Positions 1-37,048 of a stretch of DNA of 37,048 nt are shown here, piece by piece; position 1 is the first letter of the stretch; the number at the start of each line of letters is the position of its first letter. The DNA lies in the NCBI GenBank assembly GCA_030638785.1, contig DAOWDY010000212.1, positions 1 to 37,048 on the forward strand. Direction: 5' to 3'. The notes beneath the pieces were generated by a model. It did no database searches, was not told the origin of the DNA, and saw only the letters and a list, made by a program, of their open reading frames with translations. Origin of the DNA: Candidatus Thorarchaeota archaeon. GTDB taxonomy: Archaea > Asgardarchaeota > Thorarchaeia > Thorarchaeales > Thorarchaeaceae. A program made the translations under genes and the position numbers.

Positions 1-61
1 ACTCTAAACGATAGAACAATATCATCACTGAAGGATAAAGGAAATCAGGCTGTGAGAAACA

Positions 62-1597
62 ATGACATACAAACCTATAGTGAAACAAGGTACTATGGTA
101 GCGTATATTGTAATGAGCCTCATGTTCTTGAGCATGGTTGGTGTTATTCAGATCACTCTTCGTACGCCTGTTGACACACCTCTGAAAAGGTTTCTTACTA
201 GCAGTATGTTCCTCCAAGCCGAGTCTCCATCAAGCCTAGATGTTCAAGTAGTATATGATGAAGAATCAGATGCCCTACTTCATTACGGAGGCTGGATCCC
301 CGAGTATGTTTCAGATGGTTATAGTTCTGTTCAAGATTATAGTAATGCAACATGGGTATACAACTTCACTACAGATTCGTGGAGCAATGTACAACCTATT
401 GTAAACCCCGGACCAAGATTTTCCTACGCCGCTGCATATGATTCTGAATACGACCACATCATCATCTATGGGGGGGCAACCTCTGAAGATAACTACAATG
501 GAGATACATGGATGTACGAAATCAATACTAACACCTGGGCAAACATGTCCCCTCTCTCATCACCGGGTTTGAGATTTGGTGCTAGTCTTGTCTATGACTC
601 CGAATCAGATATAATGGTCCTATTTGGAGGTCTTGATTTTCCTGCTCTATTTGGACATCATATACAACAGACTTGGGTATATGACTTCGATACAAACAAA
701 TGGACTAACATGGAACCAGATGTACAACCCATTGGTCGTCACCATACATCAATGGTTTACGATTCTGAATCAGATAGAGTGATTCTCTTTGGGGGTTATG
801 TTTCCAGTGCACCTGACGAGGCCAGCAGTGAAACATGGTCTTATGACTATAACACCAATTCATGGAACGAGATGGATTCTGATTCAAATATTGAGGCCAG
901 ATTCTATGGCGCGATGGCATATGATGCATCCTCAGATCGGTCCATATTATATGGCGGAGCGTGGGACTACTCAAATAACGCAGGTCTTGGTGATACTTGG
1001 GCTTATGACTACAACGCGGATTCATGGGAGAAAATGGAACCCAATCCTCACCCTCCAGAACGATGGCGTCACAGTAGTGCATTTAGATCTGAAACCGATG
1101 AGATCATTGTAGTTAGCGGAAGTTTTGGGGATATCGAAGGGGGAGAGAAGAAAGCTGATTCGATGTGGACCTATGATTATGAAAATGACCGATGGTCCAA
1201 TTTAGATGGGAACTTTGTTCCCGCACTCCCAGGAGCCCCTGAGAACCCGATTGTTATGATATATGATGGTGTTGTTTACCTCACTTGGGAACCTCCATCG
1301 AATGAAACAGGCCAAGATATCACAGGATACAATATCTATCGAGGGACTGAGTCAGGTGACCTTCAGTTGTTTTCTAGCCTTGGATCAGTTCTATTTTTCC
1401 AAGATATTAGTATGACACCGGGTACAACTTACTACTATCAGATAACAGCTGTGACCCCAGCTGGAGAAGGAATCCCCTCGGTAACGTTCTCTGCAGGTTT
1501 GCCTGCTTCAGTTCCAATTCTTGAAATCTCAATTGGGGTTGGAGTTATTCTGTTGGTTAGTATTTGTTTCTTCTATAGAAGAAAGAAACAAACCTGA
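62..1597 (+). CDS. Kelch-repeat beta-propeller surface protein with fibronectin type III domain, N-terminal signal anchor and C-terminal TM anchor
   Basis: 511-aa ORF. Repeated blade pattern (V/A)YDSESD-x-(I/V)-x-(L/Y)(F/Y)GG ... (D/E)TW-x-YD ... W-x-x-M. FN3-like segment LTWEPP...GYNIYRG...TYYYQITAV. Hydrophobic N-terminus (VAYIVMSLMFLSMVGVI) and a C-terminal hydrophobic helix followed by RRKKQT. Several N-x-S/T sequons. Confidence 0.85.
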   Translation: MTYKPIVKQGTMVAYIVMSLMFLSMVGVIQITLRTPVDTPLKRFLTSSMFLQAESPSSLDVQVVYDEESDALLHYGGWIPEYVSDGYSSVQDYSNATWVYNFTTDSWSNVQPIVNPGPRFSYAAAYDSEYDHIIIYGGATSEDNYNGDTWMYEINTNTWANMSPLSSPGLRFGASLVYDSESDIMVLFGGLDFPALFGHHIQQTWVYDFDTNKWTNMEPDVQPIGRHHTSMVYDSESDRVILFGGYVSSAPDEASSETWSYDYNTNSWNEMDSDSNIEARFYGAMAYDASSDRSILYGGAWDYSNNAGLGDTWAYDYNADSWEKMEPNPHPPERWRHSSAFRSETDEIIVVSGSFGDIEGGEKKADSMWTYDYENDRWSNLDGNFVPALPGAPENPIVMIYDGVVYLTWEPPSNETGQDITGYNIYRGTESGDLQLFSSLGSVLFFQDISMTPGTTYYYQITAVTPAGEGIPSVTFSAGLPASVPILEISIGVGVILLVSICFFYRRKKQT

Positions 1598-1688
1598 ATT
1601 TGCCTGAAAGATTTCTTGAACATCATGGAGAGGATTAATCCTATCACCAAGATGTAATCTAGATTGCGATGAAAATTCGTGAAATAAC

Positions 1689-2879
1689 TCAGATAATTAG
1701 TGTAGAGAGGTCTCGAGGATACTTTGTTAGAATATCTATGCCATCCTCTATTACAACAAATGTATCACTGTGACGGAATCCACCAAGCCCCTGTTCGTAG
1801 ATTCCTGGTTCACATGAGAAAATCATTCCAACCTCAAGGACATCTTTAGAGCCTATGTCAAGGAAGGGACGCTCATGTCCCTCCATACCAAGTGCATGAC
1901 CTGTATGGTGTCTGACCAAATGAAAGACTCCTGCCTCCTTGAAGGAATTTCGAGCGGCTCTATCTACTTCAGCGCAATTGACCCCTGGACCAGCGGTAGC
2001 AAGTGCAGCATCCTGTGCGGCCATCATCGCGTTGAAGAGCTCTTCTTGCCGATCAGTTGGTTCACCCATGAACATGGTTCGCTCTAATTCTGATTGTACT
2101 CCATAGACATTGGATGAAGCACCCGTAACGAGAGTATCTCCCTTTTTGAATACAAGACCCTTTGAGAGTGCGTGAGGAAAGTATGAGTTAGGTCCAATCT
2201 GACCTCGATAAACAGCAATTGCAGGAAATAGCGAGAATCCAATGGGGCGGTATCCATCGTCTAACTCTTGCATCATGTCAGCGGATCCCTGTGTGCTGGC
2301 TCTGAGAGTCACGTCAATCTCATTGGCACCAACCTCTGTATATTCTTGGAGGTATTTGTGTGCACAGTCTGCCCATTTGGAAGACTCAACCATCAGCTCG
2401 ATCTCCTCAGGATCTTTGATGACCCGCATATCCATTATGATGTCGGGTAGGAGTTTAAACTTGAATCCAGTAGCTTCCTCAAAGGAAGGCCCTTTGTACC
2501 CCCAATATCCTGACGCTCCGGGTGCTTCTGAGGCAATGCGATTTATTGTGATTCCAATCTCATCCAGTAATACTTTAGCCAGATGTTTCATCGGGTGCTT
2601 CTCGTCGGGATATTCAAAGTAAGAGAAGATTTGTGAAACGAAAGGTACCTGATGCTCTACATGATCAATCTCAAGAGATGGCACGAAGAAATTTGTGTCT
2701 CCTTTGTGTAGAAGAAGAAAGATAGGTCTCTCAGTGGGTATGAAATTAAGTCCTGTGAGATAGAAGATATTCTTTGAATTCAGCACCAAGAAAGTATCAA
2801 TACCTAACTCATCAAGTTGTAACTTGAGTCGCTCAATTCTTTTCTTGTGATGAGTCGGAGTCAGGAATGTTCGACGCAT
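1689..2879 (-). CDS. M24-family (creatinase/prolidase fold) hydrolase, Xaa-Pro peptidase-like
   Basis: 396-aa ORF with HHTGHALGMEGHERP, CEPGIY and GGFRHSDT motifs typical of the pita-bread fold, plus an N-terminal creatinase/prolidase-like domain. GAGGAG Shine-Dalgarno ~9 nt upstream of the ATG. Confidence 0.85.
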   Translation of the reverse strand: MRRTFLTPTHHKKRIERLKLQLDELGIDTFLVLNSKNIFYLTGLNFIPTERPIFLLLHKGDTNFFVPSLEIDHVEHQVPFVSQIFSYFEYPDEKHPMKHLAKVLLDEIGITINRIASEAPGASGYWGYKGPSFEEATGFKFKLLPDIIMDMRVIKDPEEIELMVESSKWADCAHKYLQEYTEVGANEIDVTLRASTQGSADMMQELDDGYRPIGFSLFPAIAVYRGQIGPNSYFPHALSKGLVFKKGDTLVTGASSNVYGVQSELERTMFMGEPTDRQEELFNAMMAAQDAALATAGPGVNCAEVDRAARNSFKEAGVFHLVRHHTGHALGMEGHERPFLDIGSKDVLEVGMIFSCEPGIYEQGLGGFRHSDTFVVIEDGIDILTKYPRDLSTLII

Positions 2880-2950
2880 GTTTGTGAGTCTCCTCTAACT
2901 CGGATATGACACAGTGGTCAATAAAAATTCCCTGCCAATTGAAGTGCTGT

Positions 2951-2985
2951 CGAAAAAGAAGAATGAAGGGCGCTCTAGAGCGCCC
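2951..2985 (-). terminator. Terminator-like GC hairpin plus T-rich run downstream of ssb
   Basis: Perfect 18-bp palindrome GGGCGCTCTAGAGCGCCC (2968-2985), 28 nt after the ssb stop. On the minus strand it is followed by TTCATTCTTCTTTTTCG. Confidence 0.5.
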
Positions 2986-3013
2986 AACTCAGATGAATTG
3001 ACTATATACTAGT

Positions 3014-3460
3014 TTAGTATCTGCGATCTCTCCCGCCGCCACGGTCTCTATCGCCGCCGTAACCACCGCCACCACGACGTCGAGTATCCTCATGCTCCTC
3101 GACGCTCATGTCGACCTCCATATTGATGTCTTCAATGGCTTCCTCGGAATCGCTTAGCTCGCCGTACTTGCCAATGTTGAGTCGAAGGTTGTTTTTGAAC
3201 AACCCAGTATATCCATTCTTCAATACGTAGGTTGACCCTGGTGTCATATTGTCAATACTATCGTCCCACAGGGGAACAGTAACTATCCCAGTTGAATCGC
3301 CAACAATCGCATCTGCCACGCGGTGTGTAGTCATATCCCTACGGGATGAAACCTCGCGTGCTTCACCAATCTCTACCACCTTAAATGTGATAGTGATATT
3401 CTTCATTCGTGGCTTTAGTTCTGCCACATTAGCCTCGATAGGCTCTTTGTCGTAACTCAT
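3014..3460 (-). CDS. ssb: Single-OB-fold ssDNA-binding protein (Sulfolobus-type SSB) with acidic linker and C-terminal RGG tail
   Basis: LKPRMKNITITFKVVEIGEAREV...AIVGDSTGIVTVPLWDD...NGYTGLFKNNLRLNIGKYG matches the crenarchaeal SSB OB pattern. The tail is RRRGGGGYGGDRDRGGGRDRRY. I chose the ATG at 3460 (MSYDKEP) because GTGAT precedes it; the ORF is open up to 3493. Confidence 0.85.
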   Translation of the reverse strand: MSYDKEPIEANVAELKPRMKNITITFKVVEIGEAREVSSRRDMTTHRVADAIVGDSTGIVTVPLWDDSIDNMTPGSTYVLKNGYTGLFKNNLRLNIGKYGELSDSEEAIEDINMEVDMSVEEHEDTRRRGGGGYGGDRDRGGGRDRRY

Positions 3461-3530
3461 TGAAATCACTCGTGTATACGAATTACAGGTCACTCAAAAC
3501 TAGGGGTGCTTCTTTGGAAATGCGATTTTT

Positions 3531-3584
3531 GGTTTACCAATCACGAAACTCCGGTGTAGAAGGTACCTTTTGATTGGGGAAACC
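3531..3584. promoter_or_regulatory. Imperfect long inverted repeat in the divergent ssb/LRR intergenic region
   Basis: GGTTTACCAATCA (3531-3543) and TGATTGGGGAAACC (3571-3584). Arms CCAATCA/TGATTGG and GGTTT/AAACC pair across one bulge. Confidence 0.2.
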
Positions 3585-3720
3585 TGCACGCTTGTGTCGC
3601 GAATGTTTCTTTATTAGCTTGTTCATCTTGAGATTGCTTACTCTCTATAGGTGCTCTTAAGCATCAATTCGCAACATATCTTTGGACCATTTGGTTCTGA
3701 GGACATTGGGAGTTGTGCAC

Positions 3721-4932
3721 ATGAGTATGGTTTCCATCGTGAGATATGGTACGAGAGCCGGACCTGACAATCAGAAGATTCTTCGGATAACTACTAACTT
3801 GATTGTGATGAAAAATCATGGAGTGACCTCAGTAGATTTGTCGGGAATAACTAATATGGAAAACCTTCAGAGATTAGATATTGCTGGAAATCGATTAGAA
3901 CAGATTGATCTTGCCCCTATCGCGGAATGCGAGCAACTACGCTATCTTGACCTAAGCGGAAATCGACTTGAGAATATCGATTTGGCTCCAATTGAAGAGT
4001 GTAGACATCTTGAGCGGTTGGATCTTGCTTACAATAAACTGAAGACAATAGACATCACTCCATTGCATAATTGTAGTAATCTGAAGAATCTTTACTTGCA
4101 TGGCAATAGTATAGGGCGGATTGATGCAACGGTTCTGCTAAACTGTCCGAATATTGAACAAATCACCCTAGGATATGGAGGAAAGATTCTGGTTGGCCAT
4201 CTAGTTGCAGATGAGAAGGGTATGAAGTACTTCAGCGACCAACTACTCCAATACGCTCTCACGCAGAAGAAACCGTCATGGTTGAAACATGAAAAGATGG
4301 GACCGCTTCCAGCGACTAAGAATTATTCATGGCTTGTTAAGAAATTTGGATGGATGCAGAACAAGGCTTGGATGACCAATATCGGAAAGGCCCTTGGAGA
4401 GGATCATGGCTATCCTCTGCAACGAATTCTGTTGGAGAGTCTTGGGATGCCAGAACTTGCCTGCTATGATGGTGAATTCTTAGATATCATCCAGTTGCTT
4501 CCAGACAAGGGTTCTTACAAGAAAGGAGTGGACATACTAAGAATCCGAATGCTTGAAGTGCTAATCAAACAATTAGAGAATAACGGGAGTACGCTCTTCT
4601 TTGATATAGATGCACTTAGCATACGTGACGCAAGTGTTCTCATACCGCTAATTCTTAAACGAAGGAAGAAGGAACTTGAGCGAATCCGATTGTTCAGTGT
4701 CGGTAAATCTGTAGACCTAACACCCCTGTGGAAAACTGGTTATGGTTTTGAGATTCTCAAAGCAATGAATCTGAGAAGATCAATCGCTGGAAAAGATTTT
4801 CCAAAGGTGAAGAAAGCGTTTGCACAAGTTGGAGTGAAGTTATCTCTCACACAAGATCCACAAAAGATAGAGAAGAATAAGGTTCCACTACTTTCGCAGA
4901 CGATGGAGAAATTTGTAATTCCTTCTTCCTAA
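3721..4932 (+). CDS. Leucine-rich-repeat protein with uncharacterised C-terminal domain
   Basis: At least five ~22-aa LRRs (LQRLDIAGNRLEQIDLAPIAECEQ / LRYLDLSGNRLENIDLAPIEECRH / LERLDLAYNKLKTIDITPLHNCSN / LKNLYLHGNSIGRIDATVLLNCPN). About 250 aa follow with no motif I recognise. The start is uncertain: ATG 3721 is chosen, and the ORF is open from 3682. Confidence 0.75.
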   Translation: MSMVSIVRYGTRAGPDNQKILRITTNLIVMKNHGVTSVDLSGITNMENLQRLDIAGNRLEQIDLAPIAECEQLRYLDLSGNRLENIDLAPIEECRHLERLDLAYNKLKTIDITPLHNCSNLKNLYLHGNSIGRIDATVLLNCPNIEQITLGYGGKILVGHLVADEKGMKYFSDQLLQYALTQKKPSWLKHEKMGPLPATKNYSWLVKKFGWMQNKAWMTNIGKALGEDHGYPLQRILLESLGMPELACYDGEFLDIIQLLPDKGSYKKGVDILRIRMLEVLIKQLENNGSTLFFDIDALSIRDASVLIPLILKRRKKELERIRLFSVGKSVDLTPLWKTGYGFEILKAMNLRRSIAGKDFPKVKKAFAQVGVKLSLTQDPQKIEKNKVPLLSQTMEKFVIPSS

Positions 4933-5384
4933 ATCTGTTTCATGAAACAGGGAGCATCTGGGCAGAGAGTCGTAAACTCAATACTCTGTAGAAGATCTTC
5001 AGGGACTCTTTCTCGAGGTATCAGACTAAAGCCCCGCCTTTTGAAAAACTCTTCAGCGGTGTCGGTAAGCAGGTAGAGAGTTTCAATACCCTTTCTCTTT
5101 GCACTACCTGTGGCTAAATCAACAAGACGAGATCCTAACCCTTTCTTCTGCATATCTGGATGAACTGCAAGTGATCGAAGAAGCGCGGAACTTCTATAGA
5201 CTTCTAACCCAACGCAACCAATGATGATCTCTGGACCTGAAACAACCTCCTGACTCTTGACCACGATGAAGTTGTCCACATGGGGTTCAATACCCTCGGA
5301 AGGTAGATTGGTTTCCTGCAAAAGAACACGAATCGCAGGTAAGTCATCCTCACGTGCTTGGTTAACAAGTAAATCCTCAATCAT
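4929..5384 (-). CDS. GNAT-family N-acetyltransferase (ArsN2/ArgA-like small type)
   Basis: 151 aa with acetyl-CoA motif LRSLAVHPDMQKKGLGSRLV and C-terminal FFKRRGF. Its 3' end overlaps the LRR gene stop by 4 nt (convergent). Confidence 0.8.
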   Translation of the reverse strand: MIEDLLVNQAREDDLPAIRVLLQETNLPSEGIEPHVDNFIVVKSQEVVSGPEIIIGCVGLEVYRSSALLRSLAVHPDMQKKGLGSRLVDLATGSAKRKGIETLYLLTDTAEEFFKRRGFSLIPRERVPEDLLQSIEFTTLCPDAPCFMKQI

Positions 5385-5573
5385 TCACTCAACCTCTTTC
5401 CCAAATTAATAACTTCGTACCTCAAAAAGCCTCGCACTCCCATCCCCTAAGAGAGTCCACTTTGTAAACCACTCGTTTTCGGTTCGAATTATTATGAAAA
5501 TCCAATATGGAAGTATCGTGGTATACAGACATCCGGAAACGGATTCAGAAAGTGCTATTTCGTAGCTCTTTGC

Positions 5574-5590
5574 TTAACACGTGTTTATAC
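5574..5590 (+). promoter_or_regulatory. Conserved TATA-like box (copy 1)
   Basis: TTAACACGTGTTTATAC. The same block occurs at 6294-6310, and a related CTAACGCGATTCTATATTC at 25501-25519, each upstream of a paralogous small ORF. Confidence 0.35.
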
Positions 5591-5737
5591 CATAGTGTTC
5601 TATAGTATTTCTATCTCCTGTATTAGCAATATCTTGAGAATCGACTCTCATTGAGAGATTCCATGATCGTAACCTCCTAGATTCTTGGTCTAGGAGTTTA
5701 TGCGTGATTAGGAGACTAACCAAAAAGTGGTGATTTG

Positions 5738-6001
5738 ATGAGAAAGATGAAAACCCGTGTTCTTGCAATGAGTATTGGTCTATGTTTCACTCTATCTCTT
5801 CTCTCAGTGGGAGCATTTTACTTGGCAGCTTCCAGTGGTTTTACTGGATTTAGCCTTGAAAACACTTTCACAGTGAGCAGTGATGTACCTCCGGAAGATG
5901 TTCCACCTATTGACGAACAGGTGAAACCGGAACCTGTGAAAAACGGAACAGGCGTATATGTTATGCCTAATAAAACACATTGCTCATATTCTTTGGATTG
6001 A
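5738..6001 (+). CDS. Small membrane-anchored acidic/proline-rich protein (paralog P1)
   Basis: 87 aa: MRKMKTRVLAMSIGLCFTLSLLSVGAFYL then ...SSDVPPEDVPPIDEQVKPEP. GGTGAT Shine-Dalgarno 4 nt before the ATG. The N-terminal ~28 aa are conserved in P2 and P3. Confidence 0.6.
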   Translation: MRKMKTRVLAMSIGLCFTLSLLSVGAFYLAASSGFTGFSLENTFTVSSDVPPEDVPPIDEQVKPEPVKNGTGVYVMPNKTHCSYSLD

Positions 6002-6040
6002 TTGTGATCTTTCACCGGTCATATTCAATTCACTCCTAAG

Positions 6041-6120
6041 CTTGACGTTGCTCTATCGTATTCTCACTATCTTCGACCGGGGTTCTCTGATTATATCGAC
6101 AGCCCATGAGTAACGTCAAG
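6041..6120 (+). promoter_or_regulatory. Long-range hairpin downstream of P1
   Basis: CTTGACGTT (6041-6049) and AACGTCAAG (6112-6120) are exact reverse complements. The position matches the hairpins after P2 and P3. Confidence 0.35.
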
Positions 6121-6293
6121 TATCCCGGAATCATCTGCAAAGAGAAGATATTCCATTCGTTGGTTCACTGAATAGATTGGTTTCTCTGGTGACAGTTTTT
6201 TGGTACTAATTTGAAAACACTCCATTTTGGAAGCATGATGGTATACAGATTACCAGAAAATAGCATCAAACTTGCAAATCCGAAACCTCTCAT

Positions 6294-6310
6294 TTAACGC
6301 GTGTTTATAC
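6294..6310 (+). promoter_or_regulatory. Conserved TATA-like box (copy 2)
   Basis: TTAACGCGTGTTTATAC, 720 nt downstream of copy 1. Confidence 0.35.
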
Positions 6311-6457
6311 TAAAGTAATACGATAGTATTACCTGTCTCCTATTAGCGGTTTCATGAGGATTGGCTCTCAAAGGTTGATCCTAATGTCATCGCCTCCTGG
6401 ACCCCCGTTCTTGGAGTCAATGCGTGATTGGGAGATCATCCAACTGGACGTGATTTA

Positions 6458-6685
6458 ATGAGAGAGAGGAAAACTCGTATACTCGCAGTGAGTATCAGTC
6501 TTTGCTTCGTTCTAGCCCTTGTTTCTGTTGGAGCTCTCTACATGGTTGGCTTCGCTGCAAGTAGTGAAGTACCTCCAGAGGATATCAGTCCTCCTGAGGA
6601 ACCAGTAGAGTATTTTGAGGACATCATTCCTGATGACTTCATTCTAGAAATATGGGATGGATATCGTACTGATGCTCCACATTGA
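6458..6685 (+). CDS. Small membrane-anchored acidic/proline-rich protein (paralog P2)
   Basis: 75 aa: MRERKTRILAVSISLCFVLALVSVGALYM then ...SSEVPPEDISPPEEPVEYFEDIIPDDF. The ATG is preceded by GTGATTTA, as in P1. Confidence 0.6.
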   Translation: MRERKTRILAVSISLCFVLALVSVGALYMVGFAASSEVPPEDISPPEEPVEYFEDIIPDDFILEIWDGYRTDAPH

Positions 6686-6710
6686 TAGTGACTCTTCACC
6701 GGTCACACCC

Positions 6711-6793
6711 GCCTAGCATCGATCCCCTGTGTACCCCCTGGTCCAAGACCATCGGTCTGGGACTACCTCCACAGCCCTGGAGAGATGCTAGGC
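6711..6793 (+). promoter_or_regulatory. GC-rich hairpin between P2 and the tandem-Lrp gene (terminator/attenuator candidate)
   Basis: GCCTAGCATC (6711-6720) and GATGCTAGGC (6784-6793) are exact reverse complements. There is an inner hairpin AGACC-ATC-GGTCT (6747-6759). The segment looks GC-rich relative to its surroundings. Confidence 0.4.
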
Positions 6794-6837
6794 ACCAACC
6801 TCTCACCCATTGAACCACGATTCATCAATTAGGTGCA

Positions 6838-7821
6838 ATGGAAATGGACCAAATAGACAAGAACATAATTGGGCATCTTCTTGCCTGTTCAAGAAAATCA
6901 TTCAGAAGCATAGCAGACAATTTGGGTGTTTCATGCCCAACAGTCAAAAAACGAGTAGAACGTCTTCGTCAGTTTGGAGTTATTCAACGGTTCTCAGTCG
7001 AGATGTCACATGAAACATTTGGAACTAAATGGGTTGCTGCCAAAATCCAGACCAATGGTAGAGAAGATAAGAGTGTGCTACTGAATCAATTTGATGAAAA
7101 CGAGTGCATCCGTGAAGTCCTCTCATTTGGGAATGGAGGATACTTGCTTTTTGCTGAGGTGACACCCAATGAGAAATCCAGTTGCAGAGATTATCTCGAT
7201 TCACTTGAAGGTATGGAGTCTACAGAAGTTTCTTACATCAAGCAAATCCCGAGTAACACAGTAGGTGGTCAATGTAAATACACTACAAAAGGAGGCAAGG
7301 TAGAAATCTCTTCAGATCATCTCAAGCTTCTATGGCACCTCGTGAAGAACTCCAGGCTCCCAGCCAATCATCTTTCTCGTCTGACTGGATATTCCATCAA
7401 CGATGTACGAAGGGTTCTCAAACAAATTCTTGAACATCCAGGAATTCATTTCACAGTTCAGCTCAATCTTGCATCATGCGGAGAACTAAACTTTATCCTT
7501 ATGTTTGATCATGATGGAACAGACACACCAGAAAACATCGCCGATCAATTAAGTAGTAAGCATCCACAAGAGCATTGGTTCTCTATGAAAGCTCTTGAAA
7601 AGGACTCCATGATGACCTATATGACTGCAAATAATCTTGGAAAGGTTGAGGAGATTATTGAGCATTCACGAGCGATTCCGACGACTTCAAAAGTTGATGC
7701 AAAGATTATCTATAGCGTTCTGAAATCCGAACCCAGAAGCGAGAAATTCATCAGAGATTATGCACTAGACCACGTTGAAGGGATTTCCAAAGAACCAAGG
7801 AAACGTTACTCAGGTTTCTAA
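6838..7821 (+). CDS. Tandem-Lrp/AsnC-like protein (two HTH + RAM-like modules), paralog A
   Basis: Module 1: DKNIIGHLLACSRKSFRSIADNLGVSCPTVKKRVERLRQFGVIQRFSVE. Module 2: LKLLWHLVKNSRLPANHLSRLTGYSINDVRRVLKQILE. AGGTG Shine-Dalgarno at 6831-6835. The start is ATG 6838 or 6844 (MDQIDK, matching the paralogs). Confidence 0.8.
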   Translation: MEMDQIDKNIIGHLLACSRKSFRSIADNLGVSCPTVKKRVERLRQFGVIQRFSVEMSHETFGTKWVAAKIQTNGREDKSVLLNQFDENECIREVLSFGNGGYLLFAEVTPNEKSSCRDYLDSLEGMESTEVSYIKQIPSNTVGGQCKYTTKGGKVEISSDHLKLLWHLVKNSRLPANHLSRLTGYSINDVRRVLKQILEHPGIHFTVQLNLASCGELNFILMFDHDGTDTPENIADQLSSKHPQEHWFSMKALEKDSMMTYMTANNLGKVEEIIEHSRAIPTTSKVDAKIIYSVLKSEPRSEKFIRDYALDHVEGISKEPRKRYSGF

Positions 7822-7823
7822 AT

Positions 7824-8765
7824 TCACAACTTCTTGAGAGCCAATAACTCCATGAGCTTGGTACGTCCCAAACTTTGGAATATTCTGTTTGGATACTTGA
7901 TGATTGGTTCTACGGATTTCACAAAAGATGAATCCCGAACTTTGTCAGTTATCATTTCGATTGCAGTGAGATTCTTAACCGAGAAGTAATTTCGAATAAC
8001 GGGAGCTCTCACTAATTGCCAAGAATTCCAATATTCAAAATTAAAGTTGCTTTCAAGAAATGTAACGACGTTTCTGGGAGTAACTTTTTCTTCGTCAATC
8101 TCAAGCTCAAGGTAGAAGTCAGTATTCCCTCCTGAACTAGGAGCAAGATAAAGTGTGAAGTATATAGCCCTACCCTCACGAAGATATTGAATTTTCTGTC
8201 TAATGCTCTTTGGAGTATATCCAGTTTCACGAGATATCTCAGTTGTTGACATCCTAGCATCTCTAGCTAGACATCTAAGTATCTTGAGGTGCTTCAACGT
8301 AAGTTCCATTTTACTTCCAGATGAAAGAAGTCCTGCAGTTGTTATCTCAGAATTGTCAACAGCAACCAAAGGTTCCATTCGAACCTCGCAGATACAAGAC
8401 AGCTTCCTGAAATAGCGACCGAGTTCATATGCATCTGCTGGGTTAAGGATATTACAAAAAACAAGAAACTTACTCCCGGTAAGACGATTTATTGTGAATA
8501 CCATTTTTTGTTTGGAGATCGCCTTGATAAGAGCTTCAGTAGTTTCTGTACCGTCTGTATCGAGCTCTATCCAGTACCATTCGTAACCAACCATCTCGCG
8601 ACTCAGTTCAACAACAAAACGATCAATCACACCAATATCCACAAGGCGGTCCACGCGCTTCTTAATTGCAGCTCTTGTCAGTCCAACCTTTTGACCTAGT
8701 TCTTCATAGGATGCTCTACAATTTGCATTCAAATCAAGTAGAATCCTTTTGTCAACTAAGTCCAT
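7824..8765 (-). CDS. Tandem-Lrp/AsnC-like protein, paralog B
   Basis: MDLVDKRILLDLNANCRASYEELGQKVGLTRAAIKKRVDRLVDIGVIDRF plus a second HTH LKILRCLARDARMSTTEISRETGYTPKSIRQKIQYL. ATG at 8765 (the ORF is open to a TTG at 8771). Its stop is 2 nt from the stop of paralog A (convergent). Confidence 0.8.
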   Translation of the reverse strand: MDLVDKRILLDLNANCRASYEELGQKVGLTRAAIKKRVDRLVDIGVIDRFVVELSREMVGYEWYWIELDTDGTETTEALIKAISKQKMVFTINRLTGSKFLVFCNILNPADAYELGRYFRKLSCICEVRMEPLVAVDNSEITTAGLLSSGSKMELTLKHLKILRCLARDARMSTTEISRETGYTPKSIRQKIQYLREGRAIYFTLYLAPSSGGNTDFYLELEIDEEKVTPRNVVTFLESNFNFEYWNSWQLVRAPVIRNYFSVKNLTAIEMITDKVRDSSFVKSVEPIIKYPNRIFQSLGRTKLMELLALKKL

Positions 8766-8906
8766 ACACAAACATCCAGGCTCTTAGAATATAATGCTAG
8801 TTCTATGTAAATCAAACTAAAACGTGTATATGCACATAATTACTGCAATGTGTGTCAGATCTTCTCAGTACACACCGAAAGCGGGTAAGTGGCCATATGT
8901 TAAGGT

Positions 8907-8922
8907 ATGCTCTATAGAGCAT
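8907..8922. promoter_or_regulatory. Perfect 16-bp palindrome in a divergent intergenic region (operator candidate)
   Basis: ATGCTCTATAGAGCAT, between tandem-Lrp B (minus strand) and the thioredoxin-fold gene (plus strand). Confidence 0.3.
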
Positions 8923-9084
8923 GTAGAAGAAACGTAGAGGGGGTTTTGAAAAGCATATTCAAACTCCCAGCAAATCAAAGAATGGCATCGGTGGCATCCT
9001 CAGGCCTTAACAACGCAATCTAGAAGCGAAGAATCTCACTATGTTCTATTATATTGGAATTTCATACATGATTCTTTGATTGAG

Positions 9085-9423
9085 ATGACGATAAGAATGG
9101 AATCAACCTGCACTGAATATCCTGAAGAGATTACAACATGCGGACGCAATGGGTGCGTTGTTATATACACTGGAGACAACTGTGCATTCTGTGATACAGC
9201 ATTCGAAACCCTGAAAGATGTCCTTTCGGATTTTGGTCTCAGCTCCTCCGTCATCTCAGAGGTCAATGTGACATCCGGAATCCAATGTGCATGTGATATT
9301 CCAGGCATTGTCACCCTGCCAACCATCAGGGTCTGCGACCAATTGATAACTGGTCTTCCACAGATTGATGAGGCAAGATCTTCTATAATGCATGCCATTC
9401 TCAAGGGCTGTTTCCCAATCTGA
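9085..9423 (+). CDS. Thioredoxin-fold (glutaredoxin-like) CxxC protein
   Basis: VVIYTGDNCAFCDTAFETLKDVL ... TLPTIRV..QLITG shows beta1-CxxC-helix and cis-Pro-type motifs. The start is uncertain (TTG 9076, ATG 9085 or ATG 9097). The opposite-strand ORF 9039-9404 has no recognisable features. Confidence 0.6.
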   Translation: MTIRMESTCTEYPEEITTCGRNGCVVIYTGDNCAFCDTAFETLKDVLSDFGLSSSVISEVNVTSGIQCACDIPGIVTLPTIRVCDQLITGLPQIDEARSSIMHAILKGCFPI

Positions 9424-9455
9424 TACTTCGGAAAATAGTGATTGGGTCACCTCTA

Positions 9456-10919
9456 CTATGCATCTACTTTGGGTATTTCGATATTCTTGAGAACCCTTTC
9501 AAATCTGCTCAGTGCATCATCAATGACATCGTTAGTGTCAGCTAGACTTGTGTACATTCGAGACCCTGCCAATGTCACGATACCTTCGGCCATGTAGGCG
9601 GCTCCCATCTCCTCCATGAAGTGCTGTCTTACTTTTATCTCTCTCAAAATGGATTTGATCTTCGGCAGGCTGATCTTGACAAACATGGTACCGGAGGTCT
9701 CCAAGTGACAGATTGCTCCCTGATTATACGCGACAAATGGTAACTTCAGATCTTCAATAATAGTTTCGAGACCTTTGTTCAAGCGATCTCCTACATTGCC
9801 TGCAATTTCACAGGCATTTGTTCTCTCAATTTCTTTTATTGCATAGTAACCCGCAGCTGAACTCATAGGATTCGCAGCCAGTGTTCCACCTACGTATGCT
9901 CTCTTTTTTCCGCCTTCGATTCCAGCTGCAAGATACTCCATGAGATCACGTCGTCCACCAAGACCTCCTGCAGCGGGATAACCACCCGCAACAACCTTTC
10001 CAAATGCTGTAAGATCGGGCTTTACCCCAAAGTATCCCTGTGCGCCTGATAGACCTATCCTTCCAAACGTCACTACCTCGTCAAAGATAAGTAGCGCATC
10101 AAACCGGTCACAGAGCTCTCTAATCTGTTGATTGTGGTCCTCATCAACTGGATAAGTCCCAGACTCTGGGCCCATTGGTTCGACAATGACTGCCGCAGTC
10201 CCACCCAGTGCTCTATTCCTTGACAGTTTCTTCCGCAGAGCGTTTATGTCGTTTGGATAGACTTCGTGAGTGTGCTTCCTGCATCCTCCAGGAATACCAT
10301 GAGCTTCGTAACTACCTGTACCAGGGATGTGCAAACCGTAGACCATCTGGTCGCTCCATCCATGATATGCACCACCCATCTTGATGACCTTCTTCTTACC
10401 TGAGGCTAATCGTGCTACACGGATAGCCCCCATCACTGACTCGGTTCCGCTTCCCAGCATACGGAACATCTCTATAGATGGCATGTGCTTGTTAATCTCT
10501 CTCGCTAACTTCAGTTCATATTCTGAGAACAGTCCAGTGACCGGACCTGACTCGTTGATGAGATGAATGATTTTCTCACGCACTGGTTGGTAGTTGTTCC
10601 CAAGAATAATGGGGCCGCCTGATTGTAAGAAGTCAATGTACTTATTCCCATCAGCATCCCAGAGAAATGCTCCATTAGCTTTCTCTATGACAATTGGGAA
10701 AGGATAGTTGAAAGCCAGATTATGTTGCGCGCCACCAGGAATGAACTTCTTAGCCTCAGTTATCATCTCCTTGGATTTCTTGCACTTCTCATCAAAGTGC
10801 TGTAGATATGCTGCCATAGCTCCTTCTTTGAATCCAAGTACTGGTAATTGCATTAGATTATCCAACTTGCGATAAATCTCAGAAGTATCATGATATTGCG
10901 AGATACTGAAGCTATTCAT
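9456..10919 (-). CDS. Class-III PLP-dependent aminotransferase/aminomutase (glutamate-1-semialdehyde aminomutase-like, non-canonical)
   Basis: PGGAQH..., LGSGTESVMGAIRVAR, GGAYHGW, LLIFDEVVTFGR, PDLTAFGKVVAGGYPAAG (PLP lysine context). At 487 aa it has a longer N-terminus than canonical HemL and lacks the PGGVNSPVRAF signature. Confidence 0.85.
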   Translation of the reverse strand: MNSFSISQYHDTSEIYRKLDNLMQLPVLGFKEGAMAAYLQHFDEKCKKSKEMITEAKKFIPGGAQHNLAFNYPFPIVIEKANGAFLWDADGNKYIDFLQSGGPIILGNNYQPVREKIIHLINESGPVTGLFSEYELKLAREINKHMPSIEMFRMLGSGTESVMGAIRVARLASGKKKVIKMGGAYHGWSDQMVYGLHIPGTGSYEAHGIPGGCRKHTHEVYPNDINALRKKLSRNRALGGTAAVIVEPMGPESGTYPVDEDHNQQIRELCDRFDALLIFDEVVTFGRIGLSGAQGYFGVKPDLTAFGKVVAGGYPAAGGLGGRRDLMEYLAAGIEGGKKRAYVGGTLAANPMSSAAGYYAIKEIERTNACEIAGNVGDRLNKGLETIIEDLKLPFVAYNQGAICHLETSGTMFVKISLPKIKSILREIKVRQHFMEEMGAAYMAEGIVTLAGSRMYTSLADTNDVIDDALSRFERVLKNIEIPKVDA

Positions 10920-10971
10920 TACTCATCACAATGCAAAGTGGAGATGCAGGGAAATGAAAAGACTTGTGGAT

Positions 10972-11889
10972 TCAAGTTGGGGGAAAATATCCTTCTCGTT
11001 CTAGCTCTTCTCTGAGTTCTGTCCGTCTTGGGGGGTCAAGTATGATTGAGTTATAATAGAGTAAAACTTCTGTATCCAGGATGCCCTTAATTTTACGGAG
11101 TTTTGTTATCACTTTCTCAACATCAATTAAATGCTCAATAGTAAAGACCGAGAAGAGAGTGGGTTCAATCGCGGAGAAATGGGACCGGAAATACTCTCTT
11201 GGAAAATGCTTTTCTATGAGAGATCCGAGATCCGTTCCAGTCATTACCTTGGTATCATATCCAATCTTCACAATGAAATCCATCTCATCCTCTTTATTGG
11301 GATTGTATTTGATTGCGAATTGAATCCCCCTTGACTCGACCATCTCGTCTAAGAGTCGTCGGACTCTCCTTGCTCCAAATCGTGTACGCTTCGCCAATTC
11401 CGAGATGGGCAATCGTGCATCATCCATTAGATAAGAAAGGATCTTTTTTTGTGCAGGTTTTAACTCGATGACACCGCCTCTATCACGAACTGTGGGATGG
11501 ATATCTGCATCTTCGACACCATGCAGACTTCTTAGAAATGTTGTAAGTTCGCTTAGGCCTTCGCTTCCCTGATACTCCGCATGAAGAATAAAAGCACCCG
11601 TCGTAAGAGGGGCTGAAACATACACCATGGGATTTGCGAGTACCTGTTCTACCAGTTCTTCTGGGTCTACTGATTTGTCAGGTTTAAGCACAATGAATGC
11701 TAGATCATAACCTGACATCTTCAGACTCTTTAGAACCATGAATTCTTCAACAGTACCATCATCAACCAATCTCTCAACTCTCATCCTCGCTGTCTTTGAA
11801 GTAACATTAGCAACCTTCCCTAGATAGGCATACGTCCTTCGATTATTCTTGATGAGTTCCTTTACGATTGCCTTGTCGATTGGGTCCAA
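10972..11889 (-). CDS. Tandem-Lrp/AsnC-like protein, paralog C
   Basis: (TTG)DPIDKAIVKELIKNNRRTYAYLGKVANVTSKTARMRVERLVDDGTVEEF plus a second HTH KKILSYLMDDARLPISELAKRTRFGARRVRRLLDEM. TTG start with GAGGGA ~9 nt upstream. It lies 52 nt upstream of, and co-directional with, the aminotransferase. Confidence 0.75.
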   Translation of the reverse strand: MDPIDKAIVKELIKNNRRTYAYLGKVANVTSKTARMRVERLVDDGTVEEFMVLKSLKMSGYDLAFIVLKPDKSVDPEELVEQVLANPMVYVSAPLTTGAFILHAEYQGSEGLSELTTFLRSLHGVEDADIHPTVRDRGGVIELKPAQKKILSYLMDDARLPISELAKRTRFGARRVRRLLDEMVESRGIQFAIKYNPNKEDEMDFIVKIGYDTKVMTGTDLGSLIEKHFPREYFRSHFSAIEPTLFSVFTIEHLIDVEKVITKLRKIKGILDTEVLLYYNSIILDPPRRTELREELEREGYFPPT

Positions 11890-12038
11890 GGATTCTTTCC
11901 CTCGATCTGTATGATTGGTTTAAGGAGTGGAATGGGATATATAGAATCTGTCGGTCTCATCAATCAATCATTTAGCTCGCCAATATTGAGAGAAGCAAAG
12001 ATAGCAAGGTATTGGTCGAAATATAATCGGTAATTCCT

Positions 12039-12833
12039 ATGAATCAATTAGCTGAAATTACAATCAAGAAAGCAGAAATCAAAGACGCTGATATCCTTAC
12101 AGAAACGTGCAAGAAATCATATGATTCTGACTCAGAGGTAGGAGCACCTGGTCCAGGGGGCCCTCCGGGTTATGACTCACTTGACTGGAATTTGGACAAA
12201 ATTAAGAATAGATATTTACAATATCATAAAATTCTCAATGGAGATGAAATCGTTGGAGGATTCATTGTCGGAGATAGAGGTCCTGGATATCAAGTGTGTG
12301 AGAGGATTTGGGTGGACCCTGACTATATGAGAAAGGGCATAGGGGCGAGAACCTTTCATCTAATCTTGGATACATACCCCTCGGCGGATCTATGGGCATT
12401 GGGAACTCCAGAATGGAATACAAGAACAAATCCATTCTATCAGAAAATTGGTTTTGTTCAGATAGGAACAACGCACGAGCACTCATGGAATGGAGTGTAC
12501 TACGAAAAGAGGATTACAGACGGATTCCCAAAAGCCATGTCAATAATTGGAGACCTTCACAACGGTCATCAGAGGGTATTAGTTGACGCCCGAGTTGATA
12601 ATATCTCAAGTCCACGCACAGTTATTTCTAGAAAAACAGGTGAAGAACTGAAGGTAGCTGATCTAGTACTATCAGATGACACAGGTTCTATCAAACTTGT
12701 ACTCTGGAATGATCACATAAGACAGGTCAAAGCTAATACTAACATCCGAATTGAGGAAGGTTATGTGAAAGAATTTAGAGATGAACTCCAGCTGAGTATC
12801 GGTAAGTGGGGAACGATAATCACATTGCTATGA
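12039..12833 (+). CDS. GNAT acetyltransferase fused to an SSB-type OB fold
   Basis: The N-terminal ~160 aa carry GNAT motif ERIWVDPDYMRKGIGARTF. The C-terminal ~95 aa (nt ~12534-12833) align without gaps to the ssb OB domain (VAD..V.D.TG.I...LW.D.I ... GY...F...L.L.IGK.G). Confidence 0.75.
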   Translation: MNQLAEITIKKAEIKDADILTETCKKSYDSDSEVGAPGPGGPPGYDSLDWNLDKIKNRYLQYHKILNGDEIVGGFIVGDRGPGYQVCERIWVDPDYMRKGIGARTFHLILDTYPSADLWALGTPEWNTRTNPFYQKIGFVQIGTTHEHSWNGVYYEKRITDGFPKAMSIIGDLHNGHQRVLVDARVDNISSPRTVISRKTGEELKVADLVLSDDTGSIKLVLWNDHIRQVKANTNIRIEEGYVKEFRDELQLSIGKWGTIITLL

Positions 12834-13055
12834 ACGGAGTAGTACATTCATGCTCGAAAGTGAACGTTTAATACAAAATAGACTGAGTATTACTTGACGA
12901 AAATGTCGCGAGGATATACTACATTCCCGAATTGGTTCCACATTAGTGGAAACTAATTTGAGAGTCTTCCTCGTGATGCCTGCTTCTTCTTTTTGGTGGT
13001 CCTCTCGGGGAAGAGGACTCAGGGTTTAGTACATTCCTCATGGAGGTAAAAGAAA

Positions 13056-13247
13056 ATGTCAGGTCGTGTATCACGAAAAAGAAAGCGAAAAGTCAGACGC
13101 CAAATGATGAAGGATGAAATCAGATGCTGTGTAAGTGTATTCGAGGAGTTCATCTACAGCTCTGACGGCAAGTCTCGTTTTATTGATCGTGGGTATAATA
13201 GACCGACATGGGATGGTATTCCCATAGATAGTAAAATTCGGCCATGA
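13056..13247 (+). CDS. Small basic hypothetical protein
   Basis: 63 aa. Strong GGAGGT Shine-Dalgarno 8 nt upstream of the ATG. N-terminal basic cluster SRKRKRKVRRQ. No recognisable domain. Confidence 0.4.
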   Translation: MSGRVSRKRKRKVRRQMMKDEIRCCVSVFEEFIYSSDGKSRFIDRGYNRPTWDGIPIDSKIRP

Positions 13248-13292
13248 ATTGAAAGAAATGAGATTTGAACTACTAGTTTAGATTTACTAAGT

Positions 13293-13322
13293 GCTGCTGG
13301 TTATCTTAATGTAGCCAGCAGC
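13293..13322. terminator. Hairpin between convergent genes (small basic ORF and WGR gene)
   Basis: GCTGCTGG (13293-13300) and CCAGCAGC (13315-13322), an 8-bp stem with a 14-nt loop. No clear T-tract. Confidence 0.35.
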
Positions 13323-13350
13323 TACAGTTTCTCTCACACAGGAGAGATAC

Positions 13351-13569
13351 TCAAATCTCAACTAGTTTGAAACCTTCCTCGATTTTGGCTTGTAGTCTTT
13401 GATCAACAAAATGTTCGGCTTCTGCTTGACTTACAAATTCACGGGCAGCTCGAGTTCCGTTTCTTCCTATTTTTCCAAAATGGAATGTAACTGCTTTTCC
13501 TCTAATCTCAGCTGACCAGAAATCCGTATTACTTTCATAGCGGCCAGTGTTTATGATTTTCGAACTCAT
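13351..13569 (-). CDS. Stand-alone WGR-domain protein
   Basis: 72 aa from ATG 13569: FWSAEIRGKAVTFHFGKIGRNGTRAAREFVSQAEAEHFVDQRLQAKIEEGFKLV fits the WGR pattern (here F-G-K in place of W-G-R). The upstream ORF extension to 13704 runs through an AT-rich intergenic region. Confidence 0.7.
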   Translation of the reverse strand: MSSKIINTGRYESNTDFWSAEIRGKAVTFHFGKIGRNGTRAAREFVSQAEAEHFVDQRLQAKIEEGFKLVEI

Positions 13570-13743
13570 AATTGCAGTCTTCTGTTTTACCGTTTCTATA
13601 CATATAACCACTACTCTGAGATAATATTCTGGATTATATACAAGATAGTTAGGGGAATAAATGATACGGAATAATATTAGTATAGGTAATAAAAAAATTA
13701 ACATGCTAGAATGTTTCTATTCATTGTAGTAGGAGCTGTACTG

Positions 13744-14988
13744 ATGCCAAACGAGTCAGATGGTACAAAGGGCAGGGGAATCTTTCAGCGAATTGACCAT
13801 CTTCTTTTCAAACCACATCAGGAGATTAAGGGTTCAAGGATGCGACAGCAGGCACAATACTTATCGATATTACTTTTAGTTGCCGTTCCAGTATTTGCAT
13901 TCGCACAATTAGTCAGCGACCTTACGATTAATCTCACATACCTAGCTATATCGATGAGTTATCTGGCTTGCTATTTTCTTAGCAGAACCAGATTCTATCA
14001 CATCACATCTGGGATAACTGTCATTGCGTCAAGTTTGTTACCTATTGCTCTATTCGTGCTAGGTAGTGATTGGGTACCTTATGACTTACCTAGAATACTG
14101 GTATGGGTTACTTTGAGTATTCTAATGGGAGCGCTCTTTATCCGACCAAGATATGTTATCTTGCAGTTCACCATAATTTCTTTAGTTCTCCTCTATTTCA
14201 GCTTGCTTCATTTTGCTATGCCATGGTATGATATTGCAGAATTCTTTGCTACAGAATTTCTAATAGCGGTGCTTATCATTATATCAGCAGTGATGGTTCA
14301 CAATTATGCTGACAGAACACAAGTACAGACTGCAGACTTGGAAAAGAGAAGATGGGAATTAGAGGTATATTCTCAGCTTCTTCGTCACGATATTAGAAAT
14401 GATCTTCAAATGCTATTGGGCTCTGTTGAACTTGCTGAAATGCTTTGTAATATCAATTCTGGAGATACACAAAGACAGTTGTCCACATCTTTAAAAATCG
14501 GACAGAGTATTGTCAGTCTACTCAATGCGTTTTCTGTATTTCCTGAGGACGTTGGGTTGAGTTTTGTTAGATTTCTTGAGAAGCTGTCATTGCAAGCAAA
14601 AGAGGGCTATGAGAATCTTGAGATCACGATAAAGTCAACAGCCCGAGCCAGACAACTTGATTGCGCTCGAAGTAGACTAATGCCAATGGTTTGGATGAAC
14701 ATTTTTCGAAATGCAGCTCAACACGCAGGTCCTGAACCAAAGGTTCTCGTTTCGATTGAAGTTCAAGAAGATTCGTTCTACATTACTGTAGCTGACAATG
14801 GACCTGGAATCTGTGATGAAGATGCGAAGTGGTTATTTGTCAGAGGAAATCGGGAAGGTCAGGAAAATCGTGGATTGGGTTTGTACCTAGCTAAAACAAT
14901 CATCGAATCTCATGGAGGTACGATCGAGCTCATCGACAATGTTGGGTGTAAGATTGGCGTGCGATTACCACTACAACTGCAAGTGTAA
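13744..14988 (+). CDS. Membrane sensor histidine kinase (about six TM helices, HisKA-like H-box, HATPase)
   Basis: H-box LLRHDIRNDL, N-box MNIFRNAAQHAG, G1 VADNGPGI, G2 GLGLYLAKTIIESHGGTIEL. Six hydrophobic segments in the N-terminal half. AGGAG Shine-Dalgarno 8 nt upstream of ATG 13744 (the ORF is open from 13711). Confidence 0.85.
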   Translation: MPNESDGTKGRGIFQRIDHLLFKPHQEIKGSRMRQQAQYLSILLLVAVPVFAFAQLVSDLTINLTYLAISMSYLACYFLSRTRFYHITSGITVIASSLLPIALFVLGSDWVPYDLPRILVWVTLSILMGALFIRPRYVILQFTIISLVLLYFSLLHFAMPWYDIAEFFATEFLIAVLIIISAVMVHNYADRTQVQTADLEKRRWELEVYSQLLRHDIRNDLQMLLGSVELAEMLCNINSGDTQRQLSTSLKIGQSIVSLLNAFSVFPEDVGLSFVRFLEKLSLQAKEGYENLEITIKSTARARQLDCARSRLMPMVWMNIFRNAAQHAGPEPKVLVSIEVQEDSFYITVADNGPGICDEDAKWLFVRGNREGQENRGLGLYLAKTIIESHGGTIELIDNVGCKIGVRLPLQLQV

Positions 14989-14995
14989 TATAACA

Positions 14996-15418
14996 TCAAA
15001 CAAGCAGCCTTTCCAAACCGAGATCTTTTAGAACCTCAATGTAGATTGAATGAAGTGGTTTGATTTTTCCAATTAGTCCGAGCCCTTTCATAACTGACCC
15101 AGATATCTTCACCTCACCTTTAGCCATGGCAATTGACGTTCGAAGCTTGCCCTGCCAGAACTTATTGGTTACATCGGATTTGCTCCAGACTGAAATCTCA
15201 GGTTCTTCTACCGAATCAAAGCTCAGAATGCCCTGTTTACCATCAGGACCAATGTTCTTGAAGTCAATAGTCATCTGTGCGTCTGGCTCCTCTACGTCAA
15301 AACGTGCGATAATCTCTGATTTGCACAGTTTCTCATAGACATCAGGTATTGCGATTGCCCTTGGCCAGAATTCCTCAAATACTTGAACTAGTTGTTCCTT
15401 GCTCTCAAAGAATGTCAT
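14996..15418 (-). CDS. SCP2 (sterol-carrier/lipid-binding) domain protein
   Basis: 140 aa. C-terminal WQGKLRTSIAMAKGEVKISGSVMKGLGLIGKIKPL matches the SCP2 pattern. AGGAGG Shine-Dalgarno. It starts 11 nt after the upstream gene. Confidence 0.7.
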   Translation of the reverse strand: MTFFESKEQLVQVFEEFWPRAIAIPDVYEKLCKSEIIARFDVEEPDAQMTIDFKNIGPDGKQGILSFDSVEEPEISVWSKSDVTNKFWQGKLRTSIAMAKGEVKISGSVMKGLGLIGKIKPLHSIYIEVLKDLGLERLLV

Positions 15419-15429
15419 CTAATTTCCTC

Positions 15430-17016
15430 CTATTCGTTGCTCTTGTTTTTTGCTGACACATAATGAGAAGAATCGGATATCCCATTAGGATCAAAAGCTG
15501 CTTTGATTCTCCTCAGATATTTTGGATAGTCCATAGTCCGAGATGCATAGTAATCATGCACCTTGTCACCAACAATAAAGAATGGCATCCCGTAGGCTTG
15601 CTTTAGGTCTACATCGTTGCATTCATCTTGATATTCAGCATAACCTAGACAGGATTCTTTTGATGCACCATCATAGACAGTTGGCACCTCTAAATGAGCC
15701 ATATGCCCACCCTCGTATGTGGTAGTCCAAATTCCCTCACCCCTGTCATCCCCAATCACTCCTTTCTCAATGTATTTAGATTTGATAGGTTGGTTAACTT
15801 GAGCTAGCTTCACTGCCATGGCGACAGTATCCATACCTCCATGGGTGCTCTGGAAGCAGTTAGAAAATCTGAACGCATGCCCACCTAGCATGTTCCTAAT
15901 AGTTTCCGCATAGTGAGCTGAGCGAGGCGAGATGAAACCCTCCTCGATCAGATCCTCGCCTTCATACTTTTTCATTATAGTGCGAATAAGCTTGACGCGA
16001 TAGTTGTACTCTCTCTCCGTATGGGCAGCGATGAGGACAATGAAGTACCGTCGAGTCCTAGCCAAGAGACCTCCAAAAATCACTTCGATTGCCTCCATCT
16101 TTGTATCGGTGAACAATGCAGCGAGACCCTCGGACGATGAGGTTGTGGCCATCATCACTACATCATGATCACTCACCTCGTAGAAGGCAGACTCATACTG
16201 CTCCCACTCCTGGAAGTTAAGCACTATCAATTTCCAATACTTGGGGACTTCCCATTCGTACTTGGGAATTGTTCCGCTAATGTTCCAAGTCCAGTCCTTT
16301 GGTGCAGGATACGAATAGAGTTTGATAGCAGCCTTGGTGAACACACCCAATCCACCATAAGCGCCCATCCATCCTCTAATTACTCCTCTAAGGCTAAAAC
16401 CTGGACCATCCCCCGTGAACCACTTCCCGGTATGTTCATACGATCCTAGTCTGAGGATCTCACCATTTGGTGCCACCCACTCTGCGCCAAGGAGATTGCG
16501 ACCACTAAAACCAGTATATGGTGAGGTGAACCCAGGTCCAACAAACGACGTATGGCTTGCAAGAGGAGATGTCTGTGGACCAGCACCCTGCGCATGGTGC
16601 ATCAAACCATATTGGAACAACTCAGCCTGTAGCTCAGAATTCGTCACATAAGGTTCTACTACGACATAGAGATTGTTAGGATCTACTTCCACAATCCGGT
16701 TCATCCTTCGAAGGTCGATCTGTATTGCTCCGGGTTCTGACACACCGGCCCAAGGACCCATTCCGGTACTGAAAGGCTTGAAGGTCACCTTGAACTCATT
16801 ACATATCTTGACAATGGTCTGGACTTCTTCAGTGGTAGTAGGTAGAACCACTGCATCAGGTCTCTGACCAAATCGTGAGGGCTCGTCTCCTCTCTGAGCG
16901 CTTTCAATCTCATAGCCCCATTGGAACGCATAAGTATCAAGGATAGCTGGTGTACGTGTAATGTTCCTCTCACCAACAACGTCTTGGAGTCTAGAGTAGA
17001 ATTTGTCGTTTATCAT
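15430..17016 (-). CDS. FAD-binding oxidase, PCMH/FAD_binding_4 type (GlcD / D-lactate dehydrogenase / alkyl-DHAP synthase superfamily)
   Basis: VVLPTTTEEVQTIVKICNEFKVTFKPFSTGMG..., C-terminal KAAFDPNGISD. The ATG directly abuts the upstream stop, with GGAGGGAGGTGAG Shine-Dalgarno inside the upstream gene end. Confidence 0.85.
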   Translation of the reverse strand: MINDKFYSRLQDVVGERNITRTPAILDTYAFQWGYEIESAQRGDEPSRFGQRPDAVVLPTTTEEVQTIVKICNEFKVTFKPFSTGMGPWAGVSEPGAIQIDLRRMNRIVEVDPNNLYVVVEPYVTNSELQAELFQYGLMHHAQGAGPQTSPLASHTSFVGPGFTSPYTGFSGRNLLGAEWVAPNGEILRLGSYEHTGKWFTGDGPGFSLRGVIRGWMGAYGGLGVFTKAAIKLYSYPAPKDWTWNISGTIPKYEWEVPKYWKLIVLNFQEWEQYESAFYEVSDHDVVMMATTSSSEGLAALFTDTKMEAIEVIFGGLLARTRRYFIVLIAAHTEREYNYRVKLIRTIMKKYEGEDLIEEGFISPRSAHYAETIRNMLGGHAFRFSNCFQSTHGGMDTVAMAVKLAQVNQPIKSKYIEKGVIGDDRGEGIWTTTYEGGHMAHLEVPTVYDGASKESCLGYAEYQDECNDVDLKQAYGMPFFIVGDKVHDYYASRTMDYPKYLRRIKAAFDPNGISDSSHYVSAKNKSNE

Positions 17017-18288
17017 CTACTCACCTCCCTCCAGACTCATGAGCACAAGTTCCGTGAGATCGAAATACTCCATTTCAGATTCTCGATAATCCAACGAGTC
17101 TCGTATGTTAGTGGAACAGAAGGGACATACAGAAACGATTCCCTTCGCTCCTGTTTCTTCTGCCTCCTGGACTCGTTCAGTTGCTGTCCAGAGTGCAAAG
17201 TCCGGAAAGCCTGCTTTGACTCCTCCCCCTGCACCGCAGCAGTAGCTATATTCACATATCCGCTCCATTTCAATAAGCTCAATCCCAGGTATCTGCTTCA
17301 GAACATTGCGCGGAGGGTCATATATTCCACCAGCACCTAGCCTCTCTGGCTTAGGTGGATCCCACATATAGACCTGAGATAGAATCTCAACCTTTTCACC
17401 CTCGTAGGGTTCATAGGGTTCTGACATGCGTCCAAGATGACAAGGATCATGATATGTGACTTTCATTGGCACTTCATTTGTCAATTTTAATCTACCATCA
17501 GAGAGCATCGTTTCCAAGAGTTGTGAAATATGAACGACCTCAAAGGAGGTCTCTACATATCGAGGATATTCCGTCCGGAGCATATTGAAGCATCCTGAGC
17601 AGCTTGTTATTATTCGCTCCACGCCTTTACTTTTGAATAACTCAACATTGCTCTTCATTATCTCGATTGCTTTCTCTCTATCACCAACTCGATAAACAGG
17701 ACTACCACAACAGAACTCATCAGTTCCAAGAATTCGGAAATTCTCGTTTCCAGCATTCAGCACTTTGGCTGTGGAGAGAGCAATTTCCTCTCGACGATAT
17801 GCAGCGGTACAACCGACAAAGAATATCGTGTTTGAATCTTCATCCAGTTTGATATCATCTTCTATCCAAGCTGGACGTTTTTCAGAGGGTTCACCATAGG
17901 GGTTTTGATAACGCTCAACAAGTTCGATGTATTTCTTATGTTTAGGTAATGGTCCTGCTCCAGACTCAACTGCCTTCACACGAAGCTCATGAATGACCTC
18001 GTTTGGTTCTAGGTCATATACCCACTTGCACGAAACCTCGCAGCCGCCACAATTCGTACAGCTATACAACACATCAAGCATCTCAGGAGTGAATTCGATC
18101 CTGCCCTTCTGAAGAGCATTCGCCATTATCATTCGACCGCCACCAGAATACGCATGGAAGTTGAAGTACTCAATTGAGGGACAGATATGCGAGAAGCGTT
18201 TGCTCTTAATCTGCAGTTGCGGGAGGAACTTGCACTTGGAACACCTTACACATCCATCCATCATTTCTTCATAATTCTCAAGAGTCAT
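17017..18288 (-). CDS. Fe-S oxidoreductase subunit with two 4Fe-4S motifs and two CCG domains (GlcF/GlpC/HdrD-like)
   Basis: CVRCSKCKF...ICP, CTNCGGCEVSC, FFVGCTAAY, CCGSPV, YHDPCHLGR, CCGAGGG. It overlaps the upstream gene by 4 nt. Confidence 0.85.
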   Translation of the reverse strand: MTLENYEEMMDGCVRCSKCKFLPQLQIKSKRFSHICPSIEYFNFHAYSGGGRMIMANALQKGRIEFTPEMLDVLYSCTNCGGCEVSCKWVYDLEPNEVIHELRVKAVESGAGPLPKHKKYIELVERYQNPYGEPSEKRPAWIEDDIKLDEDSNTIFFVGCTAAYRREEIALSTAKVLNAGNENFRILGTDEFCCGSPVYRVGDREKAIEIMKSNVELFKSKGVERIITSCSGCFNMLRTEYPRYVETSFEVVHISQLLETMLSDGRLKLTNEVPMKVTYHDPCHLGRMSEPYEPYEGEKVEILSQVYMWDPPKPERLGAGGIYDPPRNVLKQIPGIELIEMERICEYSYCCGAGGGVKAGFPDFALWTATERVQEAEETGAKGIVSVCPFCSTNIRDSLDYRESEMEYFDLTELVLMSLEGGE

Positions 18289-19751
18289 TTGAACACCTCC
18301 TCAAAGCAGAGATTTCCAGGACTCAACACATTGTTGGGATCAAAGATTCTCTTCACACGATTCATCGCATTTAGGACCTCTGGAGAGGATCGCGAGTATA
18401 CAGATTCTCGGATTGTAACAGGAGGTCTTGAGAAGAAGGCTCCAGCATCCATGAGTTGTTCAGTTCCGGCCGCTACGAGCTTTTCCATATTGATGATGTC
18501 TTCCTCAACTTTTGGATTATAGAAGATATCAAAGTAACAATTGGTGTTGACTCCTTGAACCGTAGGTTGGACATATGCTCCAATTCGACTACGTCCTATG
18601 CCAGCTGCTTCAGCCTCTTCTAAGAATATGTCATAGAGGCTTGGTATCATATCAAGAGTCGAGGTGAAGTAGACCTCTCTGCATCCCCCATAGGGTGTTA
18701 GCTTCCAGTATGGTTCTGTGCTTGGCGTGTTCAACAAGCTGTGAACAGCATCACCAGTTATACTTCCAATTGTTGTTTCCAGAAAAACCCCTGTTTCTGA
18801 TGCGATATCATTTGTGTCGCCAAGACGATAATCAAACTCTTCCTGTGCAAGAGGACCATGACCTGATAGTCCCACCACAAGAGTCCATACTGGGAGTGAG
18901 TCTGAAGTATCTACTCCCAACATGGCGGATAAACATCGTGCGTTGAGAACAAAGTGTTCGTCAGCAAGTCTTCGTTTCAATAACGCGTAATTGAATTTCT
19001 GTAATGATTCCAGGGTTTCAGAACCAGCGAGATAGACTCTATGAACCTCAGGGGCAACTTCACACTTCACGGTAATCCAAGTCACTATTCCTATTGTACC
19101 TTGAGACCCTTGTACTAGTCTGAAGGGATCGAACTGAGATGGTCCCATCGGATTCTTCTGAGCTTGCCCTGAAGCCCATTGTTCCTCAAGACTTCCAGGA
19201 CCAGATGCAGATCCAGTCCTAAGCATTTCACCTGTACCAAAGATTGTTTCAGTGCAGAGAAGAGGGTCAGATGCGTCCCAATGGAATCTAGGAATCGTGG
19301 TTGGTTCTCGATCTAAACAGCTTGTCAATACTGATTGAGAAGCTTTAGGCATGAGAGGCATTAGAGGTCTAAGACCTGCTTTCCTCAGTTCAGGAAGAAA
19401 CTGAGAAAATGTCACACCGGGCTCAACCATTGCTACCTTGTTCTTTGAATCAACCCGGATTATGCGATTCATCCTTCCCAAATCGAGAATGACCGTTCCT
19501 TTAACTTTGGGAGTGCTAGTTCCACTCATTCGAGGTACACCTGAGCTAATCGGAATCAATGAGAAGAATTTCGTGTTGGCTAGCTCAACAATCTGAGATA
19601 CATCCTCAGCAGACGATGGCCAGACAATCAATGAAGGGTGTGTTCTATCATCCTCTTGATTGCTTGAGAATTGTTCTAGCAATTCCTGTTTATCGGTTAC
19701 TCGATCAGGTCCGACAATCTTCGACAAATCATTGTGTATCGAGGTATTCAC
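18285..19751 (-). CDS. FAD-binding oxidase, PCMH/FAD_binding_4 type (second paralogous subunit)
   Basis: LIVWPSSAEDVSQIVELANTKFFSLIPISSG..., C-terminal KRIFDPNNVLSPGNL. Confidence 0.85.
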   Translation of the reverse strand: MNTSIHNDLSKIVGPDRVTDKQELLEQFSSNQEDDRTHPSLIVWPSSAEDVSQIVELANTKFFSLIPISSGVPRMSGTSTPKVKGTVILDLGRMNRIIRVDSKNKVAMVEPGVTFSQFLPELRKAGLRPLMPLMPKASQSVLTSCLDREPTTIPRFHWDASDPLLCTETIFGTGEMLRTGSASGPGSLEEQWASGQAQKNPMGPSQFDPFRLVQGSQGTIGIVTWITVKCEVAPEVHRVYLAGSETLESLQKFNYALLKRRLADEHFVLNARCLSAMLGVDTSDSLPVWTLVVGLSGHGPLAQEEFDYRLGDTNDIASETGVFLETTIGSITGDAVHSLLNTPSTEPYWKLTPYGGCREVYFTSTLDMIPSLYDIFLEEAEAAGIGRSRIGAYVQPTVQGVNTNCYFDIFYNPKVEEDIINMEKLVAAGTEQLMDAGAFFSRPPVTIRESVYSRSSPEVLNAMNRVKRIFDPNNVLSPGNLCFEEVFK

Positions 19752-19769
19752 TATGCATTCACCTATGGT

Positions 19770-20039
19770 TTATCCTTTTTCAAAAACTACGCCGGTGCCA
19801 CCTGCAGGATATTGGAAATCTATCGCTCCAGGCTCACACACTTGGTAACATGCTGCACATTCAAGGCACTTTGACTGATAATCATCTACTATGTAGACAT
19901 GGTCTTTCTTCTTCTTCCAGAGATTAGCTACGCAGATGATAAGACAGCGTTCACACATTGTACATTTTTCCTTGTCAATGCTAATGAAATCCCCAGTTCC
20001 CGGAATTCTCTTCACGAGATCATTGATTCTGATATCCAT
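19770..20039 (-). CDS. FixX-type ferredoxin-like protein
   Basis: 89 aa from ATG 20039: CTMCERCLIICVAN...CLECAACYQVCEPGAIDFQYPAGGTGVVFEKG, with the FixX-like ending (YP.GG.GV.F..G). The start lies 4 nt after the upstream stop. Confidence 0.8.
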   Translation of the reverse strand: MDIRINDLVKRIPGTGDFISIDKEKCTMCERCLIICVANLWKKKKDHVYIVDDYQSKCLECAACYQVCEPGAIDFQYPAGGTGVVFEKG

Positions 20040-20043
20040 TGAA

Positions 20044-21456
20044 TCATTCCTCCTCATCATCTGCAGACATGAATGCTTGAGCGAGTGCCAGTTCAACTTC
20101 GGGCATTGCCGCAAGCAATTTCTCCGGATTTGTTACTAAATCCATTTTCTCTTCACCCAGACTTGCAGTCAGTAAAGGCAAGATTTCTTTCATCAGCATG
20201 GGAATGATTTTGGGCAGGTATCCCTTAATCGTTCTAGCAACCTGCCTGATTCGTTTCGGATGAGGTTCCGACCAATCAATTATTCCCCCTAAAACTTCAG
20301 AGACGAGAGGAACAATCCAGGACATATTTTCTCTAGGACTGAACGGAAGAGCCTTCCATATACTATAGAGTTCTGAACCTGCTTCAAAATCCTCACCGAC
20401 ACTTGTTTTCTTCCAAGCAGTATCATACCTTGAGAGGAACTCTATGGAAGTATCCCCTTCAGATATTGCTTCTGCCGCTACTTCTGCTGCAGCCCTTCCA
20501 GTAATCATTGCAGGATACATCCCTTCTGCTTCAAGAGGACAGGGGAATCCTCCTGCATCACCAATCAACATGACATTGTCAGTGTGAGTATCATATGGCT
20601 CTCCCTGCCATGGCAACAAGTGTGATTGAAATTCTCGTGGCTTAGCATCCAGAATACGAACAAGTCTTTGGAAATACTTCAGCTTGATACAACGGTTGAG
20701 ATAGTGTAGTGGATTCTTATCCCACCATGACATCCAATTTCCAAACCCGATATGAAACCCATCATTGAAGAATACTTGATATGCTGCTGGAAAGACAGCA
20801 GACCACCAAACAGCAAGTGTTTCATCTCCCATGATATCGTCAATCTTCTTAGGTGAAACCTCGAAGTCATATTGGATAGTAATCGTGACTTGTTTTTGCG
20901 CCCATTTTGATCGAAGCCCACTCTCTCGTGCAACTGTTGAGATTACGCCATCTGCACCTATGACAATCCCTCTGTACTTCTCTCCTTTTTCGTCAATGAC
21001 ACCTACTACCTTGCCATCCTCTTTTAGTAGACCAACAATGAGTGTAGAGGTCTTCAGTTCCGCTCCTGCATCTGTCGCGAACTTAGCTAACCATGGATCA
21101 AATTCACTTCTGTAGATATTCATGGTAATGAAGCTCTTCGCAGGTTCATAATTCACAGAGGAAGTAGGTCTTGTCATTATGTAACTCGCAACTTCATCAT
21201 TGGAATCTACAAAATAATGACGTGCAGCTGTCCCTGCTCTCATTGAGGGGCATACGTCTGGGGACAGCTCTTTCATGATATCAAAATCGAGCCACATCCT
21301 TGGACCTAATCCAGACCCAGAAGAATTCTTTTCTCCAGGCTTTCGTCCACGTTCGAAGAATATGGTCTTGAGACCACTCTCTGCGGCCTCTTTCGCTGCA
21401 GTAGAACCACCAGGGCCAGCTCCAACAATCACCACATCGTAATTGTGTATACTCAT
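20044..21456 (-). CDS. FAD-dependent oxidoreductase of the FixC / geranylgeranyl-reductase family
   Basis: YDVVIVGAGPGGSTAAKEAAESGLKTIFFERG, GEKNSSGSGL, VWWSAVFP...IGFG, IGDAGGF. There is a ~90-aa C-terminal extension. Confidence 0.8.
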   Translation of the reverse strand: MSIHNYDVVIVGAGPGGSTAAKEAAESGLKTIFFERGRKPGEKNSSGSGLGPRMWLDFDIMKELSPDVCPSMRAGTAARHYFVDSNDEVASYIMTRPTSSVNYEPAKSFITMNIYRSEFDPWLAKFATDAGAELKTSTLIVGLLKEDGKVVGVIDEKGEKYRGIVIGADGVISTVARESGLRSKWAQKQVTITIQYDFEVSPKKIDDIMGDETLAVWWSAVFPAAYQVFFNDGFHIGFGNWMSWWDKNPLHYLNRCIKLKYFQRLVRILDAKPREFQSHLLPWQGEPYDTHTDNVMLIGDAGGFPCPLEAEGMYPAMITGRAAAEVAAEAISEGDTSIEFLSRYDTAWKKTSVGEDFEAGSELYSIWKALPFSPRENMSWIVPLVSEVLGGIIDWSEPHPKRIRQVARTIKGYLPKIIPMLMKEILPLLTASLGEEKMDLVTNPEKLLAAMPEVELALAQAFMSADDEEE

Positions 21457-21467
21457 TCTAACACCTT

Positions 21468-22022
21468 CTAACTTTCATTAGTTTCTTCTGAGTCAATCAA
21501 ACGTATTTCATTCTTAATCACTTTGAGTTTGTCAAGAAGAACTCGTTTTCGATTCTCTAGGAGATACCTTCGAGATTCTAAATCAGGAATACTTTTCATC
21601 GCGTCAAGAATAGTCCTCTCAGGAATAATATCATCAATCCCAAATTCATAAAGGCTCATCAGAAGACTCTCAGTAAAATCAGCAGGTAGTCTTTCAACTG
21701 CTACTGACATGAATTGATAGTTAAAGAGAACGTAGTCTCTGACGAGCTCTTTATGATCCTGTACTAAATCCTTGCCGCTCTTCGTCATTTTGTAATAGGT
21801 TGTGTCTTTGATTTCTGTTTCTGAAATTAGACCTTTCTTAACAAGAGTCTTCAAAGCTGGATACACAGTTCCGGTTTTTGGAACCCATACGTCTTCAAAG
21901 GCTTCCCTGAGGTTTTTGAGTATCTCGTACCCATACTTTGGACCTTCTAGTAATTGAATGAAAATCAACAACTGCATGGGGGTGATCTTTCCACCAGTTG
22001 GAAGAAATGGTCTGATACTCAT
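21468..22022 (-). CDS. PadR-family transcriptional regulator
   Basis: LLEGPKYGYEILKNLREAFEDVWVPKTGTVYPALKTLVKKGLI winged-helix signature, followed by a C-terminal helical domain. It is the first gene of the minus-strand operon. Confidence 0.8.
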   Translation of the reverse strand: MSIRPFLPTGGKITPMQLLIFIQLLEGPKYGYEILKNLREAFEDVWVPKTGTVYPALKTLVKKGLISETEIKDTTYYKMTKSGKDLVQDHKELVRDYVLFNYQFMSVAVERLPADFTESLLMSLYEFGIDDIIPERTILDAMKSIPDLESRRYLLENRKRVLLDKLKVIKNEIRLIDSEETNES

Positions 22023-22034
22023 TTAACATATCTC

Positions 22035-22071
22035 ACTAGGTAGAGTTCTACTGCGTTGTATTCTACCTAGT
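22035..22071. promoter_or_regulatory. 10-bp inverted repeat just upstream of padR (operator candidate)
   Basis: ACTAGGTAGA (22035-22044) and TCTACCTAGT (22062-22071) are exact reverse complements with a 17-nt spacer, 13-49 nt from the padR ATG. Confidence 0.35.
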
Positions 22072-22417
22072 ATTAAGTATGCAGGTTCAGATTGAGAATT
22101 TCATCGACAGACTTCGATGTCAGTTGATATCATTCGACAGAAGTCAGGGGCCACTTTGTAACGTAGCACGTAACGCATCTTTATACCCAATTAAACGAAG
22201 GCTATTATCGCGAATAGTATTCGCAACATCTCTATCTCCTTGCTTAATGAAGCAAACCCGGAGCAATCGAAAGGAACTTCACCCGTGATGAAAAAGATCT
22301 CCTTATCTTTTCCTTAGATTGCGCCGGGGCCTTTTTTTCATGGTCTCTAATCTCTCTGAAAATCCGAGCTATTAGGATATCTATATTGTTTCATATTATA
22401 TTATATGAGGATAAGAA

Positions 22418-22861
22418 TTGTCGAGTGGAGATGTCAAGGGACTCATTGATTCGAGTGAAACTGAGAATGTCAAAGTAATCGGAACTTGTCCATGTTTTAG
22501 TTCAATAGATGGGAAGCCTGTGTGTCTAAATGGAGATACCATAGAGGATATTGATGCACTTGGAGTTCATCCAGAAATCATAGAATCATCTAACGGTTTT
22601 TCATCATGGCAGGAAGATGGTCACCTACCACTTTGTCATAAAGCGGTCCACGTAAATGGATCAGACGAAGCAGTCACCTGTGTAACAAGACAGATACCGA
22701 TTAGAATCCGGAAAAGAAATCTAACCAAGAGCGATCTCTCAGAGGCGCTTGAGCTCTTCCCGTCCGACATGTTCTCATCAGAGCAAGAGTTGTGTACAGA
22801 ATGCCTCTACAATGTAATAGCCGCAACCTACGAAGAAGATGACTCAAATTCATCAATGTGA
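22418..22861 (+). CDS. Hypothetical Cys-containing acidic protein
   Basis: 147-aa ORF that can only start at TTG 22418. GAGGA lies ~8 nt upstream. I recognise no domain. Confidence 0.45.
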   Translation: MSSGDVKGLIDSSETENVKVIGTCPCFSSIDGKPVCLNGDTIEDIDALGVHPEIIESSNGFSSWQEDGHLPLCHKAVHVNGSDEAVTCVTRQIPIRIRKRNLTKSDLSEALELFPSDMFSSEQELCTECLYNVIAATYEEDDSNSSM

Positions 22862-22959
22862 TCCTTCGAGATTGTTTATCTTTAAAAAAGAACCAATGTT
22901 GCGCCAATTACACTCCTTAAATTAGATTATTCCATAATGAATTAGCTAGGAGATGAAAC

Positions 22960-23751
22960 ATGTCGTTCTTGAAAAACAAGATTGCGATGGGAGCGATCCT
23001 TGTGGCGCTTATTGGTGTTGGTTCTTTGGGGGTCCTCTTAGCCCTGAATACACCTGTTGAAGATAATTCAATTAGAATTACATTGCTGGATAATGCAGGT
23101 GTAATGATTGAAGCTGAAGGGTTGCGCATCTATATTGATCCGTACAACCTTCCGGACAATCAGACAGATTTACCAGCTGATGCAATTCTGGTTACTCATC
23201 CTCACGGTGACCACTATCACTTCGGTGCGATAGAAAAGATCGCTACAGATGATACGATTTTCATATTCCCAGAGAATATGTCAACTGAAATCGACCGTCA
23301 TGATGGAGTAGGTGTAAATCCAGGTGACACTGTGGAGATCGGAAGCATCACAGTCACAGCATTTTGGATGTATACATTCCCGCCTGAAGGTACCGACTTC
23401 GAAGCAACACATCCGGTTGAAGCAAATTGGACGAGCTATATCCTTGACATAAATGGATTCAGAATCTTCCATGCAGGAGACTCGAAGTGTATTGACGAGT
23501 ACGAACAGCTGAGTGGTACCATAGATATTGCATTTCTCCCTCTTGGTCCAGGTTGTCAGACCATGTGCGATACCGAGGTTGTTGACGCCCTTGAGATGAT
23601 TGAACCTGAAATATTCATTCCAATACATTACGGGGAGGGAGCGGAAGACAGTTTTGAATCAGTCTATGGTGGACAAGTTGAGAACATGGGAATCGAACTC
23701 ATGATTCTTGCTTACTGGGAATCCACTATCTTTGAATCGGAAACAGTATAG
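22960..23751 (+). CDS. MBL-fold metallo-hydrolase with N-terminal signal anchor
   Basis: ILVTHPHGDHYH (HxHxDH), FHAGDS, PIHYG. The N-terminus is KNKIAMGAILVALIGVGSLGVLLAL. Confidence 0.85.
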   Translation: MSFLKNKIAMGAILVALIGVGSLGVLLALNTPVEDNSIRITLLDNAGVMIEAEGLRIYIDPYNLPDNQTDLPADAILVTHPHGDHYHFGAIEKIATDDTIFIFPENMSTEIDRHDGVGVNPGDTVEIGSITVTAFWMYTFPPEGTDFEATHPVEANWTSYILDINGFRIFHAGDSKCIDEYEQLSGTIDIAFLPLGPGCQTMCDTEVVDALEMIEPEIFIPIHYGEGAEDSFESVYGGQVENMGIELMILAYWESTIFESETV

Positions 23752-23791
23752 AATAAGTCACAAAATACAATAATCTAGTAATGGCGAAATT

Positions 23792-23810
23792 GAGGGGGTC
23801 TCCCCCCCTC
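23792..23810. terminator. G/C hairpin between convergent genes
   Basis: GAGGGGG-TCTCC-CCCCCTC, between the MBL stop (23751) and the RHH gene stop (23817). Confidence 0.4.
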
Positions 23811-23816
23811 ACCACA

Positions 23817-24194
23817 CTATCTAGTCTTCTCCTCAAATGCCTCGAAAGCAAGCCTCTTGGCTTTCTCTTTCATTTCGGCGATATTTCGGCCAATCTCCCT
23901 CACATCTTCATACATATCCATCTGAGCGGAGATGCCCCTCTCAACATAAGCAGAAACAGCAGCAGATCGACTCTTGAACACCTCAAGTTCAACGAGAGCG
24001 TCAAGAATCTCGACAATAGATGAACTCAAGCGAGTCATCACATGGACTTCTCTTTTCTTTAATTCAAACTCCTCGGAATAGAGTTCCCCGAGGATGCGTT
24101 CTTTGAGGGTGACTTGCCCAGTACCACCCTTTGGTTTTGGTTTCTTATCAGACACGGTACGTTCCCCACAGTCTTGTGTGTTACATGAATACAT
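23817..24194 (-). CDS. Ribbon-helix-helix (CopG/Arc/MetJ-like) DNA-binding protein
   Basis: HVMTRLSSSIVEILDALVELEVFKSRSAAVSAYVERGI fits the strand-helix-helix pattern (..SRS..). Flanked by a basic N-terminal tail and a helical C-terminus. ATG at 24194 (TTG at 24200 also in frame). Confidence 0.5.
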   Translation of the reverse strand: MYSCNTQDCGERTVSDKKPKPKGGTGQVTLKERILGELYSEEFELKKREVHVMTRLSSSIVEILDALVELEVFKSRSAAVSAYVERGISAQMDMYEDVREIGRNIAEMKEKAKRLAFEAFEEKTR

Positions 24195-24314
24195 TATCAA
24201 TGACCTATTTATATATTTTGTATTGGTATAATATTAAACAATATATATATAAGGTGTCAGAGGTAATACTATTACTAGTAAGGGTTCCAGTTTGGAATCT
24301 AAGAGGGATATAAA

Positions 24315-25274
24315 ATGGATGAACTCGATAAGACCCTTCTTCTGAAGCTCCTCAGGAATTGCAGAGCCTCCTACAGGCAACTTGCAAGAGAACTAGGAGT
24401 TAGCTGTCCGACCATAAAGAGACGGGTAGATCACTTGGTTGAGGCAGGAGTCATCGAAGCCTTTATTGTGGACATCTCGCAAGAGACTTTGGGGGTTAGC
24501 TGGGCTTATGCTGAGATCACATCTGATCTATCAGAGGACAGAGCTCGTCTGATTCAGGAGATCTCAAGCAATAGTTCAACCAACGAGACCTTCGCAGTAG
24601 GCTCCAAGAGTTACATCTCATTTGCTGAAGTTTCCCCGGGTGGTGTCTATGAGTATGGAAAGTACCTGAGAGGTCTGACTGGTGTAAGTCAAGTAGACCT
24701 CGTTCAAGCACGACAAATACCAACCCAAATGCTGTCTAATCAATGCAAATACTCTACTCGAGGAAAGAAGGTTGAGTTCAGCACTCAACAGAAGACAATT
24801 CTACGTCATCTTATGGATGATGCACGTATCTCAATCCTTAATCTCTCAGCCAGGACAGGATTCAAACCAAAGCGTATCAGAAGACTCCTCAGGGAACTAG
24901 AAGCAAGTGAAGGTGTTCATTTCACTATTCGATTCAATCCATCTGTTGAGTCTTCTATAAGCTTCATTCTCAAGATTGGGTTCGATGAGACCCAGATCAC
25001 TCCAGGCGAGATAGCCACCTGGCTTGAGAACGAATTCCCCCAAGAATACTGGATGTCATTCCTGCTTCTCAATGGGCCTGTGATGATCAACTACATGACA
25101 AGCGACAATCTTCCAAAGATCGAGGTGCTCCTCAGGAAAATGTTGGAGATTCCTTTCATTCGAGATGTTGAAACCATCTTGATCTATCACATACAGAAGC
25201 CTGCATCAAACGGCTCTGATTTAACAGAAGAAGCTGCGGCTGCTTCCGCAGCTGCGGTACCTGTTACTGCATAG
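24315..25274 (+). CDS. Tandem-Lrp/AsnC-like protein, paralog D
   Basis: MDELDKTLLLKLLRNCRASYRQLARELGVSCPTIKRRVDHLVEAGVIEAF plus a second HTH KTILRHLMDDARISILNLSARTGFKPKRIRRLLRELE. GAGGGA Shine-Dalgarno 8 nt upstream. Ala-rich C-terminal tail. Confidence 0.8.
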   Translation: MDELDKTLLLKLLRNCRASYRQLARELGVSCPTIKRRVDHLVEAGVIEAFIVDISQETLGVSWAYAEITSDLSEDRARLIQEISSNSSTNETFAVGSKSYISFAEVSPGGVYEYGKYLRGLTGVSQVDLVQARQIPTQMLSNQCKYSTRGKKVEFSTQQKTILRHLMDDARISILNLSARTGFKPKRIRRLLRELEASEGVHFTIRFNPSVESSISFILKIGFDETQITPGEIATWLENEFPQEYWMSFLLLNGPVMINYMTSDNLPKIEVLLRKMLEIPFIRDVETILIYHIQKPASNGSDLTEEAAAASAAAVPVTA

Positions 25275-25500
25275 CAGAACTTGTCATATCTACTGTTTGT
25301 TGCTACACTTCGTGGATCTTTTATTGTAATATTGTGAGGTGTGACTTTTTGTGATTTCTCTGATTTTTCATGTAATGCCACTGACCAAAGTGGAAATAGC
25401 CAAGTATGTACTTTCACCCCAAATTGTCCGTTTTGTAAAGCTGCCGCGTTACACTTCCGCCCAAGGACCATTCACTTTCTCCTGTATGGAAGGGAGCTTC

Positions 25501-25519
25501 CTAACGCGATTCTATATTC
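25501..25519 (+). promoter_or_regulatory. Conserved TATA-like box (copy 3), abutted by the palindrome GGAAG-GGAG-CTTCC
   Basis: CTAACGCGATTCTATATTC resembles the boxes at 5574 and 6294. The palindrome spans 25488-25501. Confidence 0.35.
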
Positions 25520-25583
25520 ATTCTGTACATGATATTAACTAAGCCATCCTTGAGGTAAACTCGGGGTGGGATGTGGTGAAAAT

Positions 25584-25841
25584 ATGAATAAGAGAAAGAC
25601 TCGGATGATTGCAGGAAGCCTTGCCTTCTGCTTCGTTGTTTGTGCCCTTTCGGTGGGTATCCTGGCCTTCATGGCTCATGGTGCAACACCCAGTGTCTAT
25701 GCAGATCCTGATGTCAATGATTATCGAATCAACGAACCACAGGTTCATGCAGACCCCGATGCCCTCGATTACAAGACAAACACTCCAGCAGTATGGGCTG
25801 ATCCTGGTGCATTAGCTTTCAGGCTAATAACCACGGATTAA
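25584..25841 (+). CDS. Small membrane-anchored acidic protein (paralog P3) with an internal 16-aa tandem repeat
   Basis: 85 aa: MNKRKTRMIAGSLAFCFVVCALSVGILAF, then ADPDVNDYRINEPQVH / ADPDALDYKTNTPAVW / ADPGALAF.... GGTGA Shine-Dalgarno 5 nt upstream. Confidence 0.6.
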   Translation: MNKRKTRMIAGSLAFCFVVCALSVGILAFMAHGATPSVYADPDVNDYRINEPQVHADPDALDYKTNTPAVWADPGALAFRLITTD

Positions 25842-25860
25842 ATGCGTCAGAATCTATTAG

Positions 25861-25897
25861 CCTAGCGTCATGGTTTCCGTGGCGCTAGGTCCTTTTT
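25861..25897 (+). terminator. Hairpin plus T-tract downstream of P3
   Basis: CCTAGCG (25861-25867) and CGCTAGG (25883-25889), followed by TCCTTTTT. Confidence 0.5.
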
Positions 25898-25934
25898 CAT
25901 ATCAAATTTCCACGGAATAAGAGTGGTGTAAACT

Positions 25935-26927
25935 ATGGATTGGTTGGATAAAAAGATCGTAACACGACTGCTCGGGAATTGTCGAGAGTCCTATAGAAGC
26001 ATTGCAAGAGAATTTGATGTAACCTGCCCCACAATCAAGAAGAGAGTAGATCGACTTCGTCAGTGGGGTGTGATTCAGCGATTCTCTGCAGAACTGTCAC
26101 AAGAGGCTCTTGGTGTCGACTGGGTCTTGGCTGATCTCCGTACAAGTACGAACAATGGCAGAGCGAAAATCCTTCAGCAATTTGCTGACAATGAGTGTGT
26201 TGGAGAAGTGTTCATGCTTGGAGGAGGACGTTACTATGTCTTTGCAGAGGTGTGCCCCAGTGAGCGAAAGGAACTCCTATCCTGCATCCGTCAGCTTGAT
26301 GATGTAAAATCAGTTGACATTTCAGATATCATGCCGATCCGTAATGGTGTTATAAATGGCGATTGCCGATTTACCACTCGAGGCAGCAATATCAAGCTTA
26401 CCAAGAACCAGACGACGATACTCAGGTTCCTCACCTCAAATGCTCGAATGCCTGTGAATCAGATCTCTGAATTGACTGGTTTCAGTGCAAAATTCATTCG
26501 TCGTGTGATTCGAGACTTCATCGAGTGCGACGCAGTGAACCTGACTCTGCGTTTGAACCTACCCTCATCAGGGAGAATCAACTTCATCCTTAAGTACCGT
26601 CTAAACGAAGAAACCACTGGTCCTGTGGATGCTACTGAGTTGATAACAGATATCTATCCTGAAGAACACTGGTTTACGTTCTTTGACCCTGATGCAGAAG
26701 ACATGCTCCATTACATGACTGCGAAGAGCATTACAGATGTTGAACACATCTTCCAGGAAATCAATCAGCTTCCCTACTCGGAGGGTGTGGAGGCTAACAT
26801 AATCTACAGTACAATGAAGTCAGAGGGTAGGACTAGATCGTTCCTTCAAGACATCTCAAAAAAAGTGAACTCGGAATCAAAGGGGCTTCCCCTAGTGATG
26901 GATAATCGAGTTTCAGTGTCATATTGA
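25935..26927 (+). CDS. Tandem-Lrp/AsnC-like protein, paralog E
   Basis: MDWLDKKIVTRLLGNCRESYRSIAREFDVTCPTIKKRVDRLRQWGVIQRF plus a second HTH TTILRFLTSNARMPVNQISELTGFSAKFIRRVIRDFIE. GTGGTG Shine-Dalgarno. Closest to paralog A. Confidence 0.8.
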   Translation: MDWLDKKIVTRLLGNCRESYRSIAREFDVTCPTIKKRVDRLRQWGVIQRFSAELSQEALGVDWVLADLRTSTNNGRAKILQQFADNECVGEVFMLGGGRYYVFAEVCPSERKELLSCIRQLDDVKSVDISDIMPIRNGVINGDCRFTTRGSNIKLTKNQTTILRFLTSNARMPVNQISELTGFSAKFIRRVIRDFIECDAVNLTLRLNLPSSGRINFILKYRLNEETTGPVDATELITDIYPEEHWFTFFDPDAEDMLHYMTAKSITDVEHIFQEINQLPYSEGVEANIIYSTMKSEGRTRSFLQDISKKVNSESKGLPLVMDNRVSVSY

Positions 26928-26936
26928 TTGATTCGG

Positions 26937-26967
26937 GATTCAGCGCAATGCGTTGAATCTCATTTTT
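26937..26967 (+). terminator. Strong hairpin plus T-tract between tandem-Lrp E and the C25 peptidase gene (terminator/attenuator candidate)
   Basis: GATTCAGCGC-AAT-GCGTTGAATC (10-bp stem including one G-T pair), followed by TCATTTTTC. It starts 10 nt after the stop of E. Confidence 0.45.
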
Positions 26968-27053
26968 CTGTTTCCAAACCATCGATGATTAGATTTTTTA
27001 GGAAGCATGGAGCATCTTCGCAGCTAGCTGTACGGCTAGGTGTTGCGTGGGAA

Positions 27054-30000
27054 ATGAATCTACGAAAATCAGTATCATCGAAATCAGTTCTGAAAATGGT
27101 TGCTCTGTTTGTTACAGTGATATTATTCACGCAATCGGTCGCAATAATTGAGGGTGTGATTTCACCTTCAAACAGCGAATCAAGAGAAGAAGTCAGAAGA
27201 CCAACAACAAAGTACGAATCTTCTTTTGATGTCACACCCGTACCAGTAGCTGAAAGTCCAGATTGGATTTCATTCGATGATAATAGTACGGACCCTGGAA
27301 CACCAGCAGAGGCACATGTGACTCTTACCGATACCTTGGGATTAAGAGTTGTCGCCGATTTCTATGGATTTTGGGATAGGAATATCACTCTGAATAATGA
27401 AACATTCTTGTACGATCGACCAGAAATTCCTGGTGCAAGTTATATGACAATATCTGGCAAACCGGAGTTACCTAGATTTACACAGATAGTAGAAGTTCCA
27501 CATGATGTCTGGATAACAGTTGACGTACTGCAGAATACATCCGCTCTGATTTCAAATTTTAATATTACTCCAGCTCAACCCCCTTCTATAGCAATTTGGA
27601 ATCCTGGTATAGACATGAATTTTACTGATGTAGTTGATGAGATAGGGAATGACAGTGCCTTTTACCCAGACTACGCAGTGACTCTTGAAGGTTGGAATGC
27701 GACAGAACCTCAAGTAATGAGAGGCAGAAGACTCCTCTTGGTCAGTTTCTATCCGTTTCAATACAATCCCTTTAACAATACTCTAAAGGTACACTCACGC
27801 ATTGAAGTAGACATTAATTACAGTTTTCCTGCACAAATAGAAGCTGCAAATTCTTCATTGCACTCACTAGAATTTGAAAAAATCTTTATTAATAAGTTAT
27901 TGAACCCTAAAACCTGGGAGCCCCAATCGTATGCAGAATGTGGACCACCAACTCCCTTCGTAACTGCAGAGGATGTATATCCTTCATTTCCTGAATCAGG
28001 AGCAGAATATCTAATTATCGTCGAAGATGCTTTCAAACCTGCTGCTGACAGACTAGCTGAATGGAAGACACGGAAAGGAGTTCCTGCAGCAGTTTTCACA
28101 ACAACAGAAGCTCGTGCTTATGCTAGTGATTATTCTAGGTTTGATACAATTGAAGGTTTCATTTCAACTATATATAAAAAATGGGCGAAGGTGCCAGAAT
28201 ATATACTCCTATTCGGAGATTCAGAACATATTCCAGCAATCTATGAAACGAAACATCCTGATGGGTTCTTTAACGTCAAAGGTAAAAAGTATTCAGCTGA
28301 TGATAGGGAGGTAGCCACAGATCTTCATTACTTTACAATGGAAGGGAGAAAAGATCTTTTTCCTGATTTCTTCTATAGTCGTATTTCTGTCAACACACTC
28401 GAAGAGGCAGACAACGTTGTAAACAAAATTCTGGAATATGAGAAATTTCCTCCTGAAAACCAGAATGATGATTTCTTCAATGACATCCTCGCAACCTCAT
28501 TCTTTGAAGATGGTGAAGAACCCTATGCCTATGAAGATAGGGGTTCAGGTTTTTTGACTTACATTGACGAAATTAGAGAATATCTAGACAGCGTGACAAA
28601 CTACCAACTCCATCTGAACTACACTACCAACTCCCCTGTGGCAGATGATCCTCAAGTTATTTTGAAAGGCATTCATGGCAATGTTATTCCATATAATCTT
28701 GAAGATTACCCTAATTTCAAATGGATGCAATGGGACGATCTAGATGGTGCATTATCAAATATAACTGCAAACATTGATGAAGGTAGATTCTTTGTCATCA
28801 GCTTCGATCATGGTTCTTCAGAAAATATGTATCGAATGGATTTAGGACGTTTTGAATCATTTGATGGATGGGCTGTTCCGCGGTTCAATACGACGTCTGT
28901 TGAACTGTTGCAAAATGATAAACTCTTTCCATTTGTGTTTAGTGCAGCATGTAATGTAGGATGGTTTGATGGAGAAACAGACCAAGATAATGCTAGACGT
29001 CAGGATTCCGTGTACACAAACAACAATGAATCTCTCTCAGAGATACTCTTAAGGAAATCCGATGGTGGTGCAATCGCTACTATTGGTGCAACAAGGCTTA
29101 GTTATAATCTATTGTCATTCTATTTACTGGAGGGTATAATCCAATCATTTTGGCCCAGCTCCCTTGAACCAAATAATCAACCATTATATGAATTTGGGGC
29201 AGCGCTTCAACAAGGAAGATTACATTTACTCACACGAAGAGAGAATGATGCCATTCGACAGGTATCCTTAGAGATGTATCATTTGTTTGGTGATCCTGAA
29301 ACTTCTCTTTGGACTGATGTGCCAGCGGAATTCTCAGTTCATTTTCCTGCAACAATTGGAAGAACGAGTGCTCAAAGTTTTGGTTTTACAGTACGCGATG
29401 GAGAAAATCTAGTTCCTAATGCTAGAGTATGCATACAGCAAGGCACACAAATTTACAAGGTTCAGTATACAAATGAAAAGGGAGAAATCTATTTTGACAT
29501 TCCGGACATTTCCATTGGACCAATGAACGTCACAATTACTAAACATAACTTTAGGCCTAACATATCAATTGTTCTCGTTGATAATAGCGCTCCCTTTGAA
29601 GCGGGGCAAAATCAAGGATTCGATTTAAGTGAGGTTGCCGCAGGACCAGATCCATATATCTACAGCCAGTGGGATCCTCTTACATGGCATCTTGGTGGAC
29701 AGATAAAAACCTACGACAATCCTTGCATAGAAATTTACAGCATTACAACAGATACACAGACCACATCCATTACCACAACAACAGCTGTAAATTCCTACAA
29801 TTTGCACGAAGGTCAAGATTATCTAATTAGAGTAAAGATATTGAATGGTGGAACAATGAATGCAGTAAACATAGCAGTCAACCTAAGCTATGCATACTTT
29901 GGAGCAGGTCAATCTTGGACTGAGATAGATACCAAACTCATAAACGTGACTCAGTCTGGTGACCCATTAATTCCATCTACTCATGGACAGACGTATGTAG

Positions 30001-30524
30001 AATTTCAATGGATTTCAACTATTGAGGGAACGGCATGTTTTCGGGTGGGTATTGATCTAGATTCCGACATCAACTTTGCGAATAATTATGGACAAGAGAG
30101 TGCATATCAAAACAAATCAAGTTCTCTATCGACCGTAGGTTTCCTTATGGGAAATCCAACTCAATACGTGAGATATCCATTTATTGAACTTCGACAAGCT
30201 TGTCGAGCTGTTCCTATTATGAGTGCATCAGTAGTAGGATATTATTCCCGAGTTCTTACCACTGAAGAGTTCGACCCACTAGGTTTTCTTGGTGACTTTA
30301 CAGATATAGTAGATATTAATGAGTCGCGAATATTCATTGTTGAAGTGTTTTACAATGGAGAGCTTGTTGGCGGATTTGAGATAAACGCTACAAGAATCGA
30401 GGAACCTGTTGAACCAACCTCAAATGGTGGGCTCACACCAGAACAAATCCTTTTAATTATCGCAGGAGCTGCAGGAGCTGTGATTGTGATCGTCATAGTG
30501 ATAATTAAATATAAAAAGAAATAG
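27054..30524 (+). CDS. Peptidase C25 (gingipain-like, clan CD) surface protein with signal peptide, C-terminal beta-rich domains and TM anchor
   Basis: FVISFDHGSSENMY (His, codon 28809-28811) and FPFVFSAACNVGWFDG (Cys, codon 28950-28952), then GGAIATIGATR and HLFGDPETSLWT, all parallel to gingipain motifs (GHGSE / VACVNGDF / FGDPSL). N-terminus MNLRKSVSSKSVLKMVALFVTVILF; C-terminal helix ILLIIAGAAGAVIVIVIVII plus KYKKK. Many N-x-S/T sequons. The ORF is open from 26928, and ATG 27054 was chosen for its signal-peptide-like N-terminus. Confidence 0.85.
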   Translation: MNLRKSVSSKSVLKMVALFVTVILFTQSVAIIEGVISPSNSESREEVRRPTTKYESSFDVTPVPVAESPDWISFDDNSTDPGTPAEAHVTLTDTLGLRVVADFYGFWDRNITLNNETFLYDRPEIPGASYMTISGKPELPRFTQIVEVPHDVWITVDVLQNTSALISNFNITPAQPPSIAIWNPGIDMNFTDVVDEIGNDSAFYPDYAVTLEGWNATEPQVMRGRRLLLVSFYPFQYNPFNNTLKVHSRIEVDINYSFPAQIEAANSSLHSLEFEKIFINKLLNPKTWEPQSYAECGPPTPFVTAEDVYPSFPESGAEYLIIVEDAFKPAADRLAEWKTRKGVPAAVFTTTEARAYASDYSRFDTIEGFISTIYKKWAKVPEYILLFGDSEHIPAIYETKHPDGFFNVKGKKYSADDREVATDLHYFTMEGRKDLFPDFFYSRISVNTLEEADNVVNKILEYEKFPPENQNDDFFNDILATSFFEDGEEPYAYEDRGSGFLTYIDEIREYLDSVTNYQLHLNYTTNSPVADDPQVILKGIHGNVIPYNLEDYPNFKWMQWDDLDGALSNITANIDEGRFFVISFDHGSSENMYRMDLGRFESFDGWAVPRFNTTSVELLQNDKLFPFVFSAACNVGWFDGETDQDNARRQDSVYTNNNESLSEILLRKSDGGAIATIGATRLSYNLLSFYLLEGIIQSFWPSSLEPNNQPLYEFGAALQQGRLHLLTRRENDAIRQVSLEMYHLFGDPETSLWTDVPAEFSVHFPATIGRTSAQSFGFTVRDGENLVPNARVCIQQGTQIYKVQYTNEKGEIYFDIPDISIGPMNVTITKHNFRPNISIVLVDNSAPFEAGQNQGFDLSEVAAGPDPYIYSQWDPLTWHLGGQIKTYDNPCIEIYSITTDTQTTSITTTTAVNSYNLHEGQDYLIRVKILNGGTMNAVNIAVNLSYAYFGAGQSWTEIDTKLINVTQSGDPLIPSTHGQTYVEFQWISTIEGTACFRVGIDLDSDINFANNYGQESAYQNKSSSLSTVGFLMGNPTQYVRYPFIELRQACRAVPIMSASVVGYYSRVLTTEEFDPLGFLGDFTDIVDINESRIFIVEVFYNGELVGGFEINATRIEEPVEPTSNGGLTPEQILLIIAGAAGAVIVIVIVIIKYKKK

Positions 30525-30562
30525 AAAGTAAAAAGGTAAGCTGGAATTATTATTGTGTATAT

Positions 30563-30584
30563 GCACTTTTTAGTGCTGTTTTTA
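30563..30584 (+). terminator. Short hairpin plus T5 after the C25 gene
   Basis: GCACT-TTTT-AGTGC followed by TGTTTTTA. The TTTTATAG that follows may double as a TATA box for the next gene. Confidence 0.35.
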
Positions 30585-30636
30585 TAGCATGAAGATTTCA
30601 CATGAAGGTTGATTCATATAATCAGGAGGAACATGA

Positions 30637-31047
30637 ATGCCCTACAATTATACTACAAAATATCAAAATGCGTTGCTGGCTATTATTAGAATATGCCAAA
30701 GAAACGACAAAAAGCGAGAAGCTATAAGGGATACAGCAGACGTGAATAATGCTCCGCCTAATGTCGGAAGAAACAAGTTCTGGAAGGAACTATTAAAGAC
30801 AGACAATAATGAGGCTGCATGGTTAATGGTCAAATGGATGAAAAGTCTGGACACCCAAGCTAAAATTGATGAATTCAAGATAGCGAGAGGGGATATATTA
30901 GAAGACCTACTTTATAATTTTGCTCAGCAAAATATAGAGGACATATGCCCACCAAAAGCAGGGGAAAAGGTATCGCTTAGTGATGAATTAATGGATCTAT
31001 TAGCACTAGGACTTGGACCATGGCCGAAAGGTAATGGAGAATGGTAA
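30637..31047 (+). CDS. Hypothetical protein
   Basis: 136 aa. AGGAGG Shine-Dalgarno ~7 nt upstream and a TATA-like TTTTATAG ~50 nt upstream. No recognisable domain. Confidence 0.55.
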   Translation: MPYNYTTKYQNALLAIIRICQRNDKKREAIRDTADVNNAPPNVGRNKFWKELLKTDNNEAAWLMVKWMKSLDTQAKIDEFKIARGDILEDLLYNFAQQNIEDICPPKAGEKVSLSDELMDLLALGLGPWPKGNGEW

Positions 31048-31084
31048 TCAGGTCAAAAATGAATCGATCTAAAAACCCACTCCA

Positions 31085-32575
31085 CTACTGACTCTTTAGA
31101 ATCGCATCAAGAGTTGAATCTAGGAATGGAAGATTGAATTCTCGAGAGAGCGTTCTAATCGCATCTACGGAAGCTCGTAAGGAGTCATCATCATTTATTG
31201 CAAGCGCCATTCTAGCCCTAAGAATGTGAGAAAGACCAAGAATTCCCGGAAGATCATCCGATTTTGCTCTTTCCTCAAGAAGTGTCAACCAAGGTAGTGA
31301 ACCATCACTAGTTACCGTATCTGCCTTTCGACAAGCCTGAAATACATCAATTCGTGCTAGATAATACAGAAATATCAAAGCGTTTTCTATTGCAGATTTA
31401 CCCTCATATAAATCCAAAGCATTTCTGATGTTACTTGTTGCTGAATCAAGATTCCCTTCATCCAAATCTATGACACCCGTGACAAAATACAACCAAGCTA
31501 AGAGAACTTCCAATCCAGATTTCATAACATCTTCATGAATGGTGTCAATCAAAACACGGGCTTCGGTCTTTCGCCCTAAAAGGATAAGAGACCATGCTTG
31601 ATTTAATATCGCGCGTGGATATTGAGAGGGATTACTATCAAAATCTACCTCAGCATATCTTGCCCACTCTAATCCAGCATTGGGATCTCCAATCGCAATG
31701 TATACTGTAGACAACAAGATTGCCTGCGAACTTCTTGGAAGATCCATAGATTCACGAATCCTAATCGATTCTAAGGTTCGTTTAATAGCTTGATCATATT
31801 CACCTCTGGTTGCGTAAAGTCTTGCAAGATAGAGCAATGTTGATGCAATTCCTGCTTTATTCCCTAAGGAGTTCATGACTTCATACGCTCTTAGAAGTGA
31901 ATCTCTTGCCTCTATTATGCTTGAGCTTCGTAGGTAGTCTGATTTTATTCTTAAGTGCCATGCTAATCTGACTAGGTCATCATGATTCTCAGCACTCCTT
32001 ATTGCTTGATTCGTAGATCGGATTTTTACTTCCAAGTCACCATCTCTAGCAGCTCTCTCTCGATAACAATCGAACAAAATGTTCTCGAAAAACTCGAATT
32101 CGGAAGAGCTTTGAATCAACTCCTCTAACTTCTCAAGATTATTTGTATCATAGAGAGTCTTTGGATATTGGAGTAAGTCAGCCTCGAATTTGAGGAACCG
32201 CATCTCGATAGCCAGCCAATCAGGAGGATCTGTCGCAAGAACTTGATTTGCAGATTCGTGTACTTTCTCTAAATCTTCAAGATTCCCTTGATGGACACTA
32301 GCATAGAACAGATTGGGACGAAGAATTGGGAGTTTCCCATACTTTTTCCCAATGGCTTCAATACTTTCCATATCCAATAGAAGGGCAGAGTGATGGATTG
32401 CAAAATAGATTGCTAAATCTGGAACTTCTTCATCTAGTACTTGATTATTCAAACGTATGACAAAATCCTGATAATTCTCAGCTTCATCCATAATCGACTG
32501 CATGATGTCACGTGATTCGTCATCCAAGAAGGGGAAGTACATAGTAATAGTCCCAATTGAATCCAGCAAGTCCAA
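31085..32575 (-). CDS. TPR-like alpha-solenoid protein, tandem paralog T1
   Basis: 496 aa, all-helical. TPR-like units (e.g. LLYLARLYATRGEYDQAIKRTLESIRI, WARYAEVDF...) and a conserved N-terminal module GTITMYFPFLD...IYFAIHHS...ILRPNLFYASVHQG shared with T2. Non-ATG start (TTG 32575, or TTG 32569). Confidence 0.75.
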   Translation of the reverse strand: MDLLDSIGTITMYFPFLDDESRDIMQSIMDEAENYQDFVIRLNNQVLDEEVPDLAIYFAIHHSALLLDMESIEAIGKKYGKLPILRPNLFYASVHQGNLEDLEKVHESANQVLATDPPDWLAIEMRFLKFEADLLQYPKTLYDTNNLEKLEELIQSSSEFEFFENILFDCYRERAARDGDLEVKIRSTNQAIRSAENHDDLVRLAWHLRIKSDYLRSSSIIEARDSLLRAYEVMNSLGNKAGIASTLLYLARLYATRGEYDQAIKRTLESIRIRESMDLPRSSQAILLSTVYIAIGDPNAGLEWARYAEVDFDSNPSQYPRAILNQAWSLILLGRKTEARVLIDTIHEDVMKSGLEVLLAWLYFVTGVIDLDEGNLDSATSNIRNALDLYEGKSAIENALIFLYYLARIDVFQACRKADTVTSDGSLPWLTLLEERAKSDDLPGILGLSHILRARMALAINDDDSLRASVDAIRTLSREFNLPFLDSTLDAILKSQ

Positions 32576-32641
32576 CCTCCCAAATGATATCTACAACATT
32601 ATCTTTCAGGAGTATTGAATGATGAGTCTTTCGTTATGCTT

Positions 32642-34132
32642 TCATGGCAATTCTAGGAACAACTTCAATTCGTTTCTAAGATATGCCATACTCGGATCCT
32701 TTCCAATCTCTCGAATCTTGTAAACTAATTCTTCTAGCTCCGTTTCATCATTTCGTGCAAGAGCGACCTTTGCCTTCATTAGTAGAACCATAGCTGAGAT
32801 TCCGGGCAGACTATCCTTGACTGCCTTATCCTCAAGAAATTGAAGCCACGGGTTCTCGAATCCGTTTAAGACCTCTCCTGAAGATGAAACCAATACTGCT
32901 ACATCAAGTTGAGCCAGGTGTTGCAAGAAAATGAGATGATTATCAAGCGTACCTTTCCTTTCGTAAATCTCGAGTGCTTCTTCCAAGCTTTTTGACGCCG
33001 ATTCAGTATCTCCCTGAACTAACTCATAGACTCCTGTTACAAAAGATAACCATGCAAGAAGTATCTCAACCCCAGACTTTAGAATAAGTTCTCGTGTGGA
33101 GTCAATAAGGTCAAGGGCTTCATCATACCTCTTCAGGAGAATCAACGACCAGGCTCTGTTTAATTGACCTCGCGGTTTTACCGTCGGAGAAGCGTGTGCT
33201 TCAGCTTCAGCAAGTCTTGCCCATTCTATAGCTGTTTCTGGTTCTGATATCGCGTTGTAGTAAGTCGAGAGCACAATGGCGTATACGGCTGTCGATAAAT
33301 CCAAAGATTGTCTGATTCTAATGACTTCCAAGATGCGTTCGATTGCAAGATTATATTCACCACGTACAGCATCAATCCGAGCAAGGTAGAACAAGATTGA
33401 CGCCATCCCTGCCTTATTCCCTATATCTTTCATGATGCGATATGCCTTCATTAGAGAATTTCTAGCCTCAACCAAGTCAGTAGTCTGTAAGTAGTCAAAT
33501 AGGAATCTCAAATGATATGCTAACCTTACGATGTCGTCACACTTTTGTGCGCTCTCAATCGCAAGTGTGATGCATCGAAGTGCCTCTTCAGTATCACCAT
33601 CTCTTGATGCTTTTTCCCTCATACAATCATATAGAATGTTCTCAAAGAATTCGTATTCAGGAGAGCTCTGAATTAATCCCTCCAATACATCCAGATTGGC
33701 TGTGTTGTAGAGCGTCTTTGGGTATTGAAGCAAATCTATTTCAAATTTCAGGAATCTCATCTCGATCTCGAGCCAGGTGGGAGGATTAGCAGCGAGCACA
33801 GCATCCACTGATTCATGAACTTTAGAAACATCATCAAGTTTACCTTGGTGTACGCTGGCATAGAAGAGATTAGGACGAAGTATTGGCATCTTACCATATT
33901 TCTTCCCGATGGCTTCGATGTTGTCCATATCAAGTAGTAAACCTGAATGGTGGATTGCGAAGTAAATCACTAAGTCAGGAACATCTTCAGTAATTACTCT
34001 CTCCTTCAAACGCATAACGAAGTCGTAATAATTTGCAGCATCATCCATTATGGTTTGCATGATTCTCCTTGATTCTTCATCCAAGAAAGGAAAGTACATT
34101 GTGATTGTACCAATTGGTTCCACTATGTTCAA
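32642..34132 (-). CDS. TPR-like alpha-solenoid protein, tandem paralog T2
   Basis: 496 aa, collinear with T1 along its full length. The start is TTG 34132 or GTG 34123, 4 nt after the T3 stop, with AGAGG Shine-Dalgarno. Confidence 0.75.
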   Translation of the reverse strand: MNIVEPIGTITMYFPFLDEESRRIMQTIMDDAANYYDFVMRLKERVITEDVPDLVIYFAIHHSGLLLDMDNIEAIGKKYGKMPILRPNLFYASVHQGKLDDVSKVHESVDAVLAANPPTWLEIEMRFLKFEIDLLQYPKTLYNTANLDVLEGLIQSSPEYEFFENILYDCMREKASRDGDTEEALRCITLAIESAQKCDDIVRLAYHLRFLFDYLQTTDLVEARNSLMKAYRIMKDIGNKAGMASILFYLARIDAVRGEYNLAIERILEVIRIRQSLDLSTAVYAIVLSTYYNAISEPETAIEWARLAEAEAHASPTVKPRGQLNRAWSLILLKRYDEALDLIDSTRELILKSGVEILLAWLSFVTGVYELVQGDTESASKSLEEALEIYERKGTLDNHLIFLQHLAQLDVAVLVSSSGEVLNGFENPWLQFLEDKAVKDSLPGISAMVLLMKAKVALARNDETELEELVYKIREIGKDPSMAYLRNELKLFLELP

Positions 34133-34136
34133 CCTC

Positions 34137-35624
34137 TTAGTGATTCAGCTTTCGCATTAAGTCTTCAGACTCTTGATGTAAGAAAGTCATACTCGCTTGT
34201 TCTGCAACCTGAATCACCTGATCTATCATAGTTCTAGCTTCTTCATATCGACCCTGTTTCATTCGATGATGTGCATTGAGGAGGATAACCTGCGCCTTAA
34301 TCCCAGGCAAGTCCTTGCTCTCTGCAATCTCTTCAAGTAATCTGAGCCAGTGTCCAGAACTGTCCGCATCCCGATTGGTTTCATCAACTTCTAAGGAGAT
34401 TACCTCAGTCTTTGCAAGATAGTAAAGGCAGACTGAATCGAGAATGGCCCTTCCTAATCTGCGATTGATATCGTAAGCCTTCTCAAAACTAACAGATGCT
34501 GCGAAATAGTCTGTCTCAGCGAATTCAACCAATCCAGTGGTGAAATAATGTTGAGCAAGAAGTGGTTCGATCCCTGACCTCAGAATATCTTCTCTCGTTC
34601 CGTCAACGATTGCCTTTGCCTTATCGATCTTACCCTGACCAGCGAGAGCCCAAGCTATCTCAAGCTTTGCTCTTGGTAGTTGTGAAACTTGATTGGCAAA
34701 TTCTGCTTCAGCTAATTCAGCCCATGTTAGACCGTTGTCATAATCCCCTGCAGCATTGAAGAGAACAGCCAAGTTTGATGCTGACATACCATAAGGCATC
34801 CCTAATGACTCCCGATTCCGAATGGCCTGAAGAGAGTATTCGATTGCTGAGTTATACTCACCTCGAATAGCATTGTTCAATCCTAATTGATGAAGCACAT
34901 TACTAAGACCTACTTTATCACCCAAAGAAGTGAGAATATCTTTCGATACGAATAGTAACTGTCGCGCAAGCTGATGATCAGCACGCTGTATCAAGGAGGC
35001 CTTGATTCTATGAAGATGTCCTTCAACAAATTCATCACAATACTCGCGAGATAGTTCTAGTGCTTTATCGTTACACCGGATAGCTTCTTCATGATTGCCC
35101 TCATTTTTTGCGAGCTGTGCCATTGTGTCAAAATATCGATATTCAAGACACTGCAACTCTGAGTTCTCTTTCAGTATAGATTCTAATTTTCCAACAGTAT
35201 CATGCGTCTTCGATTCGCTTGTGAAGTCAAAGACATCCACTTTCAATTTACTCATCAACATCTCAAATTTAATCCAAAGATTGTCTGTAGATTCAAACAC
35301 CTGATCGGCAACCTTACGTGCTTTAACCCACTGATCCTTTCCCCTAAGATAAGATCCTGCGAAGTAAAGATTGGGTTGAATGATAGATAGGTCACTATAA
35401 TTTCTGGCTATTTTATCCAGACTATCATAGTCATAGAGATGAGTGGAATGATGAACGGCAGAAAAAACTTCGAGGTTTCTCGCTTTAGAGGAACAGACTC
35501 GATCTGTTAGACGTTTTGAGAAATTACTGTAATTTTGTGCTGATTTCATTAATTCCATTATGGTCTGTTTAGTACCCGAATCGACGAATGGCAGATGGAG
35601 TGTTATTGTACCGAGAGGTTTCAT
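34137..35624 (-). CDS. TPR-like alpha-solenoid protein, tandem paralog T3 (divergent)
   Basis: Same architecture (LGTITLHLPFVD...HHS...IQPNLYFAGSYL..., LHQLGLNNAIRGEYNSAIEYSLQAIRNRE). ATG 35624 gives an N-terminus matching T1 and T2; the ORF is open to a TTG at 35693. Confidence 0.7.
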   Translation of the reverse strand: MKPLGTITLHLPFVDSGTKQTIMELMKSAQNYSNFSKRLTDRVCSSKARNLEVFSAVHHSTHLYDYDSLDKIARNYSDLSIIQPNLYFAGSYLRGKDQWVKARKVADQVFESTDNLWIKFEMLMSKLKVDVFDFTSESKTHDTVGKLESILKENSELQCLEYRYFDTMAQLAKNEGNHEEAIRCNDKALELSREYCDEFVEGHLHRIKASLIQRADHQLARQLLFVSKDILTSLGDKVGLSNVLHQLGLNNAIRGEYNSAIEYSLQAIRNRESLGMPYGMSASNLAVLFNAAGDYDNGLTWAELAEAEFANQVSQLPRAKLEIAWALAGQGKIDKAKAIVDGTREDILRSGIEPLLAQHYFTTGLVEFAETDYFAASVSFEKAYDINRRLGRAILDSVCLYYLAKTEVISLEVDETNRDADSSGHWLRLLEEIAESKDLPGIKAQVILLNAHHRMKQGRYEEARTMIDQVIQVAEQASMTFLHQESEDLMRKLNH

Positions 35625-35769
35625 AAAATCTAGCCCCCACTCGGTGACGCGACCAGCATATCTCACATCAAATGTAGATGAGTCTTTCGACAAATCAAGT
35701 TAACCAAGCCTTTTTCTTCAAGTTGCTTTTGTATGACATTAGAATATCGTGAAATAGAGAGAATCAACT

Positions 35770-36579
35770 ATGACTGATGGACAATTCATTAGACAGTTGA
35801 CAAAGGATGATTGGGAAGCCTTCGAGGTATTAGATCAGGCATCATTTCCTGATGACAGAATTATTGAAAAATTCTATATGTTGCGAATTGAGAATGAGGG
35901 CTGTTTTGGCCTCTTCGCAAACGATCAACTTGTGGGTCAGTTGATTATAGCCCTATTCGGAGACGATGCGGGGCACATTGGGCGTGTCGCTGTTGCTCCA
36001 GAGTATCGCGGAGAGGGGTATGGTTCAGTTTTAATGAAATATGCAATCGAGTGGTTCAAACAACGAGGTGGAGTCAACACTATTCATCTTTATACACCAC
36101 AAGATAACTATACAGCACAGGGTCTCTACAAGAAGTTTGGATTCGCCGTAGCTGGTACAACATGGCACCACATCGTTCCAAGAAGTTCACTCAATCCTAC
36201 AGGAAGGTATACGTGCCAAGAGATTCGGGAAGATGAGATTGAGAGAGTGGGGGAGAAATATCCTGCATTACCCGCTGGACAAATCAGACGATTCTTGACA
36301 GATGAGAGATTTCATGTTATGACACTTAAGGACAATAATGGGGATATCATCGGTGCTTGTCGCTTTACTCCTGGATTCCCGGGATGTTTCCCATACCTGA
36401 TGGACACTCCAGAAGCTTTTGATGATTTTCTCGCAGGTCTTGAACCATTCAGTCTTCCAAAATTCGATCACGTTAGAATCACCTATACAGATATGCCTGA
36501 GGTTGCAAAGATGTGTGATGCAAGAGGATATACCTTGCACCACAAGCTCTTCAAACTCACGCTTACTCTCACACAGTAG
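35770..36579 (+). CDS. GNAT-family N-acetyltransferase with an extra C-terminal domain
   Basis: IGRVAVAPEYRGEGYGSVLMKYAIEWFKQRG acetyl-CoA motif, then ~120 aa of C-terminal sequence of unknown type. Confidence 0.8.
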   Translation: MTDGQFIRQLTKDDWEAFEVLDQASFPDDRIIEKFYMLRIENEGCFGLFANDQLVGQLIIALFGDDAGHIGRVAVAPEYRGEGYGSVLMKYAIEWFKQRGGVNTIHLYTPQDNYTAQGLYKKFGFAVAGTTWHHIVPRSSLNPTGRYTCQEIREDEIERVGEKYPALPAGQIRRFLTDERFHVMTLKDNNGDIIGACRFTPGFPGCFPYLMDTPEAFDDFLAGLEPFSLPKFDHVRITYTDMPEVAKMCDARGYTLHHKLFKLTLTLTQ

Positions 36580-36625
36580 GAAATGCTAATACGGAAATGA
36601 CTGTGAACATGTCTGTGTGGACAAA

Positions 36626-36961
36626 ATGACCGAAATTAGATTTCCAGAATGTATCAAAAATCTTGCTAAAGCTAAGTTGAATTTCCCAGGGGTCACAGGT
36701 TGGGTCTCTCAGGGTAAGAATGAACAGATCGTCTTCTTCGAGATCGAGGCAGGAGGAGTTGTCACTCCACACTCCCATGGTGAACAGTATGGGTTTGTGA
36801 TTGATGGAGAGCTTGAGCTAACCATTGGTGATGATACAAGAATCTACAAGAAAGGGGATTCATACCATATCCCTGAAGGTGTTGTTCATAGCGGCGAGGT
36901 CAAAACCTTTGTTCGGGTGATGGATTTCTTTGCAGATGTTGAGAGATATCAGACAGAATGA
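36626..36961 (+). CDS. Cupin-domain protein
   Basis: HSHGEQYGFVIDGELELTIGD...GDSYHIPEGVVHSGE (cupin motifs 1 and 2). ATG at 36626 (GTG at 36617 also in frame). Confidence 0.8.
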   Translation: MTEIRFPECIKNLAKAKLNFPGVTGWVSQGKNEQIVFFEIEAGGVVTPHSHGEQYGFVIDGELELTIGDDTRIYKKGDSYHIPEGVVHSGEVKTFVRVMDFFADVERYQTE

Positions 36962-37048
36962 ATAATTGATTAGTCAATCATTTTCTAAACGGATAAGAAT
37001 AAACGTAGGATTGTTGAAAAAACTGACAACCATAGAACGCCGGGTGTA

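Follow-up and report, generated by a model that had tools for sequence, protein, structure and literature searches.

Small proteins with a predicted membrane helix linked to dedicated tandem-Lrp regulators in Thorarchaeota

The small-protein family and evidence for coding

Three paralogous genes for small proteins, P1 (5738-6001), P2 (6458-6685) and P3 (25584-25841), all on the plus strand, were identified in a 37,048-nt stretch of DNA from a Candidatus Thorarchaeota archaeon (GCA_030638785.1, contig DAOWDY010000212.1; hereinafter referred to as the window). Gene order and phylogeny showed that the family to which they belong is linked 1:1 to tandem-Lrp genes and has diversified together with them. 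The proteins comprise 75-100 residues, with a conserved membrane helix and a disordered acidic tail according to structure prediction, and two tail types were distinguished, type A (P1 and P2) and type B (P3). Sixteen proteins of the family were found among 5.8 billion clusters, the named ones from Thorarchaeota only, and the family is confined to a few genera of these uncultured Asgard archaea. Type B is present in at least three genera; type A is restricted to close kin of the window. Relatives occur in JGI samples 3300041086, 3300041085 and 3300035158 and in run SRR2657594. No relative was detected in Pfam, NCBIfam or a PDB sequence profile search, and no paper on the family was found in the open literature. 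The family is undescribed so far, which bears out the first-pass annotation, whose author knew of no described archaeal family of this kind.

An N-terminal motif common to P1, P2 and P3 had also been claimed, and this was confirmed: the first 32 residues align without gaps, and a profile built from them retrieved P1-P3 with E values of 1.6e-20 to 7e-20 from the 30,916 six-frame ORFs of the genome, the next match having an E value of 0.018. In 86 genomes of the taxonomic family, the same profile returned true members only (E 1e-13 to 1e-18), with noise from E 0.0046 upward. The likeness is therefore far beyond chance, and a generic signal peptide of the lineage was rejected as its explanation. 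Since homologues were found with the motif, the family does not fall for want of relatives, an outcome that had been named in advance as one that would count against it. Regular-expression and profile scans of all six-frame ORFs revealed no copies beyond P1-P3 in their own genome, which is 61% complete. The start of a larger secreted protein of another genus (L044) resembles the small-protein N-terminus.

P1, P2 and P3 are genuine protein-coding genes under purifying selection. Their ATG start codons (5738, 6458 and 25584) are each preceded, 5-8 nt upstream, by GGTGA or CGTGA, which is kept in all relatives. Selection was assessed by uncorrected pN/pS with bootstrap, because NG86 dS reached saturation in many comparisons between species. 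The ratio was 0.28-0.51, every bootstrap interval excluding 1 (7/7 pairs): 0.51 for P1 and its L015a orthologue (CI 0.34-0.75), 0.48 for P2 and L015b (CI 0.31-0.72), and 0.28-0.34 for P3 and three relatives. Between P1 and P2, for which a dN/dS near 1 had been put forward as a reason to abandon the proposal, dN/dS was 0.16 (NG86) and pN/pS 0.33 (CI 0.21-0.50). The tail alone was also below 1 in the seven tested pairs, with intervals excluding 1 (upper bound 0.96, for the P1/L015a tail). The membrane helix was the best-conserved part, at 0.08-0.14 in close type-B pairs.

The 5' leaders and downstream hairpins are strongly conserved, in places beyond the coding tails, as would be expected if the ORFs were not translated and the conserved entity were a non-coding RNA or a set of regulatory DNA elements preceding the Lrp genes. 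This is scarcely credible, however, given that the frame is open in every relative with the synonymous excess described above, and that the ATG and its spacing from GGTGA are conserved. Moreover, protein-level motifs are kept across genera even though synonymous sites are saturated there (pS 0.81; NG86 dS not computable), and no Rfam match was found in the region 5300-6900.

Cassette organization and linkage to tandem-Lrp genes

As read from the aligned loci, the cassette consists, in order, of its own predicted promoter, a structured 5' leader, a Shine-Dalgarno sequence, the small gene, a hairpin, which in type B is followed by a T-run, and a dedicated tandem-Lrp gene; all features described below lie on the plus strand. 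At the type-A locus, the P1 promoter and 5' leader (5501-5737) contain TCCAATATGGAAG...GTATACA (5501-5539) and the TATA-like element TTAACACGTGTTTATAC (5574-5590), followed by a leader of ~125 nt with a CCTCCTAG/CTAGGAG hairpin in the consensus fold and GGTGA before the ATG. These blocks are conserved in 6/6 type-A genes on four contigs, and the promoter/leader motifs occur in this genome at the three small genes only. P1 encodes 87 aa, beginning with MRKMKTR and continuing through the helix to ...VPPEDVPPIDEQ and a variable end, and has orthologues on L015 and L017. A short hairpin, GTGATCtttcaccGGTCA, is predicted directly after it (6003-6021) and belongs to a direct repeat, D2, with a copy after P2.

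P1 and P2 lie in the two copies of a 720-bp tandem duplication. The P2 promoter and 5' leader (6221-6457) represent its second copy, and the direct repeats D1 and D3 of the P1 upstream region lie 720 bp from their P2 copies. P2 encodes 75 aa with the tail VPPEDISPPEEPVEYFED... and the end GYR|TDAPH, and has orthologues on L015b and L018. Two hairpins, with a fold conserved on L015b, are predicted between P2 and the Lrp gene (6687-6793), namely GTGACtcttcaccGGTCAC and a long stem, GCCTAGCATCGATCC...GGAGAGATGCTAGGC; an inverted repeat, I1, is located at 6711-6725/6779-6793. The outer stem resembles the GCCTAGCG stem located 3' of type-B genes. The cognate tandem-Lrp gene of the type-A small genes (6838-7821; 327 aa; HTH_AsnC-type E 7.8e-13) comes after P2. 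The earlier statement that both peptide loci lie upstream of a tandem-Lrp gene thus holds directly for P2 and P3, but P1 is separated from the Lrp gene by P2.

At the type-B locus, the upstream neighbour is another tandem-Lrp gene (24315-25274; 319 aa), which has no small gene of its own; Lrp genes of this type precede the type-B cassette in most contexts, not in G005. The P3 promoter and leader (25432-25583) contain TTTGTAAAG...TTACA, TGGAAGggagCTTCCTAACGCG, a TATA-like CTATAT and GGTGA, together with a leader hairpin, CCATCC...GGGTGG, predicted from hairpin pair counts. Blocks of this region are shared by 10 type-B genes of three genera and recur on three more contigs. P3 (85 aa, with three tail repeats) is followed by a predicted terminator-like hairpin of 14 pairs and CCTTTTT (25860-25897), a GC-rich equivalent of which was present 3' of every type-B gene examined; a hairpin with a T-run in this position may fit a short, abundant transcript. 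Next come the cognate tandem-Lrp gene of P3 (25935-26927; 330 aa), modelled with two HTH+RAM units (AlphaFold pLDDT 87), and a gene for a Peptidase_C25 (gingipain-like) surface protease (27054-30524; Pfam E 1.2e-52).

A tandem-Lrp gene was located directly downstream on the same strand in 14/14 type-B genes with readable flanks. When the search was performed from the Lrp side, all four new Lrps of the linked clade (4/4) were immediately preceded by a small gene of the family that shares the promoter, leader and hairpin motifs. The anticipated conservation of linkage, whose absence would have counted against the proposal, was therefore observed, and in the latter four cases it was predictive. 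Among the five tandem-Lrp genes of the window, only two (6838-7821 and 25935-26927) are preceded by a small gene. In the Lrp tree, the Lrps with an upstream small gene formed one clade (100/100), in which the A-linked subclade (99/94, containing 6838-7821) and the B-linked subclade (98/95, containing 25935-26927) were sisters; an upstream small gene was found at none of the 29 other tandem Lrps in the tree (0/29). The sister relationship of the two subclades indicates that the whole cassette was duplicated. Further, a survey of the taxonomic family detected the small gene and the linked Lrp in the same 7 of 86 genomes and gave no match to either in two genomes of the same genus (92-93% complete); the cassette was tandemly duplicated in one MAG.

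The linked regulator contains an AsnC-type HTH plus RAM twice, according to Pfam HTH_AsnC-type matches, the AlphaFold model and Foldseek. Its residues 2-128 matched PH0061 and AsnC in a PDB sequence search, and its single units resemble PH0061, ST1022 and AsnC (22-24% identity). The best PDB folds were the fused tandem NirDL and single Lrp/AsnC regulators, the whole chain superposing on NirDL, of the NirDL/AhbAB fold, with a TM of about 0.6. It differs from siroheme decarboxylase, however, in sharing only 10% identity with NirDL and in matching the AhbB model at E 1e-3, compared with 1e-18 and 1e-13 for the LysM and AsnC models. These sequence comparisons place the regulator with the DNA-binding Lrps rather than with siroheme decarboxylase.

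Tails and the N-terminal helix

The tails had been described as variable, which proved to be half true. Type-A tails contain VPPEDxxPP, and P1 and P2 share VPPED[VI]xPP with their relatives; this conserved motif adjoins the membrane, and the C-terminus varies, as at the end of P1. Type-B tails carry three repeats of [Y/F/H][R/K][I/T][N/D]xP. In P3, these are three 16-residue repeats (..DYRINEPQ, ..DYKTNTPA and ..AFRLITTD at the end), which are conserved across genera, although the spacing of the repeats in type B ranges from 16 to 21 residues. In 9/16 type-B tails, each repeat has one basic residue, for a total of exactly three. An aromatic or His residue followed by Arg/Lys and then exactly 5 residues to the C-terminus ([YFHW][RK] plus 5) was found in 13/16 type-B and 3/6 type-A proteins, compared with a background of 1.3% of the ORF ends of the genome. 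The C-terminal residues are conserved (..TPW, ..TPY, ..SPF, ..TTD). A motif search detected no tail motifs elsewhere in the proteome, outside the small-protein family.

Gingipain-like C25 proteases cut after Arg/Lys, and an extracellular protein, such as the C25 protease or a PDZ-type reader of C-termini, may use the displayed tail as a substrate, decoy or docking ligand, with Lrp co-regulating this surface module. The single Arg/Lys in each repeat, the conserved C-terminal residues and a C25 gene adjoining the cassette in four cases (the window, L014, G020 and L085) are in line with this explanation. Nevertheless, we consider it unlikely, as no C25 match was found in the cassette-carrying G005 (95% complete), G001 and G093, the C25 gene is convergent in G020, and the type-A loci had no protease neighbour in the contexts read. 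The C25 protease was accordingly rejected as an obligate partner; its gene is an optional neighbour outside the cassette core.

The first-pass annotation had also likened the layout to that of RiPP-like precursors; on such a reading, the N-terminal part would be a leader for modifying enzymes and the tail would contain a variable core. The N-terminal part is indeed conserved while the C-terminal part diverges, and four Cys residues occur in the tails of two type-A relatives, but these residues were lost in the P2 of the window, and the putative leader is a predicted transmembrane helix, unlike RiPP leaders. Maturase genes, whether YcaO, radical-SAM, lanthipeptide or other, were conserved near neither locus in any context; the neighbours in the contexts read were GNAT, LRR, Lrp, MBL-fold, TPR and C25 genes. 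Gene context thus largely refutes this proposal, which appears very improbable.

The gap-free N-terminal 32 residues consist of M, 6 mostly basic residues and ~24 uncharged hydrophobic residues, among which are A10, S/G12, C16, C/S20, S23 and G25. The N-terminal end has ~4-5 basic residues, and the net charge of the tail is -3 to -17. The uncharged stretch (~24-30 residues) was modelled by AlphaFold within one helix, residues 3-33 (31 residues, pLDDT 73-85), followed by a disordered tail (pLDDT <50). Along this helix, S/G12, C16, C/S20 (S in type A) and S23 form a small-xxx-small stripe. A cleaved Sec signal peptide would have an n-h-c layout with a hydrophobic core of roughly 7-15 residues and small residues at -3 and -1. 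The n-region here is basic, and S23-V-G25 may act as a -3/-1 site in genus g1, but this position reads L/I-T-S in g15 and g7, and no signal-peptidase site was conserved across genera in the alignment.

Two other export classes were rejected. A prepilin peptidase site (class III signal) was absent, the sequence K-T-R-[M/V/I]-[I/L]-A having no G/A after the basic residue; without a [K/R]-[G/A] site, and with a disordered tail rather than a pilin beta domain, the proteins did not correspond to archaeal type IV pilin-like proteins. No lipobox, which would read [LVI][ASTVI][GAS]C where the hydrophobic core ends, was found either: the residues before C16 are G-L, S-L or A-F and those before C20 are V-V, position -1 never being G/A/S.

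Given the length of the predicted helix, its conserved small-residue face and the lack of a conserved signal-peptidase site, the supposed leader would be no less suited to permanent anchoring than to cleavage, and the conserved stripe suggests a durable contact between helices rather than a segment to be discarded. The layout of a secreted pro-peptide, as claimed earlier, was accordingly retained in part: the disordered tail, the one basic residue per repeat and the aromatic-Arg/Lys 5 residues from the C-terminus agree with it, whereas the leader fits an anchor at least as well.

A possible, if doubtful, explanation is that the proteins are resident single-pass membrane proteins, the helix face mediating self-association or contact with a larger membrane protein such as a transporter, sensor or protease, and the short tail motifs being exposed, while the adjacent tandem-Lrp merely switches expression and no peptide signal exists. 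Small single-pass modulators such as MgrB, SafA and AcrZ act as resident membrane proteins. Besides the conservation of the helix and its stripe at positions 12, 16, 20 and 23, an uninterrupted 31-residue helix is longer than the usual signal-peptide core, the signal-peptidase site is not shared across genera, and the N-terminal profile is family-specific and not that of a generic export signal. This explanation, however, does not account for the strict 1:1 travel and duplication with one Lrp clade, nor for the fixed aromatic-Arg/Lys-plus-5 end, which is kept across genera despite the drift in repeat spacing, and no conserved membrane-partner gene was found nearby. MgrB, SafA, AcrZ and MgtS resemble the family in having <100 aa, a single conserved helix and a dedicated regulator, but their genes are not paired 1:1 with that of a transcription factor of their own, and the proteins carry no repeated tail motifs and show no sequence similarity to the family. 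ECF sigma/anti-sigma pairs likewise comprise genes of a transcription factor and a single-pass membrane protein that are inherited and duplicated together. They differ in gene order and regulator family, and an anti-sigma needs a cytoplasmic binding domain of ~80 residues, compared with 7 predicted cytoplasmic residues here.

Candidate peptide signalling

We tentatively favour a reading in which the small protein serves as a membrane-anchored pre-peptide that is released to signal to the cognate Lrp, which would control the cassette promoter. The basic N-terminal end of the small protein would remain in the cytoplasm and a single helix would span the membrane, with the disordered acidic tail displayed outside the cell. 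The tail would be cut after the conserved aromatic-Arg/Lys sites to release short peptides, including the C-terminal pentapeptide (LITTD in P3, TDAPH in P2). These peptides may be taken up and sensed directly by the cognate tandem-Lrp in the cytoplasm, or may signal to it indirectly, and the Lrp would then act on the cassette promoter. Export, cleavage, sensing and autoregulation are steps that we infer, and this signal reading is held with modest confidence, a resident membrane protein being nearly as likely. More specifically, and with distinctly less assurance, Thorarchaeota may use pentapeptide-sized signals (e.g., LITTD, IDTPW and TDAPH) that are sensed by a covalently doubled cognate Lrp with feedback on the cassette, the putative system diversifying via cassette duplication (type A versus type B, and tandem copies in one MAG).

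Matches to Opp/Dpp-type peptide-binding proteins numbered 10-34 per genome in 5/5 cassette genomes searched. Peptide uptake is therefore possible, but such importers, being numerous in all five genomes, are uninformative as discriminating evidence. No constant protease or importer neighbour was found across the contexts read. Several observations weigh against a peptide signal: the conserved helix with its small-residue stripe hints at lasting contact, no cross-genus alignment conserves a signal-peptidase site, and in type A the conserved motif is the one adjoining the membrane, while the C-terminus varies. In addition, the sensing role known for Lrp/AsnC regulators concerns amino acids and other small metabolites, and the known ligands of their RAM domains are such small molecules rather than peptides. 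PDB matches of the linked Lrp included complexes with L-Ile, Gln and Leu. We know of no Lrp that pairs with an exported peptide.

To our knowledge, gene-encoded peptide-based cell-cell signalling has not been demonstrated in Archaea, and no such archaeal system was found in the open literature. The coupled, co-duplicating peptide/double-Lrp pair in Asgard archaea thus provides a concrete, testable candidate circuit; if the signal reading is true, it would represent peptide communication in Archaea with an Lrp receptor in place of a TPR receptor. If the protein stays in the membrane, it would still count among the earliest examples in Asgard archaea of a lineage-specific small membrane protein whose regulator is defined. 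The family is moreover an example of a whole regulatory cassette (promoter, leader, ORF, hairpin and regulator) duplicating and swapping only its exposed tail.

Among known repeat precursors, yeast alpha-factor, processed by Kex2, and fungal/plant repeat pro-peptides likewise have short units behind one N-terminal export segment and a basic residue at a fixed place. Here, however, a single Arg/Lys follows an aromatic residue instead of a dibasic site, and there are only 3 non-identical units. No evolutionary relationship exists between these precursors and the family, for which we know of no Kex2-type enzyme.

A parallel in layout is offered by the RRNPP systems of Bacillota and their phages (Rap-Phr, PlcR-PapR, NprR-NprX and AimR-AimP). 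There, the gene of the cytoplasmic regulator has as its neighbour a small gene (about 40-100 aa) whose product starts with a hydrophobic export segment, and such cassettes are duplicated and diversify as units. The mature RRNPP signal is a short C-terminal peptide, released by proteolysis and re-imported by Opp; in the present family, a candidate mature peptide of 5-6 residues would likewise lie at the extreme C-terminus, after a putative cleavage site. A small pro-peptide-like gene adjoined the regulator in all 14 type-B contexts and in all four found from the Lrp side. The differences are that the host is an archaeon, the small gene is upstream of the regulator with its own predicted promoter and terminator, the N-terminal segment is a long conserved helix and not a typical cleaved signal peptide, and each precursor carries three motif copies. 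Further, the regulator is a tandem Lrp/AsnC protein with HTH_AsnC plus RAM twice, in which no TPR-type peptide-binding domain was found. Nearby genes for TPR proteins of ~490 aa, which had no PDB sequence relative, were rejected as RRNPP-like receptors; their family occurred in 54/86 genomes, with up to 14 matches per genome, unrelated to the presence of the cassette.

Small genes and tail types

The window encodes members of an undescribed, Thorarchaeota-restricted small-protein family, in which a helix predicted to lie N-in/C-out is followed by a disordered, motif-bearing tail, and which is inherited and duplicated together with its own tandem-Lrp gene as a cassette; we consider this description solid. 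Three such genes were identified on the forward strand, in a Thorarchaeota MAG of 2.36 Mb (277 contigs, 61% complete): P1 (5738-6001, ATG at 5738, 87 aa), P2 (6458-6685, ATG at 6458, 75 aa), and P3 (25584-25841, ATG at 25584, 85 aa). Their common N-terminus, proposed in the first-pass annotation, was borne out: residues 1-32 aligned without gaps, and a 32-residue profile run against the genome's 30,916 ORFs recovered P1, P2, and P3 at E about 1e-20 and the next match at 0.018, so that the likeness is real and beyond chance. GGTGA or CGTGA was located 5-8 nt upstream of each ATG, an arrangement kept in every relative.

Uncorrected pN/pS (codon bootstrap) was 0.28-0.51 in seven paralogue/orthologue pairs, with every 95% interval excluding 1, and remained below 1 for the tails alone (0.33-0.59; widest interval up to 0.96). 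A P1/P2 dN/dS near 1 had been named as grounds for doubting the family, but the NG86 value was 0.16. Frame, ATG, and ribosome-binding site were retained across genera with saturated synonymous sites. Taken as sequence evidence, these data identify the family as protein-coding genes under purifying selection. That the loci act only as non-coding elements was ranked fifth among the readings and is hardly credible given the selection on the frame; an Rfam search returned no family match.

Searched with a profile, 1.84 billion representative proteins gave 11 matches, and word-indexed searches of 5.8 billion clusters gave 9 and later 16; all named database relatives were from Thorarchaeota. The earlier statement that no such archaeal family had been described held, as Pfam, NCBIfam, and PDB profile searches found nothing and the literature searches yielded no description of such a small-protein/tandem-Lrp system.

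P3-like (type-B) tails contained three repeats with the core [D/A/P][Y/F/H][R/K][I/T/V][N/D]x[P]. They were found by sequence search in four of the six other genomes of the window's genus, by synteny in two further genera (repeats there QVVDYRIDxP), and on additional MAG contigs. P1/P2-like (type-A) tails, limited to the window and three other contigs, carried [V/I]PPED[V/I]xPPxx[P/Q][V/I] beside the membrane, followed by a fast-changing end. The variability ascribed to the tails thus applies to the type-A end, but not to the type-B repeats or the membrane-side type-A motif, which are conserved. Judging from their sequences, types A and B are one family, and the cassette as a whole is homologous.

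Two type-A relatives (locus L015, 5001-5246; locus L018, 798-1058) possessed four tail cysteines (VECFEE.C...GC.GHRCG), all of which were lost in P2. The P1 segment SSGFTGFSLENTF recurred in the L018 protein, whose C-terminal part was P2-like, which suggests either recombination between tandem P1/P2 copies or a single-copy ancestor. In the small protein of contig G002:C195 (loci L010 and L058), repeat three was replaced by ...EIPIVIVKFPRLIP. P0008 and P0015 have this variant tail as well, so it may represent a third subtype and not a decayed sequence.

Linkage to tandem-Lrp genes

Whether homologues are always linked to tandem-Lrp genes had been posed as a check, and the linkage was found from both sides. 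A tandem-Lrp gene on the same strand lay 3' of all 14 type-B genes with readable downstream sequence, at measured gaps of roughly 50-130 nt. A reverse search with the P3-linked Lrp (25935-26927) detected new clade members; four of these (P0036, P0038, P0040, and P0041, the last repeating the G020 sequence) belonged to the P3-linked subclade, and all four were directly preceded by a family small gene whose promoter, leader, and hairpin motifs matched those of other type-B loci.

In a maximum-likelihood tree of 40 tandem Lrps, all those with an upstream small gene fell into one clade (100/100). The small gene was present in 8/8 members of the B-linked subclade (98/95), in 2/3 of the A-linked subclade (99/94), which includes one locus type without it (G004, P0047), and in 0/29 of the other Lrps. 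Across 86 genomes of the taxonomic family, the type-B gene and the P3-linked Lrp subclade occurred in the same seven genomes, and two same-genus genomes (92-93% complete) had a match to neither. One MAG harbored two cassettes in tandem.

The P3-linked Lrp is a covalent double, modelled by AlphaFold as two HTH+RAM units (pLDDT 87, pTM 0.83). Foldseek matched it to fused NirDL over its full length and to single Lrp/AsnC regulators per unit, and by sequence it grouped with DNA-binding Lrps.

Some loci departed from this layout. On G004:C98 (L062) and at L088/L089, the type-A-linked Lrp orthologue had an aminotransferase gene upstream in place of the small gene; in G004, this Lrp pair was only about 5 kb from the type-B cassette on one contig (18 kb in the window). 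The type-B cassette of G002:C195 encoded a shortened Lrp of 162 aa, its first HTH running into the second RAM-like half, and the genome search reported one TAG within the match.

Promoters, leaders, and hairpins

P1 and P2 form a 720-bp tandem duplication including about 235 nt upstream, a region conserved in 6/6 type-A genes on four contigs. Type-B promoters contained the same kind of blocks, in the order TGGAAG, TAAC[G/A][C/T]G, and a TATA-like box, the last about 80 nt upstream of the start codon. In this genome, the promoter motifs were found at the three small genes only. TGGAAG was invariant in every promoter of both types examined; in type B (window 25487-25508 and relatives) it formed a partial palindrome, TGGAAG-N4-CTTCC, abutting TAACGCG and the TATA-like box, a candidate operator of the linked Lrp.

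A leader hairpin was present in both types. Type B showed some compensatory change (3/6 pairs altered on both sides), and type A had a mostly invariant CCTCCTAG/CTAGGAGG stem with predicted pairing over GGTG of the ribosome-binding site. The type-A leader (about 125 nt; window 5613-5737 and 6333-6457; L015, L017, L018) was more conserved than the coding tail, had no Rfam match, and contained three CUCC/GGAG elements: a long-range TCTCCT...AGGAGA, the central hairpin, and the GGTG-pairing stem. This architecture resembles that of a switch, either translational or attenuator-type.

A GC-rich hairpin followed every type-B gene examined, usually with a T-run; that after P3 (25860-25890, +) comprised 14 pairs followed by CCTTTTT. 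P2-type genes had a longer downstream stem with similar outer sequence (GCCTAGC). This arrangement may point to a short small-gene transcript, made at a high level, part of which would continue into the Lrp gene.

Membrane helix, tail ending, and possible function

The N-terminal end contained about 4-5 basic residues and the tails were net acidic (-3 to -17), and an N-in/C-out orientation was therefore predicted by the positive-inside rule. AlphaFold, run with 11 sequences, predicted one helix (residues 3-33, pLDDT 73-85), with all residues beyond it disordered (pLDDT <50). The helix was the best-conserved part (pN/pS 0.08-0.14 in close type-B pairs); its lowest-entropy positions were A10, S/G12, C16, C/S20, S23, and G25, and positions 12, 16, 20, and 23 formed a small-residue stripe spanning about 80 degrees of the helical wheel. 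A generic lineage signal peptide was ruled out, as the N-terminal profile matched only family members in 86 genomes of the taxonomic family. The segment carried neither a class III (pilin) signal nor a lipobox; S-V-G25 is a possible signal-peptidase site in the window's genus, not retained in the other two genera. The segment is probably a type II signal anchor, although it may instead be cleaved off as a leader. Of the conserved leader or anchor proposed at first pass, the conserved, anchor-like helix stands, and the simple leader is weakened by the conserved helix face.

In 9/16 type-B tails, the three repeat R/K were the sole basic residues. The last aromatic-R/K pair stood exactly five residues from the C-terminus in 13/16 type-B proteins, which represent at least three genera (e.g., FR|LITTD, YR|IDTPW, WR|IITPY), although repeat spacing varied from 16 to 21 residues. 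The same ending occurred in 3/6 type-A proteins (P2, GYR|TDAPH; L015a, EHK|VDTLQ; L017, FHR|HDGGA), against a background of 1.3% of ORF ends in this genome. The layout is that of Phr and AimP, whose signals are C-terminal penta- or hexapeptides, but the ending could equally be a docking motif. A surface substrate or docking ligand was ranked third as an overall reading and appears unlikely.

Ranked first, tentatively, is an anchored pre-peptide: the tail would be cut after the aromatic-Arg/Lys sites, and the shed peptide would report to the cognate tandem Lrp. Ranked second, as a slightly weaker possibility, is a modulator that stays in the membrane and is simply under the control of the Lrp. 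Three points speak for this second reading: the helix face is strongly conserved, no protease or importer is a conserved neighbour, and the RAM domains of Lrps are known to bind small molecules. The pre-peptide is favoured by the 1:1 pairing of small gene and Lrp gene in the cassette and by the constant spacing of the C-terminal ending. A RiPP precursor, ranked fourth, is very improbable, as no RiPP-type enzyme was found nearby in any context.

The gene for a gingipain-like C25 peptidase (27054-30524) follows the Lrp gene in the window, and L014, G020, and L085 also have it close to the cassette. Searches of G005 (95% complete), G001, and G093 gave no match, which makes the peptidase optional to the cassette. 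Opp-type binding proteins (10-34 matches per genome in 5/5 cassette genomes searched) permit peptide uptake but do not support it. TPR proteins of about 490 aa were often near the cassette, but the family, found in 54/86 genomes (at most 14 matches in any one), occurred independently of it.

Three paralogous cytoplasmic TPR proteins (about 495 aa) are encoded in tandem at 31085-35693 (-). This family, expanded in Thorarchaeota and having no PDB sequence relative, was repeatedly beside tandem-Lrp genes in genera without the small gene (G064:C440, G051:C57, G071:C73). A 127-aa protein (23817-24200, -), weakly matched by the AbmR model (E 1e-4) and with an N-terminal part that on visual inspection resembles a ribbon-helix-helix, is divergent to the upstream tandem Lrp (24315-25274, +), a pair kept in most type-B neighbourhoods. 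An MBL-fold (Lactamase_B_2/3) protein (22960-23751, +), with a basic N-terminal end and hydrophobic segment (MSFLKNKIAMGAILVALIGVGSLGVLLALN...), has a small-protein-like layout, is not homologous to the small proteins, and recurs as a neighbour in the window, L014, G001, G004, and L083.

Follow-up and report, generated by a model that had tools for sequence, protein, structure and literature searches.

A two-gene cassette specific to Thorarchaeota, consisting of a promoter, a small peptide gene, a hairpin with a T-run, and a gene for a tandem-Lrp protein, forms the conserved core of the region analyzed here and is smaller than the five-element module first proposed. The window, a stretch of 37,048 nucleotides, originates from a Thorarchaeota MAG (Asgard archaea). 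The first-pass annotation had placed five co-directional elements within 5 kb, and all of them are indeed present on the + strand at the stated coordinates; its overall reading holds for the peptide-tandem-Lrp pair, which is conserved, and only in part for the C25 peptidase, which proves a frequent but optional neighbor. The main features are listed below.

5738..7821, + strand: paralogous cassette of P1, P2, a long hairpin, and tandem-Lrp A (sequence similarity)
24315..25274, + strand: tandem-Lrp D (paralogue of the tandem-Lrps)
25432..25454, + strand: imperfect palindrome, candidate operator (conserved in orthologous upstream regions)
25487..25519, + strand: predicted core promoter of the peptide gene (conserved in 10 aligned orthologous regions)
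25584..25841, + strand: P3 peptide gene, 85 aa (alignments, AlphaFold2, dN/dS)
25860..25897, + strand: hairpin and T5 between the peptide and regulator genes (folding energy, covariation)
25935..26927, + strand: tandem-Lrp E (Pfam, AF2 model, NCBIfam)
26935..26967, + strand: terminator-like hairpin and T5 after LrpE (folding energy)
27054..30524, + strand: C25 peptidase, 1156 aa (Pfam, profile match to RgpB)
30637..31047, + strand: orf136, the GPWP ORF (weak homology, shared C-terminal motif)
31085..35693, - strand: three TPR paralogues (Pfam TPR_12, MalT-like TPR)

A P3-type gene lies directly 5′ of every LrpE orthologue for which upstream DNA was at hand (more than 12 loci; LrpE identity 46-82%), so the linkage is no one-off, as had been argued from the window itself. 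The pair was found in the window, L005, L006, L007/L013, L008, L009, L015, L016/17, L018, L019 (twice), L022/23, L024, and L025, with a peptide ORF of 77-101 aa located 88-110 nt 5′ of the LrpE gene, and the 27 peptide family members and the 26 LrpE homologues lie for the most part on contigs whose lengths match. This adjacency outlasts surrounding inversions or rearrangements in L008, L009, L016, and L022, and the pair spacing, hairpin, and promoter elements are kept despite saturation at synonymous positions (dS about 1). In L019, the pair is duplicated as a unit (peptide-Lrp-peptide-Lrp), and P2-LrpA in the window represents a second such case. Within the single phylum compared, where shared ancestry adds to synteny, the small peptide and the tandem-Lrp constitute a genuine, conserved, and co-duplicating gene pair with a hairpin, likewise conserved, between its members.

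The P3 gene most likely starts with the ATG at 25584, which has GGTGA just 5′ of it, and runs to a stop codon ending at 25841 (85 aa); with the GTG start at 25566 used in the listed ORF, the length is 91 aa. The sequence comprises a basic N-terminal stretch, a 24-residue hydrophobic helix (residues 3-33 are helical in the AlphaFold2 model, pLDDT 80-93), and an acidic, disordered tail (pLDDT below 50) with three ~16-aa repeats, each closing with [FYWH]-[RK]-x-[NDI]-x-P. The linear motif [VL]-x-[FYWH]-[RK]-[ITV]-[ND]-x-P, present three times in the tail, is kept in two sequence clades, as ADPDxLD[FYH][RK]TNxP and QVVD[YFH]RIDxP, and its Arg/Lys is conserved, Arg being invariant in the third repeat with an isolated exception in the first; within the window, it occurs three times in P3, once in P2, and nowhere else. 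Comparison with orthologues (dN/dS 0.16-0.41; dS 0.5-1.4) shows purifying selection, and because of these values and the conserved three-repeat motif, P3 is considered a real gene. The membrane-anchored repeat peptide of the first-pass annotation is in line with the predicted N-terminal helix and three-repeat tail, by which P3 is predicted to be exported or membrane-anchored. Given the length of the hydrophobic segment (~24 residues) and the absence of a clear A-x-A cleavage site from several orthologues, P3 may remain anchored rather than be released. All family members are annotated as hypothetical proteins and, where an organism is named, always belong to Thorarchaeota; at 50% identity, the family forms 13 clusters in a set of 1.84 billion representatives and is an orphan confined to this group.

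The hairpin that follows P3 (25860-25890; 14 bp, then T5) has a folding energy of -24.1 kcal/mol (z = -7.6) on the sense strand, compared with only -15.1 kcal/mol on the antisense strand. For 11 loci taken together, pairing holds in 90.5% of cells, versus 27-44% in slid controls, and six pairs show double-sided changes, with G-U pairs on the sense strand. With these compensatory changes and G-U pairs, the hairpin is conserved as RNA, with a probable role as a leaky terminator, an attenuator, or a 3′-end stabilizer. A second hairpin, located 8 nt past the LrpE gene (26935-26961; 12 bp plus T5), reaches -17.5 kcal/mol (z = -4.8); its stem, GAGATTCA...TGAATCTC, is kept only in a close clade (the window, L005, L015, and L019a), and L019b carries the variant GATATTCG...CGAATCTC. 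Both hairpins had been noted from the sequence together with their T-tracts, and no other terminator-like site in 22000-31200 is as strong as these two.

Upstream of P3, a promoter-like box, TGGAAGGGAGCTTCC (25487-25501), holds the palindrome GGAAG-N4-CTTCC and adjoins a BRE-like TAACGCG (25502-25508), with a TATA-like TTCTATATTC at 25510-25519. TGGAA, TAAC, and TAT are kept in 10 of 10 aligned orthologous upstream regions, and the core promoter pattern has one occurrence in the window at zero mismatches; we infer that 25487..25519, with its TGGAAG box, BRE-like, and TATA-like elements, is the core promoter of the peptide gene. Approximately 60 bp 5′ of the TATA-like box lies an imperfect palindrome, TTTGTAAAG-N7-GTTACA, which occurs only once in the window. 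In 10 orthologous upstream regions, where the site lies at -151 to -163 relative to the ATG, its left half, TTTGTAA(A/C)G, does not vary; its right half reads TT(T/A)ACA in the majority and is poorly kept at some loci, and in L016 the site is a perfect 20-bp palindrome. The element at 25432..25454 is a candidate operator that would suit an HTH regulator of dimer-like build.

LrpE, the gene of which has its own Shine-Dalgarno sequence, is a single chain of two halves, each comprising an HTH and a beta-alpha-beta-beta-alpha-beta (RAM-like) unit (AF2 model: pLDDT 88, pTM 0.84). Its Pfam matches are HTH_AsnC-type and HTH_24, the AsnC-type HTH of the first half being strong and another HTH being detected in the second, and no Pfam RAM model is matched; the RAM-like domains claimed earlier are thus seen in the AlphaFold model but not in Pfam, and the protein is modeled as HTH-RAM-HTH-RAM, the RAM-like halves being those of AlphaFold alone. 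The best NCBIfam match is LysM (65.7 bits), the matches of either half are Lrp/AsnC regulators (22-24% identity), and the full-length chain matches NirDL (4ch7; 10-11% identity, E = 2e-11, TM 0.59), the sole tandem Lrp-fold chain among the structural matches. Five tandem-Lrp paralogues lie within the 37-kb window: LrpA is the closest to LrpE (39% identity), LrpC adjoins a class-III aminotransferase, and tandem-Lrp D lies ahead of the peptide gene in most lineages.

The recurrence at 5500-7821 claimed for this arrangement is real but looser. P1 (5738-6001) and P2 (6458-6685) are tandem duplicates, and the duplicated segment takes in ~250 nt of DNA 5′ of the gene; next come a long hairpin without a T-tract (6711-6793) and LrpA (6838-7821). 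The hairpin base GCCTAGCATC is identical in the P2-LrpA and P3 hairpins; of the P3 repeat motif, P2 retains a single instance (YRTDAP) and P1 none. This P1/P2 subfamily is confined to the species, and no intact peptide ORF was found at the LrpA-like orthologue in L009.

The large gene downstream of LrpE encodes, as first suggested, a gingipain-like surface protein: signal, propeptide, catalytic domain, C-terminal beta-rich domains, and transmembrane anchor. It matches Pfam Peptidase_C25 (179.8 bits; cut-off 23) and Propeptide_C25, and profile comparison identifies RgpB (E = 4.6e-26) and its pro-domain (6.5e-16). The N-terminal hydrophobic signal and the C-terminal transmembrane segment ending in KYKKK can be read from the sequence. 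Cys633 aligns to RgpB Cys244, and a DH586GS stretch occupies the site expected for RgpB His211 (inferred from numbering, outside the printed alignments), both invariant in five homologues; the protein is predicted to be a gingipain-family peptidase with catalytic His and Cys. It is only 34-37% identical to the same-slot gene in L015 and L019, diverging far faster than the peptide motif. Its proposed membership of the module stands in part: across genomes, the peptide and tandem-Lrp E co-occur wherever upstream DNA was at hand, but a C25-family gene adjoins LrpE in only about 6 of 11 informative lineages, with varying orientation and architecture (the window, L019, L015, L025, L007/L013 on the opposite strand, and L006, where it is short, 464 aa, without a signal peptide, and on the other strand), and is not next to the pair in L008, L016/17, L022/23, L024, and L018. 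C25 is thus a frequent but dispensable neighbor, accessory rather than core.

The same applies to the TPR proteins and the GPWP ORF, recurrent accessory neighbors linked to the pair at least as often as C25. The three TPR paralogues (31085-32575, 32642-34132, and 34137-35693) are cytoplasmic proteins of ~500 aa, with orthologues (~490 aa) near the pair in L006, L007, L015, L022, L024, and L025; they find only generic TPR matches in the PDB, and comparison with PDB and Pfam revealed no relation to RRNPP receptors. The orf136 product, with a C-terminal G-x-GPWP-x3-G motif, is weakly homologous to L015 o139 and L025 o163 and has no match in Pfam or NCBIfam. NosD/beta-helix proteins adjoin the pair in L016, L018, and L022, and variable island genes, including TIR-NACHT-WD40 and rSAM, do so in L006 and L022.

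Our tentative reading, to which we assign a probability of roughly 40%, is that the cassette is a previously undescribed peptide-plus-regulator feedback circuit with proteolysis-dependent peptide signaling. The peptide and Lrp genes would be transcribed together from the peptide promoter, and the hairpin and T-run would halt or stabilize most transcripts past the peptide gene, yielding much peptide and little regulator. The peptide would be inserted or exported via Sec with its tail outside the cell, where cleavage after the conserved Arg/Lys of every repeat would release short peptides. Gingipains cleave after Arg or Lys, and since this residue is conserved in the repeats, a gingipain-type cut would fit; the cutter would be an extracellular Arg/Lys-type protease, namely the adjacent C25 where present and another protease elsewhere. 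The tandem-Lrp, bound at the palindromic site, would tie expression of the cassette, as well as of variable exported or surface neighbors (C25, NosD/beta-helix, GPWP ORF, and TPR proteins), to the peptide signal. Several points speak against this reading. For a cytoplasmic Lrp to sense it, an exported peptide would have to be re-imported or act via an intermediary, and no oligopeptide permease was found in the window or the related loci examined; moreover, the ligands of RAM domains in known Lrp proteins are amino acids rather than peptides. C25 is not next to the pair in about half of the lineages and diverges far faster than the peptide motif, the peptide may stay anchored, the right half of the candidate operator is poorly kept at some loci, and the P1/P2-LrpA copy has no T-run and little of the motif.

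A less probable but possible alternative is a nutritional feast/famine regulon, in which LrpE senses free amino acids and controls extracellular protein degradation and surface genes, the peptide being an exported accessory (e.g., a tethered substrate-mimic, inhibitor, or docking element) and no signal. The resemblance of the LrpE halves to the amino-acid-responsive LysM, AsnC, FL11/PH1519, and ST1022, the typical Lrp context of LrpC beside an aminotransferase, and the large exported neighbors (C25 in the window; NosD/beta-helix in L016, L018, and L022) favor it, and the repeat R/K could equally mark the tail as a protease substrate or decoy. However, what invariably accompanies LrpE is the peptide rather than a protease or a surface protein, the duplications of the pair (L019; P2-LrpA) leave the protease out, and a 6-8 residue motif strictly kept three times, together with an operator-bearing promoter, exceeds what a generic substrate needs. 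Bacteriocin and lantibiotic structural genes classically combine a small exported product, a leaky terminator, and a downstream gene. The cassette has this layout, its peptide family is lineage-restricted and fast-evolving, and variable island genes lie nearby in L006 and L022, all of which would suit an archaeocin-like secreted peptide or a surface coating/adhesion peptide with the tandem-Lrp as pathway-specific regulator and the hairpin setting a high peptide:regulator ratio. This is nevertheless rather unlikely: the tail is strongly acidic and disordered, without an amphipathic or Cys-rich core, the repeats are conserved instead of diversified, and the peptide gene has no conserved immunity, transporter, or maturation partners.

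That the tandem-Lrp is no regulator at all but a sirohaem decarboxylase of the NirDL/AhbAB type, or another small-molecule binder with an Lrp fold, is suggested by NirDL being the best full-length structural match, yet is very improbable given the 10-11% identity, the low scores with the AhbB model (18.5 bits; cut-off 125) and the AhbA model (14.2 bits; cut-off 140), which match only the HTH, an HTH in each half, the five paralogues in 37 kb without haem or d1 genes nearby, and the conserved palindromic site upstream. Finally, shared ancestry within a single phylum and the varying C25, TPR, and GPWP-ORF content could mean that the five elements adjoin by descent alone, without forming a functional module. 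We regard this as extremely unlikely in view of the conserved spacing, hairpin, and promoter elements at dS about 1, and for the peptide-Lrp pair the idea of mere neighbors by descent is largely refuted by an adjacency that persists through rearrangements and two independent tandem duplications. For C25, descent alone may suffice.

The peptide-plus-regulator circuit favored here invites comparison with the Phr-Rap systems, in which Phr propeptides, duplicated in tandem, undergo maturation by extracellular proteases (PMC11343458). The proposed circuit would follow the same logic, although its parts are unrelated.

A predicted exported repeat peptide, an RNA hairpin and a tandem-Lrp regulator, preceded by a conserved promoter, make up a conserved unit that is specific to Thorarchaeota. 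The first-pass annotation had placed five elements at 25488-30524, namely a promoter-like box with an abutting palindrome, the peptide gene P3, a hairpin with a T-tract, the regulator gene LrpE followed by a second such hairpin, and a gingipain-like surface peptidase of 1156 aa, and all of them were located where it had put them. The main features of this region are as follows.

25432-25454: candidate operator block, TTTGTAA(A/C)G-N6/7-(C)TT(T/A)ACA, at -151 to -163
25487-25492: TGGAAG block, the left arm of the palindrome reported by the first-pass annotation
25502-25519: TAACGYG and TATA-like box, a block conserved in ten upstream regions
25584-25841, plus strand: P3, peptide gene of 85 aa, with the ATG at 25584 as the most plausible start and GGTGA 5-9 nt before it
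25935-26927, plus strand: LrpE, regulator gene, an AsnC-type HTH paralogue
27054-30524: C25 peptidase gene, 1156 aa; the protein starts with a hydrophobic signal and has, at its C-terminus, a transmembrane segment that ends in KYKKK
30637-31047: small GPWP-type ORF (related ORFs at L015 12054-12965, L025 4387-4878 and L024 3817-4287; L numbers denote related Thorarchaeota loci)

The window belongs to a metagenome-assembled genome of Thorarchaeota, a group of Asgard archaea. An identical LrpE protein is encoded by GCA_023139155.1 and by three scaffolds from sediment metagenomes, and LrpE homologues carry the NCBI organism name 'Candidatus Thorarchaeota archaeon'. The window has ~42% G+C along its whole length, and its composition does not shift at the locus. 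A window scan returned no tRNA or tmRNA, and no Rfam family reached its gathering score anywhere in the window, so its hairpins do not belong to known RNA families. A scan of viral contigs for a related locus was empty and thus gave no sign of a virus-borne version. Narrower-alignment scans yielded five true related loci in the genome collection and two in the metagenome collection; because these were few, most locus context was taken from exact-protein look-ups.

Wherever a related locus includes the upstream DNA, the LrpE orthologue is preceded, at a distance of 88-110 nt, by an ORF of 77-101 aa. This adjacency is kept across LrpE identities of 46-82% and persists despite inversions or reshuffling of the other neighbours (L008, L009, L016, L022). 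Furthermore, the pair has been duplicated as a unit at least twice, as pep-Lrp-pep-Lrp in L019 and as P2-LrpA in the window, LrpA being the closest paralogue of LrpE. For the peptide-LrpE pair, linkage by chance alone can practically be dismissed, a statement that does not extend to C25.

In the alignment, the peptides have in common an N-terminus that is basic (MNKRKTR), a segment of ~24 hydrophobic residues, and an acidic tail of three ~16-residue repeats, each ending in [FYWH]-[RK]-x-[NDI]-x-P. In P3 the tail comprises residues 34-85, the repeats end in ...DYRINEP, ...DYKTNTP and ...AFRLITTD, with R48, K64 and R80 as the repeat Arg/Lys residues, and candidate synthetic repeat peptides are SVYADPDVNDYR, INEPQVHADPDALDYK, TNTPAVWADPGALAFR and LITTD. 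The same plan occurs in two sequence clades, ADPDxLD[FYH][RK]TNxP and QVVD[YFH]RIDxP, and dN/dS values of 0.16-0.41 against close orthologues, at a dS near saturation, indicate purifying selection on the reading frame. AlphaFold2, run on a 23-sequence alignment, models residues 3-33 of P3 as a confident helix and leaves the tail at a pLDDT below 50, which suggests a set of linear motifs instead of a folded domain. The basic N-terminus and hydrophobic helix point to export. A profile search recovered 27 family members, all annotated as 'hypothetical protein' and, where an organism is named, all from Thorarchaeota. When 1.84 billion cluster representatives were searched exhaustively with an HMM, only 13 clusters and two spurious long proteins were returned. 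Within the window, the repeat motif is found three times in P3 and once at the C-terminus of P2 (YRTDAP), and nowhere else.

Readings of P3 as a lipoprotein or as N-glycosylated were rejected from its sequence, which has no lipobox and whose N-x-P sites are not sequons. As a RiPP precursor it would need a maturase, which the window lacks, and it bears an export signal; ApyD-like radical-SAM genes occur only in L006 and L022/23, there beside a different small ORF. In the peptides P0037, P0042 and P0057, the third repeat is replaced by a conserved C-terminus, ..[KR]YE.FGEIP[IV]....FPRL[IV]P, which still finishes aromatic-x-Arg-hydrophobic-hydrophobic-Pro; in P0034 it is also replaced, with another ending.

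The hairpins at 25860-25890 (14 bp, T5), between P3 and LrpE, and at 26935-26961 (12 bp, T5), after LrpE, rank as the top two terminator-like sites between 22000 and 31200, and both fold well beyond shuffled sequence (z = -7.6, with -24.1 kcal/mol sense versus -15.1 antisense, and z = -4.8, with -17.5 versus -9.3 kcal/mol, respectively). The hairpin 3′ of the peptide gene is kept in 11 loci, where 90.5% of alignment cells pair, compared with 27-44% in slid controls. Double-sided changes at 6 of its 14 pairs (e.g. U-A to C-G), along with G-U pairs at several positions on the sense strand, argue for an RNA structure and against a DNA operator. A T-rich run follows in nearly all loci, and the element fits the description of an intrinsic-terminator-like hairpin, with a GC-rich stem, a subsequent T-run and a conserved structure. 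In LrpE genes, the ATG is preceded at 7-9 nt by a Shine-Dalgarno-like GGTG box, with only ~45 nt from T-run to ATG. We infer that peptide and LrpE are co-transcribed, with partial termination or 3′-end stabilisation after the peptide gene.

Ten orthologous regions 5′ of the peptide ORF have three blocks in common: the TGGAAG and the TAACGYG/TATA-like blocks of the predicted promoter, and the candidate operator, whose halves in the window read TTTGTAAAG / GTTACA. In L016 the operator forms a perfect 20-bp palindrome; L007 and L009 have a weaker right half. This long palindrome occurs once in the window and is a plausible candidate binding site for a protein with two HTHs. A shared operator for C25, the TPR genes and P1/P2 was rejected, as the long palindrome is absent before them. 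A half-site with a promoter of the same design is present at 22150-22190; this second promoter (CCACTTTGTAACG ... GTAACGCATCTTTATAC; 22150-22340) lies between a PadR gene and orf147, and ~140 nt past it stands a GC-rich hairpin with a T7 run and no convincing ORF between, an element that could represent either a small RNA or a long leader.

The AlphaFold2 model of LrpE (pLDDT 88, pTM 0.84) has the order HTH / beta-alpha-beta-beta-alpha-beta / HTH / beta-alpha-beta-beta-alpha-beta. Its N-terminal AsnC-type winged HTH matches PF13404 over residues 1-42 (48.3 bits, cut-off 27), and a second HTH lies at about residues 155-197 (HTH_24 in two stretches, MarR_2). Each half is 22-24% identical to archaeal and bacterial Lrp/AsnC regulators, with fold agreement over ~135 residues, and in a PDB profile search Lrp/AsnC regulators were the sole matches, the alignment reaching residue 128-136; the Pfam RAM model PF01037 gave no match at E <= 0.01. 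An enzyme of the sirohaem-decarboxylase type is an improbable alternative, brought into view by structure: the best full-length fold match, and the only tandem Lrp-fold chain among the structure matches, is NirDL (4ch7/4czc; E = 2e-11, TM 0.58-0.62, 10-11% identity). However, the AhbB/AhbA models fall well short of their cut-offs, and their matches are confined to the HTH region (NF040707, 18.5 bits against 125; NF040708, 14.2 bits against 140), PF17805 does not match LrpE, and there are no tetrapyrrole genes nearby. Since, in addition, LysM and AsnC are the top-scoring sequence models, LrpE is treated here as a predicted DNA-binding regulator.

LrpE is one of five paralogous AsnC-type-HTH proteins of ~320 aa in the window, with mutual identities of 24-39%; with five double-HTH paralogues within 37 kb, the fused-dimer Lrp architecture seems to have expanded in this lineage. 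The other four, and the peptide genes and hairpin that accompany LrpA, are as follows.

5738-6001: P1, peptide paralogue upstream of LrpA
6458-6685: P2, peptide paralogue upstream of LrpA
6711-6793: hairpin in the P2-LrpA spacer, -50 kcal/mol over 146 nt, z = -4.4, T-run absent
6838-7821, plus strand: LrpA, AsnC-type HTH paralogue
7824-8771, minus strand: LrpB, AsnC-type HTH paralogue, convergent with LrpA and separated from it by 2 nt
10972-11889, minus strand: LrpC, AsnC-type HTH paralogue, adjoining a class-III aminotransferase gene
24315-25274, plus strand: LrpD, AsnC-type HTH paralogue

The recurrence of the cassette at 5500-7821, proposed in the first-pass annotation, stands as regards P1, P2, the hairpin and LrpA, with two qualifications: the spacer hairpin is not followed by a T-run, and homologue searches with P1 and P2 returned near-identical same-species copies only, so the recurrence amounts to within-genome paralogy and does not represent a second family conserved in its own right. 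P1 and P2 are tandem duplicates, and the duplicated segment takes in ~250 nt upstream of the gene. Each has this conserved leader (5480-6460), with two promoter-like boxes, TGGAAG-N7-GGTATACAG and TTAACRCGTGTTTATAC, and an unusually long untranslated portion of ~120 nt. The basal stem of the P2-LrpA hairpin, GCCTAGCATC...GATGCTAGGC, has the sequence of the P3 hairpin base, and its retention without a T-run hints that the stem sequence itself is recognised, besides any terminator function. In L009, the LrpA-like orthologue keeps the TTAACAC..TTTATAC promoter box, and the peptide ORF is a degenerate remnant.

The C25 peptidase lies far over threshold for both domains, Peptidase_C25 (PF01364, 179.8 bits, cut-off 23) and Propeptide_C25 (PF08126, 48.4 bits, cut-off 22), and its family profile matches gingipain R RgpB at E = 4.6e-26, pro-domain included. 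The catalytic Cys aligns as FSAAC633 with RgpB FDVAC244, and DH586GS stands at the position expected from RgpB H211-G-S, as placed by alignment numbering; both are invariant in five homologues. The PorU model scores 50.9 bits on this protein against a cut-off of 420. Members of the gingipain family cleave after Arg/Lys, a specificity conferred by an acidic S1 residue (RgpB Asp163, Kgp Asp516). Several acidic residues are present in the window protein, and RgpB 137-212 falls outside both aligned stretches.

The three-gene synteny of peptide, tandem-Lrp and C25, which the first-pass annotation named as a check, holds for the first two in all loci with upstream DNA, whereas C25 is missing beside LrpE in L008, L016/17, L022/23, L024 and L018, its slot being held by NosD/beta-helix, LrpD or TPR genes. 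C25 adjoins LrpE in the same order and strand in the window, L019, L015 and L025, and on the opposite strand in L007/L013; the L006 form, also on the opposite strand, has 464 aa, no signal peptide and 22.9 Pfam bits against a cut-off of 23. Same-slot C25 genes (window 27054-30524; L015 8438-11977; L019 10471-12564) are 34-37% identical, whereas among the same relatives identity is 70-87% for LrpD, LrpE and the MBL-fold gene, so the surface protease is either hypervariable or repeatedly replaced. Such fast evolution in a conserved slot suggests diversifying selection at the cell surface.

C25, the GPWP ORF and the TPR genes are often but not always downstream of the cassette, and the ~490-aa TPR proteins and the small ORF with its C-terminal G-x-GPWP recur at least as much as C25. 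The profile of the TPR triad (31085-35693) matches generic TPR proteins only in PDB (LGN/Pins, kinesin light chain, designed TPRs), with no HTH match, and kinship with RRNPP receptors was rejected at the sequence level. The small ORFs between the C25 and TPR genes (136-163 aa) match no database family; most contain a WWYL..AEGA segment, absent from orf136 and L024 o156, and the C-terminal motif G-x-GPWP-x3-G occurs in orf136, L015 o139 and L025 o163 and is degenerate in L024 (GPWD). The corresponding stretch of L006 and L022/23 contains another, different small ORF, together with a B12-binding radical-SAM enzyme similar to ApyD, an enzyme of RiPP synthesis (269.7 bits, below cut-off). In the variable region that follows the pair, L006 also encodes, next to the TPR gene, a 1307-aa protein (14599-18522) that appears from its sequence to combine a TIR-like N-terminus, a STAND-type P-loop NTPase and WD40-like repeats, and may lend the region a defence- or conflict-island flavour. 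On the other side, 22418-25274 is a conserved Thorarchaeota cluster, sometimes block-inverted, that precedes the peptide-LrpE pair in most loci and comprises the Cys-rich orf147, an MBL-fold hydrolase that is exported and carries an HPHGDH motif and a hydrophobic segment at its N-terminus, a 127-aa opposite-strand protein and LrpD.

The anatomy of the unit is clean and conserved, and its function is proposed from genomic evidence. In the interpretation put forward here, the tail would be displayed on the outside of the cell and cleaved behind the conserved Arg/Lys in each repeat, in line with gingipain-type specificity, and LrpE would tie expression of the cassette and neighbouring surface genes to the peptide. 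A more far-reaching and tentative reading, to which we give a probability of roughly one in six, is a peptide-pheromone, quorum-sensing-like Asgard system: a precursor with three pheromone copies would be exported through Sec and cleaved at Arg/Lys by a gingipain-type surface protease, and the fused-dimer Lrp would sense the products directly or via the TPR proteins and feed back on the cassette and surface-protein genes. The main rival is that LrpE is an ordinary amino-acid-responsive Lrp controlling exported proteolysis, the peptide being an accessory; further, the peptide could be an effector, an archaeocin or a surface peptide, with its own regulator. Were the pheromone reading true, tandem duplicates of the pair would be distinct 'pherotypes', the system would represent the first archaeal peptide-based cell-cell signalling, and the Lrp/RAM fold would gain a new class of ligand.

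Full-text literature searches brought up no paper on the P3 peptide family, on Asgard tandem Lrp proteins, or on archaeal signalling or quorum sensing by peptides. An orphan triple-repeat peptide obligatorily paired with a regulator, a fused Lrp subfamily of predicted (HTH-RAM)x2 layout, represented by five paralogues within 37 kb, and a conserved hairpin between the peptide and LrpE genes all appear to be undescribed, as none came up in these searches, and these three items hold even if the peptide is no signal. The locus is compact and sharply defined, so that direct testing is possible with synthesisable peptides, expressible LrpE and C25 catalytic domain, and a 90-bp promoter fragment bearing the candidate operator.

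In lantibiotic and bacteriocin operons, a small precursor gene is followed by a hairpin with some read-through into downstream genes, and fungal Kex2-processed pheromone precursors contain repeated units, each bounded by a basic residue. The cassette resembles the former in its small, presumably highly expressed precursor gene and candidate read-through hairpin, and P3 the latter in the basic residue bounding each repeat; unlike both, it has no maturation, immunity or transport genes, and the organism and protein families are unrelated. Gingipains RgpB/Kgp and the T9SS sortase PorU share with the window C25 the propeptide and catalytic domains, the conserved His and Cys and a predicted extracellular location, but the archaeal protein has a C-terminal transmembrane helix in place of the T9SS C-terminal domain, as well as long extra C-terminal domains. 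NirDL and AhbA-AhbB share the single-chain tandem Lrp-like architecture of LrpE; they differ from it in the 10% identity, in its lack of tetrapyrrole context and in its intact HTH motifs. Lrp/AsnC regulators (LysM, FL11/PH1519, ST1022, E. coli AsnC) have, like the model of LrpE, an AsnC-type HTH followed by beta-alpha-beta-beta-alpha-beta, and a palindromic site upstream of the promoter like the candidate one here, whereas LrpE, by its model, fuses two full HTH-RAM-like units in one 330-aa chain unmatched by PF01037 and is obligatorily paired with a predicted exported peptide gene.

The closest known logic is that of Rap-Phr and the wider RRNPP(A) systems of Bacillota and their phages (Rap-Phr, PlcR-PapR, AimR-AimP). 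Receptors in those systems are TPR proteins, mostly carrying an HTH at the N-terminus, whereas the paired LrpE has the Lrp/AsnC fold; the peptide gene is downstream there and upstream here; and the host here is an Asgard archaeon, with no sequence or structure relation. A re-import or sensing route is unsupported, and the window contains no Opp-like (oligopeptide permease) genes. The RRNPP systems include Phr propeptides in which the pheromone is tandemly duplicated and which mature through extracellular proteases (PMC11343458). The systems are alike in a small ORF with an export signal adjoining a cytoplasmic regulator gene, in multiple copies of a short motif per propeptide, in an extracellular protease close by, and in peptide-regulator pairs that duplicate as units inside one genome.
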